Part shown: piece by piece, positions 1 through 64,000 of the stretch
How the letters are laid out: each line of letters begins with the position of its first letter
Position numbering within the stretch: the stretch's first letter is position 1
Source of the DNA: a phage
Reading direction: 5' to 3' (one strand)
Assembly (NCBI GenBank): GCA_017686895.1
Contig: GCA_017686895.1_4521.1
Length of the DNA stretch: 64,000 nucleotides
The notes under the pieces: generated by a model
The model's input: only the letters and a program-made list of their open reading frames with translations
The model's database searches: none
Told to the model about the DNA's origin: nothing
Translations under genes and position numbers: made by a program

Positions 1-1
1 T

Positions 2-322
2 AAAGACCCTGATTGTCGTTTGATACGCAGACCATTTGATTCAGCAGCTCAAGCATGGGCTTGGATTAAATCTAAATCGCCTGGTTATATGTTCTTTGAA
101 GTAGTCGATGACAATGGTATACTGCATCCAGAACCTACAGAAACTATTAATTTCCTTCTGTTTGCTGGTTATGACTGTTATCCTCTTGGTGGTATTGATG
201 ATCTTGTTGCTACAGGAAAAACTGTTGAAGCTCTTCGCGAAATTTATAAAAACGCAGAAGAAAATTTTGACTGGTACCATATTGTTGATGCTCATACCTT
301 TGAAGTGGTGGAACATTCATGA
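2..322 (+). CDS. hypothetical protein, probably 5'-truncated by window edge
   Basis: Track ORF 20..322 begins with TTG; frame stays open to position 2, so the real start is probably upstream of the window. Confidence 0.4.
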   Translation, partial: KDPDCRLIRRPFDSAAQAWAWIKSKSPGYMFFEVVDDNGILHPEPTETINFLLFAGYDCYPLGGIDDLVATGKTVEALREIYKNAEENFDWYHIVDAHTFEVVEHS

Positions 323-609
323 TTCTTTATGCTAAGGTAAAATCCGTTGAGAATGGATATGAAAGCGACCAACGTGCAGCTAAAGCACTAGTCGATGACT
401 ACGGTATTCTGACTAACTTTGAGGTTGAAAAGGTTTATATCGACCGTTCATCTTCACAGGTTAAATTACTCTGTGAAGACAATAAATTTAACACAGTTAA
501 TTTTGATTTCTTTATTGAAACTGAATCAGGCCCTCTTGAATACGATATTTTCAAGAACACTTTGAAATTACGTTGCATTGAATATAATTACATTAATATG
601 GTACGGTGA
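319..609 (+). CDS. hypothetical protein
   Basis: ORF with ATG overlapping upstream stop (ATGA coupling); no recognisable motif. Confidence 0.45.
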   Translation: MILYAKVKSVENGYESDQRAAKALVDDYGILTNFEVEKVYIDRSSSQVKLLCEDNKFNTVNFDFFIETESGPLEYDIFKNTLKLRCIEYNYINMVR

Positions 610-613
610 GTAA

Positions 614-1129
614 ATGAATATTTGTTTAGGCAGTACAATCCCTAAAGGTTACGTAATTGATGTCACTACTTCGGAAAATGACGGCGACAACTATAAAACC
701 AAAACATTATTTGGTGTAGAAGAGCATGAGCTCCAACAGTTTAAATATCTCTTGAAGAAATTTAAGAGTCGTCATTCTAGCACTAAAGCTGAACGTTACT
801 GTGGTAATACACCATTCAGTGATTGCTCGCTTATTATCTACGAATATCTGGTTGAAGGACTGTTCTCAGACCATCTTTATCCAGAATTCATTAAAAAGGT
901 CTTTGATATTGAAGTTGACCTCGGTAATAAATCTGAAGAAGACGAATCACGTGTATTTGACCTGTTCCGTGAGAATGGATATTTAGTATCAGAAGGTCTC
1001 ATTGATATTCTTGGCCATGCTTCCGAATATTATGATTATGATTTCTTGCGTGTAGTTGAATGTGTTGAATTTGCTTATATTGAAGAAGAAATCGTTTTGC
1101 CGACTGTTAAAATGATTGATTTGCTTTAA
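614..1129 (+). CDS. hypothetical protein
   Basis: 171-aa ORF, ATG start 4 nt after upstream stop; acidic C-terminal half; no motif recognised. Confidence 0.5.
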   Translation: MNICLGSTIPKGYVIDVTTSENDGDNYKTKTLFGVEEHELQQFKYLLKKFKSRHSSTKAERYCGNTPFSDCSLIIYEYLVEGLFSDHLYPEFIKKVFDIEVDLGNKSEEDESRVFDLFRENGYLVSEGLIDILGHASEYYDYDFLRVVECVEFAYIEEEIVLPTVKMIDLL

Positions 1130-1208
1130 GAATTATGTGTTATTATTAATTCATACCCTCTATTACCAAAGGTGCTCTAAAGTGCCTTTCATAATAGAAA
1201 GTTATTTA

Positions 1209-1282
1209 GGCCCTGTAGCTCAATGGTTAGCAGCAGTCCCCTCATAAGGGAAAGGTTACCAGTTCGAATCTGGTCCGGGTCA
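1209..1282 (+). tRNA. tRNA with CAU anticodon (Met or lysidine-type Ile)
   Basis: Hand-folded cloverleaf: acceptor GGCCCTG/CCGGGTC (one mismatch), anticodon loop CTCATAA, T-arm ACCAG-TTCGAAT-CTGGT; T4 also has a CAU tRNA next to tRNA-Arg. Confidence 0.7.
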
Positions 1283-1288
1283 TATATT

Positions 1289-1365
<77 letters not shown>

Positions 1366-1383
1366 ATTATAAGTGAGGAAAAT

Positions 1384-1728
1384 ATGAAAGGCAATATTTA
1401 TTTGGTAGTTCATGATTTAACGTTTTATTTTAATGAATATGATACAGTTATTTCTCATCGATTGATTAATTCACTTTATCAGCATGCCGATTACATCTAT
1501 GTTCAAAATGAATTCGGACATTGGAAGTTCATTAAAAACCGTTCAGGGTTAACTAGTTTTGAATACTTTGATCGTAAAGACCTTTTAAACGAAATCCCAT
1601 TGCAACATCGGTTTCAGAAACGTGAATCATTATATTATTGCCGTCATATACCAAACGCCGAATGTGTTAATGAAGCGATTAATCTATGGCGTCGGCGTCG
1701 AGAGCAAATTGATGATATGCCAAAATAA
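1384..1728 (+). CDS. hypothetical protein
   Basis: Track ORF 1336..1728 starts at TTG inside the tRNA; internal ATG at 1384 follows RBS GTGAGGAA. Confidence 0.5.
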   Translation: MKGNIYLVVHDLTFYFNEYDTVISHRLINSLYQHADYIYVQNEFGHWKFIKNRSGLTSFEYFDRKDLLNEIPLQHRFQKRESLYYCRHIPNAECVNEAINLWRRRREQIDDMPK

Positions 1729-2039
1729 GAAGCCGGGTCGCTACCGGTAAGTCGTCGGACTGATGTTCCCTGAGTAAGGACTGGTCTTAATAAATCTTTA
1801 TGATTCGTTAATATCCCCTTACATCACAGCAGAAACGGCGCACAGAATTATCGATTCGAGGAAATATCTTTGCCGTAAGCCGAGTAGCGTTTTTGACGGA
1901 ACGTTCGGATATGGTCGAGATATGGCCTTTTAAAAATATTGAGTAGCGTCAACTGCTTAATAACCGGGTTCGAATCCCGGCGTTTCGTACAAACACTTGC
2001 CTTAGCAGGTGGAACCCCGACAAGGTTACCGCAAGGCTT

Positions 2040-2068
2040 AGCCCCTTCCGAAAGGTTGGGGCTTTTTT
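2040..2068 (+). terminator. intrinsic terminator (GC hairpin + T6)
   Basis: AGCCCCTTCC-GAAA-GGTTGGGGCT followed by TTTTTT. Confidence 0.6.
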
Positions 2069-2112
2069 GCATAATAATAAATAGATAAGTTAATTAACTT
2101 AGGAAAAGTAAC

Positions 2113-2577
2113 ATGAAATCATATGCAGAATTTTTGACTGAACAATCTAGTTCAGATGTAAAAGCCGCTGCGATTGCAGCAATTCAAGCAGGTAAATATT
2201 CTTACAAAGACGCCTCTGATGAAGAACGTTTCCGTTTTATTAGAGATTTTAAAGCCGAAGGTTTTACTAATGCTAATACTGTTAGCCGAGTTTTTAAAAG
2301 CCTAGCTGCATCAGGTGAATTGTTCCAGAAAGCTACAGGTAAAGCACCAGCACCAAAAGCGGGCCCTAAAGCAGCTCAAGAAAAAAATATCGCCAAAGGA
2401 ATTATTTCTAAGTATGAAGCAATTCTTAAAGAACTTTTGGTAATCAAAACTGAAGGCCAGAAACTGGCACGAGCACATAGCTTCAAAGATAATCCTCACG
2501 CTCATAGCCTTGAGTATGTTGAAGATATCCAAAAACTTATTAAAGATCGCATTTGGTCTGCTAAACAAATCAAATAA
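2113..2577 (+). CDS. internal head protein (IP-like) with capsid-targeting leader
   Basis: N-terminus MKSYAEFLTE matches the T4 IPII/IPIII leader MKTYQEF..E cleaved by the prohead protease; own RBS and downstream terminator. Confidence 0.65.
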   Translation: MKSYAEFLTEQSSSDVKAAAIAAIQAGKYSYKDASDEERFRFIRDFKAEGFTNANTVSRVFKSLAASGELFQKATGKAPAPKAGPKAAQEKNIAKGIISKYEAILKELLVIKTEGQKLARAHSFKDNPHAHSLEYVEDIQKLIKDRIWSAKQIK

Positions 2578-2584
2578 CATTCTT

Positions 2585-2612
2585 AGCCCTAGCCAAAAGG
2601 TTGGGGCTTTTT
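2585..2612 (+). terminator. intrinsic terminator
   Basis: AGCCCTAGCC-AAAA-GGTTGGGGCT then TTTTT. Confidence 0.55.
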
Positions 2613-2702
2613 AGTTTGAATCTCTCAGAGAATGCTGTTACTGATAATACCAAAGTAATAAATAATTAATAACCAACCGATAAATTATTTCAAGGATTTT
2701 AA

Positions 2703-3266
2703 ATGAAAACCTACGCCGAATTTTTAACCGAAGCAGCAAAATTACCATCTGAAGCAGATCTTACTAAAGTATTCTTCCACTTGGATCCAAAAGACCGCGG
2801 CGATTTTCTTAAGTGGAAAGCTAAAGCTATTGAAATGTATAACATCGATACTAGTTCTTTTACGATGAGTCAAGAAAATAGTTTCAATAAAGCATTTTTC
2901 AAAATTTCTAAGAAACTGGCATCTGGCACACCGGTTCCTAAATCCGCCTTAGCTACTCCTGAACGTGCACCTGTTAAAATTTCTAAGAATATGTTTGACA
3001 CTAAAAAATACGTCAATGCTTTGAATAAAGCTCTTGATGCATTGGATGATGCAAAGAAGGCAGCCCGTGATCTTCAAGACGTGTACACTGATTTTGATCG
3101 TAAAACTAAAGGTTCTATTTCAAATAGCGAACGCAATAGTGTAAGTGTTTATTCTGATAGCCTTGATGTTCTTGGCGATGCGTATACTGAAATTAAAAAT
3201 CGTATTAACACTGCATCTAAGCTAAAAGCTGCTGCCGAAGCTATAATAACTAAACTAGGTAAATAA
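2703..3266 (+). CDS. internal head protein (IP-like) with capsid-targeting leader
   Basis: N-terminus MKTYAEFLTE; 187 aa; followed by terminator. Confidence 0.65.
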   Translation: MKTYAEFLTEAAKLPSEADLTKVFFHLDPKDRGDFLKWKAKAIEMYNIDTSSFTMSQENSFNKAFFKISKKLASGTPVPKSALATPERAPVKISKNMFDTKKYVNALNKALDALDDAKKAARDLQDVYTDFDRKTKGSISNSERNSVSVYSDSLDVLGDAYTEIKNRINTASKLKAAAEAIITKLGK

Positions 3267-3272
3267 TTTTAA

Positions 3273-3299
3273 AGCCCTATCTAAATGATAGGGCTTTTT
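3273..3299 (+). terminator. intrinsic terminator
   Basis: AGCCCTATC-TAAAT-GATAGGGCT then TTTTT. Confidence 0.6.
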
Positions 3300-3431
3300 G
3301 GTATCTAGGCCTTTCCCGGCCTCTCTAGGCATCATTTAGTTTCTGCCCTTTATAATATATTATCATATCCTTTGATTTCCCCTCCCTGCCCTAGAATTCC
3401 ACAAAACTTTTTAATTTTTTTTCACAAAACT

Positions 3432-3461
3432 GTTTACATCCCTGTTCTTCCGTGGTACTAT
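3432..3461 (+). promoter_or_regulatory. sigma70-type early promoter (approximate coordinates)
   Basis: GTTTAC -35, about 18 bp spacer, TGnTACTAT extended -10. Confidence 0.5.
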
Positions 3462-3503
3462 AAAACTATCAACTACCGATACAGAAAAACCTTGGAGAAT
3501 GAA

Positions 3504-3767
3504 ATGGATAATTACGGTGAACTGTTCAACTTCTTTATGAAATGCGTTCCAGACGATTTCGGACGTACGGTGAATGATATTAAAGTTATTGGACCTGACC
3601 ATCCGATGTTTGAAACTTACGCAGTAATGGGTAATGAAGACGGACAATGGTATACTGTAAAGGTTGTGATTAATATGTTCGCAGCAGAAGGTTATGTTAA
3701 ACTGTCTTCTAAAGTTTACCATGATAATGTCGAAATCGCTGAAGAATATTTCGATAATATGAAATAA
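3504..3767 (+). CDS. hypothetical protein
   Basis: Track ORF 3372..3767; internal ATG at 3504 preceded by GGAGA RBS. Confidence 0.45.
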   Translation: MDNYGELFNFFMKCVPDDFGRTVNDIKVIGPDHPMFETYAVMGNEDGQWYTVKVVINMFAAEGYVKLSSKVYHDNVEIAEEYFDNMK

Positions 3768-3824
3768 ATGCGTACATGGGCTTATGATTGAGATATTATG
3801 AGCCCTATTAATGAGGAGAATATT

Positions 3825-4130
3825 ATGAGTCTTTATACTGAACTGAATAAAAAATCTGAAGAATCTGCTGAAACCATTTTTAAAAACGTGCAAAAGCGTA
3901 TTTTAGAAAAGATGTATAACGCTGCATCTAAAGGTGAAAAATCTTGCCAGTTTCCGATGAGGTGTTCTTCAGATTTATGCGCAAATACTGTTGAATGGCT
4001 GGAAAGTGAAGGTCTTACGGTAGAGAAAAACCCGGCGTCTTCTATTGATGGCGAATCATATATTAGTATTTCTTGGGATAAACCACGTATGAATGAAGGA
4101 CACTACAAGTTGTTAAGTTGGAAAAATTAA
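3825..4130 (+). CDS. hypothetical protein
   Basis: ATG at 3825 preceded by GAGGAG RBS within track ORF 3798..4130. Confidence 0.45.
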   Translation: MSLYTELNKKSEESAETIFKNVQKRILEKMYNAASKGEKSCQFPMRCSSDLCANTVEWLESEGLTVEKNPASSIDGESYISISWDKPRMNEGHYKLLSWKN

Positions 4131-4198
4131 AAATAATGATGTACAAACACCAATGATGGTGATACTATAGGACTTATCAACTACAGAGGAGAAACAAA

Positions 4199-4426
4199 AT
4201 GGCTAAAGTTAGTATTGATGTCGTTGATTATGAATACACCGAAGAAGTTATTCGCAACCGACACCCTGAAGTTCGTATCGATTCAGCCCAAGATTCCAAG
4301 TTTTGGACAACTGAGCTTAATCTGAGTGGTCCTTATGAAGCTGTTAAGAAGTTCATGGTTGAAGAATACTGCGAAGGCATGCACCCAGAAGACGCCGAGT
4401 TTTATGTCAATTTGATTAAAAAATAA
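4199..4426 (+). CDS. hypothetical protein
   Basis: 75-aa ORF with AGAGGAGAA RBS. Confidence 0.5.
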   Translation: MAKVSIDVVDYEYTEEVIRNRHPEVRIDSAQDSKFWTTELNLSGPYEAVKKFMVEEYCEGMHPEDAEFYVNLIKK

Positions 4427-4474
4427 TTTACAAACTCTTGAGAGCAGAGTATAATGCTCTCGTTGGATAATAAA
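4427..4474 (+). repeat. promoter cassette copy 1 (approximate coordinates)
   Basis: ACAAACTCTTGAGAGCAGAGTATAATGCTCTCGTTGGATAATAAA; near-identical copy at about 33837..33882; palindrome GAGAGCA/TGCTCTC flanks the TATAAT. Confidence 0.6.
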
Positions 4475-4496
4475 CCACCAATTGAAAGGTAATAAT

Positions 4497-5090
4497 ATGA
4501 ACACACTGAAGAAACTTGTTGAATTCATCCGCACTAAACTGGGTACTGCTATGGCTAAAAATCTGACTGTCGAAGAACAGTATAACGCAGCCGCAGATAA
4601 GTTGATTACCCAAATCAAAGAACTAAAAACGGCTTCTGTTAAATCTATTAATGAAGAAAAACGTATTCGCGAACTTGTTAATGAAAAGAACAAGCAAGCC
4701 GCTTCTAAGGAACGTGAAATTCGTAAGCTCCTGGCTGAAGGACAAGATGTTACCATGCATGCTAAGCTTGGTCTTCTGTATCGTCGAACTGCCGAACAAC
4801 TTAATACAAAAGCTGACGGTTATGCCGCTATGCGAATTGAAATTGCTCGTAAGGTGGTTGAACTTGATGATGCTCGTCAGAATCTGGCAATCAAACTCGA
4901 ATACATTCGTGAAACTCGAGCAGCCAATGCCCTTGGTATCTCTACGGCTGATGATGTGATTGAAATTGCTGCACTGACTAAGGTTGATATCGAAGACACT
5001 CTGACTCGTGTTGAAACGTTCAATGGCACTCCAGCCGGTGTCGAAACCACTTCTGCTGATGTACAAGAATATATTAACTCTTTGAAATAA
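4497..5090 (+). CDS. hypothetical coiled-coil protein
   Basis: ATG at 4497 within track ORF 4482..5090; heptad-rich, charged sequence. Confidence 0.5.
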
Positions 5091-5098
5091 AATAATAC

Positions 5099-5120
5099 GG
5101 AGGACTCCGGTCCTCCTTTT
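5099..5120 (+). terminator. intrinsic terminator
   Basis: GGAGGAC-TCCG-GTCCTCC then TTTT. Confidence 0.65.
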
Positions 5121-5139
5121 GGATAATAAAGGAGTTAAC

Positions 5140-5736
5140 ATGCGAAACCAAAATAATGATATTGACTCAATGTTCGAAGAGTTCCGAGATAAGGTAAATC
5201 CACCTACGTCTTTAGTTGATTCATTACGATATGTTGCAACCGGACGTAAATGGTACTGGTCATCTTCTTATGAGACAACTGAATATGCAAATAACCGAAA
5301 ATCTTTATTAGCCCCAGGTATCATGATTAATGATATCGGAGCTATTGCTAAACTAGTTGCAGACCATGATATTAGATTCACTGATTTCGTTGCTCCTACG
5401 TGGTCTGTTTGTTGTTTAAACACTGAATGGGAATATATCAGCGAACGCTCTGAAGATTATTATGGTTTTAGAGATAAGCTTCTGAGGTCTAATATGTTTT
5501 ATATCGATACAGAAGTTCTAGTCGATAATAAAAAATACTACTTTACGTTAATCGTCGATTCTGAAACTATGTATGAAGGCAAGCCTTTGCTTAAGAGAGT
5601 TGATGCTTTAAGTGCTATTGATGCGCTTTATGAAACTATGGTTGTTAGTCCTAATTTCACTAACAATTTAATCCTTGAGCAATTTATTATGGAATGTAGA
5701 GAATATGTCAAAGCCAACCCTATACATGCCAAGTAA
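5140..5736 (+). CDS. hypothetical protein with EQFIMECRE motif near C-terminus
   Basis: ATG at 5140 after AAAGGAG RBS; C-terminal region carries the ExF(I/V)xECR tail shared with four downstream genes. Confidence 0.5.
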   Translation: MRNQNNDIDSMFEEFRDKVNPPTSLVDSLRYVATGRKWYWSSSYETTEYANNRKSLLAPGIMINDIGAIAKLVADHDIRFTDFVAPTWSVCCLNTEWEYISERSEDYYGFRDKLLRSNMFYIDTEVLVDNKKYYFTLIVDSETMYEGKPLLKRVDALSAIDALYETMVVSPNFTNNLILEQFIMECREYVKANPIHAK

Positions 5737-6100
5737 GCCCTGGGCGTATGAATACAAGCGTAAATTAATCCCAAATGAAGTACTATTTGGCCCTATTTTA
5801 GCTTTAGCATTTTTAATCTTTATGATTATAGGAGCCGTTTTAGATTCTAGTGAAGTTATATCGTCTGATGCAGCATTTTCATTAATGTTCGTCGCACCAC
5901 TTATTGTACCGTTTTTATTAATGCCTATTAACTGGATGGGATATTGGTACCAAGGACGTCATCACAGGGCCCGATTAAGAGAATGGAAAGTTCAGTGCGC
6001 AAAAGCCCAAGCTCAGTATGATGAAGCTGTTAAAAAGTATGAATATGAAGAAGCTATGGAATTCGTTAAGGAAATAAGATGCAAAAGCCTTAACTCTTAA
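5705..6100 (+). CDS. small membrane protein with EFVKEIRCK tail
   Basis: Two predicted TM helices (LFGPILALAFLIFMIIGAVL, FSLMFVAPLIVPFLLMPINW); start chosen at ATG 5705 (track start 5675 is TTG). Confidence 0.4.
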   Translation: MSKPTLYMPSKPWAYEYKRKLIPNEVLFGPILALAFLIFMIIGAVLDSSEVISSDAAFSLMFVAPLIVPFLLMPINWMGYWYQGRHHRARLREWKVQCAKAQAQYDEAVKKYEYEEAMEFVKEIRCKSLNS

Positions 6101-6141
6101 CCGTATGGCCTTCTCTTGGTGAGAACATTCTAATTTTTATT

Positions 6142-6438
6142 ATGAGTATTGGCATGGGATTTGCCTTTGGATTAGTTGGATTTATTATTGACGGCGTTGT
6201 GTTAGGATTTATAGGGAACACTGGTGGATTCACAGATCAATGGCAGGACTTACGGTATACCCAAGCCTTTGCATCCATCGCATCATTTTGTACTGTAGTC
6301 TATTTTTACTACAATTTTATAAACCATAACAAGAAAAATAAAAAAGTTTACGCTTCTCAAATGATTAGTTATAATGAACTCCTAGCTAGACGTGAAAATG
6401 AAACAATCGAAAACTTTATTAAGGAATGTAGAAAATGA
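6142..6438 (+). CDS. small membrane protein with ENFIKECRK tail
   Basis: Hydrophobic N-terminal half; ends ENFIKECRK. Confidence 0.5.
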   Translation: MSIGMGFAFGLVGFIIDGVVLGFIGNTGGFTDQWQDLRYTQAFASIASFCTVVYFYYNFINHNKKNKKVYASQMISYNELLARRENETIENFIKECRK

Positions 6439-6740
6439 GTAAGATTATTGAAATTAAAGTACCAGAGTTTAATGATGCCAAATCCGCTTCAGATGCAATT
6501 TATAAACTTCTGAATCAAGCTGAACGTATCGAAGAAGAAGCTACAAAGATTGCAGACCAATATGCAGTATCGTTTTCTGTAGGTGATTATGGTAGCGGTC
6601 GTACTTATTATCCTAAGGGTGAAATCGTATCCCAGTGGATGAAAGATGAAATTGAAAATAATGGCGGCGATGTTAAGCGTGAAGGTAATGGATACGTTAT
6701 TACTGAAGGTGCTTGGGTTTCATCTTCTGCGTTGTGCTAA
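6435..6740 (+). CDS. small protein, WVSSS-C tail family member 1
   Basis: Ends GAWVSSSALC; ATGA overlap with upstream gene. Confidence 0.5.
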   Translation: MSKIIEIKVPEFNDAKSASDAIYKLLNQAERIEEEATKIADQYAVSFSVGDYGSGRTYYPKGEIVSQWMKDEIENNGGDVKREGNGYVITEGAWVSSSALC

Positions 6741-6749
6741 GGAATCATT

Positions 6750-7022
6750 ATGTCTAAAGAACAAACCGAACTGGCTGAAGCTGTAGCAAAAATCTATGCA
6801 GTTATTGAGGCTGCCAAAGAAATTGCTGATAAACAAAACACAACATTCGACTTGTATCCAGCTTATGGTATGGGTGGAACGTATTATTCTCCTGGATTCT
6901 TGAAAAAAGAACTTGAGCATTATACCGAACAAGGCAATCCGAATTGGGCCACTGTCAACCAACACTCATATTACACCAGCCTCGAATCAGGTGGTTGGGT
7001 TGCATCTTCTATGGAATGCTAA
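6750..7022 (+). CDS. small protein, WVSSS-C tail family member 2
   Basis: Ends GGWVASSMEC; preceded by TAAGGAATCATTATG junction. Confidence 0.5.
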   Translation: MSKEQTELAEAVAKIYAVIEAAKEIADKQNTTFDLYPAYGMGGTYYSPGFLKKELEHYTEQGNPNWATVNQHSYYTSLESGGWVASSMEC

Positions 7023-7031
7023 GGAAATCAT

Positions 7032-7229
7032 ATGTCTCGTGAATTAGATTGTGCTGTACGTACGGCAGTAGCTGCTCTGGAAAACCTGTTCCAAATTGCA
7101 ACAGAAGAACGCGAAGAAGTTACATTATGGATTGAAGATAACGCAGGTCTGAATCTCCAGGACGCGATCTCATTATCCCACAATAGTATCACTGTTCAAG
7201 GCTGGGTATCATCTAGTTATTCTTGCTAA
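7032..7229 (+). CDS. small protein, WVSSS-C tail family member 3
   Basis: Ends QGWVSSSYSC; preceded by TAAGGAAATCATATG junction. Confidence 0.5.
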   Translation: MSRELDCAVRTAVAALENLFQIATEEREEVTLWIEDNAGLNLQDAISLSHNSITVQGWVSSSYSC

Positions 7230-7233
7230 AACA

Positions 7234-7263
7234 GTTTACAACAAGATAGGGCTATGTTATAGT
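7234..7263 (+). promoter_or_regulatory. early promoter inside a palindrome (approximate coordinates)
   Basis: GTTTAC, 18 bp spacer, TGTTATAGT; -10 flanked by ATAGGGCTA / TAGTCCTAT inverted repeat. Confidence 0.55.
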
Positions 7264-7291
7264 AGTCCTATCAAATTAAATGGAGACAACA

Positions 7292-7532
7292 ATGGTTTAT
7301 TACGAAAGTATCGGAACCGAAGTAGTTGCTAAAACTATTACTCGTGAAAAGTTTGCAAAGATATTCGATATGCGTTATAAAAAAATCTGAACACAAAGGC
7401 ATCCGATTCGAAGATGCGCACTGTACAATTTGCCCTTATAATGAAGACATAAACGGCACAATCGTTCCATTGGTAGAGGCTTCACATGACGACCTCTGGG
7501 ATGAATATAATATCGCATGTCGCGAAATTTAA
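7292..7532 (+). pseudogene. small Cys/His-containing protein gene interrupted by a frameshift at an A7 tract
   Basis: ATG 7292 with good RBS reads 31 codons into A7 run (7379..7385) then stops at 7388..7390; the +1 frame continues as track ORF 7326..7532 (SEHKGIRFEDAHCTICPYNEDINGT...). Confidence 0.4.
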
Positions 7533-7557
7533 GTAATCTAAATTCGAGGAAAATATT

Positions 7558-8514
7558 ATGATGTTAGTTATTGGTTCTCGTGCACTTCACTATCACGGTC
7601 TTATTGATTCTAGCGCTATCAAAAATAGTGATTGGGACTTTATTGCGGACCAATGTTCTTGGAATGCATTCAAAAATCAAATGATGGGTGTATATGTTCA
7701 CCAAGATAACCCTGGTGTCCAAGTTTTCAAATGTTTCCATAATGGACGCGAAACTCATTTTGAAGCATACATCGTTCCGGCTATCACTAACGTTCGCGAA
7801 CTAGTCGGTGAACTCACTCCTGAAGATTTCACGTCTTCTTATGACCTTTTAAAATACGCCAAGAAAAATTTGACTAAAGACCGTTTGAACGGGTTTTACT
7901 GGGCAACTCCTGAGATATGTCTTGCAATTAAGATGTCTCATCGTTTCAAGAAAAATAATCCATTCTTTTTAAAGACTATGAACCATATTCAGTATCTTCG
8001 TGGTAAAGGTGTTACACTGGACGATGAACTTACTGAAATTATGCTGAAACGCCAGAAAGAAACCTTGAACTATGCTCACCCAGTTCTTGACACTTCTAAA
8101 AGCGCATTCTTTAAAGATGACATCTATACGTATGACCATGATACTATTCACGAAGCCATTGCACTAACAGACCGTCCAGCGTATACATTTTATATGAAAG
8201 ATGGTTCTGAAGTCATGACCTCACGCGAGAAGTTCGAATCATTACCAGAAATGGTCAAATTAGCCGGCGTATACGAAGAATCATGTGTACTAGCGTTAGA
8301 ACGTTCTCAGATTCCTAATAACTTTGAAATCCATCCACGTGATAGTTTTATGATGGCATTAGAAAAAGTCTGTACTTCAATCACGTCAGGCTGGTTCCGT
8401 GAATACGCTTGGGAAAACTACAGCAAAGTTGTAAGTATGTACCAAAGCTTAGGACATGACGATTATGTAAAACGTTTTAAACAAAATTTCCATATGGTAA
8501 AACCTTTCAAATAA
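7558..8514 (+). CDS. hypothetical protein
   Basis: 318-aa ORF, ATG-ATG start after GAGGAAAA RBS; N-terminal IGSRALHYHG...DWDF weakly resembles a nucleotidyltransferase motif. Confidence 0.55.
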   Translation: MMLVIGSRALHYHGLIDSSAIKNSDWDFIADQCSWNAFKNQMMGVYVHQDNPGVQVFKCFHNGRETHFEAYIVPAITNVRELVGELTPEDFTSSYDLLKYAKKNLTKDRLNGFYWATPEICLAIKMSHRFKKNNPFFLKTMNHIQYLRGKGVTLDDELTEIMLKRQKETLNYAHPVLDTSKSAFFKDDIYTYDHDTIHEAIALTDRPAYTFYMKDGSEVMTSREKFESLPEMVKLAGVYEESCVLALERSQIPNNFEIHPRDSFMMALEKVCTSITSGWFREYAWENYSKVVSMYQSLGHDDYVKRFKQNFHMVKPFK

Positions 8515-8526
8515 TTTCGCAAAACT

Positions 8527-8556
8527 GTTTACACAATTATAGGACTATGTTATAGT
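8527..8556 (+). promoter_or_regulatory. early promoter inside a palindrome (approximate coordinates)
   Basis: GTTTAC, 18 bp, TGTTATAGT; flanked by ATAGGACTA / TAGTCCTAT. Confidence 0.55.
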
Positions 8557-8584
8557 AGTCCTATTAAAACATGAGGAGAATATT

Positions 8585-8890
8585 ATGAAATTAGGCGAAA
8601 CCAACCGAATTGGTCTTTTAACTATATTTGTATCACTTTTTTACGTAGCTCTTTCTGTTGCAGTATTACAAAAGGCTTACGATATGGATGGTGTTCCTGG
8701 TTTTGTATTCTTATCACCATTTTTATTATTCGTCGGGGCTTTGTTATTATATGCCACGACTAGTTTTGACCATAACGTCTGGGTTAATTATAAATGTAAA
8801 TTGTCTGAAGAAGAACACGCAGAAGCTCGTAAAAAAGCTATTGAATCTACCAATCTAGAAAATTTCATTAAAGAATGTCGAGGAAAATAA
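8585..8890 (+). CDS. small membrane protein with ENFIKECRGK tail
   Basis: Two hydrophobic segments; C-terminal LENFIKECRGK. Confidence 0.5.
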   Translation: MKLGETNRIGLLTIFVSLFYVALSVAVLQKAYDMDGVPGFVFLSPFLLFVGALLLYATTSFDHNVWVNYKCKLSEEEHAEARKKAIESTNLENFIKECRGK

Positions 8891-8891
8891 T

Positions 8892-9578
8892 ATGAATAGT
8901 TCTAAAGTGTTTAATAGTCAAGCTCGTGCAGTAGGTGGTTTTGCTCATAACGTACAAAATGACCAAATCAAAAATGAACCAATGTTCTTTAACTGTGATT
9001 TGAGTTTTGCTTGGGATAACGGCGGTCCTATTACTCGTAGCTTTATTGCCAATCTCCCAATTGATTGGACTAATCAACATGTTGTATTTGATTCTCGGGT
9101 TCATATGCTGATGCCTGGTTGGTATCCTGCTATTCCTGGATATCACCATGACGATGTTCCTCGCCCTGATATTCCAGTCGGCCAACACTTTATTACTGCA
9201 GGACAACCTGACTATGATAACCCTCGTTACCATTCTGAACATATTCTTGGTCTTGTTAACGCTGACGTGTGTCCTACTCATTTTGCAACAGGAACTGCAG
9301 AGTTCAGTCAGATTCCTGATGGCGAACTTATCTATCGCCAATGGCACAAAGAAGTCCTCGAAAAAATTGAAAAAGGTGAACTAGAGAAATGGGAAGCTCC
9401 AGACCGTACTCTTCTTCAGTTTGATTGGCAAACATGGCACACTGGTTCTCGTGCAATTAGTAATGGATGGCGTTGGTTCGGACGTGTATCTCGTAATACA
9501 GACCGAGTTAAAAAGATTACCAATGAAATTCGTGTCAATGCCCAAGTTTATCTGGAATTCCCTATGGAAGGCTGGTAA
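8892..9578 (+). CDS. putative Fe(II)/2-oxoglutarate-dependent oxygenase-like protein
   Basis: Candidate HxD (GYHHDD), distal His (WHTG) and RxS (RVS) in the spacing typical of the 2OG oxygenase fold; motif-level only. Confidence 0.4.
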   Translation: MNSSKVFNSQARAVGGFAHNVQNDQIKNEPMFFNCDLSFAWDNGGPITRSFIANLPIDWTNQHVVFDSRVHMLMPGWYPAIPGYHHDDVPRPDIPVGQHFITAGQPDYDNPRYHSEHILGLVNADVCPTHFATGTAEFSQIPDGELIYRQWHKEVLEKIEKGELEKWEAPDRTLLQFDWQTWHTGSRAISNGWRWFGRVSRNTDRVKKITNEIRVNAQVYLEFPMEGW

Positions 9579-10069
9579 TGATTAACAAAATATATTGGTC
9601 TAATATTGACGACGGCAATGAAGGTATTTCATACTATTCAGTAGATTGGACAGGATGTCCATCCTACTTAGTGAAACGTATTTGTCAAGAATTTAAAATC
9701 GACCAGCCAGCAGGTATTATCGTGAACAGATACATTAATGGATATCAACCTATCGATGAAGTAATACGAACAACTCAAGCTGATCTTGAAAAGTTTTTCA
9801 ATAAGTGTCAATGGATAACAGGATGGATTATATTTGTACCGTCGGTATGGTTTTTTAGTACTAAAGTAAGTGCCTTTGCCATACCAGATATTATCGCTAT
9901 CTTATTAGCATCTACTATCGTAAGTATTATTGGTGGTATTATTGGTGGAGGTACTATAGGCATCATTATTAATCTTGTTAAAAGTAGTTTACAGGAACGT
10001 AAAGACAAGATAAAGGCCAAGAATAATGAAGTTGAACGTTTTATTACCGAATGCAGGAATTTGAGATGA
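9578..10069 (+). CDS. membrane protein with ERFITECRNLR tail
   Basis: TAATG overlap start; Gly/Ile-rich TM segments; conserved tail. Confidence 0.5.
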   Translation: MINKIYWSNIDDGNEGISYYSVDWTGCPSYLVKRICQEFKIDQPAGIIVNRYINGYQPIDEVIRTTQADLEKFFNKCQWITGWIIFVPSVWFFSTKVSAFAIPDIIAILLASTIVSIIGGIIGGGTIGIIINLVKSSLQERKDKIKAKNNEVERFITECRNLR

Positions 10070-10302
10070 GTATAGCAATTTACATTAAATCAGAATCATG
10101 TGATAGTTATCTGTACACATATGATAAAGATGTGTCAGAAGAAAAAATCAAAGACGATCTTAATATGGACCTTGATTTGTTCAGTCCTATTGCAGATTAC
10201 AAACTTGCTGTCTCTAATAGTGAAAGTCCATCTAAAGAAACGCGTATTGAAGAATTTATGTCCGAATTAATGGCCAAATCATGGGACCGAGATGATGAGT
10301 AA
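10066..10302 (+). CDS. hypothetical acidic protein
   Basis: ATG 10066 overlapping upstream stop (ATGA). Confidence 0.45.
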   Translation: MSIAIYIKSESCDSYLYTYDKDVSEEKIKDDLNMDLDLFSPIADYKLAVSNSESPSKETRIEEFMSELMAKSWDRDDE

Positions 10303-10750
10303 GAAAAATAAAGTGAAAGAACTATCAGCCGGTATTATCTTCATGACAAAAGATAAAGAATTATTCATGGGTCGTGTAACTGGTTCTCGTCCTAAAGGTG
10401 CATTAGCTCATCGGTGGGATATTCCTAAAGGCCGTGTCGAACCTGGCGAATCTCCTATCGAAGCCGCTATTCGTGAATGCGAAGAAGAAACTGGGTTTAC
10501 ACAATATGACCCTGCCTTCCTGAAAGACCTAGGTGAACATCATTACTCAGACAATAAGAATATTCATCTGTTCCTATATACCATCCCTGTAGAGCACGAG
10601 CAATTCAGAAACAGTGTTTGTAATTCATATCATACATTCCCGGACGGACGACAGATTCCTGAATTTGATGCATTCGCTCTAATTAAACCTTCTCAATGGG
10701 AATATGTAATGGGCAAATCGTTATATAAGGTGCTCACTACCCTCCTATAA
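10292..10750 (+). CDS. nudE: Nudix hydrolase
   Basis: Nudix box GRVEPGESPIEAAIRECEEETGF; sits immediately upstream of lysozyme e. Confidence 0.85.
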   Translation: MMSKKNKVKELSAGIIFMTKDKELFMGRVTGSRPKGALAHRWDIPKGRVEPGESPIEAAIRECEEETGFTQYDPAFLKDLGEHHYSDNKNIHLFLYTIPVEHEQFRNSVCNSYHTFPDGRQIPEFDAFALIKPSQWEYVMGKSLYKVLTTLL

Positions 10751-10784
10751 GTAATAAATACCTCCTATAAACGTGGGAGGTATT

Positions 10785-11273
10785 ATGAATATATTTGAAA
10801 TGCTTCGTAATGACGAAGGTCTTAGACTGACTTTATACAAAGACACTGAAGGCTTTTGGACGATTGGTATAGGCCATTTAGTAACAAAGAACCCGTCTTT
10901 AGCCGTAGCTAAAGCTGAACTTGACAGAATGATCGGTCGTAAATGCAACGGTACAATTACCCTTGATGAGGCTGAAAAGCTATTTAATGAAGACGTTGAT
11001 AAAGCCGTTCGCGGAATCTTGGGTAATGCTAAACTTAAACCGGTATATGATTCTTTAGATGCGGTTCGTCGATGTGCATTGGTCAATATGGTCTTCCAAA
11101 TGGGTGTAGCAGGCGTTGCTGGTTTTACTAATTCTCTTCGTATGCTTCAACAGAAACGTTGGGATGAAGCGGCAGTAAATCTAGCTCAATCTAAATGGTA
11201 TCGTCAGACACCTAATCGCGCGAAACGCGTAATCTCAACATTTAAAACAGGAACTTGGAAAGCGTATATATGA
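10785..11273 (+). CDS. e: lysozyme (endolysin)
   Basis: [31 protein letters not shown]... nearly colinear with T4 lysozyme as I recall it; start at ATG 10785 after GGGAGG RBS. Confidence 0.95.
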
Positions 11274-11551
11274 AAACATATAGTGAATTTTTATCAGAAT
11301 CTATTCTTAACGAAGCTACTGACACATTTGCAACTAAGCTAGGTGCAGCTTTGGTTGAAGCTGAAAGTCTATTAGCACGTATTTCTGAACTTGCTAGTAA
11401 GATAGATATTCGCAAATTTGAACGTACCAGCGATATCGCTAAGCTTGAAGCCTTGTTGCGTATGTGCGATAAACCAGAGGAAATCGCTAAGAACGGCTCG
11501 CTGATGAAACAACGTCTTGAAAAATATATTTCAGGCGCTTCAGAAAAATAG
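11270..11551 (+). CDS. internal head protein (IP-like) with capsid-targeting leader
   Basis: Starts [10 protein letters not shown]; ATG overlaps lysozyme stop. Confidence 0.6.
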
Positions 11552-11609
11552 TGTTTACTTCCTCCAAGGGTTTTGATACTATACATTCATCAACTACTTG
11601 GAGGAAATT

Positions 11610-12023
11610 ATGACTCGTATCAATTTAACACTTGTTTCTGAACTGTCCGACCAACATCTTATGGCTGAGTATCGTGAATTACCACGCGTATTTGGTGCAG
11701 TCCGTAAACATGTTCAAAACGGTAAACGTGTAAAGGATTTTAAAATCTCTCCAACATTTATCTTAGGCACAGGTCACGTAACATTCTTTTACGACAAACT
11801 CGAATTTTTACGTTTACGTCAAATCGAGCTAATCGCTGAATGTTTGAAACGTGGTTTCAAAATCAAGGACACGACAGTCCAGGATATTTCCGACATCCCT
11901 GCCGAATTTCGTAATAATTATGTCCCGTCCGAAGCGTCCATTGCGATAAGTCAAGCACGCTTAGATGAAAAAATTGCTCAACGTCCGACTTGGTACAAAT
12001 ACTATGGTAAATCAATTTACTAA
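11610..12023 (+). CDS. denV: endonuclease V (pyrimidine-dimer DNA glycosylase)
   Basis: [34 protein letters not shown]... matches T4 EndoV along its length. Confidence 0.95.
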
Positions 12024-12030
12024 GGAAAAA

Positions 12031-12360
12031 ATGAAAACATATCAAGAGTTTATCACTGAAGTTACATTATCTGCGGAACAGAAAGCTGCTATCGAAGAAA
12101 GTAAAAATCCCAAAGTAACATATAAAGTAAATAGTAAAGGCGTTTTTGATGGCTTGGTTCAAGACCCTGAATTGAAAAAAGCTCTTTCTAAAACTAATGC
12201 GTACTTTGCTCCTAAATTTAACACAGCAGGTGTACTTATTGGATTGGATGTATTCAACTCTAAAGGTGTTCTATCTAATGCCTTTGGCTATGCCGCTAAC
12301 AAAATTACCAAAGCCGCATGGGAATCCAATACCAAACAAGCTCAAAAGCCTAGAGTATAA
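12031..12360 (+). CDS. internal head protein (IP-like) with capsid-targeting leader
   Basis: Starts MKTYQEFITE, the same leader as T4 IPII/IPIII. Confidence 0.6.
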   Translation: MKTYQEFITEVTLSAEQKAAIEESKNPKVTYKVNSKGVFDGLVQDPELKKALSKTNAYFAPKFNTAGVLIGLDVFNSKGVLSNAFGYAANKITKAAWESNTKQAQKPRV

Positions 12361-12532
12361 TTCTTGTCTAATAAAGGGAAACGCAACCTCTCCTTATGAA
12401 CGTCGAGTCCTCTGAGTGATGTACCTTTTCCAACCTGTAATAAGGTCGAGCGCAATGCGGTAATGGGTTTACATAGCGAGTCGAAGGACCTAACATGTGC
12501 CACGGAATGGCCCAAACCTTAAGAGAAATAAT

Positions 12533-13072
12533 ATGAGAACATTTTTAACTGGACCTTATCTATCCCTGATGAATGCTTTTACACACCATTCTGATGCTAG
12601 AGTAGAAGAAATTTGTAAGAACGGTTATATCCCACCATTTGAAGACGTACTCAAGCAGTACTGTACACTTCGTTTAGACGGCGGCAGACAATCAGGTAAA
12701 TCAATTGCTGTGACTAACTTTGCTGCTAATTGGCTGTATGATGGTGGAACAGTTATTGTTCTTTCTAATACTTCAGCTTATGCTAAAATTTCTGCTGGTA
12801 ACATTGAAAAAGAATTTTCTCGTTATTCTAGCGATGATATTCGATTCCGTTTGTTTACTGATTCTGTTCGTAGTTTTATTGGCAATGAAGGTTATAAATT
12901 CCGTGGATTAACGCTTTCTCGTATTCTGTATATAATTGACGAGCCTATTAAAGCTCCTGATATGGATAAGATTTACGACATCCATATTAAAACAGTCCAA
13001 CACTGTTGCAAAAGCAAATATTGCATCGGCGGTAATGCTCGTCCTCAATTTTTTGTGATTGGAATGCAATGA
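12533..13072 (+). CDS. hypothetical P-loop protein
   Basis: Walker A-like DGGRQSGKS; start at ATG 12533 after AGAGAAATAAT. Confidence 0.45.
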   Translation: MRTFLTGPYLSLMNAFTHHSDARVEEICKNGYIPPFEDVLKQYCTLRLDGGRQSGKSIAVTNFAANWLYDGGTVIVLSNTSAYAKISAGNIEKEFSRYSSDDIRFRLFTDSVRSFIGNEGYKFRGLTLSRILYIIDEPIKAPDMDKIYDIHIKTVQHCCKSKYCIGGNARPQFFVIGMQ

Positions 13073-13377
13073 TGACCGATATTGAAGTTTTTGAGTATTG
13101 TTATAACAGCCCAGTATGCAATAAAAGGGCCCTTGTAGAAAATTACGAGATTTACCATTTTAAACCTAAACGATATCGTTTGACTAAAGGTCCGTTCGCA
13201 GGGCAGCAAGTTCTTTGTACTGCTCCTAATGCACGGTTGATGACTAGTATTCCGCATTTCAAAATGGAATTTATTGATGGGCCATTTAAGGGATTAATCA
13301 CTCAAAGTTTAATGGCGTTTAATTCCGACCCATTTTTGATTAAAGAACAATCCTGGATAAATTTATTTTCTAATTGA
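13069..13377 (+). CDS. hypothetical protein
   Basis: 102-aa ORF overlapping upstream stop. Confidence 0.45.
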   Translation: MMTDIEVFEYCYNSPVCNKRALVENYEIYHFKPKRYRLTKGPFAGQQVLCTAPNARLMTSIPHFKMEFIDGPFKGLITQSLMAFNSDPFLIKEQSWINLFSN

Positions 13378-13383
13378 GGTTAT

Positions 13384-13746
13384 ATGAAAGCATATCAAAT
13401 TCTTGAAGGCACACACAAAGGCACTATTTATTTTGAAGACGGTACTCAAGCCCGGATTATTGTCTCTAAGACTTTTAAAGAAGACGCTATTGTAGACCCG
13501 GAAATTTTCTACGGTTTGAATGCCCGTGAAATTGAAATTGAACATCAACCTAAAGTTAAAATTGAAGGTGGTCAACACCTGAACGTTAATGTTCTGCGTC
13601 GTGAAACTCTGGAAGATGCAGTTAAGCATCCAGAAAAATATCCGCAGTTGACCATCCGTGTATCCGGTTATGCAGTTCGCTTTAACTCTCTGACTCCGGA
13701 ACAACAGCGCGACGTTATCGCTCGTACCTTTACTGAGAGTCTATAA
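13384..13746 (+). CDS. grcA: autonomous glycyl-radical cofactor (GrcA/YfiD-like)
   Basis: C-terminal ~60 aa ([60 protein letters not shown]) carry the RVSGY glycyl-radical motif and look near-identical to E. coli GrcA as I recall it. Confidence 0.85.
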
Positions 13747-13970
13747 TGGCTAAATTGATTATAGAAGGGTCTGAAGATGTTTTAAAATGTTTTGCCGCCT
13801 GGTTTAGTTGCTCAGGCGAGCAATCATTCATTGAAGCATTTAGAATGGGTGATATTACTGGAAACTATCCGGCAACTGATATCACTGTACGTGGATATGG
13901 TATTAATGAGCCTATCCAATTGGTCGAATATGACCTTGCCACCGATGAGGAAATTCCTTATGTCGATTGA
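13746..13970 (+). CDS. hypothetical protein
   Basis: 74-aa ORF, TAATG overlap start. Confidence 0.4.
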   Translation: MAKLIIEGSEDVLKCFAAWFSCSGEQSFIEAFRMGDITGNYPATDITVRGYGINEPIQLVEYDLATDEEIPYVD

Positions 13971-14226
13971 AGATATTAAAGGCTACAAGCCACATACCGA
14001 CGATAAAATCGGTAAAGTGAACGCTATTAAAGATGCAGAAGTCCGTCTTGGATTGTTGTTTGATGCTCTGATTGAAGAAGCATATATCTTGAAAGAAAAT
14101 GAAACAGAGCAACAAACCAAAGAAGATATGGATGCAGTACAGGCTCTTAAGTATGCTAAGCAACATCTAAAAGAAGCCAGCATGTGGGCCTGTCGTGCAG
14201 TATTTCGACCTGAGGAAAAATACTAA
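13960..14226 (+). CDS. hypothetical protein
   Basis: Internal ATG (MSIEDIKGY...) of track ORF 13792..14226, overlapping upstream stop. Confidence 0.4.
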
Positions 14227-14525
14227 TGGCTCAAATCCTATCAGGCTTTGGAACTCATTATGAAGCATCTAGACGCATAACTGAAAGCAATCCTTTTGGC
14301 CTTGTTCCGAAGCACAAGAAAATTCAAAGCCTTGATGACTTTGAGAACCGCCTATGGGCCCTCTTTAATGAGTACAAGGCATATCTGAAAGAAGACGCTG
14401 ACGATTGTCTTGAAGAAGATGAGATTGCGTATTACGAACAACGCCTTGAACAGCTCAAGAACTTCCATCAGGTTCGTGACGAAGTATCTAAAGCAGTTAA
14501 AAAGTTAATTCCTTTCAAAGAGTAG
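14226..14525 (+). CDS. hypothetical protein
   Basis: 99-aa acidic ORF, TAATG overlap. Confidence 0.45.
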
Positions 14526-14553
14526 TTTACTTCTCCTCTAGTTGTGTTACTAT
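14525..14553 (+). promoter_or_regulatory. early promoter inside a 12-bp perfect palindrome (approximate coordinates)
   Basis: GTTTAC, 17 bp, TGTTACTAT; CTCCTCTAGTTG ... CAACTAGAGGAG inverted repeat whose right arm contains the regB RBS GAGGAG. Confidence 0.55.
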
Positions 14554-14581
14554 AGTCTTGTCAACTAGAGGAGAAATCAAA

Positions 14582-15040
14582 ATGACTATCAATTCGGAAG
14601 TTTTTATCCGCCGTAATAAACTCCGTCGAATCTTTGAAACGGAGTTCCGCAAAATAAATGCCGGTATAAAAGATGCTGCAAAGTCTCTTGGACTACCAGG
14701 CTTTCATATCAAGTATTCTCAACATCTCTTAGATCGTGCCATCCAGAGAGAAATAGATGAGAATTACGTTTTTGAATTATTTCGTAAAGTAAAAAATCAT
14801 GTTAAAGAAGTTGCAGAATTTTTATCAATGCCGGCACGTCCAGATGTTGATGAAGATTTTGTCGAAGGTGTCGAATATCGCCCAGGCCGTTTAGAAATAA
14901 CTGATGGAAATCTTTGGTTAGGACTTACAGTCTGTCGCGAAAATCCAGCATTCAAAATGAAGACTCTTCAATGCAGAATGGCTATTATTAACAGTAAACG
15001 ACTACCAGGAAAAGCTTCTAAAGCAGTGATTAAAATCTAG
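14582..15040 (+). CDS. regB: site-specific endoribonuclease RegB
   Basis: MTINSEVFIRRNKLRR...YSQHLLDRAIQREIDENYVFELF... matches T4 RegB along its length as I recall it. Confidence 0.9.
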   Translation: MTINSEVFIRRNKLRRIFETEFRKINAGIKDAAKSLGLPGFHIKYSQHLLDRAIQREIDENYVFELFRKVKNHVKEVAEFLSMPARPDVDEDFVEGVEYRPGRLEITDGNLWLGLTVCRENPAFKMKTLQCRMAIINSKRLPGKASKAVIKI

Positions 15041-15048
15041 AGGTAAAC

Positions 15049-15591
15049 ATGAGAAAAGCACTACTCGCTGGTCTATTTGCTCTTTCGTTATCAGCACATA
15101 GCTCCGAGCATACTTTTAGTAATGTCCAACTCGATAACTTGAATTATGCTTATCAGTTTGGGGAACAGTTTTCTAAGGACGGAAAATTTAAAACGCATGA
15201 AAATATGCATAAGAAAGGACTTGGATACATAATGGCCGCAATACTATGGCAAGAATCATCCGCAGGTATTAATCTTAAAGATAAGAAAGGTCACCATGCG
15301 TATGGAATGTTCCAAAACTATCTACCAACAATGAGGGCAAGAATTAACCAGCTTGGTTATAATATGACTGATGCCCAAATTAAGAAAATGCTATCTAAGC
15401 GGTCTAATTCAGCAAGATGGGCTTATATCGAATTTTCTTATTGGTTAAATATACATAACGGGGATATAAGAAAAGCTATATCCTCATATAATGCGGGGTG
15501 GAAGACAAGTGCTGGAAGTAAATATGCTTCTGAAGTCCTAGAAAAGGCTAATTACCTTAAATCAAATAAACTACTGGAAATAAAAGAATGA
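15049..15591 (+). CDS. secreted lytic transglycosylase-like protein
   Basis: Signal peptide MRKALLAGLFALSLSAHS; SLT-like ILWQESS and AYGMFQ motifs. Confidence 0.5.
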   Translation: MRKALLAGLFALSLSAHSSEHTFSNVQLDNLNYAYQFGEQFSKDGKFKTHENMHKKGLGYIMAAILWQESSAGINLKDKKGHHAYGMFQNYLPTMRARINQLGYNMTDAQIKKMLSKRSNSARWAYIEFSYWLNIHNGDIRKAISSYNAGWKTSAGSKYASEVLEKANYLKSNKLLEIKE

Positions 15592-15935
15592 CCAAAATGT
15601 TAGCTTTAATAGTTGGCTTGGTTTCATTTAACGCTCTTGCTAATACTACATATACTGATGTAACGGAGTATACAAACAGAACGGCGTCTGATTATTGTGG
15701 TAAAAGTCAAGAGTGTAAAGTAGATTTTTCACAAAAATTGTTATACGCGTATAAAGACGGAGAAAAAGATGGGGCGTCTAGTAGGTTCAAGGCGTCTACC
15801 TTAATTAAAAGATACTATAAAAAATGGCAAATATTAGAATGCTCGGTGGCGGAACCTAAAGATAAGGCAGCATGCAATTCTATGGTGGACCGTCTAGTTG
15901 ACTCTTATACTAGAGGACTTGTAGCAAGTGATTAA
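15588..15935 (+). CDS. secreted hypothetical protein
   Basis: Signal peptide MTKMLALIVGLVSFNALA; Cys-containing mature region. Confidence 0.45.
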   Translation: MTKMLALIVGLVSFNALANTTYTDVTEYTNRTASDYCGKSQECKVDFSQKLLYAYKDGEKDGASSRFKASTLIKRYYKKWQILECSVAEPKDKAACNSMVDRLVDSYTRGLVASD

Positions 15936-16395
15936 AAACTATATCAAGGGCGATATTGTCGCCCTGTTTTCTAAAGGTAATAATATTGCTCATGGGTGCA
16001 ATTGTTTTCATACAATGGGCGCCGGTGTAGCAGGTCAATTAGCAAAGGCTTATCCAAAAATTTTAGAAGCCGATAAACTTCAAACCGAATTCGGAGACGA
16101 GTCTAAACTTGGGACTTATTCGGTTTATGAAAAATATTTTAAGACCCATAAAGCTTATTGCTTTAATCTTTATACACAGTTTGAGCCGGGACCTAATTTT
16201 GAGTACTCTGCTTTAATGAATTGTATAATAGAATTAAATGAATTCGGAAAAAATAAGATAACAAAGCCTGTAATTTATATGCCAAGAATTGGTGCAGGTA
16301 TTGGTGGTGGAAACTGGGATGTCATCGAAGAGATTTTAGATACGTATTCCACTAAACTAGAAATTGTGATTGTTGATTGGGAACCATTGTTATGA
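15928..16395 (+). CDS. macro-domain-like protein (ADP-ribose binding/hydrolase family, tentative)
   Basis: HGCNCFHTMGAGVAGQLAKAYP resembles the TARG1/MacroD-type glycine-rich loop; GTG start. Confidence 0.45.
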   Translation: MIKNYIKGDIVALFSKGNNIAHGCNCFHTMGAGVAGQLAKAYPKILEADKLQTEFGDESKLGTYSVYEKYFKTHKAYCFNLYTQFEPGPNFEYSALMNCIIELNEFGKNKITKPVIYMPRIGAGIGGGNWDVIEEILDTYSTKLEIVIVDWEPLL

Positions 16396-16598
16396 GCCAA
16401 ACAAAAATTCTTACAGGTGCTAAATGCGAAAAATGCGAATGGCCTGTAGTATTTGCTCTATGCAATGACGAAATGGCCTGTGATTTTGATTATTGGTGTT
16501 ACTGTTCGAACAAAGGTTGTAGCAATCATAAAGGTGAAGGGTTTTACTCAGGATTTTACCCTTACCCAGATTTCGTTAAAGAAGGTGAACCTAAATGA
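16392..16598 (+). CDS. small Cys-rich (zinc-binding) protein
   Basis: CEKCEW and CYCSNKGC pairs; ATGA overlap. Confidence 0.45.
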   Translation: MSQTKILTGAKCEKCEWPVVFALCNDEMACDFDYWCYCSNKGCSNHKGEGFYSGFYPYPDFVKEGEPK

Positions 16599-16777
16599 AA
16601 TTGACTAAAGAAGAGAAAACTAAACTGTTCGAACTTATCCATGACCTATTGGATGAGCAAGCAGCCACTAATGCGTACGATGAATATGCTCCTTTAACAG
16701 ACGAAGAATATCAAGCATTGATGGAATCATTTGACAGGAAAGAACAAGAACTCATTGACTACGTGAATTCACTATAA
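16595..16777 (+). CDS. hypothetical acidic protein
   Basis: 60-aa ORF, ATGA overlap. Confidence 0.45.
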   Translation: MKLTKEEKTKLFELIHDLLDEQAATNAYDEYAPLTDEEYQALMESFDRKEQELIDYVNSL

Positions 16778-16786
16778 GGGACTCTT

Positions 16787-17368
16787 ATGGCTAGTTTAAT
16801 TTTTACCTATGCCGCTATGAACGCTGGTAAGTCTGCTTCATTACTTACTGCCGCACATAACTATAAAGAACGTGGCATGGGTGTATTAGTTCTTAAACCG
16901 GCTATTGATACTCGCGATTCAAAAGGTGAAATAGTCTCCCGTATTGGTATTCGTCAGGATGCCAATATAATTACAAAAGACATGGATATCTTTGAATTTT
17001 ATAAATGGGCTGCAGCACAAAAGGATATTCACTGTGTATTTGTTGACGAAGCTCAGTTCTTAACTACTGAAAAGGTGTATCAACTTAGTCGTATTGTTGA
17101 CATATACAATGTGCCGGTAATGGCATACGGACTACGAACAGATTTTAAAGGTAATCTATTTGAAGGTTCTCAAGCATTAATGGCTATTGCCGATAAGCTT
17201 GTTGAACTTAAAGGTGTCTGTCATTGTGGTAAAAAGGCCACTATGGTAGCTAGAGTCACGGAAGATGGACTTCCAATTACAGATGGTGGACAAATTGAAA
17301 TTGGTGATACCGATAGATATGTGTCGTTATGCCGGAAGCATTGGAATGATTTGACAGGGTTGTTATAA
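16787..17368 (+). CDS. tk: thymidine kinase
   Basis: MASLIFTYAAMNAGKSASLL P-loop, zinc ribbon CHCGKKA...LCRKH; 193 aa, colinear with T4 Tk. Confidence 0.95.
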   Translation: MASLIFTYAAMNAGKSASLLTAAHNYKERGMGVLVLKPAIDTRDSKGEIVSRIGIRQDANIITKDMDIFEFYKWAAAQKDIHCVFVDEAQFLTTEKVYQLSRIVDIYNVPVMAYGLRTDFKGNLFEGSQALMAIADKLVELKGVCHCGKKATMVARVTEDGLPITDGGQIEIGDTDRYVSLCRKHWNDLTGLL

Positions 17369-17371
17369 ATA
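17364..17371 (+). promoter_or_regulatory. late promoter core TATAAATA
   Basis: Exact T4 late-promoter octamer about 25 bp upstream of the ORF at 17396. Confidence 0.5.
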
Positions 17372-17395
17372 CTAATATCTAACCAAGAGGTATAT

Positions 17396-17608
17396 ATGCA
17401 GCAATTAAACGAAAGACAACTTCGTAATCTTACTGTAACCCAATTGGATGAAATCCGAAGAGAATTAGGACATTCTATTTCTCATTTAAACGAGGATATC
17501 CGTCAAACTGGTTCTAAAGCTGATTATACACGCAAGCGCAAGCTGGAAAAATACCTCGAAGATGTTAAGGCCGTCCAAAGGCGAAAAATAAATACTGGCC
17601 AAAATTAA
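17396..17608 (+). CDS. hypothetical basic protein
   Basis: 70-aa ORF with AAGAGG RBS directly upstream of rI. Confidence 0.5.
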
Positions 17609-17620
17609 CAGGAGGCCTAT

Positions 17621-17923
17621 ATGGCCTTAAGAGCGATAGCCATTGTGGCGATGCTGGGGTTTTTTGCAGCAACGACTCCTATTGTTGGCACTGCATATGT
17701 TGACCCATACTTTGATAACTTTATGGAATCAGGGATTAAAAACGTATATACTTTGTTCGAAATTCAAAATGTTGAGAATTCTGAAAAATTTTATAAGTAT
17801 ATGGCAAAGCATTACAAAAATAGCCCCTGTGATGATGCATTTGAATGCCAGGAACAAGGCATAAAAACTGCCAGACAATTTGCTGAGTTCATGAAAATAA
17901 AATTAGAGCCTACATCTATCTAA
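17621..17923 (+). CDS. rI: lysis-inhibition regulator rI
   Basis: MALRAIAIVAMLGFFAA... then DPYFDNFMESGIKNVYTLFE...; resembles T4 RI in length and sequence. Confidence 0.9.
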   Translation: MALRAIAIVAMLGFFAATTPIVGTAYVDPYFDNFMESGIKNVYTLFEIQNVENSEKFYKYMAKHYKNSPCDDAFECQEQGIKTARQFAEFMKIKLEPTSI

Positions 17924-17929
17924 TTTACT

Positions 17930-17958
17930 AGCCCCTTCCTTATGGTTGGGGCTTTTTT
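17930..17958 (+). terminator. intrinsic terminator
   Basis: AGCCCCTTCC-TTAT-GGTTGGGGCT then TTTTTT. Confidence 0.6.
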
Positions 17959-17968
17959 GTATCTATCA

Positions 17969-17997
17969 GTTTACTTCTCCGCAGGTTGTGTTATAGT
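17969..17997 (+). promoter_or_regulatory. early promoter (approximate coordinates)
   Basis: GTTTAC, 17 bp, TGTTATAGT. Confidence 0.5.
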
Positions 17998-18024
17998 AGC
18001 CCTTACTTACTAGAGGAGAACGTT

Positions 18025-18204
18025 ATGACACGTAAAGAAAAGATTTCTAAGTTAATGTTTTTAATTGAAGAGTACGCTAATGCGGTATCTGATTGGGAAA
18101 ATGCTCATGGTTGCGAAGATGGAGACATCGACATTAACAGAGCTATGAAAAAGATGGCTGACGCCCACACCGAATTGCAAATGTATGTTAACGAGATTAT
18201 GTGA
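18025..18204 (+). CDS. hypothetical protein
   Basis: ATG 18025 after AGAGGAGAA RBS. Confidence 0.45.
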   Translation: MTRKEKISKLMFLIEEYANAVSDWENAHGCEDGDIDINRAMKKMADAHTELQMYVNEIM

Positions 18205-18211
18205 GGACATT

Positions 18212-18418
18212 ATGCTTTACGATTATACTGGAAAATCTGAAGACGGTGTACTTGAACTTTTACCTGAAAGCGCTGAAGATGATGATATGGTGGTGATGTT
18301 TTGTAAAAATGGCCCTGGGGATAAGGGATGGATTTATCTTCGTCAAGAAAATGACCTAATTGTTTTGGACCCTAAACAAGTTGAAGAACTTTATCAACAT
18401 TTAAAACACAATCGGTAG
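18212..18418 (+). CDS. hypothetical protein
   Basis: ATG 18212 after GTGAGGA RBS. Confidence 0.45.
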   Translation: MLYDYTGKSEDGVLELLPESAEDDDMVVMFCKNGPGDKGWIYLRQENDLIVLDPKQVEELYQHLKHNR

Positions 18419-18447
18419 TTTACATCTTGGTAGGACTATGATATAGT
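18418..18447 (+). promoter_or_regulatory. early promoter inside a palindrome (approximate coordinates)
   Basis: GTTTAC, 18 bp, TGATATAGT; TAGGACTA / TAGTCCTA inverted repeat. Confidence 0.5.
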
Positions 18448-18475
18448 AGTCCTATCAAAACGAACGGAGAACAAA

Positions 18476-18586
18476 ATGAAACTTTTGCTTATCGCTTATG
18501 TTGTAGTACAATACAATTATCCGATGTTTACTTATAACGTGGTAAACGGCATAGTGAATCTTATTGAAACGAGTATGGTAAAATGA
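18476..18586 (+). CDS. small hydrophobic ORF (36 aa)
   Basis: ATG after ACGGAGAA RBS; below the 60-aa track cut-off; hand-counted. Confidence 0.3.
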   Translation: MKLLLIAYVVVQYNYPMFTYNVVNGIVNLIETSMVK

Positions 18587-18762
18587 CCCGTGAACAAGCT
18601 AATAAATTGATGGACCTTATCCGTGATTTACGTGAAGCCGATTCAGATTTGAATGATGTAGCTTATCATGCAGTAAATGATAACGAAGACTTTTATGAAA
18701 AACAGGTTGATGCTTGTCTGAATGATTTGGTGAATTTTGTTGAAACTTTAATTGGTGAATAA
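18583..18762 (+). CDS. small acidic ORF (59 aa)
   Basis: ATGA overlap with preceding small ORF; ends 1 nt before next gene; hand-counted. Confidence 0.35.
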   Translation: MTREQANKLMDLIRDLREADSDLNDVAYHAVNDNEDFYEKQVDACLNDLVNFVETLIGE

Positions 18763-18763
18763 T

Positions 18764-19294
18764 ATGAAAATTGTAATTGAAACAACCGAGTTGTTTGGTG
18801 ATTTATGTATCGAAAAACGTGGTTATGTGTATGTTCTGACACAAGAAGATGATTCTGTTACTATTCTTCCTATGGAACTGGACAAGATTTTGAAACTCAA
18901 TCCGCCCGGCCATGCATCTGTAATTAACATCGATGAAGACCTTCAAGTTCGTTTTTATCACGGTCTTTATAGCGGGGTTAATATCGAAACAGAAGATGAA
19001 TGCCTTTCTATTAATAATTGGAAAACATTCGTCACTAAGGTGAAAGAATTAATGGAATCTGAAACAGCCAAAAAGGCCAAACTTCAATGGGCTAAATGCC
19101 GTAATGCTTTTATTACAAATCAGGACCGCCCTGACTATACAACAGTCCTAGGCGTTAATCCTTCTTATGAAGACGGTGATGTCGTAGTTATTCGCCAAAT
19201 TGATGACCTTCGTCAACATATCGTTACATTAGACAAAGATGAAGCAGTTGCTCTTAAAGCTTATCTTGATTCTATTATCCCAACTTTGAAATAA
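18764..19294 (+). CDS. hypothetical protein
   Basis: ATG 18764 within track ORF 18752..19294. Confidence 0.5.
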   Translation: MKIVIETTELFGDLCIEKRGYVYVLTQEDDSVTILPMELDKILKLNPPGHASVINIDEDLQVRFYHGLYSGVNIETEDECLSINNWKTFVTKVKELMESETAKKAKLQWAKCRNAFITNQDRPDYTTVLGVNPSYEDGDVVVIRQIDDLRQHIVTLDKDEAVALKAYLDSIIPTLK

Positions 19295-19303
19295 GGAATT
19301 ATT

Positions 19304-19777
19304 ATGATTATCAATGAAAACTCTTGGCACTTTAAAATTTATGCCGCGTTTAATAGTACATGGAATCGTCCGAAAACGTTGTGTGCTTATTTTTGGAAAA
19401 CGTTTCTCCCGGTATTGTTTGTTTCGATTATTGGATTTGCGATTTTAGCAGCGGCCACAATCGTTGGCCATGAAATTTTAACTAAATTCTTTGTCTTTAG
19501 TAGTTTATGGTCATTGGTTCCGGCCTCAATTGGTGTAGGTGTTTTATTCATTGCATTATGTGTTGGTATTTCTATAGTTTTAGTATTAGGCATACCGTGG
19601 CTAATCGACTTATATAGAGAGCGGAAGTATTATAAAGAAATTGAGCTCATTGCGCAAAACCAAGAACGAATTAAAAATGGACTTGAGCCTATTGAACGTA
19701 AGAAATCATTAATAGGTGAATACCTTAAAGCTCGTAAAGAAAAAGTCTGTCCTACTCTTGAATATAAGGCTAAATAA
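19304..19777 (+). CDS. membrane protein
   Basis: Three hydrophobic helices followed by a charged C-terminal tail. Confidence 0.5.
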   Translation: MIINENSWHFKIYAAFNSTWNRPKTLCAYFWKTFLPVLFVSIIGFAILAAATIVGHEILTKFFVFSSLWSLVPASIGVGVLFIALCVGISIVLVLGIPWLIDLYRERKYYKEIELIAQNQERIKNGLEPIERKKSLIGEYLKARKEKVCPTLEYKAK

Positions 19778-20763
19778 TGAAAACGATTGTTAAGGCTTAC
19801 TTTGGTAGCCACCTTTATGGAACGTCTACTCCTGAATCTGACGTTGATTTTAAAGAAATTTATGTCCCTCATGCTCGTGATATTTTGACCGGTAACGTTA
19901 AAGAACATATGAGCAAGAACACGAATAACACATCTTCTAAGAACACAAAAGACGACGTAGACCATGAGTTGTATAGTCTCAAATATTTCTTTAAACTAGC
20001 TGCAGATGGTGAAACCGTCGCATTAGATATGCTTCACACTCCACCGAGTCTAGTAGTTAAATCTGATTTGCCTGATGTATGGAAGTATATTCAAGATAAC
20101 AGATCTCGTTTCTATACCACTAACATGAAATCTTATTTAGGGTATGTCCGTAAGCAAGCTTCTAAATATGGCGTCAAGGGTTCTCGTCTGGCTGTTCTCC
20201 GCCAAGCCCTTAAACGTTCTAATGAATGGGGACAATACTTTGACAACGGTGCAGTAATTCGTTTATCACATATGAAGAATGTTCTGCCTATAGGTGAATT
20301 TGCTTCGTGGATTGAAACCGAAAACGAGAAAACAGGTAAGCAAACATTCTATAATCTGTTAGACCGTAAATTCCAAGACACGTTAACCAATAAAGAGTTC
20401 AATGCCATCCTGGTTAAACTGGAAGAGAACTATGGTGAACGTGCTCGTAAGGCAGAAGCTAACGAAGGTATTGATTGGAAAGCATTGAGTCATGCATGCC
20501 GTGGTGGACTTCAGCTCTTAGAAATTTACAAAACCGGCGACCTGGTTTACCCGCTTCAGGATGCTCCATTTATTCTCGATGTTAAGCTTGGTAAACATAC
20601 GTTTAAAACCGTACAGGAATTCTTAGAAGATATCGTTGACCAAGTTGAACATGCCGCAGAACAAGCCGCTAAGAACGGTATGCAGCAAAAAGTAGATATG
20701 AGTTTCTGGGATGACTTCCTTGAGCAAGTCTACTTAGAAAACCACAATTCATACTATAAATGA
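19777..20763 (+). CDS. nucleotidyltransferase-fold protein (pol-beta superfamily motif)
   Basis: GSHLYGTSTPESDVDF fits hG[GS]x9-13DhD; 328 aa. Confidence 0.5.
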   Translation: MKTIVKAYFGSHLYGTSTPESDVDFKEIYVPHARDILTGNVKEHMSKNTNNTSSKNTKDDVDHELYSLKYFFKLAADGETVALDMLHTPPSLVVKSDLPDVWKYIQDNRSRFYTTNMKSYLGYVRKQASKYGVKGSRLAVLRQALKRSNEWGQYFDNGAVIRLSHMKNVLPIGEFASWIETENEKTGKQTFYNLLDRKFQDTLTNKEFNAILVKLEENYGERARKAEANEGIDWKALSHACRGGLQLLEIYKTGDLVYPLQDAPFILDVKLGKHTFKTVQEFLEDIVDQVEHAAEQAAKNGMQQKVDMSFWDDFLEQVYLENHNSYYK

Positions 20764-20765
20764 TA

Positions 20766-20783
20766 AGGGCCTTCGGGCCCTTT
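20766..20783 (+). terminator. intrinsic terminator
   Basis: AGGGCC-TTCG-GGCCCT then TT. Confidence 0.6.
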
Positions 20784-20870
20784 AGGGGGTCAAAATATTT
20801 TTAAAAAGTAGTGTACATGCTTTTAGGATATGTTATTATAGGACCTATCAAAACAAGAGGAGAAAACAAA

Positions 20871-21089
20871 ATGAAAACCAAAATGTTAGAAATGATTCGT
20901 GAAGCTGGTGATAAAGGTCTTATGGTTAACACTCGTAATGCAGACCAACGTCAAGCATTCGGTGAACTGAAATCTAAAGGTCTGGTTAAAGCATCCTTGG
21001 GAATCGGTAATGCATTACGAGTCACTTTGACTCCTGCCGGTAAAGCAGTGTTCTTTCAACCTCTTACCAAAAAATCTCGTCGCAAATAA
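20871..21089 (+). CDS. hypothetical small basic protein
   Basis: ATG 20871 after AAGAGGAGAA RBS. Confidence 0.45.
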   Translation: MKTKMLEMIREAGDKGLMVNTRNADQRQAFGELKSKGLVKASLGIGNALRVTLTPAGKAVFFQPLTKKSRRK

Positions 21090-21159
21090 TTGTTTACTTT
21101 TGCTTTAAACATGTTATTATAGACCTATCGAAACGAAATGAGTAAATTTGGAGAATAAA

Positions 21160-22140
21160 ATGTTCAACGTTCAAATCAAAAAAGGTATCTATCGTAATAA
21201 CGAAATCTCTGGTTCTTATGTTGCCACAAAGACATGGTTCCCGGCAAAGCTTAATCCTGAATGTTCCCACTTAGGTGACGGTAAAATTTTCGTTATGATT
21301 GATGGTTCTGAACGTGGAGTATGGGTCTTCAAATCAGACATCGTAATGGAAGGAGTTGAGACGTCACCAGTTGCAGTTGTTGAAAGCACTGAAGATATGA
21401 AAACTCGTATCAACAAACGCTTTAAAGTAATGAACATGATGACGAATGGCATTATTGATGGCAAAATTCGTTCACTCATTATTTCAGGTGCAGCTGGTAT
21501 TGGTAAGACGTATTCTCTGGATAAAGCACTTAATAATGCTAATGATAATGGTTTCATCAAATACAAAAGCATTAATGGTAAAATCTCCAGTATTGGCCTT
21601 TACGAACAACTTTGGCTCAACCGTGATGAAGACAGCGTTCTCTTAATCGATGACGTTGACGTATTCTCAGATATGGACATCCTGAACCTTCTTAAAGCAG
21701 CATTAGATACCGGAGATAAACGCAAAGTTTGTTGGAGCACTGCGTCATCTTATCTCGAGGATAAGGGTATTGATAAAGAATTTGAGTTTGAAGGTACTAT
21801 CGTTTTCATTACAAACGTTGATATCGATAAAGAGTTAGAACGGGGTTCGAAACTTGCTCCACACCTTCAAGCTTTAGTATCTCGTTCAGTGTATCTCGAC
21901 CTTGGAGTACACTCTAATGAAGAGATTATGGTTCGAGTTGAAGATGTAATATTATCTACTGATATGATGCAGAAACGTGGCTTGACTGATGCTGAAACGT
22001 ATAAAGCATTGTCCTGGATGAAGGCTAATGTATCTCGTCTTCGCAATGTATCATTACGTACGGCTCTTTATGTAGCAGATTTTATTTCAACTGATAAAGA
22101 TGGTTGGGAGGAAATCTCTGAAGTAACTTTATTGAAATAA
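21160..22140 (+). CDS. P-loop ATPase
   Basis: Walker A GAAGIGKT and Walker B LLIDDVD. Confidence 0.5.
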   Translation: MFNVQIKKGIYRNNEISGSYVATKTWFPAKLNPECSHLGDGKIFVMIDGSERGVWVFKSDIVMEGVETSPVAVVESTEDMKTRINKRFKVMNMMTNGIIDGKIRSLIISGAAGIGKTYSLDKALNNANDNGFIKYKSINGKISSIGLYEQLWLNRDEDSVLLIDDVDVFSDMDILNLLKAALDTGDKRKVCWSTASSYLEDKGIDKEFEFEGTIVFITNVDIDKELERGSKLAPHLQALVSRSVYLDLGVHSNEEIMVRVEDVILSTDMMQKRGLTDAETYKALSWMKANVSRLRNVSLRTALYVADFISTDKDGWEEISEVTLLK

Positions 22141-22278
22141 GCTTACAGGAAGTTCTGAGGTAACAAAAGCCATAAAGATGAATAATCATATGGCTTACCT
22201 CAAAGAAGGACACCAGGAACCTACTGAGGGCATAGAAATATTTAAAAATAATGATGTACAAATCAAAGAGGATATGTT

Positions 22279-22566
22279 ATGGATTTTATGCAAAAAATTA
22301 AAGCCGCAGTCGAACTCTATGCCCATCGTATGGTTAGTTCTACAATGCAATATAGCGAGGAGGTTCGCCAGGACTCTTCCTTGAAAGGAAAAACTAAAGC
22401 CTTAATTACCTTAGATCATTTGCAAAAGAGTGCCATAGAGATGCTCCAGTACGACAAGGATGCGTATAAGAAAGAACAGGAAGAGAAACTTAAATCTGAA
22501 AAATTACAAAAAATCCCGAAGTCGGTTTGGTTCAGTGGAAAAAATACCGAAAAAAGTTTCTTTTAG
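22279..22566 (+). CDS. hypothetical protein
   Basis: 95-aa ORF; weak RBS. Confidence 0.4.
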   Translation: MDFMQKIKAAVELYAHRMVSSTMQYSEEVRQDSSLKGKTKALITLDHLQKSAIEMLQYDKDAYKKEQEEKLKSEKLQKIPKSVWFSGKNTEKSFF

Positions 22567-22568
22567 TT

Positions 22569-22597
22569 GTTTACAAGGTCTATGATTATGTTATTAT
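22569..22597 (+). promoter_or_regulatory. early promoter inside a palindrome (approximate coordinates)
   Basis: GTTTAC, 17 bp, TGTTATTAT; AGGTCTAT / ATAGACCT inverted repeat. Confidence 0.55.
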
Positions 22598-22624
22598 AGA
22601 CCTATCAACTACTGGAGGTAAAAC

Positions 22625-23152
22625 ATGAACGCTAAAGATATTTTCAACCTGGTAAATTATAACGACGGTAAATTTAAATCTGAAGCACAAAGCAAGTTCT
22701 TTAATGACGTTGCTTATGGTAACGAGATTACCGTAGACGGAGGTCAGATTTTCAAATCTCGCTGGAATTGGATTGTTATCATCGATTCAGTTGGAATTGT
22801 GGAAGTCTACAAAAACACTAACAAAAAACGTACATTATTCTGGTCTCGTGAAACTAACGAGCAGTACAAAAAGGATAAAGCATCTCGTTTATCCAAAGTA
22901 ACCCAGGAAGATATCGACTTCATTAAGAAAGATATCGAGATGTACGAAAATTTAATCGCTGAAGACCAGGCAGTACTCGATAAGTTTGATGAAATTAAAG
23001 CTTCTCGTGAAATCCCTGACTTCATGAAAGAAACAGTAAACGAACGATACGCTCTCACTTCAGAACGTATTGCAAACTATACAAAACAGAAAGCAGAACG
23101 TATTAGTACTCTTCGGAAATTTGAAGAACGTTTAAAGACGGTTCACGCATAA
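22625..23152 (+). CDS. hypothetical protein
   Basis: 175-aa ORF after CTGGAGG RBS. Confidence 0.5.
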   Translation: MNAKDIFNLVNYNDGKFKSEAQSKFFNDVAYGNEITVDGGQIFKSRWNWIVIIDSVGIVEVYKNTNKKRTLFWSRETNEQYKKDKASRLSKVTQEDIDFIKKDIEMYENLIAEDQAVLDKFDEIKASREIPDFMKETVNERYALTSERIANYTKQKAERISTLRKFEERLKTVHA

Positions 23153-23154
23153 AC

Positions 23155-23179
23155 GCTTTACCCAAGGACGGGTTATAAT
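23155..23179 (+). promoter_or_regulatory. candidate MotA-type middle promoter (approximate coordinates)
   Basis: GCTTTA box, 12-13 bp, TATAAT. Confidence 0.4.
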
Positions 23180-23214
23180 GGTTTTGAGTTCCAATTCAAT
23201 CTGAGGAAATAGTT

Positions 23215-24210
23215 ATGAGCATTACATCTGATGCGGTAAAACATGAAATTAACGGTTTATGTGCTTCACAGATTAAAGTGTGGTTTAAAGACCATAACGA
23301 TCGCAGAGCACTTAATTATGAGCAAATTGCTATCCAAGTTCATCAATTACTGACTAGTAAATTTGATTTTCATATGCCGTCTGAAATCTATACTAATCTG
23401 CCGCGAGCACTTATTAAAGCGTGTAAAGGTTATGGAAAATCAATGGCTGACGGAATCTTCAGCGCGCTGAATAAACTTAACGTTCTGTCAATGATTAACT
23501 CTAACAACATCCTGCGTAATCTAGGACGTACTGATTTGTTCGGTCGTGAACAGTGTAAAATGCCTTTGAAATGGATTGTTGCTCATCTTAACGAGAACCA
23601 AACACGTTTTATGGCCGTAACAGCACGTTTACAAATGGGCCTAGATCGTCAGATGAACTTTAAAACTCATCCACGTTATTCAGGTTCAACTGACTTTTAT
23701 AAATGTGAGCTTCAAAAGGTCGGTGGCAAAACCGTCTTAGTAGTTCGTGTAACGTTTGAAGGACGACGTCAAGGATATTTTGACATAATCGGCTCCGGTC
23801 TTAAACATTGTGGATTTATCGACGAAGTTAATATCAAGCGAGACGGCATTGGATACCGTATTGGGTATGTTTGTACTCTTAAAGAAGAGATTTCAGGACC
23901 AGCACCAGGACTAAAAGACGTTAGATATAAAGACGAGCTCGTTGAAGAAATAAAAGAAGTTGAATATGATATCAACCAAGAAGATGCTCTTAAAGACCTT
24001 ATTGACGAACTAAACCAAGACGTTATTCCGGTTCAGAAATTTGAATCAAAACATGCTGAGCAAATCAAATACTTTGAAGCTTTGATTAATGAACTTAATG
24101 TAACTATTCAACAGACTGACGATGAAATCTCACGATTAGCAGGCTTAAATGGTAAAAATAAAACAGAACGAGCTAATCTTATTCAGGTAGTAAAACTTCT
24201 TAAGGAATGA
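23215..24210 (+). CDS. hypothetical protein with C-terminal coiled coil
   Basis: 331-aa ORF. Confidence 0.5.
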   Translation: MSITSDAVKHEINGLCASQIKVWFKDHNDRRALNYEQIAIQVHQLLTSKFDFHMPSEIYTNLPRALIKACKGYGKSMADGIFSALNKLNVLSMINSNNILRNLGRTDLFGREQCKMPLKWIVAHLNENQTRFMAVTARLQMGLDRQMNFKTHPRYSGSTDFYKCELQKVGGKTVLVVRVTFEGRRQGYFDIIGSGLKHCGFIDEVNIKRDGIGYRIGYVCTLKEEISGPAPGLKDVRYKDELVEEIKEVEYDINQEDALKDLIDELNQDVIPVQKFESKHAEQIKYFEALINELNVTIQQTDDEISRLAGLNGKNKTERANLIQVVKLLKE

Positions 24211-24239
24211 TGTACAACCAAGGATGGTTGGAGTATAAT
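24211..24239 (+). repeat. promoter cassette TACAACCAAGGATGGTTGGAGTATAAT, copy 1 (approximate coordinates)
   Basis: Identical copy at about 25231..25259; hairpin CAACCA-AGGA-TGGTTG directly upstream of TATAAT. Confidence 0.6.
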
Positions 24240-24265
24240 AAATTTTTCAACATGAGGAATATAAA

Positions 24266-25225
24266 ATGGCTTTTATTACACGTAGAGAACTTATCAAAGA
24301 ATTTACCTCGAACGCATATACTCCAGGACCTAATCCTATCCGTATGCCTGTAAAGACTCCTGAAGAGATTGAGGAAATCTGTTCATATTATGGGATTACT
24401 TCTCGTATGTTTACCCAATTTGAATGCGTTACTAACACACCCGTTAAAGAGTTCATTAAAAATGGTGAGTTCAGCCGTTTATTGGCCAAACAGAAACTTC
24501 GTAATTTTTGTATTGGCGGTGAAGGTCAATATTTCGCTAAGCAGTTCCGGAATAACCTTAACAATCTGATGGCCATTGCTTCTCGTATTCGTCCTCAAGC
24601 AATTAACATGAAACATTTGAAATATACTTACGATAAGTTAGAAATCATGGTTATCAGTGAGAATGAGTTCACTCTTACGTATAAACCTAAGAATGATAAC
24701 GTTGCTCGTGTATTCCACCAAGCGTTGGAAGTGTTAGGTGATAATATCCACCAGATTAAAGCAATTTATTCTCGTGAGCTTAATATTATCGACCCTATCA
24801 AGAATAAGGGCCATATCGCTATCCAGGCTCGTGTATCTATTGGTAAAAAGGTTCCTGCGCCATGGTGGCACAAAGACTCCGAATATTATCAAAATCTTAA
24901 AAAGGAAAATGCATTGTTTGAAGCATCGCTTACTGGGACCCCAATTGAACAGGCCGAAGTCCTAAGTGCTTATTCTACTTCGGGTAAATCAATGTTTAAA
25001 GGTTTGCCAAATGTGTGCAAACTGTCTGCAGTAAAACTAAATGTTTCTAATGACCTTCTTCCGGTCGAAGATTACCATTACAATCAAATCAAGGCCACTA
25101 TGGACCAACTGTCTGTTGAACTTGACAAAGCACAAGCTAAGCTTCGTGATGCTCAAAGTGTTGTAACGAATCTCCAGTTGCAGTATTCTAAACTTTTTAA
25201 CGCAATGAATGCATTAAAATCATAA
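24266..25225 (+). CDS. hypothetical protein with C-terminal coiled coil
   Basis: 319-aa ORF. Confidence 0.5.
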   Translation: MAFITRRELIKEFTSNAYTPGPNPIRMPVKTPEEIEEICSYYGITSRMFTQFECVTNTPVKEFIKNGEFSRLLAKQKLRNFCIGGEGQYFAKQFRNNLNNLMAIASRIRPQAINMKHLKYTYDKLEIMVISENEFTLTYKPKNDNVARVFHQALEVLGDNIHQIKAIYSRELNIIDPIKNKGHIAIQARVSIGKKVPAPWWHKDSEYYQNLKKENALFEASLTGTPIEQAEVLSAYSTSGKSMFKGLPNVCKLSAVKLNVSNDLLPVEDYHYNQIKATMDQLSVELDKAQAKLRDAQSVVTNLQLQYSKLFNAMNALKS

Positions 25226-25230
25226 AATAG

Positions 25231-25259
25231 TTTACAACCAAGGATGGTTGGAGTATAAT
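25231..25259 (+). repeat. promoter cassette TACAACCAAGGATGGTTGGAGTATAAT, copy 2 (approximate coordinates)
   Basis: Same 27-bp sequence as at about 24211..24239. Confidence 0.6.
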
Positions 25260-25287
25260 GAATCTATCTTAACGAGAGGAAAATATT

Positions 25288-26238
25288 ATGACACGTTCAC
25301 ATTACATTGAATACTTTGCAGGTCTTATCGCTAACGTTCATGCCCAACGTGCTTCTGGTGCACTAGGATTTGATGTTCCACACCGAGATGTAGTAAGTGG
25401 TATTCTTCGCGATTTTGGTACATACATAGGCCAAGAAAATCATATCTGTAAAGATACTCAGAATGCGTATTCTCATTCATTAGGGACACTGCTTCAATGG
25501 TTCAAACGTTCTCGTTTATTATCTTCTACTGTAGCTCGCGATAACATTAAAAACTTTATGAAACCGAGCTTTATTAAATCTGTGACATCTAAAACTGATT
25601 TGGTTGAATTCACTATTGTTAATGATGTTAAAAAGACTCATTTGGCTGATTGGTTATCTACCATTCCTGAAACTAAATTCGCTGATAAATTTGCTTGTGA
25701 ATTCAATAACCAAGTGAATATGCTTTTTAAACATTCTCGTAAATTATTCACGGGCGGTGATGGTCGTACAAATAAAGTTCATGTTAAAGATTGGGTTACT
25801 GCAGTATTCAAACCGACCGGTAATGGTAACGCATCATTATCAATTGATATCCAGGTTCCTTATTACTACTCACGTAATCTCGGTACCATGAAAGCTGAAG
25901 AAATTAATAAGCATAACAAAACCGTTCGTTCATTGTCTTATAAACTTATTACATTGTTAGAGACTATGGATGTTGTTGAAACGTTCGACGAATCCGAAGA
26001 TAACGGTTCAATGTTATACAGTTCTCGCACCCGAATTAAGCTGAAGAACCCTAACGAGTATAAACTTAAGACTATTAAAGAACCTAAAGTAGAAAAAGTT
26101 GACAACTTGAGCGAAGAACGTGAATATCTCAAATCTCGTCTGAAAGAAGTCGAAGCCCAGATTAAAGAACAGACTAAATCGTTAAAAGCTCTGAATGCGA
26201 AAGCGGACGGTTTACGAAATGCCATTGAGTTGTTATAA
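25288..26238 (+). CDS. hypothetical protein with C-terminal coiled coil
   Basis: 316-aa ORF. Confidence 0.5.
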   Translation: MTRSHYIEYFAGLIANVHAQRASGALGFDVPHRDVVSGILRDFGTYIGQENHICKDTQNAYSHSLGTLLQWFKRSRLLSSTVARDNIKNFMKPSFIKSVTSKTDLVEFTIVNDVKKTHLADWLSTIPETKFADKFACEFNNQVNMLFKHSRKLFTGGDGRTNKVHVKDWVTAVFKPTGNGNASLSIDIQVPYYYSRNLGTMKAEEINKHNKTVRSLSYKLITLLETMDVVETFDESEDNGSMLYSSRTRIKLKNPNEYKLKTIKEPKVEKVDNLSEEREYLKSRLKEVEAQIKEQTKSLKALNAKADGLRNAIELL

Positions 26239-26543
26239 TGAAACTACGTCTTTTAGAGGATATTGATATGAGCACTAATCATGGCTTGGTTAAGTTTATT
26301 GACGATAGTTCAAAGATTGAATTTGTTCAGCGAGATAAAATCCACGGTGAAGAAGAGTTCGTTCCTCCAGCATGGAACGAAATAATGAAAATGGTTGAAC
26401 GACGTGAAAATGCTGCCAAATCGGCAGCAAAACATCCATGTCCGGAATGTGGAACTATCCAAGTCCAACTGGTTAACTGGACCACTGATAACTTGAAATT
26501 GAAATGCCGTAAATGCTTCCACAAATTTGAGAGAATATTATAA
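26238..26543 (+). CDS. zinc-ribbon protein
   Basis: CPECG ... CRKC pairs; TAATG overlap. Confidence 0.45.
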   Translation: MKLRLLEDIDMSTNHGLVKFIDDSSKIEFVQRDKIHGEEEFVPPAWNEIMKMVERRENAAKSAAKHPCPECGTIQVQLVNWTTDNLKLKCRKCFHKFERIL

Positions 26544-26956
26544 TGAGATATAGCCTTCGTTGTTTTATCGCAGCTTTAGTTTTTTCCGTTATTCCATTCA
26601 TTTGGAACAGTCAGAATACTTACATGGAAACTAAAGTAATTCCTGTGGAGGTAGTGGAATTAATCTCAGGCCAATCTACAGGAAAATATTCTAAATTAGA
26701 ATTTATTGCAGTCTATAAAGATGAGCAAGGACGAGTTTTTGACAGGCGTGTATCACCGTCGTTTTATACGCTTCTGAATAAAGGTGATACGATAGCTATA
26801 GAAATTCGTGAGATGGATATCAAACAAACTACTAAAGATAACTTGATTTGGTTCTTTGGTACAGTGTTGTTGGTTTCTATCTGTATCACAGGTTTTATTA
26901 CATGTATTGTATTTGGCATTGCATATTTAATCGATGAAAGGAAAAATAATGTTTAA
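26543..26956 (+). CDS. membrane protein
   Basis: N-terminal and C-terminal hydrophobic helices. Confidence 0.45.
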   Translation: MRYSLRCFIAALVFSVIPFIWNSQNTYMETKVIPVEVVELISGQSTGKYSKLEFIAVYKDEQGRVFDRRVSPSFYTLLNKGDTIAIEIREMDIKQTTKDNLIWFFGTVLLVSICITGFITCIVFGIAYLIDERKNNV

Positions 26957-27212
26957 AGTGTACGGGTATGACTCTACTATTCATAAATGCATTTATTGTG
27001 ATAATGCGAAACGATTGCTGACTGTTAAGAAACAGCCATTCGAATTCATTAATGTTATGCCAGAGAAAGGTGTATTTGATGAAGAAAAAATTGACGAGCT
27101 TCTGAATAAACTAGGACGTGAATCACAAGTTGGATTGACTATGCCTCAAGTATTTGCTCCTGATGGAAGTCATATTGGTGGATTTGACCAACTGCGAGAA
27201 TATTTTAAATGA
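26949..27212 (+). CDS. nrdC: glutaredoxin/thioredoxin NrdC
   Basis: MFKVYGYDSTIHKCIYCDNAKRLL ... CxxC redox motif; colinear with T4 NrdC as I recall it. Confidence 0.9.
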   Translation: MFKVYGYDSTIHKCIYCDNAKRLLTVKKQPFEFINVMPEKGVFDEEKIDELLNKLGRESQVGLTMPQVFAPDGSHIGGFDQLREYFK

Positions 27213-27505
27213 GTATTGATTTAATTTTCCCGGGCCCTTATGATCAGGGCGAATTAGAAGCTTTGTTATATCAAGAAATGTGTTCTAGTGCTAAGAACGA
27301 TATCCAATATGCTATCGATAATCCATGGGGTGAATTTCGTATATTAATGGGTAATCGAATCATAGGTGTTCAATGGCGATTCGTTGGTCTTGAACCTGAA
27401 GACTACGAAGAAAACGAGCACGGTGACTGGATTCCTGTTGGTGAATATCACTGGGAATACGGTGGTCCTGATTTCGAAGTTTCCTGTGCCTGGGTAGAAC
27501 AATAA
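27209..27505 (+). CDS. hypothetical protein
   Basis: 98-aa ORF, ATGA overlap. Confidence 0.45.
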   Translation: MSIDLIFPGPYDQGELEALLYQEMCSSAKNDIQYAIDNPWGEFRILMGNRIIGVQWRFVGLEPEDYEENEHGDWIPVGEYHWEYGGPDFEVSCAWVEQ

Positions 27506-27523
27506 ACTGCGAGAATATTTTAA

Positions 27524-27859
27524 ATGAACGATATTGATTTCGCCAAAGCATATAAATTTGTAGCAACTCTTCTCGGTCCTGACGCTCCTACTAAGCTTGA
27601 AGTTTTAAATTCTATTCCGACTTCATTGGTTCGAGATGCTGAAATATGGACATGGGACGACCCGGCTGTTTGTGAAGATCTGTACATTCTGATGAATGAC
27701 ATGATGGTTAAAAAGCCTGAAACAATGGTTACTATTACTGTTGAAGAATATAATCGCCTGCAAGCCATTGAAGAGCTTCTGTGGAACATTGAATGTGACC
27801 TGCCGTCAGGGCTAGAATCCTGGATTGATTATGAAGAGCTCAATAAACTCCGGGGTTAA
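27524..27859 (+). CDS. hypothetical protein
   Basis: 111-aa ORF. Confidence 0.45.
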   Translation: MNDIDFAKAYKFVATLLGPDAPTKLEVLNSIPTSLVRDAEIWTWDDPAVCEDLYILMNDMMVKKPETMVTITVEEYNRLQAIEELLWNIECDLPSGLESWIDYEELNKLRG

Positions 27860-27987
27860 ACCGTGGTATTCTGCTCGATGGGAGACTGTCGAGCCAGACG
27901 TCGAAACAGTTTACAACGACGAAGAAACATGTTATGATGAACCTACAGTAAACGATATGATTGATTTAGAAATGGGAAGAGATTATT

Positions 27988-28158
27988 ATGCAAGTTAAAT
28001 TATTGTACCGTTTATTAAAAAATGGCAAGCACGATTGGTATTTGCTTATTAAAACCGATCCAAATTTTTTCTCCGGACAACCATTTACGGTTCGTCCTAC
28101 TAAACGTCAGCTTCGCAAAGCTAAACGTTCTCATCGTAACTTTTATAGAGAATATTGA
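27988..28158 (+). CDS. small basic protein with VRPTKRQLR tail (56 aa)
   Basis: Hand-identified below track cut-off; tail shared with the ORF at 57032. Confidence 0.3.
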   Translation: MQVKLLYRLLKNGKHDWYLLIKTDPNFFSGQPFTVRPTKRQLRKAKRSHRNFYREY

Positions 28159-28159
28159 T

Positions 28160-28573
28160 ATGAATATTTCTGAAACTCGCGGTAAATGGTTCAAGATTGT
28201 TAAAGAAGACGAAGAACTACAAGTCAAGTTTCCTGAATTAAAGAAAGGAACAATCCTCAAGGTAATTGGTACTACTACCGAAGATGGTTATGGCGACCAT
28301 GGCATTATCGAAGTGATGTTGAACACAGGTGAGAAACTTTGCATCTATGACCGTGATACTTCTCTTTGGTGCTTCTGGGAATCCCATTCAATAGATGAAC
28401 TCGAAGAAATTGACCAAGTAGTTTGTGATGGTGGACTTGGTGAATTCGAAGGTGAACGTATTTCTTATGCTTTAGCTAAATTAGCTGGTCAAGAAAATAA
28501 TGACGGTTATGAAGGTAATCTGATGCAAGCCGCCGCGGAATACATTGAATATTTAGAACGACGTTTAAGTTAA
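28160..28573 (+). CDS. hypothetical protein
   Basis: ATG 28160 (MNISETRGKW...) inside track ORF 28022..28573, whose N-terminal extension looks non-protein-like. Confidence 0.45.
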   Translation: MNISETRGKWFKIVKEDEELQVKFPELKKGTILKVIGTTTEDGYGDHGIIEVMLNTGEKLCIYDRDTSLWCFWESHSIDELEEIDQVVCDGGLGEFEGERISYALAKLAGQENNDGYEGNLMQAAAEYIEYLERRLS

Positions 28574-28608
28574 TAAATACCCTTATCTATTTAAGGTAAG
28601 GGTTTATT

Positions 28609-29082
28609 ATGTTATTATCTGGCAAATTATACAAAGAAGAAAAACAAAAATTTTATGATGCACAGAACGGTAAGTGTCCTATTTGCCACCGTGAATTAGA
28701 CCCTGATGTTCAAGGTAACCATCTTGACCACAACCACGAGTTAAACGGGCCAAAAGCCGGTAGAGTTCGTGGATTACTCTGTAATCTGTGCAACGCAGCA
28801 GAAGGCCAAATGAAGCATAAGTTCAACCGTTCTGGTCTTAAAGGTCAAAACGTTGATTACCTCGAATGGCTTGAAGCTCTTCTTGCTTATTTGAAACAAG
28901 ATTATTCTGATAATAATATCCATCCTAATTTTGTTCCAGACAAAACTAAAGAGTTCTCAAGACTAGGTAAAGAGGAAATGATGGCTGAGATGCTTCAAAG
29001 AGGATTTGAATATACTGAATCTGATACTAAAACACAATTAATAGCTTCATTCAAAAAGCAGCTTAGAAAGAGTTTAAAATGA
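28609..29082 (+). CDS. 49: endonuclease VII (Holliday junction resolvase)
   Basis: GKCPICHRELDPDVQGNHLDHNHELNGPKAGRVRGLLCNLCN ... colinear with T4 gp49, 157 aa. Confidence 0.95.
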   Translation: MLLSGKLYKEEKQKFYDAQNGKCPICHRELDPDVQGNHLDHNHELNGPKAGRVRGLLCNLCNAAEGQMKHKFNRSGLKGQNVDYLEWLEALLAYLKQDYSDNNIHPNFVPDKTKEFSRLGKEEMMAEMLQRGFEYTESDTKTQLIASFKKQLRKSLK

Positions 29083-30896
29083 AAATTGAAAAAGAAATTG
29101 AAGGATTAATTTATAAAACTAATAAAGATCTTTTGAACGAGAATGCTAATAAAGATTCTCGTGTTTTTCCAACTCAACGGGACCTTATGGCTGGTATTGT
29201 GTCTAAGCACATTGCCAAAAATATGGTCCCGTCTTTTATTATGAATGCGCATGAAAGTGGAATTATCCACATGCATGATATTGATTATTCTCCTGCTCTT
29301 CCGTTTACTAATTGTTGTTTAGTCGATTTAAAGGGGATGCTTGAGAACGGATTTAAATTAGGCAATGCTCAAATTGAAACGCCTAAATCGATTGGTGTTG
29401 CTACTGCAATTATGGCACAAATTACTGCACAAGTTGCTTCACATCAGTATGGCGGAACTACATTTGCGAATGTCGATAAAGTTCTTTCTCCTTATGTTAA
29501 ACGTACATACGCTAAACATGTTGAAGATGCAGAAAAATGGCAAATCGCTGATGCGTTGAATTATGCTCAATCCAAAACAGAAAAAGATGTATACGATGCA
29601 TTCCAAGCTTATGAATATGAAGTAAATACTCTCTTTAGTTCAAACGGACAAACGCCTTTTGTAACAATTACATTTGGTACGGGAACCGATTGGACTGAAC
29701 GAATGATTCAGAAAGCAATTCTTAAAAATCGTATTAAAGGTCTCGGTCGTGACGGAATAACTCCTATTTTTCCTAAACTTGTTATGTTTGTTGAAGAAGG
29801 TGTTAATCTTTATAAAGATGATCCAAACTATGATATTAAACAACTTGCGTTAGAATGTGCAAGCAAAAGAATGTATCCTGACATTATTTCGGTTAAGAAT
29901 AATAAAGCTATTACTGGTTCTTCAGTTCCGGTTTCTCCAATGGGCTGCCGTAGTTTCTTGAGCGTATGGAAAGATTCGACTGGTAATGAAATTCTTGATG
30001 GACGTAATAATCTCGGTGTTGTAACACTGAATCTTCCTCGCATCGCATTAGATTCTTATATTGGAACACAGTTCAATGAACAGAAATTTGTTGAATTATT
30101 CAATGAACGAATGGATTTATGTTTTGAAGCTTTGATGTGTAGAATTAGTTCCTTAAAAGGAGTTAAAGCGACTGTTGCTCCTATTCTTTACCAAGAAGGT
30201 GCATTCGGGGTTCGTCTTAAACCTGATGACGATATAATTGAGTTATTTAAAAACGGTAGAAGTTCAGTGTCTTTAGGATACATCGGTATTCATGAATTGA
30301 ATATTCTTGTTGGTCGTGATATTGGACAAGAAATTTTAACTAAAATGAATGCTCATCTTAAACAGTGGACCGAAAGAACTGGATTTGCTTTTAGTTTATA
30401 TTCTACTCCTGCTGAAAACTTGTGTTATCGTTTCTGTAAACTTGATACAGAAAAATATGGAAGCGTAAAAGATGTTACCGATAAAGGCTGGTACACTAAT
30501 AGTTTCCACGTTTCAGTAGAAGAAAATATTACTCCGTTTGAAAAGATTTCTCGTGAAGCGCCATATCATTTCATTGCGACAGGTGGTCACATTTCTTATG
30601 TTGAACTTCCTGATATGAAAAATAACCTAAAAGGTCTTGAGGCCGTGTGGGATTATGCTGCACAACATTTAGATTATTTTGGTGTTAATATGCCAGTAGA
30701 TAAATGTTTTACATGCGGAAGTACTCATGAAATGACTCCTACTGAAAACGGATTTGTTTGTTCAGTTTGTGGAGAAACTGATCCTAAAAAGATGAACACT
30801 ATAAGAAGGACATGCGGTTATTTGGGAAATCCGAACGAACGCGGATTTAATCTCGGTAAAAATAAAGAAATCATGCATAGGGTTAAACACCAATGA
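29079..30896 (+). CDS. nrdD: anaerobic ribonucleoside-triphosphate reductase
   Basis: 605 aa; C-terminal zinc ribbon CFTCGSTHE..CSVCGE and glycyl-radical motif RTCGYLG; uninterrupted, no intron. Confidence 0.95.
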   Translation: MKIEKEIEGLIYKTNKDLLNENANKDSRVFPTQRDLMAGIVSKHIAKNMVPSFIMNAHESGIIHMHDIDYSPALPFTNCCLVDLKGMLENGFKLGNAQIETPKSIGVATAIMAQITAQVASHQYGGTTFANVDKVLSPYVKRTYAKHVEDAEKWQIADALNYAQSKTEKDVYDAFQAYEYEVNTLFSSNGQTPFVTITFGTGTDWTERMIQKAILKNRIKGLGRDGITPIFPKLVMFVEEGVNLYKDDPNYDIKQLALECASKRMYPDIISVKNNKAITGSSVPVSPMGCRSFLSVWKDSTGNEILDGRNNLGVVTLNLPRIALDSYIGTQFNEQKFVELFNERMDLCFEALMCRISSLKGVKATVAPILYQEGAFGVRLKPDDDIIELFKNGRSSVSLGYIGIHELNILVGRDIGQEILTKMNAHLKQWTERTGFAFSLYSTPAENLCYRFCKLDTEKYGSVKDVTDKGWYTNSFHVSVEENITPFEKISREAPYHFIATGGHISYVELPDMKNNLKGLEAVWDYAAQHLDYFGVNMPVDKCFTCGSTHEMTPTENGFVCSVCGETDPKKMNTIRRTCGYLGNPNERGFNLGKNKEIMHRVKHQ

Positions 30897-31363
30897 ATTA
30901 TGATAGATTTTATCCTTGCGATTTTGTTAATGGCCCTGGTTGCAGGGTCGTTCTTTTCGTTACAGGTTGTTTGCATAAATGCGAAGGGTGTTATAATAAA
31001 TCAACATGGAACGCTAGAAATGGTGCTCCATTCACTGGAGAGACACTAGAACAATTAATTGAATGTTTGAATAATGATTATATAGAAGGATTAACTATAA
31101 CCGGAGGAGACCCTCTCTATCCTGATAACCGAGATGTTATTCACTCTGTAGTTCAAACTATTAAAAATCTTTATCCCAATAAAAGCATTTGGTTGTGGAC
31201 AGGATATAAGTTTGAAGATATTAAACAGCTAGAAATGCTTAAATATGTTGATGTTATTATTGATGGGAAGTATGAGAAAAATCTTCCGACCAAAAAGTTG
31301 TGGCGAGGATCAGATAATCAGCGACTTTGGTCAAATACCGATGGGGTGTGGAAACATGATTAA
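30893..31363 (+). CDS. nrdG: anaerobic RNR activating enzyme (radical SAM)
   Basis: CLHKCEGC radical SAM cysteine motif; ATGA overlap with nrdD. Confidence 0.9.
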   Translation: MNYDRFYPCDFVNGPGCRVVLFVTGCLHKCEGCYNKSTWNARNGAPFTGETLEQLIECLNNDYIEGLTITGGDPLYPDNRDVIHSVVQTIKNLYPNKSIWLWTGYKFEDIKQLEMLKYVDVIIDGKYEKNLPTKKLWRGSDNQRLWSNTDGVWKHD

Positions 31364-31474
31364 ATTGAATTACATTATGGATACTATAAATGATATGATT
31401 TTTCATTTTGGTCCAGAATTTTATTCGCAATATGGTTTGCTTATCAACGCTTGGTTAATTAATTAAGGGTAAAT

Positions 31475-31690
31475 ATGTATAAATTTCGTAAAGGTTTAGC
31501 TGATTTTCTTACAACTGTAACATTCTTTCTGTTTATGGCAGTTGGAGCTATTTTTCTTATTCCTTTTACTGGTGTATTTTTCGTGATTAGTTTAATTTCT
31601 CCAGAAAAGGGCTTATCTTCTAATGAGTTCAATGAGCGTCTGGATAAAATTACTAACAAACTGAATTCTGTTCTTGATAAAAAGGCTTAA
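31475..31690 (+). CDS. small membrane protein
   Basis: Two hydrophobic helices. Confidence 0.4.
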   Translation: MYKFRKGLADFLTTVTFFLFMAVGAIFLIPFTGVFFVISLISPEKGLSSNEFNERLDKITNKLNSVLDKKA

Positions 31691-31692
31691 TT

Positions 31693-32010
31693 ATGATTAG
31701 TTTTGAGCGGTATGTGGTAGAGAGTTGGAAGGGGTTTGATATGTTCGGTAATGACTATTATTTTTACGAATGTAATCTAAATCCTAGTTTTTGGGCTGGA
31801 CGTGAACGAGATCTCGAAGAAATTAATGCTCGTGCCGAATTGTTAGGTGAACTGCCTACAGTTTATTTTACATTTGATGAATCCGGCTTCGTTATCCAGG
31901 TTTATTTTCCTGAAGAAAACTCGGGTGAGGATTCGGTTAATCCTCCTTATTGGGCTTACCAAGGAATTATTTCTCGTGGAACAAAACTCGAACTTAAAGA
32001 ACAAGATTGA
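31693..32010 (+). CDS. hypothetical protein
   Basis: 105-aa ORF. Confidence 0.45.
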   Translation: MISFERYVVESWKGFDMFGNDYYFYECNLNPSFWAGRERDLEEINARAELLGELPTVYFTFDESGFVIQVYFPEENSGEDSVNPPYWAYQGIISRGTKLELKEQD

Positions 32011-32299
32011 AATTTATGGCATCCCTGAAGAAGTTGGACGTTGTCCAGGATGTTATACTGTTACAAAACTTTTAAAGGAGCTCAATGCTCCTTATACATT
32101 TTATAAAGTCCTCACTAATAATGGTAAGATTGAATATGACCGTCCTTTAATCGTATCTCTTGCTAAACGTGCAGGATTCACTTCACTTAATATTCGTTAT
32201 CCTGTCATATTTTTAAATGATAAGAAACAAAAGAATATTGCAGAGTTTAAAAAGTCCTTGATTTCATTAGGATACGACTCTGATATCATAGAAGATTGA
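31976..32299 (+). CDS. nrdH: glutaredoxin-like protein (NrdH-like), start uncertain
   Basis: IEIYGIPEEVGRCPGCYTVTKLL thioredoxin-fold CxxC; by T4 synteny nrdH lies next to nrdG; no in-frame ATG near the domain, GTG at 31976 assumed. Confidence 0.5.
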   Translation: MEQNSNLKNKIEIYGIPEEVGRCPGCYTVTKLLKELNAPYTFYKVLTNNGKIEYDRPLIVSLAKRAGFTSLNIRYPVIFLNDKKQKNIAEFKKSLISLGYDSDIIED

Positions 32300-32322
32300 C
32301 CAGGTGCCGCCTGGTCTTCTTT
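32298..32322 (+). terminator. candidate intrinsic terminator
   Basis: GACCAGG-TGCCG-CCTGGTC then T-rich tract. Confidence 0.5.
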
Positions 32323-32464
32323 ATCCTATTTCTAATATAATCCATTAGAATCTTCACTTCACTATCTCCTTGTGCCCCTCTCAAATCAAAAATATTTTCA
32401 TAAACCAGTTTACATCCTCGATAGATATGTTAAGATTAAACCATCTGCTATAGAGGAAAACAAA

Positions 32465-32647
32465 ATGACAATTGAAGATAAAGAAATTAAGGTTGACCAG
32501 TATTATTCTGTCAATGGTAATGCAGTACGGATAACCAGAGTTTCAAGCCTGGATGTTTGGTACCGTTCAATCAAATATCCAGAAATTGGTGAAATGCTTT
32601 GTGACCGTAGTATCTTCTGTTCAATTGCGAAGGAAATTAAGCCATGA
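32465..32647 (+). CDS. hypothetical protein
   Basis: ATG 32465 after GAGGAAAA RBS. Confidence 0.4.
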   Translation: MTIEDKEIKVDQYYSVNGNAVRITRVSSLDVWYRSIKYPEIGEMLCDRSIFCSIAKEIKP

Positions 32648-32892
32648 TTAGTTTAGATTCAAAGAAGGTTGTTCTAACCCTTAAAGTTAATGACGAGCAT
32701 CCGGTATTCATTACCATTTCAGATTTGCATGTTGAAATTGCTAATGGCGTTCGTACTTATCAAGCAAATAAAACTCATTGGGATTATATCCCGATGTTGA
32801 CGCTTACTCAGCGTTTAGAATCAATCGGTCTTAAAGACCTTTCAGTAAGTGAAGTGAATTTTATCAAACGTGTCGTATCAATCAACCTCTGA
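32644..32892 (+). CDS. hypothetical protein
   Basis: 82-aa ORF, ATGA overlap. Confidence 0.45.
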   Translation: MISLDSKKVVLTLKVNDEHPVFITISDLHVEIANGVRTYQANKTHWDYIPMLTLTQRLESIGLKDLSVSEVNFIKRVVSINL

Positions 32893-32899
32893 GGTACTT

Positions 32900-33193
32900 A
32901 TGGGTAAAACATATCGTCGTAAAGATTTGAAAGTTCGCGATTATGACTATTTTGGTAAGCGTAAAGCTCCTGACGGTGTTAGCCACAAAGACATGGTTGA
33001 AAACATTTTCCGCTCAGATAAATGGAAACGTATGAAAGGAGTTGATTCTGAAGTCAAGAATGAAATGAATCGACAACTCCGCAAAGAGGTTCGTAAGTTG
33101 AAAAAAGATGTTTACAGTAAAGAAGAGTATGATTATAATACTTCTCATACTGAAGCCAAACGTAAAGCTAACGAATGTTATCGTTACAGTTGA
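32900..33193 (+). CDS. hypothetical basic protein
   Basis: ATG 32900 within track ORF 32870..33193. Confidence 0.45.
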   Translation: MGKTYRRKDLKVRDYDYFGKRKAPDGVSHKDMVENIFRSDKWKRMKGVDSEVKNEMNRQLRKEVRKLKKDVYSKEEYDYNTSHTEAKRKANECYRYS

Positions 33194-33200
33194 GGAAATT

Positions 33201-33335
33201 ATGAATATTAAACGAATGCTTTTTAAGCAAGGATTATATACTTTAAATGTTAATCCAAAGGGTGATACAACTAAATGGTCTGTAAATGACTGGATTAAGT
33301 TCATCGATGAAAATGGGGCGTGGAATACAAAATGA
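33201..33335 (+). CDS. small hypothetical protein (44 aa)
   Basis: ATG 33201 after GAGGAAATT RBS. Confidence 0.35.
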   Translation: MNIKRMLFKQGLYTLNVNPKGDTTKWSVNDWIKFIDENGAWNTK

Positions 33336-33532
33336 ATCCTGAATCTATGTTATCGCAAAAGCTTCGTGAAGAACGTGCCGAATTCTTTGCCAATATGAAA
33401 CTCAACGGCGTTGAGGATGAAGACTTCTTACGCTGGTTCTGGATTTACAAATACAAAGAATGCCAGCACGCTGTACTATTGACTTGTGCAGCTATGTACG
33501 AAGGCTGGAAAGGCGCTAAAAAGTTCGGTTAA
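33332..33532 (+). CDS. hypothetical protein
   Basis: ATGA overlap start. Confidence 0.45.
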   Translation: MNPESMLSQKLREERAEFFANMKLNGVEDEDFLRWFWIYKYKECQHAVLLTCAAMYEGWKGAKKFG

Positions 33533-33595
33533 TAATGTACAACGATAGGACGACATGTTATTATCTTCCTATCGTCTTAAAATGAGGAAAATATC

Positions 33596-33835
33596 ATGGC
33601 CCAAGAATTAGATTTTATCAAATTCAAAAAACACCTCGACGTTAAAATTGGGGATTCAATTGTTAGGATTGAGTATGACATTTTAACAGATGCTATTACT
33701 GTTAGTTGTGATGGAAATAGTTTCAGCTTCGATACAACCGAAAACAAATACCCAATCTATAAAGGCATCTTTGATATGGGTGTTGATATTACTCCACGTG
33801 ATACAAATTACTTACTTTTCATGCTTAAAAAATAA
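33596..33835 (+). CDS. hypothetical protein
   Basis: 79-aa ORF after GAGGAAAA RBS. Confidence 0.45.
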   Translation: MAQELDFIKFKKHLDVKIGDSIVRIEYDILTDAITVSCDGNSFSFDTTENKYPIYKGIFDMGVDITPRDTNYLLFMLKK

Positions 33836-33836
33836 T

Positions 33837-33882
33837 ATACAACTCTTGAGAGATGAGTATAATTCTCTCGTTGGATAATAAA
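33837..33882 (+). repeat. promoter cassette copy 2 (approximate coordinates)
   Basis: ATACAACTCTTGAGAGATGAGTATAATTCTCTCGTTGGATAATAAA; palindrome GAGAGA/TCTCTC flanks TATAAT; copy of the element at about 4427..4474. Confidence 0.6.
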
Positions 33883-33900
33883 ATAACCGAGGAAAATAAT

Positions 33901-34233
33901 ATGTCTACTAAAATCAAAAACGTAGTTAATTCTTTCGCTTTCGATAAAGTTGTTGCTCTTCTGGAATCCGGCAATATTGTTACTCCTCAAGTTCTTGACG
34001 CGTGGGAATTCCGTCTTTATGAAATCATGCAAAAACACGACCAGAAAATTGGACGTAATTCTATTCGCGAAATTCTAGTGCAATATATTCTTTCTGAATT
34101 TGACGTTGCTGCATTTGGTGTTGAATCTAAAGCTTATCAGAAACATGAAATCTCTGAAAAGACTATCCGTCGTATGAAAAATCAACGTAAGAAAAAATTC
34201 GTTGACCTTAAAATTGTTAAGGCGGTAAAATGA
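33901..34233 (+). CDS. hypothetical protein
   Basis: ATG 33901 after CCGAGGAAAA RBS. Confidence 0.5.
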   Translation: MSTKIKNVVNSFAFDKVVALLESGNIVTPQVLDAWEFRLYEIMQKHDQKIGRNSIREILVQYILSEFDVAAFGVESKAYQKHEISEKTIRRMKNQRKKKFVDLKIVKAVK

Positions 34234-34457
34234 GCGTATTAACAGAAACTTTGATTAATGACCTGCGTCTAGCTGGTTACGAAGTTGGTACAAATAGCCT
34301 AGGTCTTCCTCAGATTGAAGGTCCTGGATTTATTCTAGAATACGAATTCAAACAATGGTGGTTATATGCTACGGTTGATGATGCATTGAATATTGATTTC
34401 GTCGACCAATTTGATTCATTGGATGCTGCTTTATTTGCCGCAAAGGAAATAGAATGA
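34230..34457 (+). CDS. hypothetical acidic protein
   Basis: 75-aa ORF, ATGA overlap. Confidence 0.45.
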   Translation: MSVLTETLINDLRLAGYEVGTNSLGLPQIEGPGFILEYEFKQWWLYATVDDALNIDFVDQFDSLDAALFAAKEIE

Positions 34458-34546
34458 AACTATCTCGAATCGCTATAACCGAAGAAAAGTATGGTGAATT
34501 TTAAGTCGACAACTTTATGAAAGTTACGTATCTTTGATAGTATCTC

Positions 34547-34581
34547 GTGCTTTAAGATAGGTCTCTAAATATTATGATATA
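34547..34581 (+). promoter_or_regulatory. promoter upstream of gene 55: MotA-like box plus extended -10 in a palindrome (approximate coordinates)
   Basis: TGCTTTA box, then TGATATAAT flanked by ATAGGTCT / AGACCTAT. Confidence 0.4.
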
Positions 34582-34612
34582 ATAGACCTATGAATTGAGC
34601 TAAGAGGTACTT

Positions 34613-35170
34613 ATGACTGAACAAAAACCTAAAAATAACTATGTGAATAATAAAGAGCTTCTCGCCGCTATAATCGAGTGGAAAAAGGAGCTCTTAAATA
34701 ATAAAGACCCAAACAAAATTATTCGTCAGAATGATACCATCGGTTTAGCAATTATGCTTATCGCCGAAGGCCTGTCCAAACGTTTCAACTTTTCAGGATA
34801 TACCCAGTCTTGGAAGCAGGAGATGATTGCAGATGGGATTGAAGCCTCTATTAAGGGACTTCATAATTTCGACGAAACTAAGTACAATAACCCACATGCA
34901 TACATAACTCGAGCTTGTTTTAATGCTTTTGTCCAACGTATCAAAAAAGAACGTAAGGAAGTTGCAAAGAAATATAGTTACTTCGTTCATAATGTCTACG
35001 ACAGTCATGACGATGATATGGTAGCGTTGGTAGATGAAACGTTTATTCAAGACATCTACGATAAAATGACGCATTATGAAGAATCCGCTTATAAAGCTCC
35101 TGGGGCTGAAAAGAAGGAAGTTGTTAGCGATTCGCCTAGTTTGGATTTTTTATATGAGGATGACAATTGA
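34613..35170 (+). CDS. 55: late-transcription sigma factor gp55
   Basis: 185 aa; [28 protein letters not shown] ... matches T4 gp55 nearly throughout as I recall it. Confidence 0.95.
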
Positions 35171-35369
35171 CATCTCTAACTACTTAGAAGAACCTTTTGA
35201 CGAAGCAATCCCTTATTTGGTAAAACTGTTGGGTCGTGAATTTAAAATTAATTTTGACATCGACCCTTTGAACCCACATGACGTGTCATTTTCAATAAAT
35301 GGGACTCCAGTTGAGTACGAGTTCTGTATTGAAGAGGATGGACGTTTTTATTTTAATTTAATGAGATAA
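35160..35369 (+). CDS. hypothetical protein
   Basis: Internal ATG of track ORF 35076..35369, overlapping the end of gene 55. Confidence 0.35.
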
Positions 35370-35370
35370 T

Positions 35371-35694
35371 ATGACTACCGATATTATTGAAAATAAAGAA
35401 GCAGAAGATGCAGTAGCTAAAATGCTACAAGAAATCCAAAAGAAAAATGAAGCTGAAGCACGTAAAAAATCCGAAAAGATTCTTAAAAAGAATCGTTTTG
35501 AACTAAACCGTCTTTATGCACATGCTCAAGAAGCAGCAATTCAAAACAACTTCGAAGCTTACGAATATGCTATTAAGAAATCTCGGGATATTCTACGACA
35601 ACCATATAATGACAAGTTAATTAAAATCCAGTGGATTACTACTCGTCAGGCTATTGAGGACATCATTAATGGCGCTAGTTCAAACAAAGTTTAA
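35371..35694 (+). CDS. hypothetical protein
   Basis: 107-aa ORF. Confidence 0.45.
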   Translation: MTTDIIENKEAEDAVAKMLQEIQKKNEAEARKKSEKILKKNRFELNRLYAHAQEAAIQNNFEAYEYAIKKSRDILRQPYNDKLIKIQWITTRQAIEDIINGASSNKV

Positions 35695-35875
35695 ACGTCT
35701 GAAGCTGAACGCAGGGTTCACCCTTAAATTGGGAGGTCCTCTTTGTGTTAAAATTTCTGAAAAGGAATATCACGACGGTTCTATTACAGAAATTTGTCCG
35801 CCTATTGTAAAGGCGGACCCAAAACAACTCGTGTGGGTCGATTCATTTCAAGTTAAGAAATGGTGGAAACGATGA
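35669..35875 (+). CDS. hypothetical protein
   Basis: ATG 35669 after GAGGA RBS within track ORF 35654..35875. Confidence 0.4.
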   Translation: MALVQTKFKRLKLNAGFTLKLGGPLCVKISEKEYHDGSITEICPPIVKADPKQLVWVDSFQVKKWWKR

Positions 35876-35914
35876 GAGAAATCGATTTAGGTATTTTCTG
35901 AGAGGTGCTTATGC

Positions 35915-36088
35915 GTGACGAACATCCCGACTTCTGAAAATTTCGATAAAATCCGTAAAGGCAAAGCAGAAAGAACGAGACGTTTTAAAGAGTCTTATGA
36001 TAAAGCTAAAGCCGAAGGAACTATTACATACAAGCCCATTCGATTTAAAAGTTCAAATGAGCCTCTGTACGGTGTACTATGTGGATAG
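35915..36088 (+). CDS. possible small basic ORF (57 aa, GTG start)
   Basis: Hand-identified; ends at the hairpin terminator; weak support. Confidence 0.25.
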   Translation: MTNIPTSENFDKIRKGKAERTRRFKESYDKAKAEGTITYKPIRFKSSNEPLYGVLCG

Positions 36089-36111
36089 GAACTCTTCGGA
36101 GTTCCTTTTTT
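36088..36111 (+). terminator. intrinsic terminator
   Basis: GGAACTC-TTCG-GAGTTCC then TTTTTT. Confidence 0.65.
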
Positions 36112-36157
36112 GCTTTATAAACGGATGATAGAATGAATTAACTAATGAGGAAATAAT

Positions 36158-37177
36158 ATGAAAATTTTGCACTTAGGCGACTTCCATATCGGAGTCAAAC
36201 AAGACGACCCATGGGTTCAAGATATTCAACGTGATGGTATTCGACAAGCAATTGAATACTCTAAGAAACACGGGATTAAAACTTGGATTCAGTACGGTGA
36301 TTGGTTTGACGTCCGTAAAGCAATAACACATCGTACAATGGAATTCAATCGTGAAATCGTTGATATGATTTCTAAAGCAGGCATTCACGTTCATGTCACG
36401 ATAGGAAACCATGACATGGCGTTTAAGAATACAATAACACCTAACACTGTTTCTGAATTGTTAACTCAATTTGAAAACTTTACTATTTACGAGCATCCAA
36501 CTACTGTAGATTTTGACGGATGTCTGATTGATATCGTTCCATGGATGTGTGAAGAAAATACAGGTGAAATCTTAGAGCACATCAAGACTTCTTCTGCTGC
36601 GTATTGTGTTGGTCACTGGGAACTGAACGGCTTTTATTTCTATAAAGGAATGAAGTCCCATGGGCTTGAACCTGATTTCTTAAAGACTTATAAACAAGTC
36701 TGGTCCGGCCACTTCCACACAATCTCTGAAGCTGCTAACGTCAAATATATTGGGACACCATGGACCCTTACTGCAGGTGATGAGAATGATCCTCGCGGAT
36801 TCTGGGTATTTGACACTGACGTTGAACGTATGGAATTTATTCCTAATGAAACAACATGGCATCGACGAATCACTTATCCATTTAAAGGCAAAATCAATTA
36901 TTCTGATTATACTAATCTAGCCGTACGTGTTATAGTATCAGAAATTGATTCAGAGTTGACTAAGTTTGAATCTGAACTTGAAAAAGTAGTTCACTCTCTT
37001 CGTATGGTTTCTAAAGTTGATAACAGTGTTGAATCTGATGACGACCAGGAAATCGAGATTAAATCACTTCAAGATATCATTAAAGAATATATTGACGCGA
37101 TTCCAGATATCTCAGACGAAGACAGAGAAGCGCTGGTCAAATATTCCAACGAACTTTATATTGAGGCAACACAATGA
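36158..37177 (+). CDS. 47: recombination nuclease subunit gp47 (Mre11/SbcD-like)
   Basis: MKILHLGDFHIG phosphoesterase motif I, GNHD motif; 339 aa as in T4. Confidence 0.95.
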   Translation: MKILHLGDFHIGVKQDDPWVQDIQRDGIRQAIEYSKKHGIKTWIQYGDWFDVRKAITHRTMEFNREIVDMISKAGIHVHVTIGNHDMAFKNTITPNTVSELLTQFENFTIYEHPTTVDFDGCLIDIVPWMCEENTGEILEHIKTSSAAYCVGHWELNGFYFYKGMKSHGLEPDFLKTYKQVWSGHFHTISEAANVKYIGTPWTLTAGDENDPRGFWVFDTDVERMEFIPNETTWHRRITYPFKGKINYSDYTNLAVRVIVSEIDSELTKFESELEKVVHSLRMVSKVDNSVESDDDQEIEIKSLQDIIKEYIDAIPDISDEDREALVKYSNELYIEATQ

Positions 37178-37431
37178 CTTTAGATGAATTTAATAATGCT
37201 GGGCTCGGGCTTGAAGTTGAAATAGACGTTAAAGATGATGATGGATTCGAGAACACTATCAAGTATTGGATTGAGCCATTACGCGTTGAAGGCAATGAAG
37301 TTAAAGCAGTTCATGTCTGCACCGACTGGGCTATTGAATTTAGCTTTAATATAATGGACAACGATACTCCTGGCTCTATTCTTAAAATGGCTGAAGCGTG
37401 TATTGAGGATGCGTATAATGACGAAGACTGA
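37174..37431 (+). CDS. hypothetical acidic protein
   Basis: ATGA overlap with gene 47. Confidence 0.5.
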   Translation: MTLDEFNNAGLGLEVEIDVKDDDGFENTIKYWIEPLRVEGNEVKAVHVCTDWAIEFSFNIMDNDTPGSILKMAEACIEDAYNDED

Positions 37432-37657
37432 CTATGAAATCCATCGTCACGAATTTAGTATTGGTGACGGTTATATTGGTATCGTTGAATGGACTGAGAA
37501 TTACGAGGAATCAACTCCTCGTTTCTTTGGAACAATGTATGTTACCTGTGAGTACGCACCAGGTGTTGTTATGTATGCAGAACTAGATGAATATTTTGCT
37601 GATAGGGATGACATGTTAAAATATGTAGAGGACTTCACTCGAAGAGAATACATATGA
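37418..37657 (+). CDS. hypothetical protein
   Basis: ATG 37418 after GAGGA RBS. Confidence 0.45.
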   Translation: MTKTDYEIHRHEFSIGDGYIGIVEWTENYEESTPRFFGTMYVTCEYAPGVVMYAELDEYFADRDDMLKYVEDFTRREYI

Positions 37658-39342
37658 AATCATTTAAATTAAATCGTGTTCGTTATCAAAACATCATGTC
37701 GGTAGGTGGGAATCCTATTGATATCCAATTAGATAAAGTCCAAAAGACATTAATCACTGGTAAAAATGGTGGTGGTAAATCTACGATGTTAGAAGCCATT
37801 ACTTTCGGACTTTTCGGTAAACCATTTCGTGATGTTAAGAAAGGACAAATCATTAATAGCACGAACAAGAAAGAGCTCTTAGTTGAGCTTTGGATGGAAT
37901 TCGATGATAAAAAATACTTCATTAAACGAGGCCAAAAGCCCAATATTTTCGAAATCTCCGTTGACGGTGTTCGTCTTGATGAATCTGCCAGCAGTCGTGA
38001 CTTCCAAGAAGAATTTGAACGTAGCATCGGAATGTCATACGCGTCTTTTAAACAGATCGTTGTGCTTGGGACGGCAGGGTATACCCCTTTCATGGCTCTT
38101 AGCACCCCTGCTCGCAGAAAGCTTGTTGAAGACTTATTAGAAGTTGGAACACTAGCTGAAATGGATAAAATCAATAAGTCTCAAGTTCGAGAACTTAATT
38201 CCCAGGGACAAGTTCTCGATGCCAAGAAAGATGGTATTATCCAACAAATTAAGATTTATAACGAGAATATCGAGCGTCAAAAGAAATTATCTGGCGATAA
38301 TGTAGCGCGTCTACAGAATATGTATGACGACCTAGCCAAAGAAGCTCGTTCATTAAAGGCTGAAATCGAAGAAGCTAATGAGCGTCTACTTAATATCGTT
38401 CTTGACGAAGACCCTACTGAGGCATTCAACAAGATCGGACAAGAAGCATTCTTGATTAAATCTAAAATTGACTCATATAACAAAGTTATTAAGATGTATC
38501 ATGATGGCGGTACATGTCCTACTTGTGCATCACAGTTGCACCAGGGTGATCCTATTGTCTCTAAGATTACCGATAAGCTTCATGAATGTAATCACTCATT
38601 CGAGCAACTTACCTGCCACAGAGATAATCTGAGTGTCCTAGTGGACGAATATAGAGCTAATGTTAAGACTAAGCAGGACCTTGCATCTGATATTCGTACC
38701 AAGAAACAAGCAATGATTGCCACTATTGATAAAGCTAAGAAAGTTAAAGCTGCAATAGAACAAGCCTCGGCGGAATTTATCGACCATGCCGATGAGATAG
38801 CTTTGCTTCAAAAAGAACTTGATAAAATCATTAAAACAAAATCGGATATCGTTCTTGAAAAATACCATCGTGGTATTATCACAGATATGTTAAAAGATTC
38901 TGGTATTAAAGGTGCTATCATTAAAAAATATGTGCCTCTGTTCAACAAGCAGATTAACCATTACCTTAAAATCATGGAAGCTGATTACGTGTTTTCTATT
39001 GACGAAGAATTCAATGAATCTATAAAATCACGTGGCCGTGAAGAGTTCAGTTATGCTTCATTTAGTCAAGGCGAAAAAGCGCGTATCGATATCGCATTGT
39101 TGTTTACATGGCGAGATATTGCTGAAAAGGTCTCTGGTGTTAGAATCAATACATTAATTATGGACGAAGTCATGGATTCCGCGACTGATTCTGAAGGTAT
39201 TAAAGCTATTTCAACAATTCTTAACTCTCTAACCGATGCAAACGTGTTTATAATTAGTCACAGAGACCATGACCCACAAGCTTATGGACAACATCTTCAA
39301 ATGAGCAAAGTTGGACGATTTACTGTAATGACTGTTTCATAA
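37654..39342 (+). CDS. 46: recombination nuclease subunit gp46 (Rad50/SbcC-like ATPase)
   Basis: Walker A GKNGGGKST, zinc hook CPTCAS, C-terminal signature and D-loop region; 562 aa. Confidence 0.95.
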   Translation: MKSFKLNRVRYQNIMSVGGNPIDIQLDKVQKTLITGKNGGGKSTMLEAITFGLFGKPFRDVKKGQIINSTNKKELLVELWMEFDDKKYFIKRGQKPNIFEISVDGVRLDESASSRDFQEEFERSIGMSYASFKQIVVLGTAGYTPFMALSTPARRKLVEDLLEVGTLAEMDKINKSQVRELNSQGQVLDAKKDGIIQQIKIYNENIERQKKLSGDNVARLQNMYDDLAKEARSLKAEIEEANERLLNIVLDEDPTEAFNKIGQEAFLIKSKIDSYNKVIKMYHDGGTCPTCASQLHQGDPIVSKITDKLHECNHSFEQLTCHRDNLSVLVDEYRANVKTKQDLASDIRTKKQAMIATIDKAKKVKAAIEQASAEFIDHADEIALLQKELDKIIKTKSDIVLEKYHRGIITDMLKDSGIKGAIIKKYVPLFNKQINHYLKIMEADYVFSIDEEFNESIKSRGREEFSYASFSQGEKARIDIALLFTWRDIAEKVSGVRINTLIMDEVMDSATDSEGIKAISTILNSLTDANVFIISHRDHDPQAYGQHLQMSKVGRFTVMTVS

Positions 39343-39344
39343 AC

Positions 39345-39368
39345 GCTTTAACATGATGTGGTTATAAT
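39345..39368 (+). promoter_or_regulatory. promoter with GCTTTA box and TATAAT inside a palindrome (approximate coordinates)
   Basis: GCTTTA, 12 bp, TATAAT flanked by GATGTGGT / ACCACATC. Confidence 0.4.
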
Positions 39369-39396
39369 GACCACATCAAATTAAATGGAGAACAAC

Positions 39397-39585
39397 ATGG
39401 AGTATTCAACCGGACAACATCTTCTTGTTGTCCCTGAAATTAAAAAATATGTTTTGACCAATATGTTTTCAGGTGAAGAACATATTGTTACTGAACAAAT
39501 GCTCAAATCTGCTTTTAAAGATGAGTATAATAAAATAATGTCTAATCGCAATTCCGCATGGACAGTTACCGACTTCTACGAATAA
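39397..39585 (+). CDS. hypothetical small protein
   Basis: ATG 39397 after ATGGAGAA RBS. Confidence 0.45.
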   Translation: MEYSTGQHLLVVPEIKKYVLTNMFSGEEHIVTEQMLKSAFKDEYNKIMSNRNSAWTVTDFYE

Positions 39586-39597
39586 GAGAGAAATAAT

Positions 39598-40014
39598 ATG
39601 TTTACTACTGCTAAAGGTTTTACCGCTGCTGATCTGAAAGTTACTTCTATCCGTACTGACGCTAACCCGCATAACCATAATCGTGTTCGTAAAGCATGGG
39701 TCCTGCATTGTGATGACGCAAGTGCTAAAAAGCTTCAATCTTTGCCACAAGAAACTCGTTTTATGATTTATGGTTTTATTGATAACGATGTATCTGATAT
39801 GTGGATTCATCTGATGCGTAAGCACTATAAAGATTCTATTGAAGCAGGTGGAAAAATCGTTCTTGATAAAGATGGTTCTGAGCGCCTGGAAGATTTCTAC
39901 TGTGTTGATGCCGACGAACAATTAATTGCAGCTGGCGAAATTGTTGCTTCTAAAATTCCAGAATATATTGAATCACTGCCTGAAGCTATTAAAAAGCAGA
40001 TGGTCGCTGCTTGA
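39598..40014 (+). CDS. rpbA: RNA polymerase-binding protein (assigned by position)
   Basis: 138-aa ORF between 46 and 45, where T4 has rpbA; sequence identity not verified. Confidence 0.5.
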   Translation: MFTTAKGFTAADLKVTSIRTDANPHNHNRVRKAWVLHCDDASAKKLQSLPQETRFMIYGFIDNDVSDMWIHLMRKHYKDSIEAGGKIVLDKDGSERLEDFYCVDADEQLIAAGEIVASKIPEYIESLPEAIKKQMVAA

Positions 40015-40019
40015 TAATT

Positions 40020-40910
40020 ATGAATTTAATATATCTTATAACCTTTTATAATCGTGAGATTAAAAATGAATACCCGTGTTATTATATAGGTTCTAAAGTT
40101 TCGTGTCATTTTAATGGAAAGGATATTATTGAAGATTCTACCGGTAAAATATATACCGGTAGTGTTAATTCCTCGTATTCTCCTTTATATAACAGATTAA
40201 TAGACCAAGGCGAATATTCTGTAAAAATTTTAGGCGAAACCACATTAGACCCTAGAAGAATAGAAAGACTATTCCAACTCAATGTTAAAGCCGTTTCAAA
40301 TGAAAAATATTTTAATAAGGCTTATGCTAACGAGAAGTCTAGAATATCAGCTAAAGGATATGCACCGTATAAAAATTTAAAAACAGGCAAAATAGTAAAA
40401 CTTTCTAAAAACGAAATAAACGAAGATTACGTCGGTGTTAGAAAAAATTGCAAATTGTCGGAGAATCATTTAAACGCAATTAGAGAATTTCAAAAAACAT
40501 ATTGGACCAAAGAACGAAGAGAGAAAGTTTCTATTCGTTCTAAAAAAATGTTTAACGATAGAGATTTTGCTTTAAAATTTAAAGATATAATGAATTCTCC
40601 TAATGTTAAAGATAAAATAAAAATATCTAAAACATTGTATTGGTCTAAACCTGAAAATAGAGCAAAGGCCTCTATCGCAGCTTCGAAAAGAAATGCAACC
40701 AAAGAATTTAAGGATAAATTCAGAAAATCTAAAGCTAGAGGTACATGGATATTTCATGAACAAAAATTAAAGGAATTGTGGATTGCTTTAGGAAAACCAA
40801 GTTATATTACATTTAGAAAACATGCAATTCAGCATGGTTTTAATGATGAATCATACCAAGGTGCTATCCGGTCTTGGACAAATTATTATGCTAATAGGAA
40901 ACCTAAATGA
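40020..40910 (+). mobile_element. free-standing GIY-YIG homing endonuclease gene (seg-like)
   Basis: N-terminus MNLIYLITFYNREIKNEYPCYYIGS gives the GIY-(10 aa)-YIG spacing; Lys-rich C-terminal DNA-binding region; markedly AT-rich; inserted between rpbA and 45. Confidence 0.6.
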
Positions 40911-41593
40911 AACTTAGCCGTGAAACCGTAAATATTCTGAAAAACTTCGCTTCTATTAACTCTGGCATTCTGCTGAGTCAAGGTAAATTTATTATGACTC
41001 GTGCAGTTAATGGCACCACTTATGCGGAAGCAAATATCTCTGATGAAATTGATTTTGACGTAGCACTTTATGATTTGAATAGCTTCTTAAGCATTTTGAG
41101 TCTAGTGTCTGACGATGCTGAAATTTCAATGCACACTGATGGTAATATTAAAATTGCAGACACACGTTCCACAGTTTATTGGCCTGCCGCTGACAAGAGC
41201 ACCATTGTTTTTCCTAATAAGCCAATTCAATTCCCAGTGGCTTCTGTGATTACTGAAATTAAAGCCGAAGACCTTCAACAATTGCTTCGAGTTTCACGTG
41301 GTCTTCAAATTGATACAATTGCTATTACAAATAAAGATGGTAAAATTGTTATCAATGGCTATAATAAAGTTGAAGATTCTGGACTAACTCGTCCTAAGTA
41401 TTCTTTGACTCTTACCGATTATGATGGTTCTAACAACTTTAACTTCGTAATCAATATGGCTAATATGAAAATCCAGCCAGGTAACTATAAAGTAATGTTG
41501 TGGGGAGCTGGTGATAAAGTTGCAGCCAAGTTTGAAAGCTCTCAAGTAAGTTATGTTATTGCAATGGAAGCCGATTCTACTCACGACTTCTAA
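40907..41593 (+). CDS. 45: sliding clamp gp45
   Basis: 228 aa; MKLSRETVNILKNFASINSGILL ... matches T4 gp45. Confidence 0.95.
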   Translation: MKLSRETVNILKNFASINSGILLSQGKFIMTRAVNGTTYAEANISDEIDFDVALYDLNSFLSILSLVSDDAEISMHTDGNIKIADTRSTVYWPAADKSTIVFPNKPIQFPVASVITEIKAEDLQQLLRVSRGLQIDTIAITNKDGKIVINGYNKVEDSGLTRPKYSLTLTDYDGSNNFNFVINMANMKIQPGNYKVMLWGAGDKVAAKFESSQVSYVIAMEADSTHDF

Positions 41594-41668
41594 GTCAAAG
41601 CTTTACGTTTAATGTAGTACGATTATGGAGGAGAAATCCTCCAGATTAATGATAATGAGGAAAATTAC

Positions 41669-42631
41669 ATGATTACTATCAATTCCAAAGAACACATTCT
41701 AGAACAGAAATATCGTCCTTCTTCCATTGACGAATGTATTCTGCCTGCGTATGACCATGAAACATTCAAGTCTTTAGTATCTAAAGGAAAACTTCCTCAT
41801 ATTATTTTGCACTCTCCTTCTCCTGGTACCGGTAAAACAACCGTAGCAAAAGCATTATGTAATGATATCAATGCCGAAATGATGTTCGTCAACGGCTCTG
41901 ATTGTAAGATTGATTTTGTGCGTGGTCCGTTAACTGCATTCGCTCGTTCAGTCTCAATGGAAGGCAAGCCTAAAGTTATTGTTATTGATGAATTCGACCG
42001 TAGTGGTCTCGCCGAATCACAACGTCACCTTCGTACGTTTATGGAAGAATTCTCTAGTAACTGCTCTATTGTTATTACTGCTAACAACATCGATGGAATT
42101 ATTGAACCATTACGTAGTCGTTGTCGAGTTATCGAATTCGGACGTCCAACCGAAGAAGATAAAATCTCGATGATGAAGAAAATGATTCATCGTATGGTTG
42201 AAATCTGTAAGAACGAAAATATCGAAATCGCTGATATGAAAGTTGTTGCAGCTCTGGTTAAAAAGAACTTCCCGGACTTTCGTCGCACAATCGGCCAATT
42301 AGACCAGTACTCGTCTAAAGGTGTTCTTGATGCAGGTATTCTGTCTATCGTAACTAATGATCGTGGCACAGTCTCTGATGTTATTGAAGCAATGAAGAAC
42401 AAAGATATCAAACAACTTCGTGCATTAGCTCCAAAATATGCTGCAGATTATTCATGGTTCATCGATAAATTAGTTTCAGAATGTTACGACCAAGTTGCAC
42501 CTGGTAAAAGTATTATTTCGCTTTACGAAATTGCAGGCGAAAATAATAAGTTTCATGGACTAGCAAGTAATATTGAATTACATGTTATGTATATGCTTCT
42601 TCAACTGACCTGTGAACTGACTTGGAAATAA
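41669..42631 (+). CDS. 44: clamp loader large subunit gp44
   Basis: Walker [11 protein letters not shown], Walker [12 protein letters not shown] motif LRSRC. Confidence 0.95.
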
Positions 42632-42632
42632 T

Positions 42633-43196
42633 ATGAACTTATTCGATGATGACGTCCAGCTTAACGAGCACCAAATTGCATGGAAGTCTAATGACGCTGA
42701 TGCGATTCAAAAATGTGCTGATATGTTTAAAGAAAAACCTGAGAATGAATTCTTTAAAATCATTAATGCTATTAATGAAAAGAAATCTATGTCAATTGCT
42801 CAGGTCGACTACTCAAAATTTATGGTTGAGAACTCATTATCCCAGTTTCCAGAATGTATGCCAGCTGTTTACATGATGAACTTAGTCGGTTCTGAATTAA
42901 GCGATGAAGCGCACTTCAACTATATGATGGCGGCAATTCCGCGTGGTCGTCGATTCTCTAAATGGGCTAAACTAGTCGAAGACACTTCAGAGTTACTAGT
43001 TATCAAACTGTTGATGAAACATTACACAATCAACATGAATGACGCCACTGAGTATAAGCGGCTCCTTGAAAAAAATAACAAGTTGCCAATAGTCCTTAAA
43101 GAACTGAAGGCCATGGTCACTGATGAATTTCTCAAAGAAGTTACCAAAAACGTGAAAGAACAAAAACAATTTAAAAAATTAGCATTGGAATGGTAA
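42633..43196 (+). CDS. 62: clamp loader small subunit gp62
   Basis: 187 aa; [19 protein letters not shown]... resembles T4 gp62. Confidence 0.9.
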
Positions 43197-43198
43197 AA

Positions 43199-43567
43199 AT
43201 GATTGAAATTAAATTGAAGAACCCCGAAGATTTTCTGAAAGTCAAAGAGACTTTGACCCGTATGGGCATCGCTAATAACAAGGATAAAGTCCTTTACCAG
43301 TCTTGTCATATCCTCCAAAAGCAAGGTAAATATTACATCGTCCACTTTAAAGAAATGCTGCGTATGGACGGACGTCAGGTTGATATTGATGGTGAAGACT
43401 ATCAGCGACGTGATTCGATTGCTCAGTTGCTTGAAGACTGGGGCTTGATTGTTATTGAAGACTCTGCTCGTGAAGATCTATTTAGCCTGACTAATAACTT
43501 CCGAGTTATCTCTTTTAAACAGAAAGATGACTGGACTTTGAAAGCAAAATATACAATTGGTAATTAA
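43199..43567 (+). CDS. regA: translational repressor RegA
   Basis: MIEIKLKNPEDFLKVKETLTRMGIANNKDKVLYQSCHILQK...; 122 aa; start at ATG 43199 (track start 43190 is GTG). Confidence 0.9.
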   Translation: MIEIKLKNPEDFLKVKETLTRMGIANNKDKVLYQSCHILQKQGKYYIVHFKEMLRMDGRQVDIDGEDYQRRDSIAQLLEDWGLIVIEDSAREDLFSLTNNFRVISFKQKDDWTLKAKYTIGN

Positions 43568-43572
43568 AGCAA

Positions 43573-43591
43573 TGGGACTTCGGTCCCATTT
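43573..43591 (+). terminator. intrinsic terminator
   Basis: TGGGAC-TTCG-GTCCCA then TTT; a TATAAT follows at about 43596. Confidence 0.65.
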
Positions 43592-43648
43592 GGAGTATAA
43601 TGAGTTCATCAACAAACAAAAGACAATAACTCGTCTAAAGGAAATTAA

Positions 43649-46360
43649 ATGAAAGAATTTTACTTAACGGTTGAACAGATTGGTGATTCAATTTTTGAAC
43701 GTTACATCGATTCTAATGGCCGTGAACGTACTCGTGAAGTAGAATATAAACCATCACTGTTTGCTCATTGTCCAGAAAGTCAGGCTACGAAATATTTCGA
43801 TATCTACGGTAAGCCGTGTACTCGTAAGTTGTTCGCTAATATGCGTGATGCCTCCCAATGGATTAAACGCATGGAAGATATCGGACTTGAAGCACTTGGC
43901 ATGGACGATTTCAAATTGGCGTATTTGTCTGACACTTATAACTATGAAATCAAATACGACCATACAAAAATTCGTGTGGCTAACTTCGACATCGAAGTAA
44001 CATCTCCGGATGGGTTCCCTGAGCCGTCACAAGCAAAACATCCAATTGATGCTATCACCCATTATGACTCAATTGATGACAGGTTCTACGTATTTGATCT
44101 ATTGAATTCTCCATATGGTAATGTAGAAGAATGGTCTATTGAAATCGCTGCTAAGCTTCAAGAACAAGGTGGTGATGAAGTTCCATCTGAAATTATCGAT
44201 AAAATCATTTATATGCCATTCGATAATGAAAAAGAATTGTTGATGGAATATCTCAACTTCTGGCAACAGAAAACTCCTGTCATTTTGACTGGATGGAACG
44301 TTGAGTCATTTGATATTCCATATGTGTATAACCGAATCAAGAATATTTTTGGCGAATCTACTGCGAAACGTTTATCACCACATCGTAAAACTCGTGTTAA
44401 AGTTATCGAAAACATGTATGGTTCTCGTGAAATCATTACATTGTTCGGTATCTCTGTTCTTGATTATATCGACCTTTACAAAAAATTCTCTTTCACAAAC
44501 CAACCGTCGTATTCTCTGGATTACATTTCAGAATTTGAATTGAATGTCGGTAAACTGAAATATGACGGTCCTATTTCTAAACTTCGTGAAAGTAATCACC
44601 AACGATATATTTCTTATAACATTATCGACGTGTATCGTGTATTGCAAATTGATGCTAAACGCCAGTTCATCAACTTGAGTTTGGACATGGGTTATTATGC
44701 TAAGATACAGATTCAATCTGTGTTTAGCCCAATTAAAACATGGGATGCTATTATTTTTAATAGCCTTAAAGAGCAGAACAAGGTGATTCCACAAGGTCGT
44801 TCTCACCCGGTTCAACCTTATCCTGGCGCTTTTGTTAAGGAACCTATTCCAAATCGATACAAATATGTAATGAGTTTCGACCTTACATCTCTGTATCCAA
44901 GTATTATTCGCCAAGTGAATATTAGCCCAGAAACAATAGCAGGAACGTTTAAAGTAGCTCCATTGCATGATTATATTAACGCAATCGCTGAACGTCCTTC
45001 AGATGTGTACAGTTGCTCTCCTAACGGCATGATGTATTATAAAGACCGTGACGGTGTAGTTCCAACCGAAATCACCAAGGTCTTTAATCAACGTAAAGAA
45101 CATAAAGGTTATATGCTTGCTGCTCAACGTAACGGTGAAATAATTAAAGAGGCATTGCATAATCCTAATCTTTCTGTTGATGAACCATTAGATGTTGATT
45201 ATCGTTTCGACTTCACTGACGAGATTAAAGAAAAGATTAAAAAGTTGTCTGCTAAATCTCTTAATGAAATGTTGTTTAGAGCTCAACGTACTGAAGTTGC
45301 AGGTATGACTGCCCAAATTAACCGTAAATTGCTCATCAACTCGCTTTATGGTGCACTTGGCAACGTTTGGTTCCGTTATTACGATTTGCGTAATGCTACT
45401 GCAATCACAACATTTGGTCAAATGGCTTTACAATGGATTGAACGTAAAGTTAATGAATATCTGAATGAAGTTTGTGGTACAGAAGGTGAAGCTTTCGTTC
45501 TTTATGGTGATACAGACTCTATTTACGTATCTGCTGATAAAATTATCGATAAGGTTGGTGAATCTAAATTCCGTGATACCAACCATTGGGTAGACTTCTT
45601 AGATAAGTTCGCACGTGAACGTATGGAACCAGCTATTGATAAAGGTTTCCGTGAAATGTGTGAATACATGAACAATAAACAACACTTAATGTTCATGGAC
45701 CGAGAAGCTATCGCTGGTCCTCCGCTTGGTTCTAAAGGTATTGGTGGATTCTGGACTGGTAAGAAACGTTATGCATTAAACGTGTGGGATATGGAAGGAA
45801 CTAGATACGCTGAGCCTAAACTCAAAATCATGGGTCTAGAGACTCAGAAATCTTCGACCCCTAAAGCAGTACAGAAAGCTCTTAAAGAATGTATTCGTCG
45901 TATGCTTCAAGAAGGTGAAGAATCATTACAAGAATATTTTAAAGAGTTTGAAAAAGAATTCCGTCAATTGAATTATATTAGCATCGCGTCGGTATCTTCT
46001 GCGAATAACATTGCTAAATATGATGTAGGTGGATTCCCTGGTCCTAAATGTCCGTTCCATATTCGTGGAATTCTGACATATAACCGAGCTATCAAAGGTA
46101 ATATTGATGCTCCACAAGTTGTAGAAGGTGAAAAAGTATATGTTCTGCCTTTACGTGAAGGAAACCCATTCGGTGATAAATGTATCGCATGGCCTTCTGG
46201 TACTGAAATCACAGATTTAATTAAAGACGACGTACTTCATTGGATGGACTACACTGTTCTCCTTGAGAAGACATTTATTAAACCACTTGAAGGATTCACA
46301 TCAGCAGCGAAACTCGATTACGAGAAGAAAGCATCTCTGTTCGATATGTTCGATTTTTGA
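43649..46360 (+). CDS. 43: DNA polymerase gp43 (family B, 3'-5' exonuclease)
   Basis: 903 aa; exo motifs FDIE and YNIIDV, polymerase motifs DxxSLYPS, KILINSLYG, YGDTDS. Confidence 0.97.
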   Translation: MKEFYLTVEQIGDSIFERYIDSNGRERTREVEYKPSLFAHCPESQATKYFDIYGKPCTRKLFANMRDASQWIKRMEDIGLEALGMDDFKLAYLSDTYNYEIKYDHTKIRVANFDIEVTSPDGFPEPSQAKHPIDAITHYDSIDDRFYVFDLLNSPYGNVEEWSIEIAAKLQEQGGDEVPSEIIDKIIYMPFDNEKELLMEYLNFWQQKTPVILTGWNVESFDIPYVYNRIKNIFGESTAKRLSPHRKTRVKVIENMYGSREIITLFGISVLDYIDLYKKFSFTNQPSYSLDYISEFELNVGKLKYDGPISKLRESNHQRYISYNIIDVYRVLQIDAKRQFINLSLDMGYYAKIQIQSVFSPIKTWDAIIFNSLKEQNKVIPQGRSHPVQPYPGAFVKEPIPNRYKYVMSFDLTSLYPSIIRQVNISPETIAGTFKVAPLHDYINAIAERPSDVYSCSPNGMMYYKDRDGVVPTEITKVFNQRKEHKGYMLAAQRNGEIIKEALHNPNLSVDEPLDVDYRFDFTDEIKEKIKKLSAKSLNEMLFRAQRTEVAGMTAQINRKLLINSLYGALGNVWFRYYDLRNATAITTFGQMALQWIERKVNEYLNEVCGTEGEAFVLYGDTDSIYVSADKIIDKVGESKFRDTNHWVDFLDKFARERMEPAIDKGFREMCEYMNNKQHLMFMDREAIAGPPLGSKGIGGFWTGKKRYALNVWDMEGTRYAEPKLKIMGLETQKSSTPKAVQKALKECIRRMLQEGEESLQEYFKEFEKEFRQLNYISIASVSSANNIAKYDVGGFPGPKCPFHIRGILTYNRAIKGNIDAPQVVEGEKVYVLPLREGNPFGDKCIAWPSGTEITDLIKDDVLHWMDYTVLLEKTFIKPLEGFTSAAKLDYEKKASLFDMFDF

Positions 46361-46400
46361 TATAATACCATGGACGGTAAACTAATTAAATGAGAGAAAT

Positions 46401-47036
46401 ATGAAAACTACACCAATCACTATCGCTATTGACGCAATCGTAAAACAAGCTTCTTCTTTGGCTACTATGGCCAAAGTAATTAGTCAAAACCCTGCTCGTT
46501 ATAATGCTATTCTAGAAACTCTTCGACGCCCTGGACTGAGTAATTATGAAAGCCGAGTAATTATTACAGGTGTTGGTAAGAACGCTAATATCGCAACTAA
46601 AGCTTCCGAGACTTTTGCTTCACTAGGTATTCCTAGCATGTATTTGAACACCGGGCATTATTCTCATGGCGACGCAGGGTTTATTGCACCTAATGATGTA
46701 TTAGTTCACATCAGTCGTTCTGGTAAGACTGAAGAAATGATAGGTGTTGCTAAACATCTTCGTATGATTCGTCCTCAGGTTAAACAGATTCTGTTACATT
46801 GTAACCCTGACATTCCGCAAGAATACGAAGCTCTTTTTGATTATACGTTCTGTACAGGCATCGCGGTAGAGGTTGATGAGAATTCTCTGGCTCCGACCAT
46901 GTCCACTACATTGTTGTTAGCGCTTATCGATACGTTTGCTATCAACCTTTCGTCTGAACGTGGATTTACCTCTAATGACTTCCTTAAGTTCCACCCTGGT
47001 GGTGCACTAGGTGCCATGTTACGAGGCGAACAATGA
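46401..47036 (+). CDS. SIS-domain phosphosugar isomerase (KdsD/GutQ-like arabinose-5-phosphate isomerase without CBS domains)
   Basis: RVIITGVGKNANIATK, HISRSGKTEE and C-terminal FLKFHPGGALGAMLRG match the KdsD-type SIS domain as I recall it; 211 aa. Confidence 0.8.
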   Translation: MKTTPITIAIDAIVKQASSLATMAKVISQNPARYNAILETLRRPGLSNYESRVIITGVGKNANIATKASETFASLGIPSMYLNTGHYSHGDAGFIAPNDVLVHISRSGKTEEMIGVAKHLRMIRPQVKQILLHCNPDIPQEYEALFDYTFCTGIAVEVDENSLAPTMSTTLLLALIDTFAINLSSERGFTSNDFLKFHPGGALGAMLRGEQ

Positions 47037-47176
47037 AAGCAATAACAATAGGACTTTTACTATTGATGCTTGTCATGACTATCTACTGGAGCTTAACGGC
47101 TCCAGTAATGATTCCGACTCTTATAATCGGATGGATTATGATTGGACTACAAACAAAGTATGAATGCTTTAACTAG
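47033..47176 (+). CDS. small two-helix membrane protein (47 aa)
   Basis: MKAITIGLLLLMLVMTIYWSLTAPVMIPTLIIGWIMIGLQTKYECFN; ATGA overlap with SIS gene; hand-identified. Confidence 0.35.
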   Translation: MKAITIGLLLLMLVMTIYWSLTAPVMIPTLIIGWIMIGLQTKYECFN

Positions 47177-47189
47177 AATAGTGTACAAT
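47165..47189 (+). promoter_or_regulatory. candidate MotA-type middle promoter
   Basis: TGCTTTA box, 12 bp, TACAAT, about 28 bp upstream of ATG 47218. Confidence 0.45.
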
Positions 47190-47217
47190 ACACCTACTTA
47201 CCAATGAGGACCACAAC

Positions 47218-48903
47218 ATGAAAAAAGCTGTTATTCTTGGTGCTGGACTGGCAACTCGTTTGTATCCAATAACGCACCATATTCCTAAGGTGCTTGTTAA
47301 CTATAAACAAGACACTATTCTGAGCAATTTGTATACAATTTATTCTGACCTTGGTGCAGATGAAATTATTGTAGTAGTTCATTCAAAATTTGTTGAAACT
47401 GTTCGAGCTTATTGTGAGCAAGAAGGGTTCAATGTGACTATTCGTACAGTTGATGAAGCGTATGGTTCTGCTTATGCTCTTGCTAAATTATACAAAGATT
47501 TAGATGGCCATAACGTAATTGTTAACTGGTGTGATATTATTCCTGATTTTGGTTCATGGTCTTGGAATGTTAACGCAATCTATGTTAAGGGTGATGAATG
47601 TCGATATAATTTCGATGGTGAAAATATCACTAACGTAGGTTCAACAGGCGGTAATGTTGTAGGAATTTATCAGTTCAAAGACTGGGAATTCTATATGGGT
47701 TCTACTGATGAGGAAATTCATGAATACTGCAAAGGGCGTGATTTCGTAGAATTCCTTTACGGCAGTGCATTCAATAAATCAGAGCTTATGAATCTAATTG
47801 ATTTAGGTGATATGCCTAAACTTGAAAAAGCTCATGAAGTTCGTGAACTTAATCGTAGTTTTAATGCAGTTGAAATTGGTGAAGAAACTGTAACTAAATT
47901 CGCATTAACCGAACAGGGACGAGCTCTTCAGAAAGATGAGATTTCGTGGTATCTTAAAGTGAAATCAGATTCAGTTCCTCAGTTAGTTTCTGTTAATGAA
48001 AATAACTTTGAAATGGAACGCATTAAAGGTAAGCCAGCATTTGAATATATTAAATCCAAATCAAGTCTTGCTCGTCCACAAATTGTTGATGCAATTTTAG
48101 ATGCACTGAAATTCAGCACAGACACTTATTTTGTAAGTCCTGAAACTGTTCGTCGTGATTTCACTAAAGAATTCTATACGAAAGTTATTGATCGTTGTGA
48201 AAGCATTCAACCATTGATTGATTCATTTGGTAAAATCACACATGTGAACTACACTAAGATTGGACGTCTGAAGCCAATGCTGAAACAAGCTTTAGAACAC
48301 CTTATTCGTTATCATAACCGTTCTCAGGGACAGTACTCTGTTATTCATGGTGACCCGAACTTCAGTAATACTATGATTACTGATAACGGCGAAGTCAAGT
48401 TTATCGACCCTCGTGGATATTTTGGCGAAACCAAGATTTACGGGCCAAAATTGTACGATGAAGCTAAAGTGCTTTATGCTGTTTCAGGTTATGATGAATT
48501 CAATGCTAATCCGACCTGGGGACAGTTTACTATTGATGAAACAACTTGTAATGTGACTATTAACATCAATCCATTAATTTACAAATATGGAAAGATGAGT
48601 TCGTTTAACGAGTATCATCATTTGGCGGTGGCAATTATCTGGATTGCATTAGGTGGTTATTTCAAGAATAATCCACTTAAAGCGGTAGCCGCATATTATA
48701 AAGGTATGGAACTTCTGACTAAGCAATTACGCAACATGGGCCGTGTACTTCAAGACGGCTCTATTAGTTATGACGTAGCAGAACCTGTAACGGCTACTCT
48801 GATTACAAAAAATCCTGGTAAATGGGTACTAACTGATAAAGAAACTGGTGTTTCCTATCGTCCAATCGGTGGCGATATCACTCATCAATGGGAACGAATC
48901 TAA
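47218..48903 (+). CDS. bifunctional sugar-phosphate nucleotidyltransferase / APH-ChoK-fold kinase
   Basis: N-terminal AVILGAGLATRLYPITHHIPKVLV (sugar nucleotidyltransferase G-x-G-x-R-L-x-P-x-T motif); C-terminal VIHGDPNFSNTMI and FIDPRGYFG (aminoglycoside/choline kinase Brenner and DxE-like motifs). Confidence 0.75.
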   Translation: MKKAVILGAGLATRLYPITHHIPKVLVNYKQDTILSNLYTIYSDLGADEIIVVVHSKFVETVRAYCEQEGFNVTIRTVDEAYGSAYALAKLYKDLDGHNVIVNWCDIIPDFGSWSWNVNAIYVKGDECRYNFDGENITNVGSTGGNVVGIYQFKDWEFYMGSTDEEIHEYCKGRDFVEFLYGSAFNKSELMNLIDLGDMPKLEKAHEVRELNRSFNAVEIGEETVTKFALTEQGRALQKDEISWYLKVKSDSVPQLVSVNENNFEMERIKGKPAFEYIKSKSSLARPQIVDAILDALKFSTDTYFVSPETVRRDFTKEFYTKVIDRCESIQPLIDSFGKITHVNYTKIGRLKPMLKQALEHLIRYHNRSQGQYSVIHGDPNFSNTMITDNGEVKFIDPRGYFGETKIYGPKLYDEAKVLYAVSGYDEFNANPTWGQFTIDETTCNVTININPLIYKYGKMSSFNEYHHLAVAIIWIALGGYFKNNPLKAVAAYYKGMELLTKQLRNMGRVLQDGSISYDVAEPVTATLITKNPGKWVLTDKETGVSYRPIGGDITHQWERI

Positions 48904-49289
48904 TGCACCGTGTAGAAAACATGCTTAATCTTTGTTTTGATGTCGATGATTGTATAACAGAGTGGAATAACAATCGTGATTACGTGAACTTCAAACCAGA
49001 CGTCGAAATGGTGTCTGCCATTAATGCCCTGTATGATGCAGGGCATACCATAACGCTTTACACTGCTCGTGGTATGAAGTCAGTAGGTCCTGGTCGTATA
49101 GCAATTGACATTCTCCCAAGTCTGATTCAGAACTTGGCAAACATTGGCTTGAAGTACCATAATTTGCTAACACATAAACCAGTATATGATTGGATTATCG
49201 ACGACAAAGCTATGCGTCCTGACGAATTCAAAGCTCTTATGAATAAAGGCGAATTCGAAACATTTAAATCATATAAACCGAATCTATAA
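48903..49289 (+). CDS. HAD-superfamily phosphatase
   Basis: Motif I FDVDDCIT (DxDxT), motif III-like K-x-DWIIDDK; TAATG overlap with upstream gene. Confidence 0.65.
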   Translation: MHRVENMLNLCFDVDDCITEWNNNRDYVNFKPDVEMVSAINALYDAGHTITLYTARGMKSVGPGRIAIDILPSLIQNLANIGLKYHNLLTHKPVYDWIIDDKAMRPDEFKALMNKGEFETFKSYKPNL

Positions 49290-49335
49290 TAATTTAAGTA
49301 AGACCTGCAAAAACCATCGCATCAATTAACGCGAG

Positions 49336-50505
49336 ATGCAAAAAATGAATACTTTTAAAATCGGAACGAATTTTGATTTAGCTCTTCTTGATAAAATCGT
49401 AGAGCTCAATAAAACCTATCCTAATAGCTTGATAAACGAAGTATATGGCTCTACAAGAGAAATGGCTTTTGTAGCAGCCAGACCTGATTTTAGGCTTCCT
49501 GACGTTGACAAAAAGATGTTAGAAGATTACGTTAAACGTTGTAACGAATTAGGTATTTGCTTTAACTATACACTCAACACGATAAATCCTGGTTCAAAAA
49601 GAGAACTAGTTGAGTGGAAGAAGAAAGCTATTCAGGATTATGTTCAGTATCTTTGGTCAATAGGCGTATGGCGTATTACTATCGCTAACCCTGTTGTTAT
49701 GGAAATTGTTCGTGAAGTCAATAAAGATATTGAGATTGAAGTTTCAACAATTCTACATGTCGATGCGGTAACTCAAATCAAATACTTACATGACCAATAT
49801 AACATCAAAAAGGTCTGTTGCGGAATTCATAAGAACCGTTCAGTTTCTTTCCTGAAGCGTGCAGCAGAGTTTTGCAATAAGAACAATATAATATTTGAAG
49901 TTCTTGTAAATGAGTTCTGTTCTAATGCTGGTAAAGGGTATACAACACATTGTAGTTATCGTGACTCTTGCTATATTTTCCATAGTACTGATGTTACAGC
50001 TGATGATGCTAAATCCTTAAATGGATATCCAATGCAACACTGCATTAAAGCTCGTGATACAGACCCATTTAACTGGTTGAGAACTCGTTTTGTTCGTCCT
50101 CAAGATTTGAAACTTTATAATGATATTGGTATCACTCAATTCAAAGTTTCAGGACGTACAGGTAGCACAGACTACATTTTGAAAGTTCTTGAAGCATACG
50201 CTTCTGAAAAGTTTGAAGGTAATTTGTTAGAACTGTGGAAGCCTTTAGAGACTATTTTCACTCTTGAAAATGAGACTGAGTTTTCACATACAGTAAATAT
50301 TGAAACCTCTTTGTTAGATGGCTTTTTAGAAAAAAGGTGGTTCAGACATCCAGATTTTGATTGTGCTAATGAAATCTGTGGGTCAACGTGTACATATTGT
50401 GAAAGGTATTATAAACGTCAATTATCTAAAAACGGGTTAGCAGAAAACTCCATATCTATTATTGATATAACTAACTCTGATGACGCTTTGAGGTACCCGG
50501 AATGA
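49336..50505 (+). CDS. Cys-rich protein with peptidase-U32-like features (tentative)
   Basis: EVLVNEFCSNAGKGYTTHCSYRDSC resembles the U32 signature region; many cysteines including C-terminal CGSTCTYC (Cx3Cx2C); family not confirmed. Confidence 0.3.
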   Translation: MQKMNTFKIGTNFDLALLDKIVELNKTYPNSLINEVYGSTREMAFVAARPDFRLPDVDKKMLEDYVKRCNELGICFNYTLNTINPGSKRELVEWKKKAIQDYVQYLWSIGVWRITIANPVVMEIVREVNKDIEIEVSTILHVDAVTQIKYLHDQYNIKKVCCGIHKNRSVSFLKRAAEFCNKNNIIFEVLVNEFCSNAGKGYTTHCSYRDSCYIFHSTDVTADDAKSLNGYPMQHCIKARDTDPFNWLRTRFVRPQDLKLYNDIGITQFKVSGRTGSTDYILKVLEAYASEKFEGNLLELWKPLETIFTLENETEFSHTVNIETSLLDGFLEKRWFRHPDFDCANEICGSTCTYCERYYKRQLSKNGLAENSISIIDITNSDDALRYPE

Positions 50506-50741
50506 TTTCTAGAAAAAGTTTTAATTATAAACTTAACGAAGAGATTTTGACTATGAAACTGAACACTAACGAACAAATTCTTAAAAAGGCCCTTATGGGC
50601 CTGTTTGAAACCAAAGCGGCTAAAGTGATTAAAGAACCTGTTCAATTGGAATACTACACTGATGCATTCCTTCATAGTGTTCTTGGAAGTATAGATTCTG
50701 AAGCTTTACGTTATATCAACATTGTCAAGAAATTCAAATAA
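50502..50741 (+). CDS. hypothetical protein
   Basis: 79-aa ORF, ATGA overlap. Confidence 0.4.
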   Translation: MISRKSFNYKLNEEILTMKLNTNEQILKKALMGLFETKAAKVIKEPVQLEYYTDAFLHSVLGSIDSEALRYINIVKKFK

Positions 50742-50764
50742 GCTTTATGAATTGAGTATATAAT
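50742..50764 (+). promoter_or_regulatory. candidate middle promoter (approximate coordinates)
   Basis: GCTTTA box, 11 bp, TATAAT, about 20 bp upstream of ATG 50784. Confidence 0.4.
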
Positions 50765-50783
50765 AAATTGTATTGAGGTAAAT

Positions 50784-51500
50784 ATGGGAAAACATAACAC
50801 AATGAAATATATCAAAGCCGCAGATTTTCAAACCGCATTTAAAGCAGTCAATCGTGAAATTTTAGAAAACCCCGAATTCGTAACTGATTCTCGTATTGGA
50901 CGTTGTAATGAAATTGGGTCTATGACAGTAGTTGTTGACACTCCATCATCATTCAAAATGACCGACCCACGTATTAACCGCATCTCTTATGAATATGCCG
51001 AAGACTTCTGGAAGTTTATGATTTCTGGTGGTACCAACGCAGAAGAAGCGTTTAAGGCATATCCTAATGTCGCTAAATTTATTTCTAAACCAAAATCAGA
51101 TGTTTTGCCGGCGAACTTCAACACTTTCTATGGTCCTCGCATTGCGGCCCAATTACCAACTCTTCTAAAAGAACTTAAAGAAAAACCTAACTCTCGAAGA
51201 GTTGTGTTCCAAATTCTAGAAAGTTCTGATCAGGCTTTGCTTGATTCGGACGAAACACTTGAATATCCATGTACTGACTCAGTAACTTATTATATTCGTG
51301 ATGGTAAGCTTTATACCCACTGTCATATGCGTTCTCAGAACTGTGCTGTTGTTATGCAGTTGGATTTTTATCTCCAAGGAAAATTACTTCATTATATCGC
51401 TAACGAATGCGGTGTAGAAGTTGGTGATTATACTCATACCATGGTAAGTGCCCATGTGTTTGAACGTGATTTTGATTATGTTAAAGGATTCCTTGACTAA
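50784..51500 (+). CDS. 42: thymidylate-synthase-fold pyrimidine hydroxymethylase (dCMP hydroxymethylase-like, divergent)
   Basis: PNSRRVVFQI, catalytic-Cys region YPCTDSVTYYIRDGKLYTHCHMRSQN and VSAHVFERDF align to the PDSRRGIMIY / MCTNTVQYLIRD..NMRSND / GSLHVYSRHF blocks of T4 gp42 as I recall them. Confidence 0.65.
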   Translation: MGKHNTMKYIKAADFQTAFKAVNREILENPEFVTDSRIGRCNEIGSMTVVVDTPSSFKMTDPRINRISYEYAEDFWKFMISGGTNAEEAFKAYPNVAKFISKPKSDVLPANFNTFYGPRIAAQLPTLLKELKEKPNSRRVVFQILESSDQALLDSDETLEYPCTDSVTYYIRDGKLYTHCHMRSQNCAVVMQLDFYLQGKLLHYIANECGVEVGDYTHTMVSAHVFERDFDYVKGFLD

Positions 51501-52399
51501 TGGCTATTTTCCGCGTACCAATCTTGAGTATGCGGTCTTATGAAACTGGACAGTATGCTATCCTTAAGGATGGCAACTTCCAACTTCATTTGCACCGTGC
51601 TAATCCAGGTGATGTGATTACATATCCACGTAATGCATCTGATATTAAAGAATGCGAACGTCTTTTCCCAGAATTTAAGTTTGTTCCATTATGGTATAAA
51701 GATAACGCGTATAACACTCGTAAATATTTCTGGTCTGAAAATGAATTTGTGGTTGATTCATTAATTGCTTATTATGATTGTGATTTTCTAATCACAGATA
51801 TCACCGGATATGACGGCGCTTTTGATGTGGAATTCAATTTCAATATCACTGCAGACCCTAATAAACCACGTTTTTATATTGACGAATTCTTAAAAACTGA
51901 TATGTTGTCGGTTAATCGTTCACTTCAAACTACTGTGTTGAATGAACGTCAAAAAGAAGTGCTGGTTAACGCAGGTGCAGATGGTAATAAGATTATCGTA
52001 ACGCAGAAAGTTATACGTCCTTCCATCATGCAGCGTCTTGTAGGTGATTTGGCTCCTATTCATCTAGATGGTATTTTTCATCCATTTCGAATTAGTGACC
52101 CGTGCTATCGTTTTGAACAAGTGGTTGAATGTGCAATTCAATTAGGCCAACCGCTTTATATAACCGATCCAAATAATAGCTTCGACAGAAATAAGTATCC
52201 TGAAGAAGCATTGATTCGAATTTTTAAACCAACTAAAACTGAGTACTATCAAATTCTTAAAGGACGTCCGAAGATTCAATATTTCGAAAATCCTGAAGAA
52301 GTATTCCATCCAGGTCTTGGTGAGTTCATCTACTTTAATGCTTTAATTTCTTCGCCGTATAATATACCTAAATATGAAGATGTCGTAATCGAGGAATAA
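51500..52399 (+). CDS. hypothetical protein at the beta-gt position
   Basis: 299-aa ORF with no recognised motif; TAATG overlap with hydroxymethylase; occupies the slot of T4 beta-glucosyltransferase. Confidence 0.3.
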   Translation: MAIFRVPILSMRSYETGQYAILKDGNFQLHLHRANPGDVITYPRNASDIKECERLFPEFKFVPLWYKDNAYNTRKYFWSENEFVVDSLIAYYDCDFLITDITGYDGAFDVEFNFNITADPNKPRFYIDEFLKTDMLSVNRSLQTTVLNERQKEVLVNAGADGNKIIVTQKVIRPSIMQRLVGDLAPIHLDGIFHPFRISDPCYRFEQVVECAIQLGQPLYITDPNNSFDRNKYPEEALIRIFKPTKTEYYQILKGRPKIQYFENPEEVFHPGLGEFIYFNALISSPYNIPKYEDVVIEE

Positions 52400-52400
52400 A

Positions 52401-52949
52401 ATGGCTAAAATTATTTTAGTAGATGGCCCGGATAATGCTGGTAAAACAACTTTCATTAATGACATAATGGAAATTAGTGAAAGATATGTAAAGATTGATT
52501 TCCCTAAACGAACAGTTGATGGACGTTTCGATGTTAAGTCTCGAAATGAAGTTGGCTGTTTCGAAACTATGTTGAATTATTTAGACCCTACTAAGATTTA
52601 TCTATTAGACCGTGGATATATTAGTAACTGGGTTTATGGACGTATTCGACAAGATGCGGACTCGGTTCTTGACGTTTATGAACAGGATTATGTTCGTCTT
52701 TGCCAAAACCATGATGTGTTCACAATTATTTTAACACGTAACGAAATGACTGAAAGTTTTGAAGACGACCTTATTACTTTGTCTTCATTCGGTTTTAATA
52801 CAGTAATTTCACATTTTGAAGAGTTTGCAATTCATAACGAAATCCAAACGTATCAATTACTTAATCATGATGGTGCTAACAAAGTTATAGGATTTAATGC
52901 AAGCGAACGTAATAATTTGATTACAGAAATCATCAAATGGGCTCGTTAA
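52401..52949 (+). CDS. thymidylate-kinase-like P-loop nucleotide kinase
   Basis: Walker A ILVDGPDNAGKTT and DRGYISNWVYG (Tmk DR-Y-like motif). Confidence 0.6.
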   Translation: MAKIILVDGPDNAGKTTFINDIMEISERYVKIDFPKRTVDGRFDVKSRNEVGCFETMLNYLDPTKIYLLDRGYISNWVYGRIRQDADSVLDVYEQDYVRLCQNHDVFTIILTRNEMTESFEDDLITLSSFGFNTVISHFEEFAIHNEIQTYQLLNHDGANKVIGFNASERNNLITEIIKWAR

Positions 52950-53047
52950 GAGCCATTTAAAGTTTTAAATGCTGTATAACCCTTAGTATATAATCATCTT
53001 ATCTTTTAAACATGAGTAAAATATAATGATGCCTATGGAAAAATACA

Positions 53048-54220
53048 ATGTCTGATTTAAAATCTCGTCTGATTAAAGCTTCTACTTCTAAAATGACTGC
53101 AGACTTGACTAAGTCTAAGCTGTTTAATAATCGTGATGAAGTCCCTACTCGTATTCCAATGTTGAATATTGCACTAGGTGGTGCACTGAATGCAGGGTTG
53201 CAATCAGGCTTAACTATTTTTGCTGCTCCTTCTAAACATTTTAAAACGTTGTTTGGGCTGACCATGGTTGCAGCATATATGAAGAAATATAAAGATGCAA
53301 TCTGTTTGTTTTATGACTCAGAATTCGGTGCTTCAGAATCTTACTTCCGTTCGATGGGTGTTGATTTAGACCGTGTAGTTCATACTCCGATTCAATCCGT
53401 CGAACAACTTAAAGTTGATATGACTAATCAGCTTGACGCGATTGAACGCGGCGATAAAGTTATTATCTTTATCGATTCAATCGGTAATACTGCATCTAAG
53501 AAAGAAACCGAAGATGCGTTGAACGAGAAAGTTGTAGGTGATATGTCTCGTGCTAAGGCACTTAAATCTCTTTTCCGTATTGTGACTCCTTATCTGACTA
53601 TTAAAGATATTCCGTGTGTTGCAATTAACCATACTGCAATGGAAATTGGCGGATTGTATCCTAAAGAGATTATGGGCGGTGGTACAGGTATTCTTTATTC
53701 CGCCAACACGGTATTTTTTATCTCTAAACGTCAGGTTAAAGAAGGTACAGAATTGACCGGTTATGACTTCACGTTGAAAGCAGAAAAATCTCGTACAGTT
53801 AAAGAGAAATCTACTTTCCCGATCACGGTTAATTTCGACGGTGGTATCGACCCATTCAGTGGCTTGTTAGAAATGGCAACTGAAATCGGTTTTGTGGTTA
53901 AGCCTAAAGCTGGTTGGTATGCTCGCGAATTCCTTGACGAAGAAACAGGTGAAATGATTCGTGAAGAAAAATCATGGCGTGCTAAAGCTACTGATTGTGT
54001 AGAATTCTGGGGACCTTTGTTTAAACATAAGCCTTTCCGTGACGCAATTGAAACTAAATATAAACTAGGTGCTATCTCTTCTATTAAAGAAGTTGATGAC
54101 GCTGTTAACGACCTTATTAATTGCAAAGCAACAACTAAAGTTCCGGTTAAAACTTCTAATGCTCCGTCTGCAGCAGATATAGAAAACGACCTTGACGAAA
54201 TGGAAGATTTCGATGAATAA
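53048..54220 (+). CDS. uvsX: RecA-like recombinase UvsX
   Basis: MSDLKSRLIKASTSKMTADLTKSKLFNN ... Walker A and L1/L2 regions; 390 aa, colinear with T4 UvsX. Confidence 0.97.
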   Translation: MSDLKSRLIKASTSKMTADLTKSKLFNNRDEVPTRIPMLNIALGGALNAGLQSGLTIFAAPSKHFKTLFGLTMVAAYMKKYKDAICLFYDSEFGASESYFRSMGVDLDRVVHTPIQSVEQLKVDMTNQLDAIERGDKVIIFIDSIGNTASKKETEDALNEKVVGDMSRAKALKSLFRIVTPYLTIKDIPCVAINHTAMEIGGLYPKEIMGGGTGILYSANTVFFISKRQVKEGTELTGYDFTLKAEKSRTVKEKSTFPITVNFDGGIDPFSGLLEMATEIGFVVKPKAGWYAREFLDEETGEMIREEKSWRAKATDCVEFWGPLFKHKPFRDAIETKYKLGAISSIKEVDDAVNDLINCKATTKVPVKTSNAPSAADIENDLDEMEDFDE

Positions 54221-54554
54221 TCTCGATGATTTAAATCTAGAAATCGTTGATGAATCCCCTTCTTCGGAAGGGGAGGACATTCGCAAAGAACGAGTGTTTA
54301 ATGAATCTCTTAAAATTATCCGTTCAGCAATGGAAAATGTCATTCAAGAGATTCTGATTACACTTGAAGACGGTTCCCATCATATAGTCTATATTACAAA
54401 ACTAGACTGGGTTGATGGTAAAATCGTAATGGACTTTGCAGTTCTTGACCAGGACAGAAAAGCAGAACTTGCACCACACGTTGAAAAATGTGTTACAATG
54501 CAAGTACAACAAGCTTTTAATGAACGAACCAAGAAAAAATTTAAATTCTTTTAA
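54213..54554 (+). CDS. 40: head vertex assembly chaperone gp40 (by synteny)
   Basis: ATG 54213 overlapping uvsX end; lies between uvsX and 41 as in T4. Confidence 0.7.
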   Translation: MNNLDDLNLEIVDESPSSEGEDIRKERVFNESLKIIRSAMENVIQEILITLEDGSHHIVYITKLDWVDGKIVMDFAVLDQDRKAELAPHVEKCVTMQVQQAFNERTKKKFKFF

Positions 54555-54563
54555 GGAGTTATC

Positions 54564-56006
54564 GTGGTAGAAATTATTTTGTCTCATCTAGTATACGACC
54601 AGGCTTATTTTTCTAAGGTCTGGCCTTATATGGATTCTGACTATTTTGAGCGTGGACCGGCAAAAAATGTCTTTAAAATTATAAAGAGCCACGTTAACGA
54701 ATATAATGCAATGCCATCTATCAATGCGTTAAAGGTGGCTTTAGATAACAGTTCTTTAACTGAAGCCGAATATAAAGGAACTTCAGACCTAATTGAAAAA
54801 TTGGCTGATACTCCTGAAGACCATGAATGGTTGGTTAAAGAAACTGAGAAATATATCCAGCAAAAAGCGATGTATAATGCTACATCCAAAATCATTGAGA
54901 TTCAGTCTAATGCTGAACTACCTCCGGAACAACGTAACAAGAAAATGCCTGACGTAGGAGCTATTCCTGATATTATGCGTCAAGCACTTTCAATTTCGTT
55001 CGATAGTTATGTTGGGCATGACTGGATGGAAGACTATGAAGCACGTTGGCTTTCTTATCTAAATAAAGCACGTAAGGTCCCGTTCAAATTAAACATTTTG
55101 AATAAAATCACCAAAGGCGGCGCAGAAACAGGTACACTAAACGTTTTAATGGCTGGTGTTAACGTCGGTAAATCTTTAGGCCTTTGTTCACTTGCTGCAG
55201 ATTATCTTCAAACAGGTCATAATGTTCTTTATATTTCCATGGAAATGGCTGAAGAAGTTTGTGCTAAGCGTATAGATGCAAACATGCTTGACGTATCACT
55301 CGATGATATCGATGATGGTAACATATCTTATGCTGAATATAAAGCCAAGATGGAAAAATGGCGTTCAAAAACAACATTAGGACGTTTAGTAGTTAAACAG
55401 TATCCTACTGGCGGAGCTAATGCTAATACATTCCGTGCATTGCTTAATGAGTTAAAACTTAAGAAGAACTTTGTGCCATCTGTAATCATGGTTGATTACT
55501 TAGGTATTTGTGGGTCTTGTCGTATCAGAGTTTACACTGAAAATAGCTACACATTAGTTAAAGCTATCGCAGAAGAACTTCGTGCATTAGCAGTAGAATC
55601 TGAAACAGTTCTATGGACTGCAGCTCAAGTAGGACGTGCAGCATGGGATGCTTCAGACATGAACATGAGTGATATCGCAGAATCAGCAGGTTTACCAGCA
55701 ACGGCAGATTTCATGTTGGCTGTAATTGAAACCGAAGAACTTGCACAAGCTGAACAACAACTTATCAAACAAATCAAATCACGATACGGCGATAAGAATA
55801 AGTGGAATAAATTCCTGATGGGTGTACGTAAAGGCAATCAGAAATGGGTTGAGATTGAGCAAGAAGGCATGAACACACCTAACACAGTAAATGAAAACGC
55901 AGGTGCTCAGATGCGTCAGGCAGAGGTGAATCGTACGGAACGCGTAGGTAAAGCCAAAGCAACACGTGCTGACCTAGATAGCTTAGCCAATGAGTTAAAA
56001 TTTTAA
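54564..56006 (+). CDS. 41: replicative DNA helicase gp41
   Basis: GTG start after AAGGAG RBS; VEIILSHLVYDQAYFSKVWPYMDS ... Walker A GVNVGKS; 480 aa. Confidence 0.95.
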   Translation: MVEIILSHLVYDQAYFSKVWPYMDSDYFERGPAKNVFKIIKSHVNEYNAMPSINALKVALDNSSLTEAEYKGTSDLIEKLADTPEDHEWLVKETEKYIQQKAMYNATSKIIEIQSNAELPPEQRNKKMPDVGAIPDIMRQALSISFDSYVGHDWMEDYEARWLSYLNKARKVPFKLNILNKITKGGAETGTLNVLMAGVNVGKSLGLCSLAADYLQTGHNVLYISMEMAEEVCAKRIDANMLDVSLDDIDDGNISYAEYKAKMEKWRSKTTLGRLVVKQYPTGGANANTFRALLNELKLKKNFVPSVIMVDYLGICGSCRIRVYTENSYTLVKAIAEELRALAVESETVLWTAAQVGRAAWDASDMNMSDIAESAGLPATADFMLAVIETEELAQAEQQLIKQIKSRYGDKNKWNKFLMGVRKGNQKWVEIEQEGMNTPNTVNENAGAQMRQAEVNRTERVGKAKATRADLDSLANELKF

Positions 56007-56012
56007 TAAAAA

Positions 56013-56031
56013 GGAGACTTCGGTCTCCTTT
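56013..56031 (+). terminator. intrinsic terminator
   Basis: GGAGAC-TTCG-GTCTCC then TTT. Confidence 0.65.
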
Positions 56032-56035
56032 CGGG

Positions 56036-56065
56036 GTTTACATCTTCCTCTAGGCATGATATGAT
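56036..56065 (+). promoter_or_regulatory. early promoter (approximate coordinates)
   Basis: GTTTAC, 18 bp, TGATATGAT. Confidence 0.5.
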
Positions 56066-56094
56066 GTACTTACACAAACCAAGAGGAAAACATT

Positions 56095-56469
56095 ATGAAT
56101 ATGTCTCAAGCAATTTTTACTGCAATCACCGAAAACACAACTGTTGAAGTAGTTTCTCCGCTGGCAACCTACGTTATTCTTGCTCCTAAAACTATTGTAT
56201 CTCGTATGGAAAACACAGGCAAACGTATCGTACAAATAGTTGGAGCTGGAAATCAAAAACTTGATTATCTACGAACCATCAAAGCTTACGAACATTTCCA
56301 ACTCGAAAAAGGTTCTCCTATCCAGGTAGAACTCGTAAATGGTGATATCGTTCGAGCAATGTTCCATCATTTCTATGCATTGAATGACCCATCTAAAGCG
56401 GTTCGTTTAATTGCATATGACGCAAACCAAAACGAAATCAACGCAGATATATCTAAATTACATTTTTAA
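56095..56469 (+). CDS. hypothetical protein
   Basis: 124-aa ORF after AGAGGAAAA RBS. Confidence 0.5.
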   Translation: MNMSQAIFTAITENTTVEVVSPLATYVILAPKTIVSRMENTGKRIVQIVGAGNQKLDYLRTIKAYEHFQLEKGSPIQVELVNGDIVRAMFHHFYALNDPSKAVRLIAYDANQNEINADISKLHF

Positions 56470-56498
56470 GTTTACTTCTCCAGTAGTTGTGTTATTAT
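56470..56498 (+). promoter_or_regulatory. early promoter inside a 12-bp perfect palindrome (approximate coordinates)
   Basis: GTTTAC, 17 bp, TGTTATTAT; CTCCAGTAGTTG ... CAACTACTGGAG inverted repeat with RBS in the right arm. Confidence 0.55.
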
Positions 56499-56524
56499 AG
56501 ACCTATCAACTACTGGAGAACAAA

Positions 56525-56842
56525 ATGAAAACCATCGATTGTAAAGCAGAATTTAAGATTTTTTATCACGGTTCAAGTAGTTCAGCTAACATCGAAAACA
56601 TGCTTTGTCCTCCTGAAGAAACAGGAGTTCTGTCTGAAACTGGACGTAAGAAAAACTTGGATCGTGTATTCTTTACTGAAGATATCGGTTTAGCAAAGAT
56701 TTATGCAGGACGAGCAGCACGCTCTTATGGAGGTGAACCACGTCTCTATCGAGTAATTTCTCCGGTAGATGTAGTTCAAATGAATGATACTAAAGGCGCT
56801 ACAGTTTATCACGCTGAATGGGCATTTTGCGAGGAAATATGA
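56525..56842 (+). CDS. hypothetical protein
   Basis: 105-aa ORF. Confidence 0.5.
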   Translation: MKTIDCKAEFKIFYHGSSSSANIENMLCPPEETGVLSETGRKKNLDRVFFTEDIGLAKIYAGRAARSYGGEPRLYRVISPVDVVQMNDTKGATVYHAEWAFCEEI

Positions 56843-57030
56843 GCAAATTAACTAAAGTTACTTTTATCGGTTGGTTTAAAAGCGGTGAGATGTTCACTAA
56901 AGATATCATGTTATCAGGTGATCGCGAAGAAATCGAGTGGGTTACGGTACAACTTGCTGAAGTGAACAATGCATTAGTTAAAGCATTTATTAATGACGAG
57001 AAAGTTTTTGAAGCTGATTTCAGAGGATAA
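56839..57030 (+). CDS. hypothetical protein
   Basis: ATGA overlap start within track ORF 56818..57030. Confidence 0.45.
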   Translation: MSKLTKVTFIGWFKSGEMFTKDIMLSGDREEIEWVTVQLAEVNNALVKAFINDEKVFEADFRG

Positions 57031-57031
57031 T

Positions 57032-57244
57032 ATGTATTCAACTGTGTTTAAACCATCAACATACGAATTTGCATCAACTACACAATGGAAAGCTCTTATT
57101 CTGGAAGGATGGGAACTAATGATGGACTGCGAAGCATCTGAAAAGTTTCCACACGGCAAAGTGGACTTCGTTAAATTTGCTGTACGTCCGACTAAACGAC
57201 AGATTCGTCAAGAAAAACGCAAATTTCGAAAAAGTTTAAAATAG
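57032..57244 (+). CDS. small basic protein with VRPTKRQIR tail
   Basis: ATG 57032 within track ORF 56993..57244; tail resembles the ORF at 27988. Confidence 0.45.
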   Translation: MYSTVFKPSTYEFASTTQWKALILEGWELMMDCEASEKFPHGKVDFVKFAVRPTKRQIRQEKRKFRKSLK

Positions 57245-57246
57245 CT

Positions 57247-57276
57247 GTTTACAAGCACCACATACTGTGTTACTAT
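57247..57276 (+). promoter_or_regulatory. early promoter (approximate coordinates)
   Basis: GTTTAC, 18 bp, TGTTACTAT. Confidence 0.5.
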
Positions 57277-57304
57277 CTTTCTATCAACTACAGAGGAAAT
57301 TGAA

Positions 57305-57673
57305 ATGAAAAAATTAATCGCTTTAGCAATGGTATTTGGATTAACCGGATGTGGTGCCCATGGCTTTATCCCTAATAACGTCGGCCAATTGATTTACAAT
57401 CCGAATGTTAAACAGTACGACCAACCTAAAGTTGAAGTGGAAGACCCGGTTACTGTAGGTAATCGAATGATTCAAGCTGATGCCCATGCTCAACGTTATC
57501 GTGACTCTGATACCGTAGCATTGTCAAAAGAACAACGCGTTAAAGAACATTGTCTACAGGCTACTGAAATCGCATTCATTCGCTATGTTGAAACAACTGG
57601 TAAAGAGCCTACCCAGAAACAAATCGCGAATAACTACGTCCAGTGTATTGAACGTTTAAACAAATTTAATTAA
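57305..57673 (+). CDS. lipoprotein
   Basis: Signal peptide with lipobox LTGC (MKKLIALAMVFGLTGCGA). Confidence 0.55.
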   Translation: MKKLIALAMVFGLTGCGAHGFIPNNVGQLIYNPNVKQYDQPKVEVEDPVTVGNRMIQADAHAQRYRDSDTVALSKEQRVKEHCLQATEIAFIRYVETTGKEPTQKQIANNYVQCIERLNKFN

Positions 57674-57676
57674 TTG

Positions 57677-57706
57677 GTTTACACCAAAGTTAAAATAAGA
57701 TACTAT
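57677..57706 (+). promoter_or_regulatory. early promoter (approximate coordinates)
   Basis: GTTTAC, 18 bp, TACTAT. Confidence 0.5.
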
Positions 57707-57734
57707 AAACATAACAAATCAAGAGGAAATTAAC

Positions 57735-57983
57735 ATGGAATTATTCGTAGCTAGTTCAGTAGCAGTTTTAATCGCAGGTATTGGTTCAATCATCATTTAC
57801 ATGTTGCCTTGGGTAATCGCACTTATTCGTGGCACAAAAAGCACAACAGCAATCTTCTTTGTATCTTTACTCTTTAACTGGACGATGGTTGGTTGGATTG
57901 GAACTTTAATTTGGTCTATCGTTGCCGAAAAGAAATCTGCTCAGCAGCCTCAACAAGTAATTATTATTCGCGAAAAAGAATAA
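57735..57983 (+). CDS. superinfection immunity (Imm)-family membrane protein
   Basis: YMLPWVIALIRG ... FNWTMVGWIGTLIWSIV resembles the Imm family pattern as I recall it; two TM helices. Confidence 0.5.
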   Translation: MELFVASSVAVLIAGIGSIIIYMLPWVIALIRGTKSTTAIFFVSLLFNWTMVGWIGTLIWSIVAEKKSAQQPQQVIIIREKE

Positions 57984-58046
57984 ACTTGTTTACATTATAG
58001 ATGGACTATAGTATAGTAGTCCTATCAAATTAACTAAGGAGTTAAA

Positions 58047-58340
58047 ATGAAAAAGTTATCATTGGCAGCAATCTTACTTGCAGTATCATGTGCACCGGCT
58101 CCAGTTACGGCAGGTTATGATAAAGACCTCTGTGAGTGGTCAATGACTGCAAATCAAGAAGATGTTGAACAACAAATCTTCTCTGATATCATGAACATCA
58201 CTAAACGAGACCGTCCTAATATGGTTAATAAAGTTGTTGAACAACTTAAGTCTGGCGGTATCATGCAGTACAATTATGTTTTGTATTGTGACCCTAATTT
58301 CGATAACAAAGATATCGTAACCGAAATCACAGGTGAATAA
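58047..58340 (+). CDS. sp: spackle periplasmic protein
   Basis: Signal peptide then AGYDKDLCEWSMTANQEDVEQQI ... SGGIMQYNYVLYCD, matching T4 Sp as I recall it. Confidence 0.85.
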   Translation: MKKLSLAAILLAVSCAPAPVTAGYDKDLCEWSMTANQEDVEQQIFSDIMNITKRDRPNMVNKVVEQLKSGGIMQYNYVLYCDPNFDNKDIVTEITGE

Positions 58341-58341
58341 T

Positions 58342-58992
58342 ATGATTTATTACATGCACAAAAACGCACCATTTAAATATGGTAAATTTCCTAATGCACA
58401 ATGTTATAATATAACGCCGAACGAAAATAATAACGGATATCATATTGGTGTAATTTTTGTAATTGTTAAAGATAACGAAATCGTTGCCTGGGCCGATTTT
58501 AAAGGTACAACATATGATGTTAATCCTGTGCCTTTCACATATTACAATATAATGGATTTGGCATATGATTATAATTGGTTTAATCATGACGCGTTGGCTC
58601 ATATTGAAGGTGTAGGATTTGACATCTCTTATTCTAGCTATTCATTATGTCCTATGAGCAGGGCTCATGGTAAAGATGCATCATATCTTTCATTTCGGAA
58701 ACGTGTAAACTTCAAACGTAGTACAGAGTATGTTGGCGGACTCTTTGTTAAAGATAATAAAATAACCCGTATTAGTTATCCTTTAAGTGTAGGTCAAAAA
58801 GATGTTGATGTTGATTTAGACTTAACTGAAAATAACATTAATCGTATTGCTTCTGTATATTTTGATATCGATGAAAAAATTGTAGTGTGTGGATACGAAT
58901 TACCACCTGAAGAAAAGGCTGAAGCAGTTGAAGTCGAATTAGAAATTTCTGTTGATGACCAAATATTTAATGCATTTATGAATCGAGGTTAA
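58342..58992 (+). CDS. hypothetical protein
   Basis: ATG 58342 two nt after sp stop. Confidence 0.5.
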   Translation: MIYYMHKNAPFKYGKFPNAQCYNITPNENNNGYHIGVIFVIVKDNEIVAWADFKGTTYDVNPVPFTYYNIMDLAYDYNWFNHDALAHIEGVGFDISYSSYSLCPMSRAHGKDASYLSFRKRVNFKRSTEYVGGLFVKDNKITRISYPLSVGQKDVDVDLDLTENNINRIASVYFDIDEKIVVCGYELPPEEKAEAVEVELEISVDDQIFNAFMNRG

Positions 58993-58993
58993 A

Positions 58994-59191
58994 ATGACTA
59001 CTGCAATTTGCACTGGTTCTAAAATTAGTGTTTTTACAAGTTTTGAAGATTATGAAGTTGTTTCAAAACACCAACGCCATATTAGCGTAAAAGCTAATGA
59101 CGGTGTAATTTGGAATATTCCACAGTATGAAGGCACTACATATGAAGTCACAGATATAAATGGTGACAAAGCAATCTTTGTAATTGATTAA
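58994..59191 (+). CDS. hypothetical protein
   Basis: 65-aa ORF. Confidence 0.45.
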   Translation: MTTAICTGSKISVFTSFEDYEVVSKHQRHISVKANDGVIWNIPQYEGTTYEVTDINGDKAIFVID

Positions 59192-59210
59192 ATATACTCA
59201 GGAGGTACCT

Positions 59211-59678
59211 ATGGGTATTATTAACACTGCAATAGATTCTGTTTACGCATATAAGTTTATTCGACTAATGCAAAAACCTTTTACTGAATGGAAAGCGTAT
59301 GAAGCCAAAATCATCGATGAACGTGGGAGTGTTCTTAAACGCCCTTCCACTCCTGAAGAGAAAGCGGCTTATACACCTTTTCATGCTTCAGTTCGTTCAA
59401 TGAAGCGAATGATGAGCACTGTTCCAGGTCTTAATGGAATGGCCTCAATGATGTCTGCCTGGAGTGCTGTAGCTTCACGCTATAACATTACGGAAGAACA
59501 ACAGAAAGAAATATTTAAAGAACTCCCTTTATTTGAGGATATGGTTGCTGGTGATTCAGGTGGCAGCCCTCAAGCTATTGCATCAGGAACAACTACAGGT
59601 GCAGTAGTAAATAAAGGTCCAGAACAAATTCCTTCCAAGAAAAGAAAGCGAATTAAAGTAAATATTAATAAGTTGTGA
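59211..59678 (+). CDS. hypothetical protein
   Basis: ATG 59211 after CAGGAGG RBS. Confidence 0.45.
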   Translation: MGIINTAIDSVYAYKFIRLMQKPFTEWKAYEAKIIDERGSVLKRPSTPEEKAAYTPFHASVRSMKRMMSTVPGLNGMASMMSAWSAVASRYNITEEQQKEIFKELPLFEDMVAGDSGGSPQAIASGTTTGAVVNKGPEQIPSKKRKRIKVNINKL

Positions 59679-59717
59679 TATGATGGCCTTATTAATTTAA
59701 GGCCTCTGGAGAATACT

Positions 59718-60740
59718 ATGGCTGAATGGATAGATAATGAATTTGCTTATCGTGCGTTTTCTCACCTACCTCGTTTTAGACAAATCAATAATTCAAGCAC
59801 ATTTAAATTAACATTTCGATGTCCAGTTTGTGGCGACTCCCAGACAGATGCAATGAAAGCTCGCGGATGGTATTATGGTGGAACTCCAGGTAATGTGCAT
59901 TGCTATAACTGTCAATATCATAATACAATTTCCGGATACTTAAAAGAGTATGATGAAGAGCTTTATCGCGAATATCTAATGGAAGTTCGTAAAGAAAAAG
60001 CTAGAATGGAACCAAAGATTGAAAAGGTTCCTGAAGCTAAGCCGGAACCAGAGAAAAAGACTATAAATTCTTTGCCGTCTTGTTCTCGTCTGGACAAGCT
60101 GCCCGAAGAGCATCCTATTGTGAAATATGTTAAGTCTCGGTGTATTCCTAAAGAATCATGGAACAGATTATGGTTCACATTAGAATGGCCTAAATTGGTC
60201 AACAAGATTCAACCTGGTACGTATAAGAAAGAGATTCCCGAACCACGTTTAGTGATTCCTATTTTTAATAAAGATGGGAAGGCCGAGTCATTCCAAGGAC
60301 GTGCACTTCGTAAAGATGCTCCTCAGAAATATATCACTATTAAAGCGTTTGAGTCTGCAACAAAAATTTATGGTGTTGAACGTGTTAAGGAAGGGGACGT
60401 CTGGGTAATGGAAGGCCCTATTGATAGTTTATTCATACCCAATGCAATCGCTATTACAGGCGGCTCGATAGATTTAGATGTGGTACCATTTAAAGAACGT
60501 CGGGTATGGGTAATGGATAATGAACCTAGGCATCCGGATACTATAGCTCGTATGAAGCGATTAGTTGATGCAGGCGAACGTGTCATGTTCTGGGACCGAG
60601 CTCCATGGAGATCAAAGGATGTGAATGATATGGTAATGAAAGAAAATGCAACACCACAAGAAATTTTAGAATATATGAAACAGAATATTTCAAGTGGGTT
60701 GCATGCTAAAATGAGATTATCTCGTTATTCGAAGATTTAA
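59718..60740 (+). CDS. 61: DNA primase gp61
   Basis: Zinc ribbon CPVCGDS..CYNC, TOPRIM-like VMEGPIDSLF; 340 aa. Confidence 0.93.
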   Translation: MAEWIDNEFAYRAFSHLPRFRQINNSSTFKLTFRCPVCGDSQTDAMKARGWYYGGTPGNVHCYNCQYHNTISGYLKEYDEELYREYLMEVRKEKARMEPKIEKVPEAKPEPEKKTINSLPSCSRLDKLPEEHPIVKYVKSRCIPKESWNRLWFTLEWPKLVNKIQPGTYKKEIPEPRLVIPIFNKDGKAESFQGRALRKDAPQKYITIKAFESATKIYGVERVKEGDVWVMEGPIDSLFIPNAIAITGGSIDLDVVPFKERRVWVMDNEPRHPDTIARMKRLVDAGERVMFWDRAPWRSKDVNDMVMKENATPQEILEYMKQNISSGLHAKMRLSRYSKI

Positions 60741-60934
60741 ACAAGCCCTATAATAGCAAAGGCCAAATCAACTACAGTATCCAATGGAACAGAAGGAACT
60801 ATAATACCATGGGCAACTAACAATGGTGCAATCCCGAAGTTCCATGAAATAATGCCACCTACAACTATTGCAGCGATGGCAGTTTTCTTTTTATTGCCTT
60901 TAATAGCGTTGATTAACGACGGAAGTTTAAACAT
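60737..60934 (-). CDS. small membrane protein encoded on the minus strand
   Basis: Minus-strand ORF with strong RBS (AAGGAG 6 nt before ATG on the reverse complement); two hydrophobic segments; convergent with gene 61. Confidence 0.45.
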   Translation of the reverse strand: MFKLPSLINAIKGNKKKTAIAAIVVGGIISWNFGIAPLLVAHGIIVPSVPLDTVVDLAFAIIGLV

Positions 60935-61022
60935 AATATCTCCTTAGTTACCTATTATTTATTACGCTTTATAAAATTAATGTTAGAATTAACTCTCTTA
61001 TACTGAATTGAAAGGAAAAATA

Positions 61023-61544
61023 ATGGCGCACTTTAATGAATGTTCACAACTTATTTCTGGTGTTGATAAAGCAGAAGAAGTTTATTTTAATGCTCTGATT
61101 CACGAAGATAAAGACCCACTTCAGGTAATGCTTGATATGCAGAAATCTTTACAGGTTCGTCTGGCAAATGACAAGCCTGAACATAACAAACATCCTGATG
61201 AATTGGCTACTGCTGGTGATGTTGTTGATTGGCTGCGTAATCAGAAAGATTATATTGATGATGAATTCCGTGAACTGTTGACTTCACTTGGTGGTATGAG
61301 CAATGGTGAAAAAGCCGCCAGCAGTGTATGGAAGCCTTGGAAAGCACAACATGCTGAATATCGAAATCGTCGTATCGATGAACTGTCTCCTGAAGACCAG
61401 CTTGAAATTAAATTTGAGATGATTGATATTCTTCATTTCGTTCTGAATATGTTCCAAGGTCTGGGTCTTTCTGCTGAAGAAATCTTTAAACTTTACTACT
61501 TGAAAAACCAACACAACTTTGAACGTCAGGATAATGGTTACTAA
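61023..61544 (+). CDS. 56: dCTP pyrophosphatase gp56 (MazG-like)
   Basis: MAHFNECSQLISGVDKAEE ... ETAGDVVDWLRNQKDYIDDEFRELLTSLG resembles T4 gp56 throughout. Confidence 0.9.
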   Translation: MAHFNECSQLISGVDKAEEVYFNALIHEDKDPLQVMLDMQKSLQVRLANDKPEHNKHPDELATAGDVVDWLRNQKDYIDDEFRELLTSLGGMSNGEKAASSVWKPWKAQHAEYRNRRIDELSPEDQLEIKFEMIDILHFVLNMFQGLGLSAEEIFKLYYLKNQHNFERQDNGY

Positions 61545-61550
61545 TTAAGT

Positions 61551-61558
61551 TATAAATA
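61551..61558 (+). promoter_or_regulatory. late promoter core TATAAATA upstream of soc
   Basis: Exact octamer about 32 bp before the soc ATG; soc is a late gene in T4. Confidence 0.55.
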
Positions 61559-61589
61559 CACCTGTAATTAAACAACAAAGGAGTTAATT

Positions 61590-61826
61590 ATGGGTGGTTA
61601 TGTAAACATCAAAACCTTTACGCATCCTGCTGGTGAAGGCAAAGAAGTTAAAGGTATGGAAGTTTCTGTTCCGTTTGAGATTTATTCAAACGAACATCGG
61701 ATTGCAGATTCTCATTACCAAATCTTTCCATCAGAAAAGGCAGCTTATTCTACTGTAGTTTCTAATGCAGCTGACTGGAAAACTAAGAACGCTGAAATGT
61801 TTACCCCTACACCAGTAAGTGGTTAA
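61590..61826 (+). CDS. soc: small outer capsid protein Soc
   Basis: GYVNIKTF ... HYQIFPSEKAAYSTV resembles T4 Soc; 78 aa. Confidence 0.85.
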   Translation: MGGYVNIKTFTHPAGEGKEVKGMEVSVPFEIYSNEHRIADSHYQIFPSEKAAYSTVVSNAADWKTKNAEMFTPTPVSG

Positions 61827-61835
61827 ATAATTTAA

Positions 61836-61859
61836 GGAATCCTTCGGGATTCCTTTTTT
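61836..61859 (+). terminator. intrinsic terminator
   Basis: GGAATCC-TTCG-GGATTCC then TTTTTT. Confidence 0.65.
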
Positions 61860-61869
61860 CGTTTCTAGA

Positions 61870-61899
61870 GTTTACATCCACTAAAAACTATGTTAAGAT
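61870..61899 (+). promoter_or_regulatory. early promoter (approximate coordinates)
   Basis: GTTTAC, 18 bp, TGTTAAGAT. Confidence 0.5.
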
Positions 61900-61927
61900 A
61901 TTCTTACTTACTCAAGAGGAGAACATT

Positions 61928-62155
61928 ATGTTAAATCGTTGGATTAAACCTAATAACACATTAGGTGCTTTGATTGCTCAAGAAGTTTCGTTGAAATACG
62001 GCCTTGGATATTATGATGACGTAGTCGTACACTCATTCATGATGGATGGTGAAGACGTCAAATTTAATGCCGAAATCCGTTGGGATGATGGTGGTGTTCG
62101 TTTTGTTCGAGGAACAATTAATGCTTACGATGCTGAAGAAGTTATTTGTTGTTAA
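61928..62155 (+). CDS. hypothetical protein
   Basis: 75-aa ORF after CAAGAGGAGAA RBS. Confidence 0.45.
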   Translation: MLNRWIKPNNTLGALIAQEVSLKYGLGYYDDVVVHSFMMDGEDVKFNAEIRWDDGGVRFVRGTINAYDAEEVICC

Positions 62156-62168
62156 ACCAGGCGAAGGT

Positions 62169-62357
62169 ATGATGCCTATTCCTGATACACATGAAAAAAG
62201 TTGGGAATATATTGGTGACGGCATGATGGAAGAAGTTATTCGTCCTAAGTCTGCTTCAAGCTCTTCAAGTTATAATCATTCTTACGTATCATCCTGGTCT
62301 GGAGATTCTGGTTCAAGTTATTCTGATTGTAGTTCGGACTCAGGGAGCTGCGAATGA
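62169..62357 (+). CDS. small protein with Ser/Cys-rich low-complexity tail
   Basis: ATG-ATG start; tail SASSSSSYNHSYVSSWSGDSGSSYSDCSSDSGSCE. Confidence 0.4.
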   Translation: MMPIPDTHEKSWEYIGDGMMEEVIRPKSASSSSSYNHSYVSSWSGDSGSSYSDCSSDSGSCE

Positions 62358-62533
62358 ACAGAATAGTAAAATGGTTTAAAAGCTGGAATGATGGAGTCGG
62401 ACCAGAAGATTGGTTAGATGCTCTTGAAGAGAATATGGCTAAAGAATTCCAGAAACATGAAGAAAAACTCGTCGAAGATGAAGGCGAACGTATTGTAAAA
62501 CTTTATATGGGTGAACCATCGAGGAAATTATAA
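62354..62533 (+). CDS. small acidic ORF (59 aa)
   Basis: ATGA overlap upstream and TAATG overlap downstream; hand-identified below track cut-off. Confidence 0.3.
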   Translation: MNRIVKWFKSWNDGVGPEDWLDALEENMAKEFQKHEEKLVEDEGERIVKLYMGEPSRKL

Positions 62534-62997
62534 TGGATGCTATGTTATTTAAAATGTATTTGCTTGAAGCCAAGTCATTTAAACATATACCAGTAGAAGA
62601 TAAGACTCCACTAGAAATAGCTATTCTCATTAACAAAAGTCTAAATAATCCGCAATATATCGTAGAAGAATTCTGCAAATTGCAGATTCCTAAAGGTTAC
62701 AAAATTCGTGTAGAGCGAGTTGGAGCTATTACTCATTCTAAAAATTCTCCGTTTAGTCTTGAAGAAGGCATAAAGGACTTAGGGTATGAATCTACAGAAA
62801 ATGCTGTTTATGTGAATCCTGAAAAGCGTTTAGACCTGTTTGAAAAGCGAGACCATACGTATTTTGCCAAAAAATACTTTATTACATCATTAGCAGATTT
62901 AATCCATTTGCAACGAGCTATTTGGAAATTTTTTAAGACAAAAGGTGTAGCACTAGAAACATTCTCTGAACCTGCTAGTTTTTATTTAGGTGAATAA
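62533..62997 (+). CDS. hypothetical protein
   Basis: 154-aa ORF. Confidence 0.5.
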   Translation: MDAMLFKMYLLEAKSFKHIPVEDKTPLEIAILINKSLNNPQYIVEEFCKLQIPKGYKIRVERVGAITHSKNSPFSLEEGIKDLGYESTENAVYVNPEKRLDLFEKRDHTYFAKKYFITSLADLIHLQRAIWKFFKTKGVALETFSEPASFYLGE

Positions 62998-62998
62998 T

Positions 62999-63178
62999 AT
63001 GGACCTTATGAGTATGTTTGACGAGCCTGAAGTTGAGGCTCCTAAAGTGCATCGTAGTGAACTTGTTGATGAACTAGATAGTATTATACAACGACACGGC
63101 TTTAGTTTACCATTAGATGTCCTGAAAGACCTCGCCTCTTATTATGATGACCCTCCACCATGGAGTCCTTGGAAATGA
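62999..63178 (+). CDS. hypothetical acidic protein
   Basis: ATG 62999 within track ORF 62990..63178. Confidence 0.45.
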   Translation: MDLMSMFDEPEVEAPKVHRSELVDELDSIIQRHGFSLPLDVLKDLASYYDDPPPWSPWK

Positions 63179-63339
63179 AAGAGAAATTGAAAGAGAAATT
63201 CTTACTAGAAATCAAGGAAAAAGACTTTGAGACATGGTATCGAATGGTGAAAGGGTTGACATTGCTTTTTAAAGCATCGTTATTCGTGTTAGAACAACCT
63301 GGCCCTGATGGACCTTTAGTAGGAAAGCTTAAAAAGTAG
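63175..63339 (+). CDS. small ORF (54 aa)
   Basis: ATGA overlap; hand-identified below track cut-off. Confidence 0.3.
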   Translation: MKEKLKEKFLLEIKEKDFETWYRMVKGLTLLFKASLFVLEQPGPDGPLVGKLKK

Positions 63340-63367
63340 TTTACATTCCCTCCTCTCGTGTTATGAT
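63339..63367 (+). promoter_or_regulatory. early promoter (approximate coordinates)
   Basis: GTTTAC, 17 bp, TGTTATGAT. Confidence 0.5.
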
Positions 63368-63394
63368 AGGCTTATCTTTAAATGGAGGTCTATC

Positions 63395-63976
63395 ATGACA
63401 TGTCAATCTGAACTTCAAGAACGCGAATATCTCGCAGCACTAATTGATGATAAATTCACTAAACAAGAACAAAACATTCTCTGGGCTTGCACTGATTATA
63501 AGGAAGACCCGGATTTCCACTATGAATTAGACCATCTTGTTCGTAAGCATATGACTTCTACAGTACCAGTAGAACTCTACCGTGGTGTAACTCCAGAAGA
63601 AGTAGAACGTCTTTCCCTTCTTTCTGTTGGATGTCATTGGTCTCCCGGACGAGTAACATCGTTTACAACAGACTTTGGTACGGCCAGACAGTTCTCTGGG
63701 AGTTGGGAATATCAAACGTACACTATTCTTAGTCTCAGGAATGCTCCGTTCATTTTCGATTACTACCAAAACATGGTTAACATTGTACTCGCCGGAAAGA
63801 ACCCTAAGCATGTTATGGAAGAAAAACGTGTTGACGTCCTAGATATGATTGAATCTGAACAAGAATACATGGTCTCAGGTATCTCTAGATTTGAGATTGT
63901 AGAAATTGAAGACTTAGAATATGACCCTTTATCTCGGTTATACAAAATCATTCATTTGAAAATGTTGAATTTTTAG
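63395..63976 (+). CDS. ADP-ribosyltransferase (ModA/ModB-like)
   Basis: Candidate R-S-E triad: LYRG, SFTTD, EQEYMVSG; 193 aa; sits where T4 has modA/modB relative to soc and 56. Confidence 0.55.
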   Translation: MTCQSELQEREYLAALIDDKFTKQEQNILWACTDYKEDPDFHYELDHLVRKHMTSTVPVELYRGVTPEEVERLSLLSVGCHWSPGRVTSFTTDFGTARQFSGSWEYQTYTILSLRNAPFIFDYYQNMVNIVLAGKNPKHVMEEKRVDVLDMIESEQEYMVSGISRFEIVEIEDLEYDPLSRLYKIIHLKMLNF

Positions 63977-64000
63977 TGTACAAACTCTTCCGATGATGAT

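Follow-up and report, generated by a model that had tools for sequence, protein, structure and literature searches.

Organization of the locus

The window, the whole stretch of 64,000 nucleotides analysed here (GenBank assembly GCA_017686895.1, contig GCA_017686895.1_4521.1), belongs to a Mosigvirus, an RB69-like T4-type phage, with megablast identities of 95-99% to 148 Mosigvirus genomes. It contains three consecutive genes on the plus strand, here called p1, p2 and p3, each with a Shine-Dalgarno sequence. A first-pass annotation had listed three neighbouring open reading frames (ORFs) of about 320 amino acids; they are real, with exactly the boundaries and lengths of Table 1. The locus is syntenic with those of T4, VR5 and DK-13 and is the nrdC.6/nrdC.5/nrdC.3 segment of the non-essential, hyperplastic nrdC-nrdC.11 region.

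The first gene, p1, is the ortholog of T4 nrdC.6 (family C6), with 29% identity to the T4 protein and 29-31% across the T4, VR5 and DK-13 orthologs, all three of which lack the acidic insertion of ~35-40 amino acids that p1 carries at residues ~233-270. The product of p2 belongs to DUF7235, the T4 NrdC.5 family (C5): it scores 416.7 bits (E 8.5e-125) where the Pfam gathering threshold is 30 bits, its residues 15-318 covering model positions 1-307 end to end. T4 NrdC.5 itself scores 420.6 bits, and the E-values of p2, T4 nrdC.5 and VR5_086 lie in the range 1e-118 to 1e-126; p1 and p3 give no DUF7235 match even up to E 1. Although p2 sits in the same slot as T4 nrdC.5, between the nrdC.6 and nrdC.3/.4 homologs, and shares its C-terminal motif SKLxNAxNAL, the two proteins are only ~25% identical, and T4 NrdC.5 carries two N-terminal/central insertions that p2 lacks. 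The third gene, p3, is 56% identical to T4 nrdC.3 (C3) and also a clear relative of T4 nrdC.4 (C4). For both p1 and p3, the likeness to T4 extends to gene order and to the flanking nrdC.8 and nrdC.2.

The set of genes varies from genus to genus. In T4, the four members nrdC.3,.4,.5 and.6 (families C3, C4, C5 and C6) stand in a row, the window has C6, C5 and C3 but no nrdC.4, and VR5 and DK-13 have C6, C5 and C4, while Karamvirus, Jiaodavirus and Tegunavirus have single relatives in the same genomic slot. An nrdC.7-like membrane gene lies downstream of nrdC.2 in the window and upstream of nrdC.6 in T4. No further paralog was found among all 87 window ORFs of at least 100 amino acids, and nrdC.8 (175 amino acids, with a coiled-coil-like tail) was rejected as a truncated relative (hhalign E at least 0.06).

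Many GenBank records name such products 'thioredoxin'. We rejected this name for p1, p2 and p3: its feature is a thioredoxin/glutaredoxin fold with a CxxC motif, and none of the three gave a thioredoxin/glutaredoxin Pfam match even up to E 1. The label was propagated from the locus name nrdC.x, and the present analysis corrects a widespread mis-annotation of nrdC.3/.5/.6-type genes.

Table 1. Genes, promoter cassettes and protein segments of the nrdC.6/nrdC.5/nrdC.3 locus (positions in the window).
Feature	Position	Strand	Description
p1 promoter cassette	23151-23179	+	MotA-box-like aaaCGCTTTA 23151-23160; -10 TATAAT 23174-23179
p1	23215-24210	+	331 aa; T4 nrdC.6 ortholog; family C6; phrog_2257; precomputed PF26899
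p1 conserved core, residues ~73-205	23431-23829	+	motif 1 LNKLNVLSMINSNNILRNL, motif 2 IVAHLNENQTRFMAVTARLQMGLDRQ; from hhalign alignments
p1 C-terminal helical segment	24055-24207	+	four heptads (residues 281-308), G-rich break, terminal motif ANLIQVVKLLKE
p2 PeSL-type early promoter	24211-24239	+	TGTACA-17-TATAAT (10/12, sigma70-like); hairpin CAACCA-AGGA-TGGTTG 24215-24230 in spacer
p2	24266-25225	+	319 aa; Pfam DUF7235, T4 NrdC.5 family; C5; phrog_2351
p2 conserved core, residues ~55-170	24428-24775	+	motif 1 VKEFIKNGEFSRLLAKQKLRNF, motif 2 YFAKQFRNNLNNLMAIASRI; from hhalign alignments
p2 C-terminal coiled-coil-like helix, residues 266-318	25061-25222	+	end motif KLFNAMNALKS; AF2 helix, heptad test
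p3 PeSL-type early promoter	25231-25259	+	TTTACA-17-TATAAT (11/12, sigma70-like); hairpin 25235-25250
p3	25288-26238	+	316 aa; T4 nrdC.3 ortholog; family C3; phrog_1435; precomputed PF26897
p3 conserved core, residues ~60-233	25465-25986	+	motif 1 LQWFKRSRLLSSTVARDNIKNF, motif 2 FADKFACEFNNQVNMLFKHSRKLFTGGDGRT; from hhalign alignments
p3 C-terminal coiled-coil-like helix, residues 275-315	26110-26235	+	end motif GLRNAIELL

Promoter-hairpin cassettes

An identical 27-bp promoter cassette had been reported upstream of the second and third genes, and the sequence bears this out: the repeat TACAACCAAGGATGGTTGGAGTATAAT stands before p2 (24213-24239) and before p3 (25233-25259) with 27 of 27 positions identical. 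No other copy with three or fewer mismatches is present in the 64 kb, where the chance expectation is 0. The core CCAAGGAYGG occurs exactly only three times in the window, always in intergenic DNA, once each upstream of p1, p2 and p3. The hairpin before p2 and p3, with a 6-bp stem and an AGGA loop, lies within the promoter spacer and is present in the MFE folds. Across nine cassette variants its stem positions are paired in 90.7% of cases, compared with 65.5 +/- 4.6 in shuffles, and four of the six pairs show compensatory changes.

The p2 and p3 cassettes fit the definition of the PeSL (promoter-early stem-loop), an element of T4-type phages (Arbiol et al. 2010, PMC2839356; Comeau et al. 2014, PMC4122927). 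As in other PeSLs, the order runs from stop codon through -35, stem-loop in the spacer and -10 to Shine-Dalgarno sequence and ATG; the elements are repeated, intergenic and located in a hyperplastic region ahead of genes of unknown function, with neighbouring modules that differ between T4, Mosigvirus, Dhakavirus and Gaprivervirus. Both the -35 (TTTACW) and the -10 (TAYWAT) agree with the consensus published for the pair PST/T4. What sets the window's subtype apart is the AGGA tetraloop hairpin with its covarying stems, which in the loci examined is found only beside the nrdC.3-.6 family; our analysis documents a PeSL subtype whose covarying hairpin goes with a single gene family. The terminator or attenuator role of PeSL hairpins is putative here: in the window's cassettes the stem lacks a following U-tract, and these sites were absent from the output of the scan for intrinsic terminators.

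The cassette before p1 is of another kind. Its box aaaCGCTTTA agrees at 9 of 10 positions with the MotA box, (a/t)(a/t)(a/t)TGCTTtA, which lies 12 +/- 1 bp upstream of a good -10, TAtaaT, in middle promoters (PMC2988021); here a 13-nt spacer separates it from TATAAT and holds the hairpin ACCC-AAGGAC-GGGT (23160-23173). A sigma70-type spacing was not found: the hexamer TTTACC is 11 nt from TATAAT, a distance too short for a -35 element. In T4, the orthologous cassette after nrdC.8 has a -10 that puts +1 at 53325, the mapped start of PnrdC.7, a middle promoter dependent on MotA/AsiA (Hinton 2010 review, PMC2988021, Table 1). The two cassettes align, with the GCTTTA core, the 13-nt spacing and TATAAT in common, and differ in the hairpin stem (ACCC/GGGT in the window, TATACCA/TGGTATA in T4). 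By this orthology, we assign the p1 cassette as the counterpart of the MotA-dependent middle promoter PnrdC.7 and not as an early promoter. Because nrdC.7 lies elsewhere in the window, the PnrdC.7-type promoter drives p1 directly. With a hairpin and a MotA box the cassette is 'PmSL'-like, a type described for nt-1. The earlier description of all three as early genes, each with its own promoter, thus holds for p2 and p3, whose promoters are sigma70-like; p1 has a cassette of its own, but of the middle, MotA type.

Proposed common plan of the three proteins

All members of the family probably follow a common plan. A helical N-terminal region, with the motifs x-S-R/x-L-S-x-x-x-A-x-x-x-L-x-N-F and F-x-x-x-F-x-x-N-x-x-x-L-x-x-x-A-x-R-L, leads into a small alpha/beta middle part and a variable linker, and the proteins end in an amphipathic/coiled-coil helix that closes with L-x-x-A-h-x-x-L-K. 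The C-terminal motif, in the form L-x-x-A/V-h-x-x-L-K, is present in C3, C4, C5 and C6 members. By a crude a/d scoring, the C-terminal heptads that had been claimed for all three proteins are clear in p2 (residues 269-303, z 3.4) and p3 (residues 279-313, z 4.2), where 0 of 200 shuffles scored as high in either case, but weak in p1 (residues 281-308, z 1.7, 22 of 300 shuffles), in which the heptads give way to a G-rich break and then to a short helix at the end.

The AF2 models are of low confidence, with a pLDDT of 49.4 for p3 (merged 37-sequence alignment) and 41.1 for p2 (14 sequences). Both contain a long C-terminal helix (266-318 in p2, 275-315 in p3), which in p2 is the only part modelled at pLDDT 64-82; otherwise the two models agree only in the order of their secondary-structure elements. 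When these models were searched against BFVD with Foldseek, only sequence orthologs matched significantly; the next matches, ~330-residue proteins of other T4-like phages (E5EYP0/1, CBH8, Merlin, Melville), were weak and not significant.

Remote homology at the profile level

The absence of obvious direct similarity, remarked upon in the first-pass annotation, was confirmed by pairwise BLASTP (E at least 0.26). No pairwise or profile-to-sequence search linked p1 significantly to p2 or p3, the HMMER match of the C6 profile C6x to p3, at E 6e-4, being among only 87 ORFs. Pfam, PHROGs and NCBIfam returned only families of unknown function, without any match across families, and with three family profiles as queries no PDB sequence reached an E-value below 0.03. 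Searches for homologous proteins retrieved close relatives only (4, 19 and 34 matches), and the related-locus search in IMG/VR only 7 loci.

Profile-profile comparison connects the families. C3 and C4 align with a probability of 97.6% in hhalign (E 3.5e-12), and the C3 profile matches the C4 member P0061 in HMMER at E 2.6e-6 in 1.84 billion proteins; this exhaustive search otherwise returned only C3 members or fragments, so the families are narrow and lack deep alignments. C5 aligns with C3+C4 at 89-91% (E ~2e-6), with a score of 50.8 against a block-shuffle null of 17.2 +/- 3.1 (maximum 27). C6 aligns with C3+C4+C5 at 85% (E 6e-6; score 47.6, null 16.6 +/- 3.3), and since this alignment spans residues 47-193 of p1, it lies outside the coiled coil. 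With intermediates from other genera added, C6+Entb_332+Yen9_292 against C3+C4+YP11 reached 97% (E 5e-11, 223 columns) and C5 against C34x 96% (E 2.7e-9), so that with merged or intermediate profiles the values range over 85-97% for C6 against the rest and 89-96% for C5 against C3+C4. The independent Karamvirus family aligns with C3+C4 at 93% (E 2.6e-7, 261 columns) and with C6 at E 2.5e-4 (196 columns). Overall, the hhalign scores of 32-51 compare with nulls of 17 +/- 3, and the controls (reversed and shuffled profiles, nrdC.8, nrdC.10, unrelated proteins and neighbours without a coiled coil) gave E 0.06-0.9. As only a few genera have these families, the profile alignments are shallow (Neff ~2-4). 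When the three families were merged with MAFFT, motif 1 of p3 came out misaligned, and the merged alignment was left out as a library-search query.

Taken together, the profile similarity across the proposed nrdC.3/.4/.5/.6 superfamily is collinear over the N-terminal and central parts and exceeds that of the reversed, column-shuffled and unrelated controls. At the level of remote profile homology, this supports p1, p2 and p3 as ancient and much-diverged paralogs within a single family specific to the Tevenvirinae, in agreement with the earlier suggestion of diverged paralogs. We found no mention of this nrdC.3-.6 paralogy in the T4-like genome comparisons consulted.

Origin of the gene row and weighing of alternatives

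It is improbable, in our view, that the three genes are unrelated ORFans whose similar length and amphipathic C-terminal helix go back to convergence or to the swapping of a short C-terminal module, with profile scores that are artefacts of shallow, compositionally similar alignments. Such a reading would accommodate the failure of pairwise BLASTP, the weak values of C6 against single families without merged or intermediate profiles (E 0.015-0.1), the placement of p1, p2 and p3 in three separate PHROGs and Pfam families, and AF2 models that bring no structural confirmation. It does not explain why the alignments run collinearly over 130-260 columns centred on the same two N-terminal helix motifs and not on the coiled coil, with scores 5-11 s.d. 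above block-shuffled nulls when reversed and unrelated controls stay at E of at least 0.06, why the independent families of Karamvirus and Jiaodavirus connect to several of the nrdC.3-.6 families, or why all members share one genomic slot. If the genes are paralogs, they could also have arisen along the lines of the first-pass annotation, by recent tandem duplication in which the repeated promoter cassettes recombined and the copies then diverged rapidly. Identical 27-bp cassettes do flank p2, and in T4-type phages PeSLs have been documented as agents of insertion, deletion and mini-circle formation (PMC2839356), but the identities contradict this origin already, and we give it hardly any credence. 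The paralogs are less than 20% identical to each other, whereas the identity of each to its ortholog in T4, Dhakavirus or Gaprivervirus is 22-56% (C3 56%, C6 ~30%, C5 ~25%). Each is thus much nearer to its counterpart in another genus than to the other two proteins of the row, so the duplications are older than the separation of the T-even genera. The coding sequences have diverged beyond BLAST detection while the cassettes remain 27/27 identical, and T4 nrdC.5 directly follows nrdC.6 without a cassette, where p2 has its own PeSL promoter. The cassettes are therefore younger than the genes, or are homogenised mobile promoter elements. Plausibly, they shuffle modules yet did not create the paralogs.

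As to function, T4 NrdC.5 counteracts Dsr1, a SIR2-type defence protein, as shown genetically: a deletion mutant plates again on cells that carry Dsr1 once nrdC.5 is supplied in trans (Srikant, Guegler and Laub, eLife 2022, PMC9391042). From this activity we read the array as a diversified counter-defence arsenal, so that the row p1-p3 is probably a set of counter-defence genes. A competing account, which we hold to be possible though not favoured, accepts the paralogy but takes the proteins as non-essential host-takeover or regulatory factors, for example early modulators of host nucleoid, transcription or metabolism, with the anti-Dsr1 effect of T4 NrdC.5 being indirect or specific to that protein. 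It draws on the facts that function has been shown for this one member and by genetics only, that none of the later papers searched gives its mechanism, and that no protein of the row matches a domain of known function. Against it, the genes evolve fast relative to their neighbours (window versus T4 identity of 29% for C6 and 25% for C5, compared with 83% for nrdC.8, 78% for nrdC.10 and 90% for nrdC), their content varies between genera, divergence hot spots occur within a genus, and they are pre-replicative genes in a region that the phage can do without but whose loss makes its host range narrower (PMC9391042). All these traits are typical of arms-race genes.

A model for the nrdC.3-.6 family

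We thus consider it fairly probable that the locus as a whole is an nrdC.6/.5/.3 segment of ancient paralogs with promoter-hairpin cassettes, encoding counter-defence or host-takeover effectors. Expression of all three genes would precede replication and start, for each gene, at a compact promoter-hairpin cassette (PeSL) of its own, with an early promoter of sigma70 type for p2 and p3 and a middle promoter of MotA type for p1. The fast-evolving N-terminal and central domain may bind a host target, the target pathway of C5 being Dsr1, and the conserved C-terminal helix may bring about oligomerisation or attach the protein to a common partner. With its own PeSL cassette, each module would be expressed autonomously, and the cassettes would also offer short stretches of homology through which phages gain, lose or exchange modules. 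Gene identity, the cassettes, the covariation of their hairpin and the remote profile homology come directly from the analysis. We infer what p1 and p3 do, that this p2 allele (with 25% identity to T4 NrdC.5) acts against Dsr1, what the coiled coil is for, and that recombination takes place at the cassettes.

More tentatively, nrdC.3-.6 and the single-copy Karamvirus, Jiaodavirus and Tegunavirus relatives could form one diversifying counter-defence superfamily, in which each paralog would be directed against a different immune system (C5 against Dsr1), a common C-terminal coiled coil would serve oligomerisation or even hetero-oligomerisation, and the AGGA-hairpin promoter cassettes would be recombination handles for module swaps.

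Few inhibitors of the Dsr1 sirtuin defence, itself poorly understood, are known, and T4 NrdC.5 is one of them. If it is one of four paralog branches, there would be three further candidate anti-defence gene families, conserved in ~650-740 sequenced phage records searched (742; 654). Such a four-branch family would also mark the core with its two helix motifs and the conserved C-terminal helix for mutagenesis, and would account for how extremely these genes differ between phages that are otherwise close.

Gene order and identity of the three genes

The 6.3 kb surrounding p1, p2 and p3 are 95-99% identical to the corresponding DNA of 148 RB69-like phages (genus Mosigvirus, Straboviridae), and the T4 region nrdC.11 - nrdC - 49 is the syntenic counterpart of the locus. 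The three open reading frames located by the first-pass annotation are present, at 331, 319 and 316 aa. In T4, the ortholog of p1 is nrdC.6 (29% identity; about 30% to the Dhakavirus VR5 and Gaprivervirus DK-13 proteins), and that of p3 is nrdC.3 (56% identity). p2 belongs over its full length to Pfam DUF7235 (416.7 bits), as does T4 nrdC.5 (420.6 bits); the two proteins are only about 25% identical. A fourth gene of similar size in the T4 row, nrdC.4, is absent from the window; VR5 and DK-13 have nrdC.4 and lack nrdC.3. The 137-aa membrane ORF downstream of nrdC.2 has 42% identity to T4 nrdC.7. It occupies the place held in T4 by nrdC.1, not one between nrdC.8 and nrdC.6, and is thus a relocated module relative to T4.

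Genes of the p1-p3 locus (plus-strand p1, p2 and p3 with their neighbours)
Feature	Coordinates	Length	Position
nrdC.10 AAA ATPase	21148-22140		followed by a small ORF
nrdC.8	22625-23152		after the small ORF, before p1
p1	23215-24210	331 aa	
p2	24266-25225	319 aa	
p3	25288-26238	316 aa	
nrdC.2	26238-26543		after p3
nrdC.7-like membrane protein	26543-26956	137 aa	between nrdC.2 and NrdC
NrdC thioredoxin	26934-27212		
Endonuclease VII	28609-29082		farther along than NrdC

Probable paralogy of p1, p2 and p3

Pairwise BLASTP among the three proteins returned nothing, in agreement with the earlier remark that no direct similarity is obvious. Family alignments for T4 nrdC.3, nrdC.4, nrdC.5 and nrdC.6 (C3, C4, C5 and C6) were assembled with proteins of the window, of eleven loci and of the search results, and the profiles were compared with hhalign. 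C3 and C4 are clearly akin (97.6%, E 3.5e-12), and the C3 profile matched P0061, a C4 protein, at E 2.6e-6 in a search of 1.84 billion proteins. C5 aligned to C3+C4 with a probability of 89-91% (E about 2e-6), collinearly across 150-235 columns. C6 has the weakest connection, with E 0.015-0.1 against single families and 85% (E 6e-6) against the merged C3+C4+C5 profile; that alignment spans p1 residues 47-193, that is, the N-terminal and central domain and not the coiled coil. The observed scores of 47.6, 50.8 and 32.0 compare with 17+/-3 (maximum 27) for block-shuffled columns, while reversed profiles and the unrelated neighbour families nrdC.8 and nrdC.10 gave E 0.06-0.7.

Intermediates were sought between nrdC.10 and nrdC in further Tevenvirinae genera. 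Proteins of 292-332 aa with a similar C-terminal helix were found in Karamvirus (Entb_332 and relatives), Jiaodavirus (YP11_324) and Tegunavirus (Yen9_292); neighbouring genes at these loci that lack such a tail, an internal negative control, gave no match. Kept apart, the Karamvirus family aligned with C3+C4 (93%, E 2.6e-7, 261 columns) and with C6 (E 2.5e-4, 196 columns), and YP11_324 aligned with the Karamvirus family at 90%. With the intermediates added, C6 against C3+C4 reached 97% (E 5e-11, 223 columns) and C5 against C3+C4 rose to 96%. All alignments are anchored by two common helix motifs, LNKLNVLSMINSNNILRNL (p1), IKNGEFSRLLAKQKLRNF (p2) and FKRSRLLSSTVARDNIKNF (p3) for the first and IVAHLNENQTRFMAVTARLQMGLDRQ, FAKQFRNNLNNLMAIASRI and FACEFNNQVNMLFKHSRKLFTGGDGRT for the second, and the C-terminal end L-x-x-A/V-h-x-x-L-K is common to all four families. 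Since profile-to-sequence searches reach these relationships at the detection limit only, PHROGs and Pfam keep three separate families. Taken together, the profile comparisons, which exceed the shuffled, reversed and unrelated controls, support, at the profile level, the suggestion that p1, p2 and p3 are diverged paralogs and make it highly probable.

The C-terminal heptads ascribed to all three proteins are evident in p2 (z 3.4) and p3 (z 4.2; 0/200 shuffles each) and weak in p1 (z 1.7), where four heptads at residues 281-308 are followed by a G-rich break. AF2 models, computed from alignments of the window proteins and close relatives only, were poor (pLDDT 49.4 for p3 and 41.1 for p2), and with these low-confidence models Foldseek against BFVD was significant for sequence orthologs only. 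The p2 and p3 models run through one succession of elements: several N-terminal helices, then three strands, a long helix and two more strands, and after a linker a long C-terminal helix. This agrees with the hhalign register, which pairs, for example, p2 helix 144-168 with p3 helix 203-226. This predicted common order is weak evidence for paralogy.

Promoter cassettes and the age of the duplications

The identical 27-bp cassette noted before p2 and p3, TACAACCAAGGATGGTTGGAGTATAAT, is found without a mismatch at 24213-24239 and 25233-25259, with no further copy in the window at up to three mismatches (chance expectation 0). Both copies form good sigma70-type promoters (TGTACA or TTTACA, 17 nt, TATAAT), and the p1 cassette is akin to them through the core CCAAGGACGG. 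TTTACC was rejected as a sigma70-type -35 element for p1, being just 11 nt from TATAAT. The p1 cassette has instead a MotA box, aaaCGCTTTA (23151-23160), a 13-nt spacer and TATAAT (23174-23179), arranged as in T4 middle promoters, in which the consensus box (a/t)3TGCTTtA and the -10 element are 12+/-1 bp apart (PMC2988021). The +1 of the orthologous T4 cassette, immediately after nrdC.8, coincides with position 53325, where the middle promoter PnrdC.7 has its mapped start. This layout and the T4 ortholog indicate that the p1 promoter is of the middle type, so the view of three early genes, each with its own promoter, holds for p2 and p3, and p1 has a middle-type promoter and likely also receives read-through from upstream.

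The cassettes fit the published definition of the promoter-early stem-loop (PeSL), a strong sigma70-like promoter with a stem-loop mostly between -35 and -10; PeSLs lie in hyperplastic regions and mediate modular shuffling (PMC2839356, PMC4122927). In the hairpin of this subtype, a stem of 5-7 bp closes an AGGA loop. Nine variants drawn from four genera have 90.7% of cells paired (65.5+/-4.6 in shuffles), with compensatory changes in 4/6 pairs; pairing drops to 17-44% when the partner is slid out of register. Exact matches to the core CCAAGGAYGG are found at three places in the 64 kb, one before each of p1, p2 and p3, and in the other loci the core precedes nrdC.7/nrdC.6, nrdC.4 and nrdC.3. 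GGAG, the target of the T4 RegB endoribonuclease, lies directly between hairpin and -10 box in most early-type cassettes (window 24230-24233 and 25250-25253; T4 L002, and loci L003 and L004).

Could the cassettes have produced the genes by duplication, as had been proposed? The two window copies are identical, and intergenic cassettes within Mosigvirus are 95-100% conserved (100% in most comparisons), against 92-98% for the flanking coding sequences, with local hot spots down to 65-76%; the cassettes behave unlike the genes. Each paralog is nearer its ortholog in other genera than its neighbours in its own genome, which places the duplications before the Tequatrovirus/Mosigvirus/Dhakavirus/Gaprivervirus split, and T4 nrdC.5 has no cassette before it. 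Both findings speak against a cassette-mediated origin. Differences in gene content between the phages (presence or absence of C4 and of C3, and the relocation of nrdC.7) are the outcome that PeSL-mediated shuffling would produce.

The Mosigvirus divergence hot spots lie ahead of the C-terminal helix, at about 24900-25000 in p2 and 25900-26000 in p3 (65-83% identity per 100-nt window, 95-100% elsewhere). A second, different cassette pair, upstream of nrdC.10 (21087-21129) and nrdC.8 (22564-22606), is 77% identical across 43 nt (GTTTAC ... TGTTATTATAGACCTATC). A promoter-like site at 26211-26239 (TTTACG, 17 nt, TGn-TATAAT, 10/12) lies within the last p3 codons and overlaps the nrdC.2 start codon.

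Possible function

A T4 deletion mutant fails to plate on E. coli that carries dsr1, a sirtuin defence gene from ECOR17; plating is restored by expression of T4 nrdC.5 alone (PMC9391042). This is the sole experimental datum that our literature search found for these genes, and the later papers searched give no mechanism for it. Divergence from T4 is fast in the row (window identity 29% for C6 and 25% for C5, compared with 78-90% for nrdC.10, nrdC.8, nrdC and gene 49), which, with genus-variable gene content, pre-replicative expression and a dispensable region, fits arms-race genes. From these features and the nrdC.5 result we infer that the row is most likely a diversified counter-defence arsenal, the roles of p1 and p3 being purely putative. 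The N-terminal and central domain would bind the target, and the conserved C-terminal helix joined to it may oligomerise or dock. Both the genes and this type of cassette are already known in T4 biology; what is new is the proposed union of nrdC.3,.4,.5,.6 and their relatives in one family that contains the known anti-Dsr1 protein.

Annotation of related records

Many phage records (for example, that of ATK47) label most nrdC.x genes 'thioredoxin', the orthologs of p1-p3 among them. We rejected this product for p1-p3, in which Pfam finds no thioredoxin domain; NrdC is the sole true thioredoxin among the genes so labelled, and the label is a propagation of the locus name. The T4 reference nrdC.6 (275 aa; NC_000866, about 9997-10894, minus strand) has the annotated C-terminus ...ELIFLFNNMMMKFSDYLD, and a 70-nt 'intergenic' stretch encodes the conserved C-terminal motif in another frame, ...LSSKAKSEREKLIKIVDLLKS; an intact 295-aa version is present in a related Tequatrovirus contig (L008). 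The reference gene thus looks frameshifted close to its 3' end. The RB69 NrdC.5 record (P0022, 300 aa) is 95% identical to p2 across 74% of its length and ends in an unrelated tail, ...KPPWTNCLLNWTRHKLSSVMLKVL, probably a frameshift or sequencing error in an old record.

Follow-up and report, generated by a model that had tools for sequence, protein, structure and literature searches.

The question raised by this locus is what kind of gene lies between rpbA and gene 45, the sliding-clamp gene, of a T4-like phage, and whether that gene moves between phages. The window, that is, the whole stretch of 64,000 nucleotides that was analysed, is an RB69-like T4-family phage (Mosigvirus), and its nearest records are ~98.7% identical to it across 39385-41600. 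The gene and its neighbours are arranged as follows.

37654-39342: gene 46, upstream of the endonuclease gene
39385-39585: 45.2, upstream of the endonuclease gene, with an unambiguous Pfam assignment
39598-40014: rpbA, directly upstream of the endonuclease gene (Pfam Phage_RpbA, 5.6e-48)
40020-40910, plus strand: putative free-standing homing endonuclease gene of 296 aa (ATG at 40020, TGA at 40908-40910)
40907-41593: gene 45 (sliding clamp), directly downstream (Pfam gp45-slide_C, 1.2e-44)

Genes 44, 62 and regA follow past gene 45. The coordinates and the Pfam matches of both neighbours confirm the placement between rpbA and gene 45 that a preliminary description of this DNA had proposed, and the gene order is interrupted, as that description also held: at the same position, RB69 has a 42-bp and T4 a 55-bp spacer. 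Its remarks on composition hold as well. The reading frame has 29.2% GC, compared with 39.1% in rpbA, 36.5% in gene 45 and 36.9% in the whole window, and the protein is rich in lysine (42 of 296 residues), with Lys and Arg making up 25% of its C-terminal half. The gene is a separate intergenic reading frame, borne neither by an intron nor by an intein. Its ATG lies 5 nt past the rpbA stop codon with no clear Shine-Dalgarno sequence there, its TGA overlaps the gene 45 ATG (ATGA), and the start M-N-L-I/V-Y is kept among its orthologues. With a probability of roughly 80%, judged from sequence comparison, we regard the gene as a two-part free-standing homing endonuclease, a SegG-type nuclease joined to a lineage-specific basic helical DNA-binding domain, that has been inserted precisely between rpbA and gene 45.

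The identity of the enzyme depends on its N-terminal half, for which all seg proteins of the T4 genome were compared with the endonuclease reading frame. T4 SegG is 38% identical to the N-terminal 136 aa (blastp E 8e-15), and a profile built from 53 relatives matches T4 SegG at 1.7e-36. PHROG 7504 ('homing endonuclease') matches aa 1-137 at 2.6e-16. On these comparisons, the nuclease domain and T4 SegG are homologous. The two parts of the protein are delimited as follows.

40020-40430, plus strand: SegG-type GIY-YIG nuclease domain, N-terminal (aa 1 to ~137), with key residues Y5, R12, Y22-I23-G24-S25-K26, Y45, E82 and N99
40452-40907, plus strand: basic all-helical region (aa 145-296; AF2 secondary structure), the presumed DNA-binding or specificity domain

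The motif spacing needs a correction. A 'GIY-(10 aa)-YIG' arrangement had been read from the translation; LIY and YIG are in fact 16 residues apart, the layout being L3-I4-Y5, 16 residues and then Y22-I23-G24, and the spacing in T4 SegG is identical. The canonical gap of ~10-11 residues is thus replaced by one of 16 residues with a short helix that bears the conserved R12. This long gap is a trait of the subfamily and no ground for exclusion from the GIY-YIG superfamily. Y22, I23, G24, S25, Y45, E82 and N99 are invariant in all 53 relatives; Y5 (51 of 53), P19, K26 (52 of 53) and F98 are nearly so, and R12 is found in 45. As in the superfamily at large, the 'GIY' tyrosine Y5 lies on the first strand (E2-8) of the AF2 model and 'YIG' on the second, and E82 and N99 are the equivalents of the metal-binding Glu (E75) and of Asn (N90) of I-TevI. 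The column equivalent to R27 of I-TevI is not conserved in the 53-sequence alignment (E in 16, R in 5 and others); the window has R60 on the first helix and the orthologues are without it. The conserved basic residues R12 and K26 could substitute for an arginine of the R27 type.

Profile libraries gave little help with this domain. Pfam and NCBIfam scans of the endonuclease reading frame returned no GIY-YIG match even at E<=1, and only two of the 53 relatives matched SegE_GIY-YIG, weakly. PDB sequence searches with profiles of 5 and 53 sequences detected no GIY-YIG structure, and hhalign of the family against full I-TevI aligned the NUMOD3 region alone and not the catalytic domain. Since no Pfam or NCBIfam model matches, the assignment rests on SegG homology, residue conservation and the predicted fold. 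That fold is of the GIY-YIG alpha/beta type, and its closest counterparts are GIY-YIG nucleases, the catalytic domain of I-TevI among them. In a Foldseek search of the PDB, I-TevI (1ln0) came first, at a score that was not significant, and the Foldseek matches among viral structure models (BFVD) were SegG, gp32.1 and other NUMOD3/GIY-YIG homing endonucleases.

T4 SegG (gp32.1), the free-standing GIY-YIG homing endonuclease encoded between genes 32 and 59, is therefore the natural standard of comparison. The two enzymes share the 16-aa gap, Arg12, the YYIGSK sequence, the Glu and the YFN motif. Like segG, the window's gene would be a cassette without a promoter that is read with its neighbours, and each of the two stands immediately before an essential replication gene, with expression signals for that gene within the endonuclease gene or at its end (PMC2988022). 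SegG has been reported as an active free-standing GIY-YIG endonuclease with gene 32 as its target, and gene 32 promoters are embedded inside segG (PMC2988022). In contrast to SegG, which has 210 aa, the protein of the window has 296 aa with a dissimilar C-terminal half, and its locus (rpbA/45) and presumed target differ from the 32/59 locus of SegG. The T4 td intron endonuclease I-TevI (1LN0, catalytic domain; 1I3J, DNA-binding domain) is further removed: it is intron-encoded, it has a GIY-YIG spacing of 9-10 aa and a conserved R27, in both of which the window's protein differs, and its catalytic domain shows no sequence-level match to the nuclease domain described here. The family profile weakly matches SegA, SegE, I-TevII, SegC, SegB and SegD across the Y-x-GS, Glu and Asn motifs, with p ~1e-6 for SegA and SegE. 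SegA, SegB, SegC, SegD and SegE share the free-standing lifestyle of the window's gene, but they have the canonical short spacing, occupy other loci and are much more distant from it than SegG.

The C-terminal half has a different history of matches. Beyond aa 136, no similarity to T4 SegG was detectable. Two degenerate repeats of the NUMOD3-like form W(T/S)xExRxKxS occur in this half, which ends in a three-helix bundle; hhalign aligned aa 151-180 to the NUMOD3 region of I-TevI at 73% probability. The profile of the relatives matches the I-TevI DNA-binding domain 1i3j at 9e-5, a match made through the NUMOD3 motifs that 37 of the 53 relatives bear. The last 32 aa are 44% identical to the C-terminus of SegA, which is a weak match. 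When 1.84 billion representatives were searched exhaustively with HMMER, the family had 246 relatives (E<=0.001), among which only ~2 clusters (at 50% identity) cover the C-terminal half. Hardly any other gene therefore shares this half, and a modular endonuclease would be expected to have a specificity module of just that kind.

The distribution of the gene was examined in 154 Mosigvirus records, defined as flank matches at 95-99% identity. Only 10 of them bear the insert (JM17, FL18, FL31, AV109, AV111, AV114, AV115, AV116, AV118 and G2285), and the remainder, including RB69, have the 42-bp spacer. A conserved copy in all related phages would have pointed to a resident gene, as the preliminary description noted, and the rpbA-45 junctions show the reverse, most of them being insert-less. 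As is characteristic of free-standing homing genes, the gene is sporadic among close relatives and occupies one specific site. Outside this genus, tblastn brought the number of phage records with a full-length copy to 38; the 28 copies outside Mosigvirus are 58-63% identical, and the annotation under almost all of these 28 matches names rpbA and/or the sliding clamp. Three metagenomic orthologues (63, 60 and 49% identity) occupy exactly the same site with the same overlapping stop and start codons, and one of them lies on a backbone 97% identical to T4.

Sequence variation among the carriers differs between the insert and the DNA around it. Segregating sites among eight carriers number 6 in 954 positions of the insert plus the gene 45 patch described below, 31 in 413 of rpbA and 23 in 627 of the rest of gene 45 (Fisher p for the insert, 2.6e-14 against the left flank of 45.2 and rpbA, and 2e-5 against the rest of gene 45). 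Diversity in the insert is thus roughly a tenth of that in its flanks, and on both flanks it is non-carriers that come closest to the window. A near-uniform insert on diverse backbones indicates, as far as sequence comparison can tell, recent horizontal spread and not inheritance with loss. The view that this is a mobile seg-type element is accordingly strengthened by five lines of evidence: the SegG homology, the sporadic presence in 10 of 154 records, the low diversity on mixed backbones, the orthologues at the same site and the rewritten start of gene 45.

That rewritten start became visible when the two junctions were read from anchored extracts, which were used because a MAFFT alignment of carriers and non-carriers had misplaced the spacer and the patch inside the insert. 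The junction features are as follows.

40011-40019, plus strand: left junction, where the insert takes the place of the 42-bp rpbA-45 spacer, and where the third base of the last rpbA codon and the stop codon read GCT TGA, compared with GCA TAA in phages that lack the insert
40915-40932, plus strand: carrier-specific patch in codons 3-9 of gene 45, with 13 nt changed; candidate recognition or cleavage site

At the start of gene 45, all eight carriers aligned read ATGAAACTTAGCCGTGAAACCGTAAAT and all six non-carriers aligned read ATGAAACTGTCTAAAGATACTATCGCT, so that the patch occurs in 8/8 carriers and 0/6 non-carriers. The protein begins MKLSRETVNIL in carriers and MKLSKDTIAIL without the insert; compared with all insert-less relatives sampled, the carrier sliding clamp has the four N-terminal substitutions K5R, D6E, I8V and A9N. 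Synonymous changes at 40948 and 40951 are linked to the patch. A 60-nt query of the carrier allele matches exactly the 10 insert-bearing records, and two insert-less phages have just its distal synonymous variants. No other fixed difference between carriers and non-carriers was found in 37885-43100 (~2 kb on each side). A patch at the same codons separates the T4-type carrier from T4. Over its first 22 nt, gene 45 of T4 agrees fully with that of RB69, both phages being insert-less, and each of the four carrier lineages departs from this sequence. Other carrier lineages have a gene 45 start similar to the patch (MKFSRETLNIL; SRET..N). The divergence of the patch, 13 of 18 nt, is far above the 2-3% of the backbone, and the patch was therefore most likely imported together with the endonuclease gene by co-conversion.

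The preliminary description had suggested that the element may cut the homologous site in related phages. The gene 45 start, rewritten in carriers only, supports such a target; we infer that insert-less phages are recognised or cut at the spacer and the start of gene 45, and that carriers would be protected jointly by the patch and the interruption. The cleavage site need not be the patch itself, by analogy with T4 free-standing endonucleases, which frequently cleave at a distance of hundreds of bp from the gene that encodes them (PMC2988022).

A further variable stretch lies on the other side of rpbA. The 3' end of gene 46 (39085-39284), which adjoins the 46/45.2 junction, is hypervariable among the Mosigvirus loci (pi 0.08-0.14), with a divergence of up to 0.22 between carriers and non-carriers. 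At the 46/45.2 junction, FL31 and G2285 have an extra minus-strand reading frame of 238 aa that is absent from the window; it is located at 702-1418 (minus strand) in loci L008 and L012, and the FL31 annotation calls it a 'homing endonuclease'. A Pfam scan of this FL31 reading frame was uninformative. The 46/45.2 junction may be a second homing site with a co-conversion scar of its own.

Expression signals for gene 45, most of them candidates, lie in or beside the insert.

39945-39969, plus strand: middle-promoter-like motif at the 3' end of rpbA, common to RB69
40568-40591, plus strand: second candidate embedded middle promoter (TGCTTTA-N11-TATAAT), kept in two of the four orthologues
40784-40808, plus strand: TGCTTTA-N12-TATATT, a candidate embedded middle promoter of the MotA-box type for gene 45; all four orthologues have the motif
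40896-40901, plus strand: AGGAAA, 5 nt upstream of the ATG, serving gene 45 as Shine-Dalgarno sequence and formed by the last endonuclease codons AAT AGG AAA (N-R-K)

Within the Shine-Dalgarno sequence, all four orthologues retain the rare AGG codon, and the end of the gene is unusually conserved, third positions being identical in four of the last six endonuclease codons. For transcription, motifs resembling T4-type middle promoters (TGCTT-N13-16-TAnnnT) number 38 in the window against 15.6 expected. A transcript covering both gene 45 and the endonuclease gene may start from the motif at the 3' end of rpbA; T4 has a similar motif in its spacer, which in T4-type carriers has given way to the insert. 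The two embedded motifs may be replacement middle promoters for gene 45, in parallel with segG, a role proposed here with caution because coding constraint and an AT-rich codon bias could explain their conservation. No T4 late promoter (TATAAATA) was found in or near the insert, and a sigma-70 promoter scan gave fewer sites than shuffled sequences. Folding of the RNA at the start codon, tested for a translation-blocking hairpin, was not significant (z = -1.07). A terminator-like perfect 9-bp hairpin at 40138-40162 inside the reading frame (CTACCGGTA...TACCGGTAG) was set aside as probably due to chance because it is absent from the orthologues.

Taken as a homing endonuclease gene, the insert would act in the following way. 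With apparently neither a promoter of its own nor a strong ribosome-binding site, it would be read from the upstream rpbA/45 transcript. In a mixed infection, the protein would bind the rpbA-45 junction or the gene 45 start of an insert-less relative and make a double-strand break there, and phage recombination would repair the break from the carrier, so that the gene and the adjacent rewritten start of gene 45 are copied in. The carrier itself would escape cutting, since the insert interrupts its site and the site has been rewritten, as the 13 changed nucleotides observed in codons 3-9 illustrate. The cost to the phage would be minimised by the last codons of the insert, which are observed to recreate the gene 45 Shine-Dalgarno sequence, and the insert may bring replacement middle promoters.

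The state of the individual copies bears on whether such homing still takes place. The copies in the window, FL31, AV109, AV114, AV116 and AV118 are intact, and those in JM17, FL18, AV111, AV115 and G2285, five of the ten database copies, are apparently frameshifted. In the four of these that were aligned (all but FL18), the indels of JM17, AV111, AV115 and G2285 all lie in A-runs, with A-homopolymer frameshift positions at window 40491, 40541-40542 and 40619; they may be sequencing errors or an early decay driven by slippage. The gene might consequently be an inactive, decaying relic that no longer homes, kept because its deletion would remove the gene 45 Shine-Dalgarno sequence and possibly a promoter. 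The frameshifts in half of the database copies, the Shine-Dalgarno sequence in the last codons, the promoter-like motifs inside the reading frame and the missing R27-equivalent arginine would all suit a relic. However, the window's copy and five database copies are intact, the indels seen in A-homopolymers may be no more than errors of sequencing, orthologues of 49-63% identity keep full-length frames and catalytic residues, and so little variation in the insert across different backbones points to recent spread. We consider a relic improbable.

It is a very unlikely alternative that the gene serves mainly in competition between phages, by cutting competitor genomes, or as a regulator that binds the gene 45 leader, with its own spread secondary. 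Two observations would accord with such a role: the presumed target extends into the region where translation of an essential replication gene begins, and in T4 x T2 crosses Seg endonucleases bring about marker exclusion (PMC2988022). Nothing, however, sets the gene apart from ordinary homing in this respect, and the two are inseparable because exclusion is a by-product of the same cut. That the gene is an ancestral T4-like resident, lost by deletion in most lineages and never mobile, is scarcely credible: it would explain the same position in several genera, but not the conserved functional spacer without a deletion scar in insert-less genomes, the foreign GC content, the homology of the protein to endonucleases, the roughly ten-fold lower diversity of the insert than of its flanks on backbones nearest to non-carriers, or a patch (13/18 nt) too diverged to have arisen in place on a backbone that is 2-3% diverged.

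The homing endonuclease reading thus places the gene as an ordinary and apparently undescribed member of the well-known free-standing seg class. The literature searched held no description of an rpbA/45 endonuclease and no paper with both 'rpbA' and 'GIY-YIG'. A bolder idea, which we hold only tentatively and think unlikely as a whole, is that SegG-type enzymes, including this one, are a distinct GIY-YIG active-site variant in which the helix arginine is dispensable and its role is taken by Arg12 on the expanded GIY-YIG hairpin, or by Lys26, and that the element may target the translation-initiation region of the sliding clamp. If this were true, each homing event would replace the clamp leader, the Shine-Dalgarno sequence, possibly a promoter and four N-terminal residues, and the element would be hard to delete and would drive variation of the clamp gene.

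In most respects, the gene is what a phage biologist would expect in a T4-like genome. Beyond that, the SegG-type domain is missed by the current Pfam and NCBIfam models, so that such genes are deposited as 'hypothetical protein', and the C-terminal half could give a new DNA-binding specificity module for engineered GIY-YIG nucleases. For the T4 family, the catalogue gains a putative free-standing seg endonuclease with a new insertion site (rpbA/45). Carriers and non-carriers that are ~98% identical and differ by the insert and a 13-nt patch in an essential replication gene constitute a natural experiment, which makes the target site and the determinant of immunity directly testable.

Follow-up and report, generated by a model that had tools for sequence, protein, structure and literature searches.

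Overall organization of the gene cluster

In the DNA analysed here (a stretch of 64,000 nucleotides from a phage, referred to as the window), the interval between the genes for gp43 polymerase and UvsX most probably represents a Mosigvirus gene cluster of the RB69/HY126 type for arabinosylated 5-hydroxycytosine DNA. We estimate the probability of this reading at approximately 0.93. For the present phage the assignment draws on 97–99% identity to characterised orthologs. The finding as such is already known for this T4-like coliphage cluster, because experiments on RB69, HY126 and DLP3 have taken it apart. For the Mosigvirus NP, the arabinosyl-5-hydroxycytosine assignment was confirmed independently (PMC13390438).

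Every ORF of the preliminary description was recovered in the window sequence on the plus strand at its position. An additional ORF of 79 aa, which had been overlooked, completes the following list.

43649–46360 and 53048–54220: flanks of the island, gp43 polymerase and UvsX, respectively
46401–47036, plus strand: SIS arabinose-5-phosphate isomerase, 211 aa (RB69 gp55 ortholog)
47033–47176, plus strand: small hydrophobic ORF of 47 aa (RB69 gp54; PHROG 3610)
47218–48903, plus strand: nucleotidyltransferase/kinase fusion of the AfhE type, 561 aa (RB69 gp53 + gp52)
48888–49289, plus strand: HAD-type phosphatase of the AfhF type, 133 aa (RB69 gp51)
49336–50505, plus strand: Cys-rich TIM-barrel protein of the U32 family, 389 aa (RB69 gp50)
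50502–50741, plus strand: ORF of 79 aa (RB69 gp49; PHROG 8601)
50784–51500, plus strand: predicted ThyA-fold 5-hydroxy-dCMP synthase, 238 aa (RB69 gp48 ortholog)
51500–52399, plus strand: predicted first DNA arabinosyltransferase AraT1, 299 aa (RB69 gp46:47; PHROG 3891)
52401–52949, plus strand: Tmk-like P-loop nucleotide kinase, 182 aa (RB69 gp45)
61008–61544, plus strand: dCTPase of the gp56 type, outside the island (PHROG 173; Pfam dUTPase_2)

All nine ORFs within 46401–52949 share 97–99% protein identity with RB69 gp45–gp55. Gene content and gene order between gp43 and uvsX equal those of RB69 gp45–gp55 and of the HY126 Afh cluster (Thomas 2018, Mahler 2025, He 2026, Lee 2026). The catalytic signature of the hydroxylase is identical, solved structures are available for near-identical hydroxylase and phosphatase proteins, and no difference of substance was observed. 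The genes for the 299-aa and 561-aa proteins are intact in the window, whereas they are split in the RB69 record. We found the island at 95–99% DNA identity in 152 Escherichia/Shigella phage records.

Less similar versions (36–80% identity) are present in the Acinetobacter phage DLP3 (gp76–gp83) and in the E. coli Dhakavirus VR5. Both share the AfhE-type fusion, the HAD protein, the ThyA-fold hydroxylase, the AraT1-type transferase and the Tmk-like kinase, and DLP3 has a clear homolog of the SIS isomerase. Unlike the window, neither has the U32 gene or the small ORF following it. DLP3 contains two further transferases and makes a tri-arabinoside, and VR5 retains imm.

In T4 this interval is occupied by imm.1, imm, 42, beta-gt and segA. 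The T4 glucosyl-hmC system (gp42, alpha-gt, beta-gt, gp56, gp1) has the same genomic place, from gene 43 to uvsX, and follows the same scheme as the island, with a dCTPase, a ThyA-fold enzyme whose substrate is dCMP, a kinase and glycosylation after replication. The chemistry differs: T4 hydroxymethylates with methylene-THF, whereas the island enzyme would hydroxylate with flavin and O2 (D169N signature), and T4 attaches glucose to the CH2OH group, whereas the island would yield an ether-linked pentofuranose whose sugar donor must be made by the phage.

The preliminary description had seen the interval as an island for DNA hypermodification, whose products activate arabinose and attach it to a cytosine oxygenated at C5, and had doubted whether the gene set fits a described one. 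The former agrees with the RB69 cluster, and the doubt is settled by the match to RB69/HY126. The domain calls were reproduced by profile searches (SIS without CBS, NTP_transferase plus weak kinase-fold matches, Peptidase_U32 and Thymidylat_synt). The reported lack of alpha-gt was also confirmed, since only 990 nt separate gp55 (34613–35167) from gp47 (36158–37174) in the window. Contrary to the earlier claim, the island is not self-contained, because the second arabinosyltransferase falls outside the window; moreover, the dCTPase lies 8 kb away and the RB69 gp159 kinase is a separate gene.

The ThyA-fold enzyme and the modified base

As judged by its orthologs, the ThyA-fold product of 50784–51500 synthesises 5-hydroxy-dCMP with flavin and O2 and is not a hydroxymethylase. 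Its identity amounts to 99% with RB69 gp48 and to about 97% with PDB entries 9IQC, 9IR2 and 9IQU. In an alignment with E. coli ThyA and T4 gp42, the residues E160, C163, N186 and D194 correspond to ThyA L143E, C146, D169N and N177D. T4 gp42 retains the aspartate at the D169 position, where the window enzyme has an asparagine. This exchange and an identity of only 25% do not fit a dCMP hydroxymethylase of the T4 gp42 type. RB69 gp48 makes 5-hydroxy-dCMP, as seen from 18O2 incorporation, bound FMN and LC-MS, and mono- and di-arabinofuranosyl-5-hydroxy-dC were found in RB69 DNA by MS/MS and NMR (PMC13326640). The modified base of the present phage is predicted to be 5-hydroxycytosine carrying an ether-linked arabinofuranose, not hmC.

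The enzyme had previously been taken for a divergent gp42-type hydroxymethylase providing hmC, with arabinose being activated via free arabinose and joined to the hydroxymethyl group. We consider this extremely improbable. Arabinosyl-hmC was indeed proposed in the original RB69 study (PMC6024577), and the ThyA fold, the dCMP-specifying N177D and an L143E exchange also seen in hydroxymethylases would be in line with it. In RB69, however, the base fragment in MS/MS is 128.05 and not 142.06, the sugar sits directly on the C5 oxygen according to NMR, and gp48 incorporates 18O2 and binds flavin (PMC13326640). The hmC route is already refuted for RB69, the hmC assignment has been termed erroneous (PMC13390438), and the window enzyme has the D169N exchange that gp42 does not share.

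Biosynthesis of the activated sugar

The SIS protein is 97% identical to RB69 gp55, and an enzyme of this type is assigned the conversion of ribulose-5-phosphate to arabinose-5-phosphate (PMC13326640). The Pfam SIS model and the NCBIfam KpsF/GutQ and KdsD models match the SIS half only (profile positions 47–202 of 328). The earlier description as an arabinose-5-phosphate isomerase, with a SIS domain lacking the CBS pair, is supported.

The fusion protein is 99% identical to RB69 gp53 + gp52, which the RB69 record separates owing to a sequencing error, and 96% identical to the HY126 protein. Pfam places an NTP_transferase domain at residues 3–99 and weak kinase-fold matches at residues 354–409, and the earlier view of a kinase joined to a nucleotidyltransferase is supported. 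The HAD protein, which had been called a phosphatase, is 99% identical to RB69 gp51 and near-identical to PDB entry 9IQW (E = 8e-88), in accordance with that function. It belongs to the EcbF/BcbF capsule phosphatase subfamily of NCBIfam, and the true start of its gene is likely at 48903, as in RB69.

The HY126 orthologs of the sugar-route enzymes are 96–100% identical. Details from He et al. 2026 are given here as cited in PMC13326640. According to this citation, the C-terminal APH/ChoK-fold kinase of the fusion protein converts arabinose-5-phosphate to arabinose-1,5-bisphosphate, the HAD phosphatase removes the 5-phosphate to give arabinose-1-phosphate, and the N-terminal nucleotidyltransferase forms UDP-arabinofuranose from arabinose-1-phosphate and UTP. 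The phage-made NDP-arabinose pathway of the preliminary description is upheld, but its free-arabinose step does not stand, since the kinase precedes the phosphatase in the cited account. The order that belongs to the hmC route (arabinose-5-phosphate, arabinose, arabinose-1-phosphate, NDP-arabinose) still appears in Table 1 of PMC13326640, which lists dephosphorylation before phosphorylation; the kinase-then-phosphatase order cited there for the HY126 enzymes argues against it.

Transferases, kinases and dCTPase

For the 299-aa protein, identity to RB69 gp47 + gp46 is 99%; here, too, the split in the RB69 entry stems from a sequencing error. A search of PDB sequences gave no match for it. In BLASTP it showed no sequence similarity to T4 beta-gt (best E = 3.7), and an assignment as T4 beta-glucosyltransferase is not supported. 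For this protein type a GT-B-like fold and a role as first arabinosyltransferase have been proposed (PMC13326640). The proposed function of AraT1, addition of an α-arabinofuranose to the 5-OH group, is in keeping with the transferase role suggested for the window protein before. Single transferases had no activity on 5hoC DNA (PMC13326640).

A tblastn search of the 64-kb window with the second arabinosyltransferase, RB69 gp3, yielded no homolog. In RB69 this gene adjoins rIIA, the neighbouring RB69 gp39 has no homolog in the window either, and the rIIA-side region is not covered by the window. The absence of a gp3 homolog reflects the extent of the window and does not argue that the gene is missing from the phage.

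The Tmk-like protein is 99% identical to RB69 gp45 and matches PHROG 761, thymidylate kinase (E = 2e-45). Its gene accompanies the hydroxylase genes in DLP3, VR5 and KLB31, and we infer that it may be a dedicated kinase for 5-hydroxy-pyrimidine nucleotides. A separate dNMP kinase, RB69 gp159, phosphorylates 5hodCMP to the diphosphate (PMC13326640). A dCTPase is required to keep dCTP out of the phage DNA. The candidate at 61008–61544, named as gp56 already in the preliminary description, matches the phage NTP pyrophosphohydrolase family (E = 4e-45).

Proposed mechanism

Based on these assignments we propose the following route. By homology, the dCTPase (61008–61544) would convert dCTP to dCMP. 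The ThyA-fold enzyme (50784–51500) would then hydroxylate dCMP at C5 with flavin and O2 to 5-hydroxy-dCMP, a reaction shown for the 99% identical RB69 gp48. Kinases would raise this product to the triphosphate, which the polymerase would incorporate. The diphosphate step has been shown for RB69 gp159, and the Tmk-like kinase (52401–52949) could contribute here. In parallel, ribulose-5-phosphate would be converted to arabinose-5-phosphate (SIS), arabinose-1,5-bisphosphate (kinase), arabinose-1-phosphate (HAD) and UDP-arabinofuranose (nucleotidyltransferase), as reported for the HY126 orthologs in the cited account. The 299-aa transferase is proposed to place the first α-arabinofuranose on the 5-OH group, and a second transferase of the RB69 gp3 type, encoded outside the window, would add a β-arabinofuranose.

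The U32-family protein

Two routes lead to 5-hydroxyuridine in E. coli tRNA, one via the O2-dependent TrhO and one via TrhP, a prephenate-dependent member of the U32 family. RlhA, also of the U32 family, forms ho5C2501 in 23S rRNA. The island likewise pairs an O2-dependent pyrimidine C5 hydroxylase with a U32-family protein in which the Glu/Cys/Cys residues are kept. It exceeds the curated Pfam cutoff for Peptidase_U32 and has the U32 fold. E193, C206 and C212 align with E161, C169 and C176 of RlhA (hhalign, E = 2.3e-5, 200 columns) and are invariant in 34 homologs of 46–85% identity. A glutamate and two cysteines are essential in RlhA (E161/C169/C176) and TrhP (E162/C170/C177) (PMC6599085). 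As candidates for a four-Cys 4Fe-4S site, C195, C206, C212 and C236 are all invariant; their spacing is unlike that of UbiU (C169/C176/C193/C232), and no clean alignment was obtained for the third and fourth ligand. The phage proteins form a subfamily of their own, distinguished from RlhA, TrhP, UbiU and UbiV by how the cysteines are spaced and by an additional CX4CX3CX2C cluster at the C-terminus. Where the E. coli U32 systems act on RNA or a quinone, the predicted substrate of the phage protein is a deoxynucleotide or DNA.

The U32 gene is missing from the Acinetobacter and Dhakavirus versions of the cluster, and together with the 79-aa ORF it makes up an accessory segment inserted between the HAD gene and the ThyA-fold gene. 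In 58 viral loci it travels with an AraT1-type transferase, a Tmk-like kinase, and chorismate mutase or DAHP synthase; no ThyA-fold hydroxylase was found near it in those outside T4-like phages. An AraT1-type gene lies beside U32, often overlapping it, in 18 of 26 non-T4 lineages, and a Tmk-like kinase is near it in 21/26 U32-only lineages. Chorismate mutase and/or DAHP synthase adjoin U32 in 6 of 28 viral lineages. In 48 phage records chorismate mutase adjoins a ThyA-like gene, located between this gene and U32 where the neighbour is annotated. Related phages thereby add a route to prephenate, on which TrhP depends; the window contains no chorismate mutase. With roughly even chances, the U32 protein is an O2-independent, prephenate-dependent pyrimidine C5 hydroxylase. 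If so, it would be a back-up hydroxylase that supplies 5-hydroxycytosine nucleotides without O2.

A role on the sugar side, as a sugar/heterocycle reductase or an enzyme of UDP-arabinose biosynthesis, appears unlikely. The gene does belong to the cluster by position, with the HAD phosphatase gene on one side and the hydroxylase gene on the other, it is labelled "sugar or heterocycle reductase" in Table 1 of PMC13326640 and, in the BASEL phage ChristianSchoenbein, "putative enzyme involved in UDP-arabinose biosynthesis", and AfhE-like genes occur in 7 of 26 U32-only lineages. The other 19 lack AfhE-like genes, however, and 20 of the 26 lack a SIS gene. The sugar route is complete in DLP3 and VR5, both of which lack U32, and tri-arabinosyl-5hoC has been demonstrated for DLP3. 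Furthermore, none of the characterised members of the U32 family is known to be a reductase, and the recurrent partners are those listed above.

It is quite unlikely that the protein hydroxylates host or phage rRNA or tRNA like RlhA/TrhP and, unrelated to DNA modification, merely resides in a plastic region. RlhA, the 23S rRNA ho5C2501 synthase, is the closest characterised paralog, and the polymerase–uvsX interval is plastic (PMC6024577). Against this stand the neighbouring AraT1-type and kinase genes in non-T4 lineages, the restriction of U32 among isolated phages to carriers of the 5hoC cluster, and a length of 389 aa, far shorter than RlhA (653 aa).

Prephenate from chorismate mutase/DAHP synthase could also feed CmoA for Cx-SAM synthesis and 5-carboxymethylcytosine instead of U32. 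Such a use of prephenate by phages is documented (PMC12783734), but iterated profile searches found no CmoA/CmoB homolog in the 58 U32 loci or the window, and for the T4-like phages carrying chorismate mutase, e.g. Serratia LC53, arabinosyl-5hoC has been documented or predicted. We regard this alternative to a prephenate-dependent U32 hydroxylase as very improbable.

Small ORFs and promoters

The 79-aa ORF belongs to PHROG 8601 (E = 2e-50) and has no Pfam match even at E ≤ 10. We rejected it as an AroQ chorismate mutase, given no match to Pfam CM_2 and a BLASTP E of 6.7 against the KLB31 enzyme. In KLB31 chorismate mutase takes the position of this ORF, and in Yersinia phage TG1 an ORF of this type and a chorismate mutase gene are found side by side. 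HY126 matches the ORF, intact in the window, as two separate pieces, and many metagenomic copies are truncated; it looks dispensable.

The 47-aa ORF (PHROG 3610, E = 2e-26) has homologs in RB69, HY126, KLB31, VR5 and the 42–imm intergenic region of T4. It had been counted as a membrane protein of the pathway set, but T4 itself has a counterpart; conserved across T-even phages, it is probably not part of the pathway.

Three sites resemble middle promoters.

47163–47189, plus strand: match before the fusion gene, MotA box aaTGCTTTA, N12 spacer, −10 TACAAT
50740–50764, plus strand: middle-promoter-like site before the ThyA-fold gene, MotA box aaGCTTTA with one mismatch, N11 spacer, −10 TATAAT
52339–52363, plus strand: exact pattern match just 5' of the Tmk-like gene

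The first two had been suggested as candidate promoters and are real sequence matches; the second, with its one mismatch, lies outside the exact pattern matches. The exact pattern is enriched, with 15 occurrences in the window compared to 1.76 expected, and none of 100 shuffled sequences reached 15. Middle promoters of the MotA type probably account for at least part of the transcription of the island genes.

Gene organization of the island

The island is located between the genes of the gp43 DNA polymerase and UvsX and comprises nine densely packed open reading frames (ORFs) on the plus strand. The ORFs listed in a preliminary description are present in this interval and their domain assignments were upheld by Pfam and NCBIfam; an ORF of 79 residues was missing from that list.

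Genes and promoters of the island and related features of the window
34613–35167, gp55
36158–37174, gp47
43649–46360, gp43 DNA polymerase (upstream flank)
46401–47036, +, SIS protein, 211 aa
47033–47176, +, hydrophobic ORF, 47 aa
47163–47189, middle-promoter match, full T4 consensus (aaTGCTTTA-N12-TACAAT)
47218–48903, +, nucleotidyltransferase/kinase fusion, 561 aa
48888–49289, +, HAD-like protein, 133 aa
49336–50505, +, U32 protein, Cys-rich, 389 aa
50502–50741, +, ORF missing from the preliminary list, 79 aa
50740–50764, middle-promoter match with one mismatch
50784–51500, +, ThyA-fold protein, 238 aa
51500–52399, +, 299-aa protein, no assignment by sequence
52401–52949, +, Tmk-like P-loop protein, 182 aa
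53048–54220, UvsX (downstream flank)
61008–61544, +, dCTPase, gp56-type

As described before, the SIS protein lacks CBS domains: KdsD models in Pfam and NCBIfam matched the SIS half alone. The corresponding interval of T4 is occupied by imm.1, imm, 42, beta-gt and segA, which bears out the earlier comparison with imm, 42 and beta-gt. The dCTPase, also recognized previously, matches PHROG 173 (E = 4e-45). alpha-gt is indeed missing between genes 55 and 47, since the two are separated by just 990 nt, which leaves no space for it; in an annotated close relative this gap contains three small ORFs only.

Middle promoters had been suggested before the fusion gene and the ThyA-fold gene, and sequence matches were found at both places, the second with one mismatch. 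The exact pattern TGCTTYA-N11-13-TANNNT has 15 matches in the window, where 1.76 are expected; 12 of the 15 are on the plus (coding) strand. Two plus-strand matches are located inside island genes, at positions 46616 and 48470.

Identity of the island and of the modified base

The 6.5-kb island is found at 95–99% DNA identity in 152 phage records, nearly all from Straboviridae of Escherichia or Shigella. Its proteins are 97–99% identical to RB69 gp55, gp54, gp53+52, gp51, gp50, gp49, gp48, gp47+46 and gp45, as determined pairwise and then confirmed in bulk. Because of this protein-by-protein match, the window is assigned to a Mosigvirus. Two genes that are split in the RB69 record NC_004928 (RB69p046/047 and RB69p052/053) correspond to the intact 299-aa and 561-aa ORFs of the window, which are also single in other Mosigviruses. 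The splits have been attributed to sequencing errors (PMC13326640), with which the intact ORFs agree.

The arabinose-modification system of this island is already known. Thomas et al. (2018, PMC6024577) reported arabinose in RB69 DNA and named an eight-gene module together with ORF003c as the likely biosynthetic genes, assuming hydroxymethylcytosine as the base. Using MS/MS and NMR, Lee et al. (2026, PMC13326640) identified the base in RB69 as 5-hydroxycytosine, to which α-D-Araf and then β-D-Araf are ether-bonded at C5. With dCMP as substrate, gp48 forms 5-hydroxy-dCMP and incorporates 18O from O2; it contains loosely bound FMN, and its product is phosphorylated by gp159. Mono- and di-arabinosyl-dC were confirmed in another Mosigvirus, where the hydroxymethylcytosine assignment was termed erroneous (PMC13390438).

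For phage HY126, PMC13326640 summarizes from He et al. (2026) that the bifunctional AfhE converts arabinose-5-phosphate to the 1,5-bisphosphate, that the HAD enzyme AfhF removes the 5-phosphate, and that AfhE finally forms UDP-arabinofuranose. The preliminary description had envisaged arabinosyl-hydroxymethylcytosine made by a self-contained island. Its central idea, a phage-made activated arabinose transferred to a C5-oxygenated cytosine, is upheld, as are most gene assignments; the base chemistry and the order of steps are not. The phosphatase had been placed before the kinase, but according to that summary the AfhE kinase acts first. Nor is the island self-contained, as the 64-kb window has no homolog of RB69 gp3, the second transferase.

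The ThyA-fold protein is approximately 97% identical to PDB entries 9IQC, 9IR2 and 9IQU, and the HAD protein is near-identical to 9IQW. In an alignment with E. coli ThyA and T4 gp42, the ThyA-fold protein retains the catalytic cysteine (C163) and carries L143E (E160) and N177D (D194), both as in dCMP-specific enzymes. It also carries D169N (N186), a position at which T4 gp42 has Asp; this exchange is a predictor of 5-hydroxy-dCMP synthases (PMC13326640). The identity with gp42 is only 25%. The D169N exchange speaks against the hydroxymethylcytosine base proposed earlier.

No PDB entry matches the 299-aa protein in sequence, and it shows no similarity to T4 beta-gt. It is orthologous to the proposed first arabinosyltransferase (AraT1).

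The 47-aa ORF has counterparts in phages VR5 and KLB31 and in the 42-imm intergenic region of T4 and is therefore not specific to the arabinose pathway. The T4 match (NC_000866, 6231–6320, minus strand; 60% identity over 30 residues) lies in an unannotated stretch, which suggests a conserved small ORF absent from the T4 annotation. The 79-aa ORF downstream of the U32 gene was considered as a chorismate mutase and rejected: Pfam gave no match even at E ≤ 10, the chorismate mutase of KLB31 is dissimilar, and Yersinia phage TG1 carries both genes. In HY126 (PP658200.1, 5661–5899) it is matched in two pieces only (residues 1–40 and 43–79) and the record annotates a 40-aa ORF alone; in many metagenomic copies it is shortened to 47–58 residues. 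This ORF looks dispensable.

With this island, RB69-like coliphages mask their cytosines with arabinose and thereby escape restriction enzymes as well as CRISPR. Many such phages are used in phage therapy collections, and type IV systems, BrxU for example, target the island. Correct recognition of the island also matters for annotation; public records mislabel its genes as 'dCMP hydroxymethylase', 'GlmU', 'phosphoheptose isomerase', 'peptidase' or 'RNA polymerase binding protein'.

The U32 protein and its cellular relatives

RB69 gp50, the counterpart of the U32 protein, is labelled just 'sugar or heterocycle reductase' in PMC13326640, where the pyrimidine hydroxylation pathways of RlhA and TrhP are treated as unrelated to the ThyA-fold enzyme. 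RlhA, TrhP and UbiU/UbiV belong to the U32 family and have been linked to a prephenate-dependent hydroxylation that proceeds without O2 (PMC5727448, PMC6599085, PMC10990095), although hydroxylation in vitro has so far been shown for no U32 protein (PMC10990095).

The window protein scores above the Pfam U32 cutoff. A profile of 34 homologs was compared with the four E. coli paralogs using hhalign. RlhA was the best match (E = 2.3e-5, 200 columns) and the only one to give a usable alignment; the matches to TrhP (E = 2e-3) and UbiU (0.013) were weak or partial, and UbiV gave none. Residues E193, C206 and C212 align with three residues that are essential in RlhA and TrhP. Together with seven more cysteines they are invariant in homologs down to 46% identity.

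Occurrence in isolated phages

The U32 gene was found in 222 phage records, with hosts that are all Enterobacterales or Shewanella and an identity of at least 80% throughout. The AfhE-type gene and the ThyA-fold hydroxylase are present in 377 and 378 records, respectively, 57 of them Acinetobacter phages in each case. U32 is missing from the core clusters of Acinetobacter phage DLP3 and the E. coli Dhakavirus VR5 and is therefore accessory and outside the arabinose route. U32 is absent in all 57 Acinetobacter records with the cluster. Since these phages represent a single clade and E. coli Dhakaviruses lack U32 as well, a relation to host aerobiosis is suggestive only. At the sequence level its conservation is unusually high: in Shewanella phage Thanatos U32 is 82% identical, compared with 54% for AfhE.

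RB69-like phages live in the gut, while the known hydroxylase requires O2; the characterized ThyA-fold enzyme cannot operate without it. The window encodes an anaerobic ribonucleotide reductase and its activase (NrdD/NrdG; 29079–31360, plus strand; 99% identical to phage CAU_ECP01), and the phage is therefore equipped for replication without O2.

Gene neighborhoods of U32

In Klebsiella phage KLB31 an AroQ chorismate mutase (Pfam CM_2, 38.5 bits vs a cutoff of 27; PDB 1YBZ, E = 3e-7) is located between the U32 and ThyA-fold genes. The product of chorismate mutase is prephenate. Eleven genera are represented among the 48 phage records with a homolog of this gene; in the records listed the homologs adjoin a ThyA-like gene, and where the neighbor is annotated they lie between U32 and ThyA.

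Metagenomes contained more than 280 U32 homologs. We examined 58 U32 loci (8 from assemblies, 50 from a viral contig collection), searching all ORFs with iterated profiles and covering approximately 10 kb to either side of the metagenomic genes. A ThyA-fold gene with the hydroxylase signature is close to U32 in 15 of 15 T4-like loci and in none of the 43 other viral loci, one of which (L037) has an ordinary thymidylate synthase instead. De-replication at 70% U32 identity gave 28 lineages, and in 26 of these a ThyA-fold gene is absent within ~10 kb. These 26 U32-only lineages carry near U32 a Tmk-like kinase (21 lineages), an AraT1-type transferase (18, often overlapping the U32 gene), an AfhE-like gene (7), a SIS gene (6) or a chorismate mutase (3).

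Chorismate mutase and/or DAHP synthase adjoin U32 in six lineages, the T4-like one included. Some of these neighbors are DAHP synthase-chorismate mutase fusions according to Pfam and NCBIfam, and DAHP synthase models far outscore those of KDO8P synthase. Phages are also known to use prephenate for Cx-SAM (PMC12783734). Homologs of CmoA or CmoB were found in none of the 58 U32 loci, so Cx-SAM is very unlikely to account for these genes.

Several metagenomic loci differ in composition. In L010, a non-T4 phage contig (Logan SRR13394437, 6996–12804), an AraT1-type transferase, SIS, AfhE-like gene, U32, stand-alone DAHP synthase and NAD-dependent epimerase follow one another in this order. The gene content is that of an arabinose-type pathway joined by U32 and a shikimate-pathway enzyme, and a ThyA-fold gene is absent within 10 kb. 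In L009, another non-T4 phage contig (Logan SRR33454321, 5777–14179), the genes around U32 are an AraT1-type transferase, a weak TAGT-like hit, Gly_transf_sug, a dUTPase/DCD gene and UDP-galactopyranose mutase, with no ThyA-fold hydroxylase nearby; the set is a possible sign of galactofuranosyl modification of a base, as in Rhizobium phage RL38J1. In L006 and L007 (~7450–9090), phage-like contigs with Pol III alpha-type polymerases, U32 directly follows a dCMP deaminase; in L011 and L012 (~7970–10000) a radical-SAM gene and an AraT1-type transferase precede it.

Proposed role of the U32 protein

Based on the family relationship and the gene neighborhoods we propose, with a probability of roughly 50%, that the U32 protein (49336–50505) is a prephenate-dependent, O2-independent C5 hydroxylase of deoxycytidine nucleotides or DNA. 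The glycosyltransferase would receive its 5-hydroxyl acceptor from this subfamily, through the same chemistry that has been proposed for the cellular U32 proteins. The island would then hold two routes to 5-hydroxycytosine, the flavin/O2-dependent ThyA-fold enzyme in air and U32, as a putative Fe-S enzyme, in the anoxic gut. In Mosigviruses U32 would back up the O2-dependent enzyme, which mirrors the E. coli pair TrhO/TrhP, where TrhP backs up TrhO. U32 probably acts at the nucleotide level, because a small nucleotide kinase is its constant partner and some contigs have a dCMP deaminase. The window contains no chorismate mutase; prephenate would therefore come from the host enzymes PheA and TyrA. 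The literature covered, with He et al. 2026 and Mahler et al. 2025 outside its scope, yielded nothing further tying U32 to arabinose or chorismate mutase to hydroxycytosine.

By extension, the at least 26 other U32 lineages would represent a large unrecognized group of phages making glycosylated 5-hydroxypyrimidine DNA in an oxygen-free manner. If U32 is such a hydroxylase, this would account for anaerobic replication of the RB69-like gut phages, give the U32/prephenate chemistry, which is poorly understood, its first substrate in a DNA pathway and indicate that related DNA modifications occur in many uncultured phages.

Other genes of the window

Two further plus-strand genes were noticed outside the island. 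A 219-aa protein (58333–58992) matches Pfam AdfA (anti-DarT factor A) with E = 1e-120, and the phage therefore has a counter-defense gene against DarTG. A 154-aa protein (62533–62997) has a match to the Pfam T4_MRH-like family (E = 7e-38).
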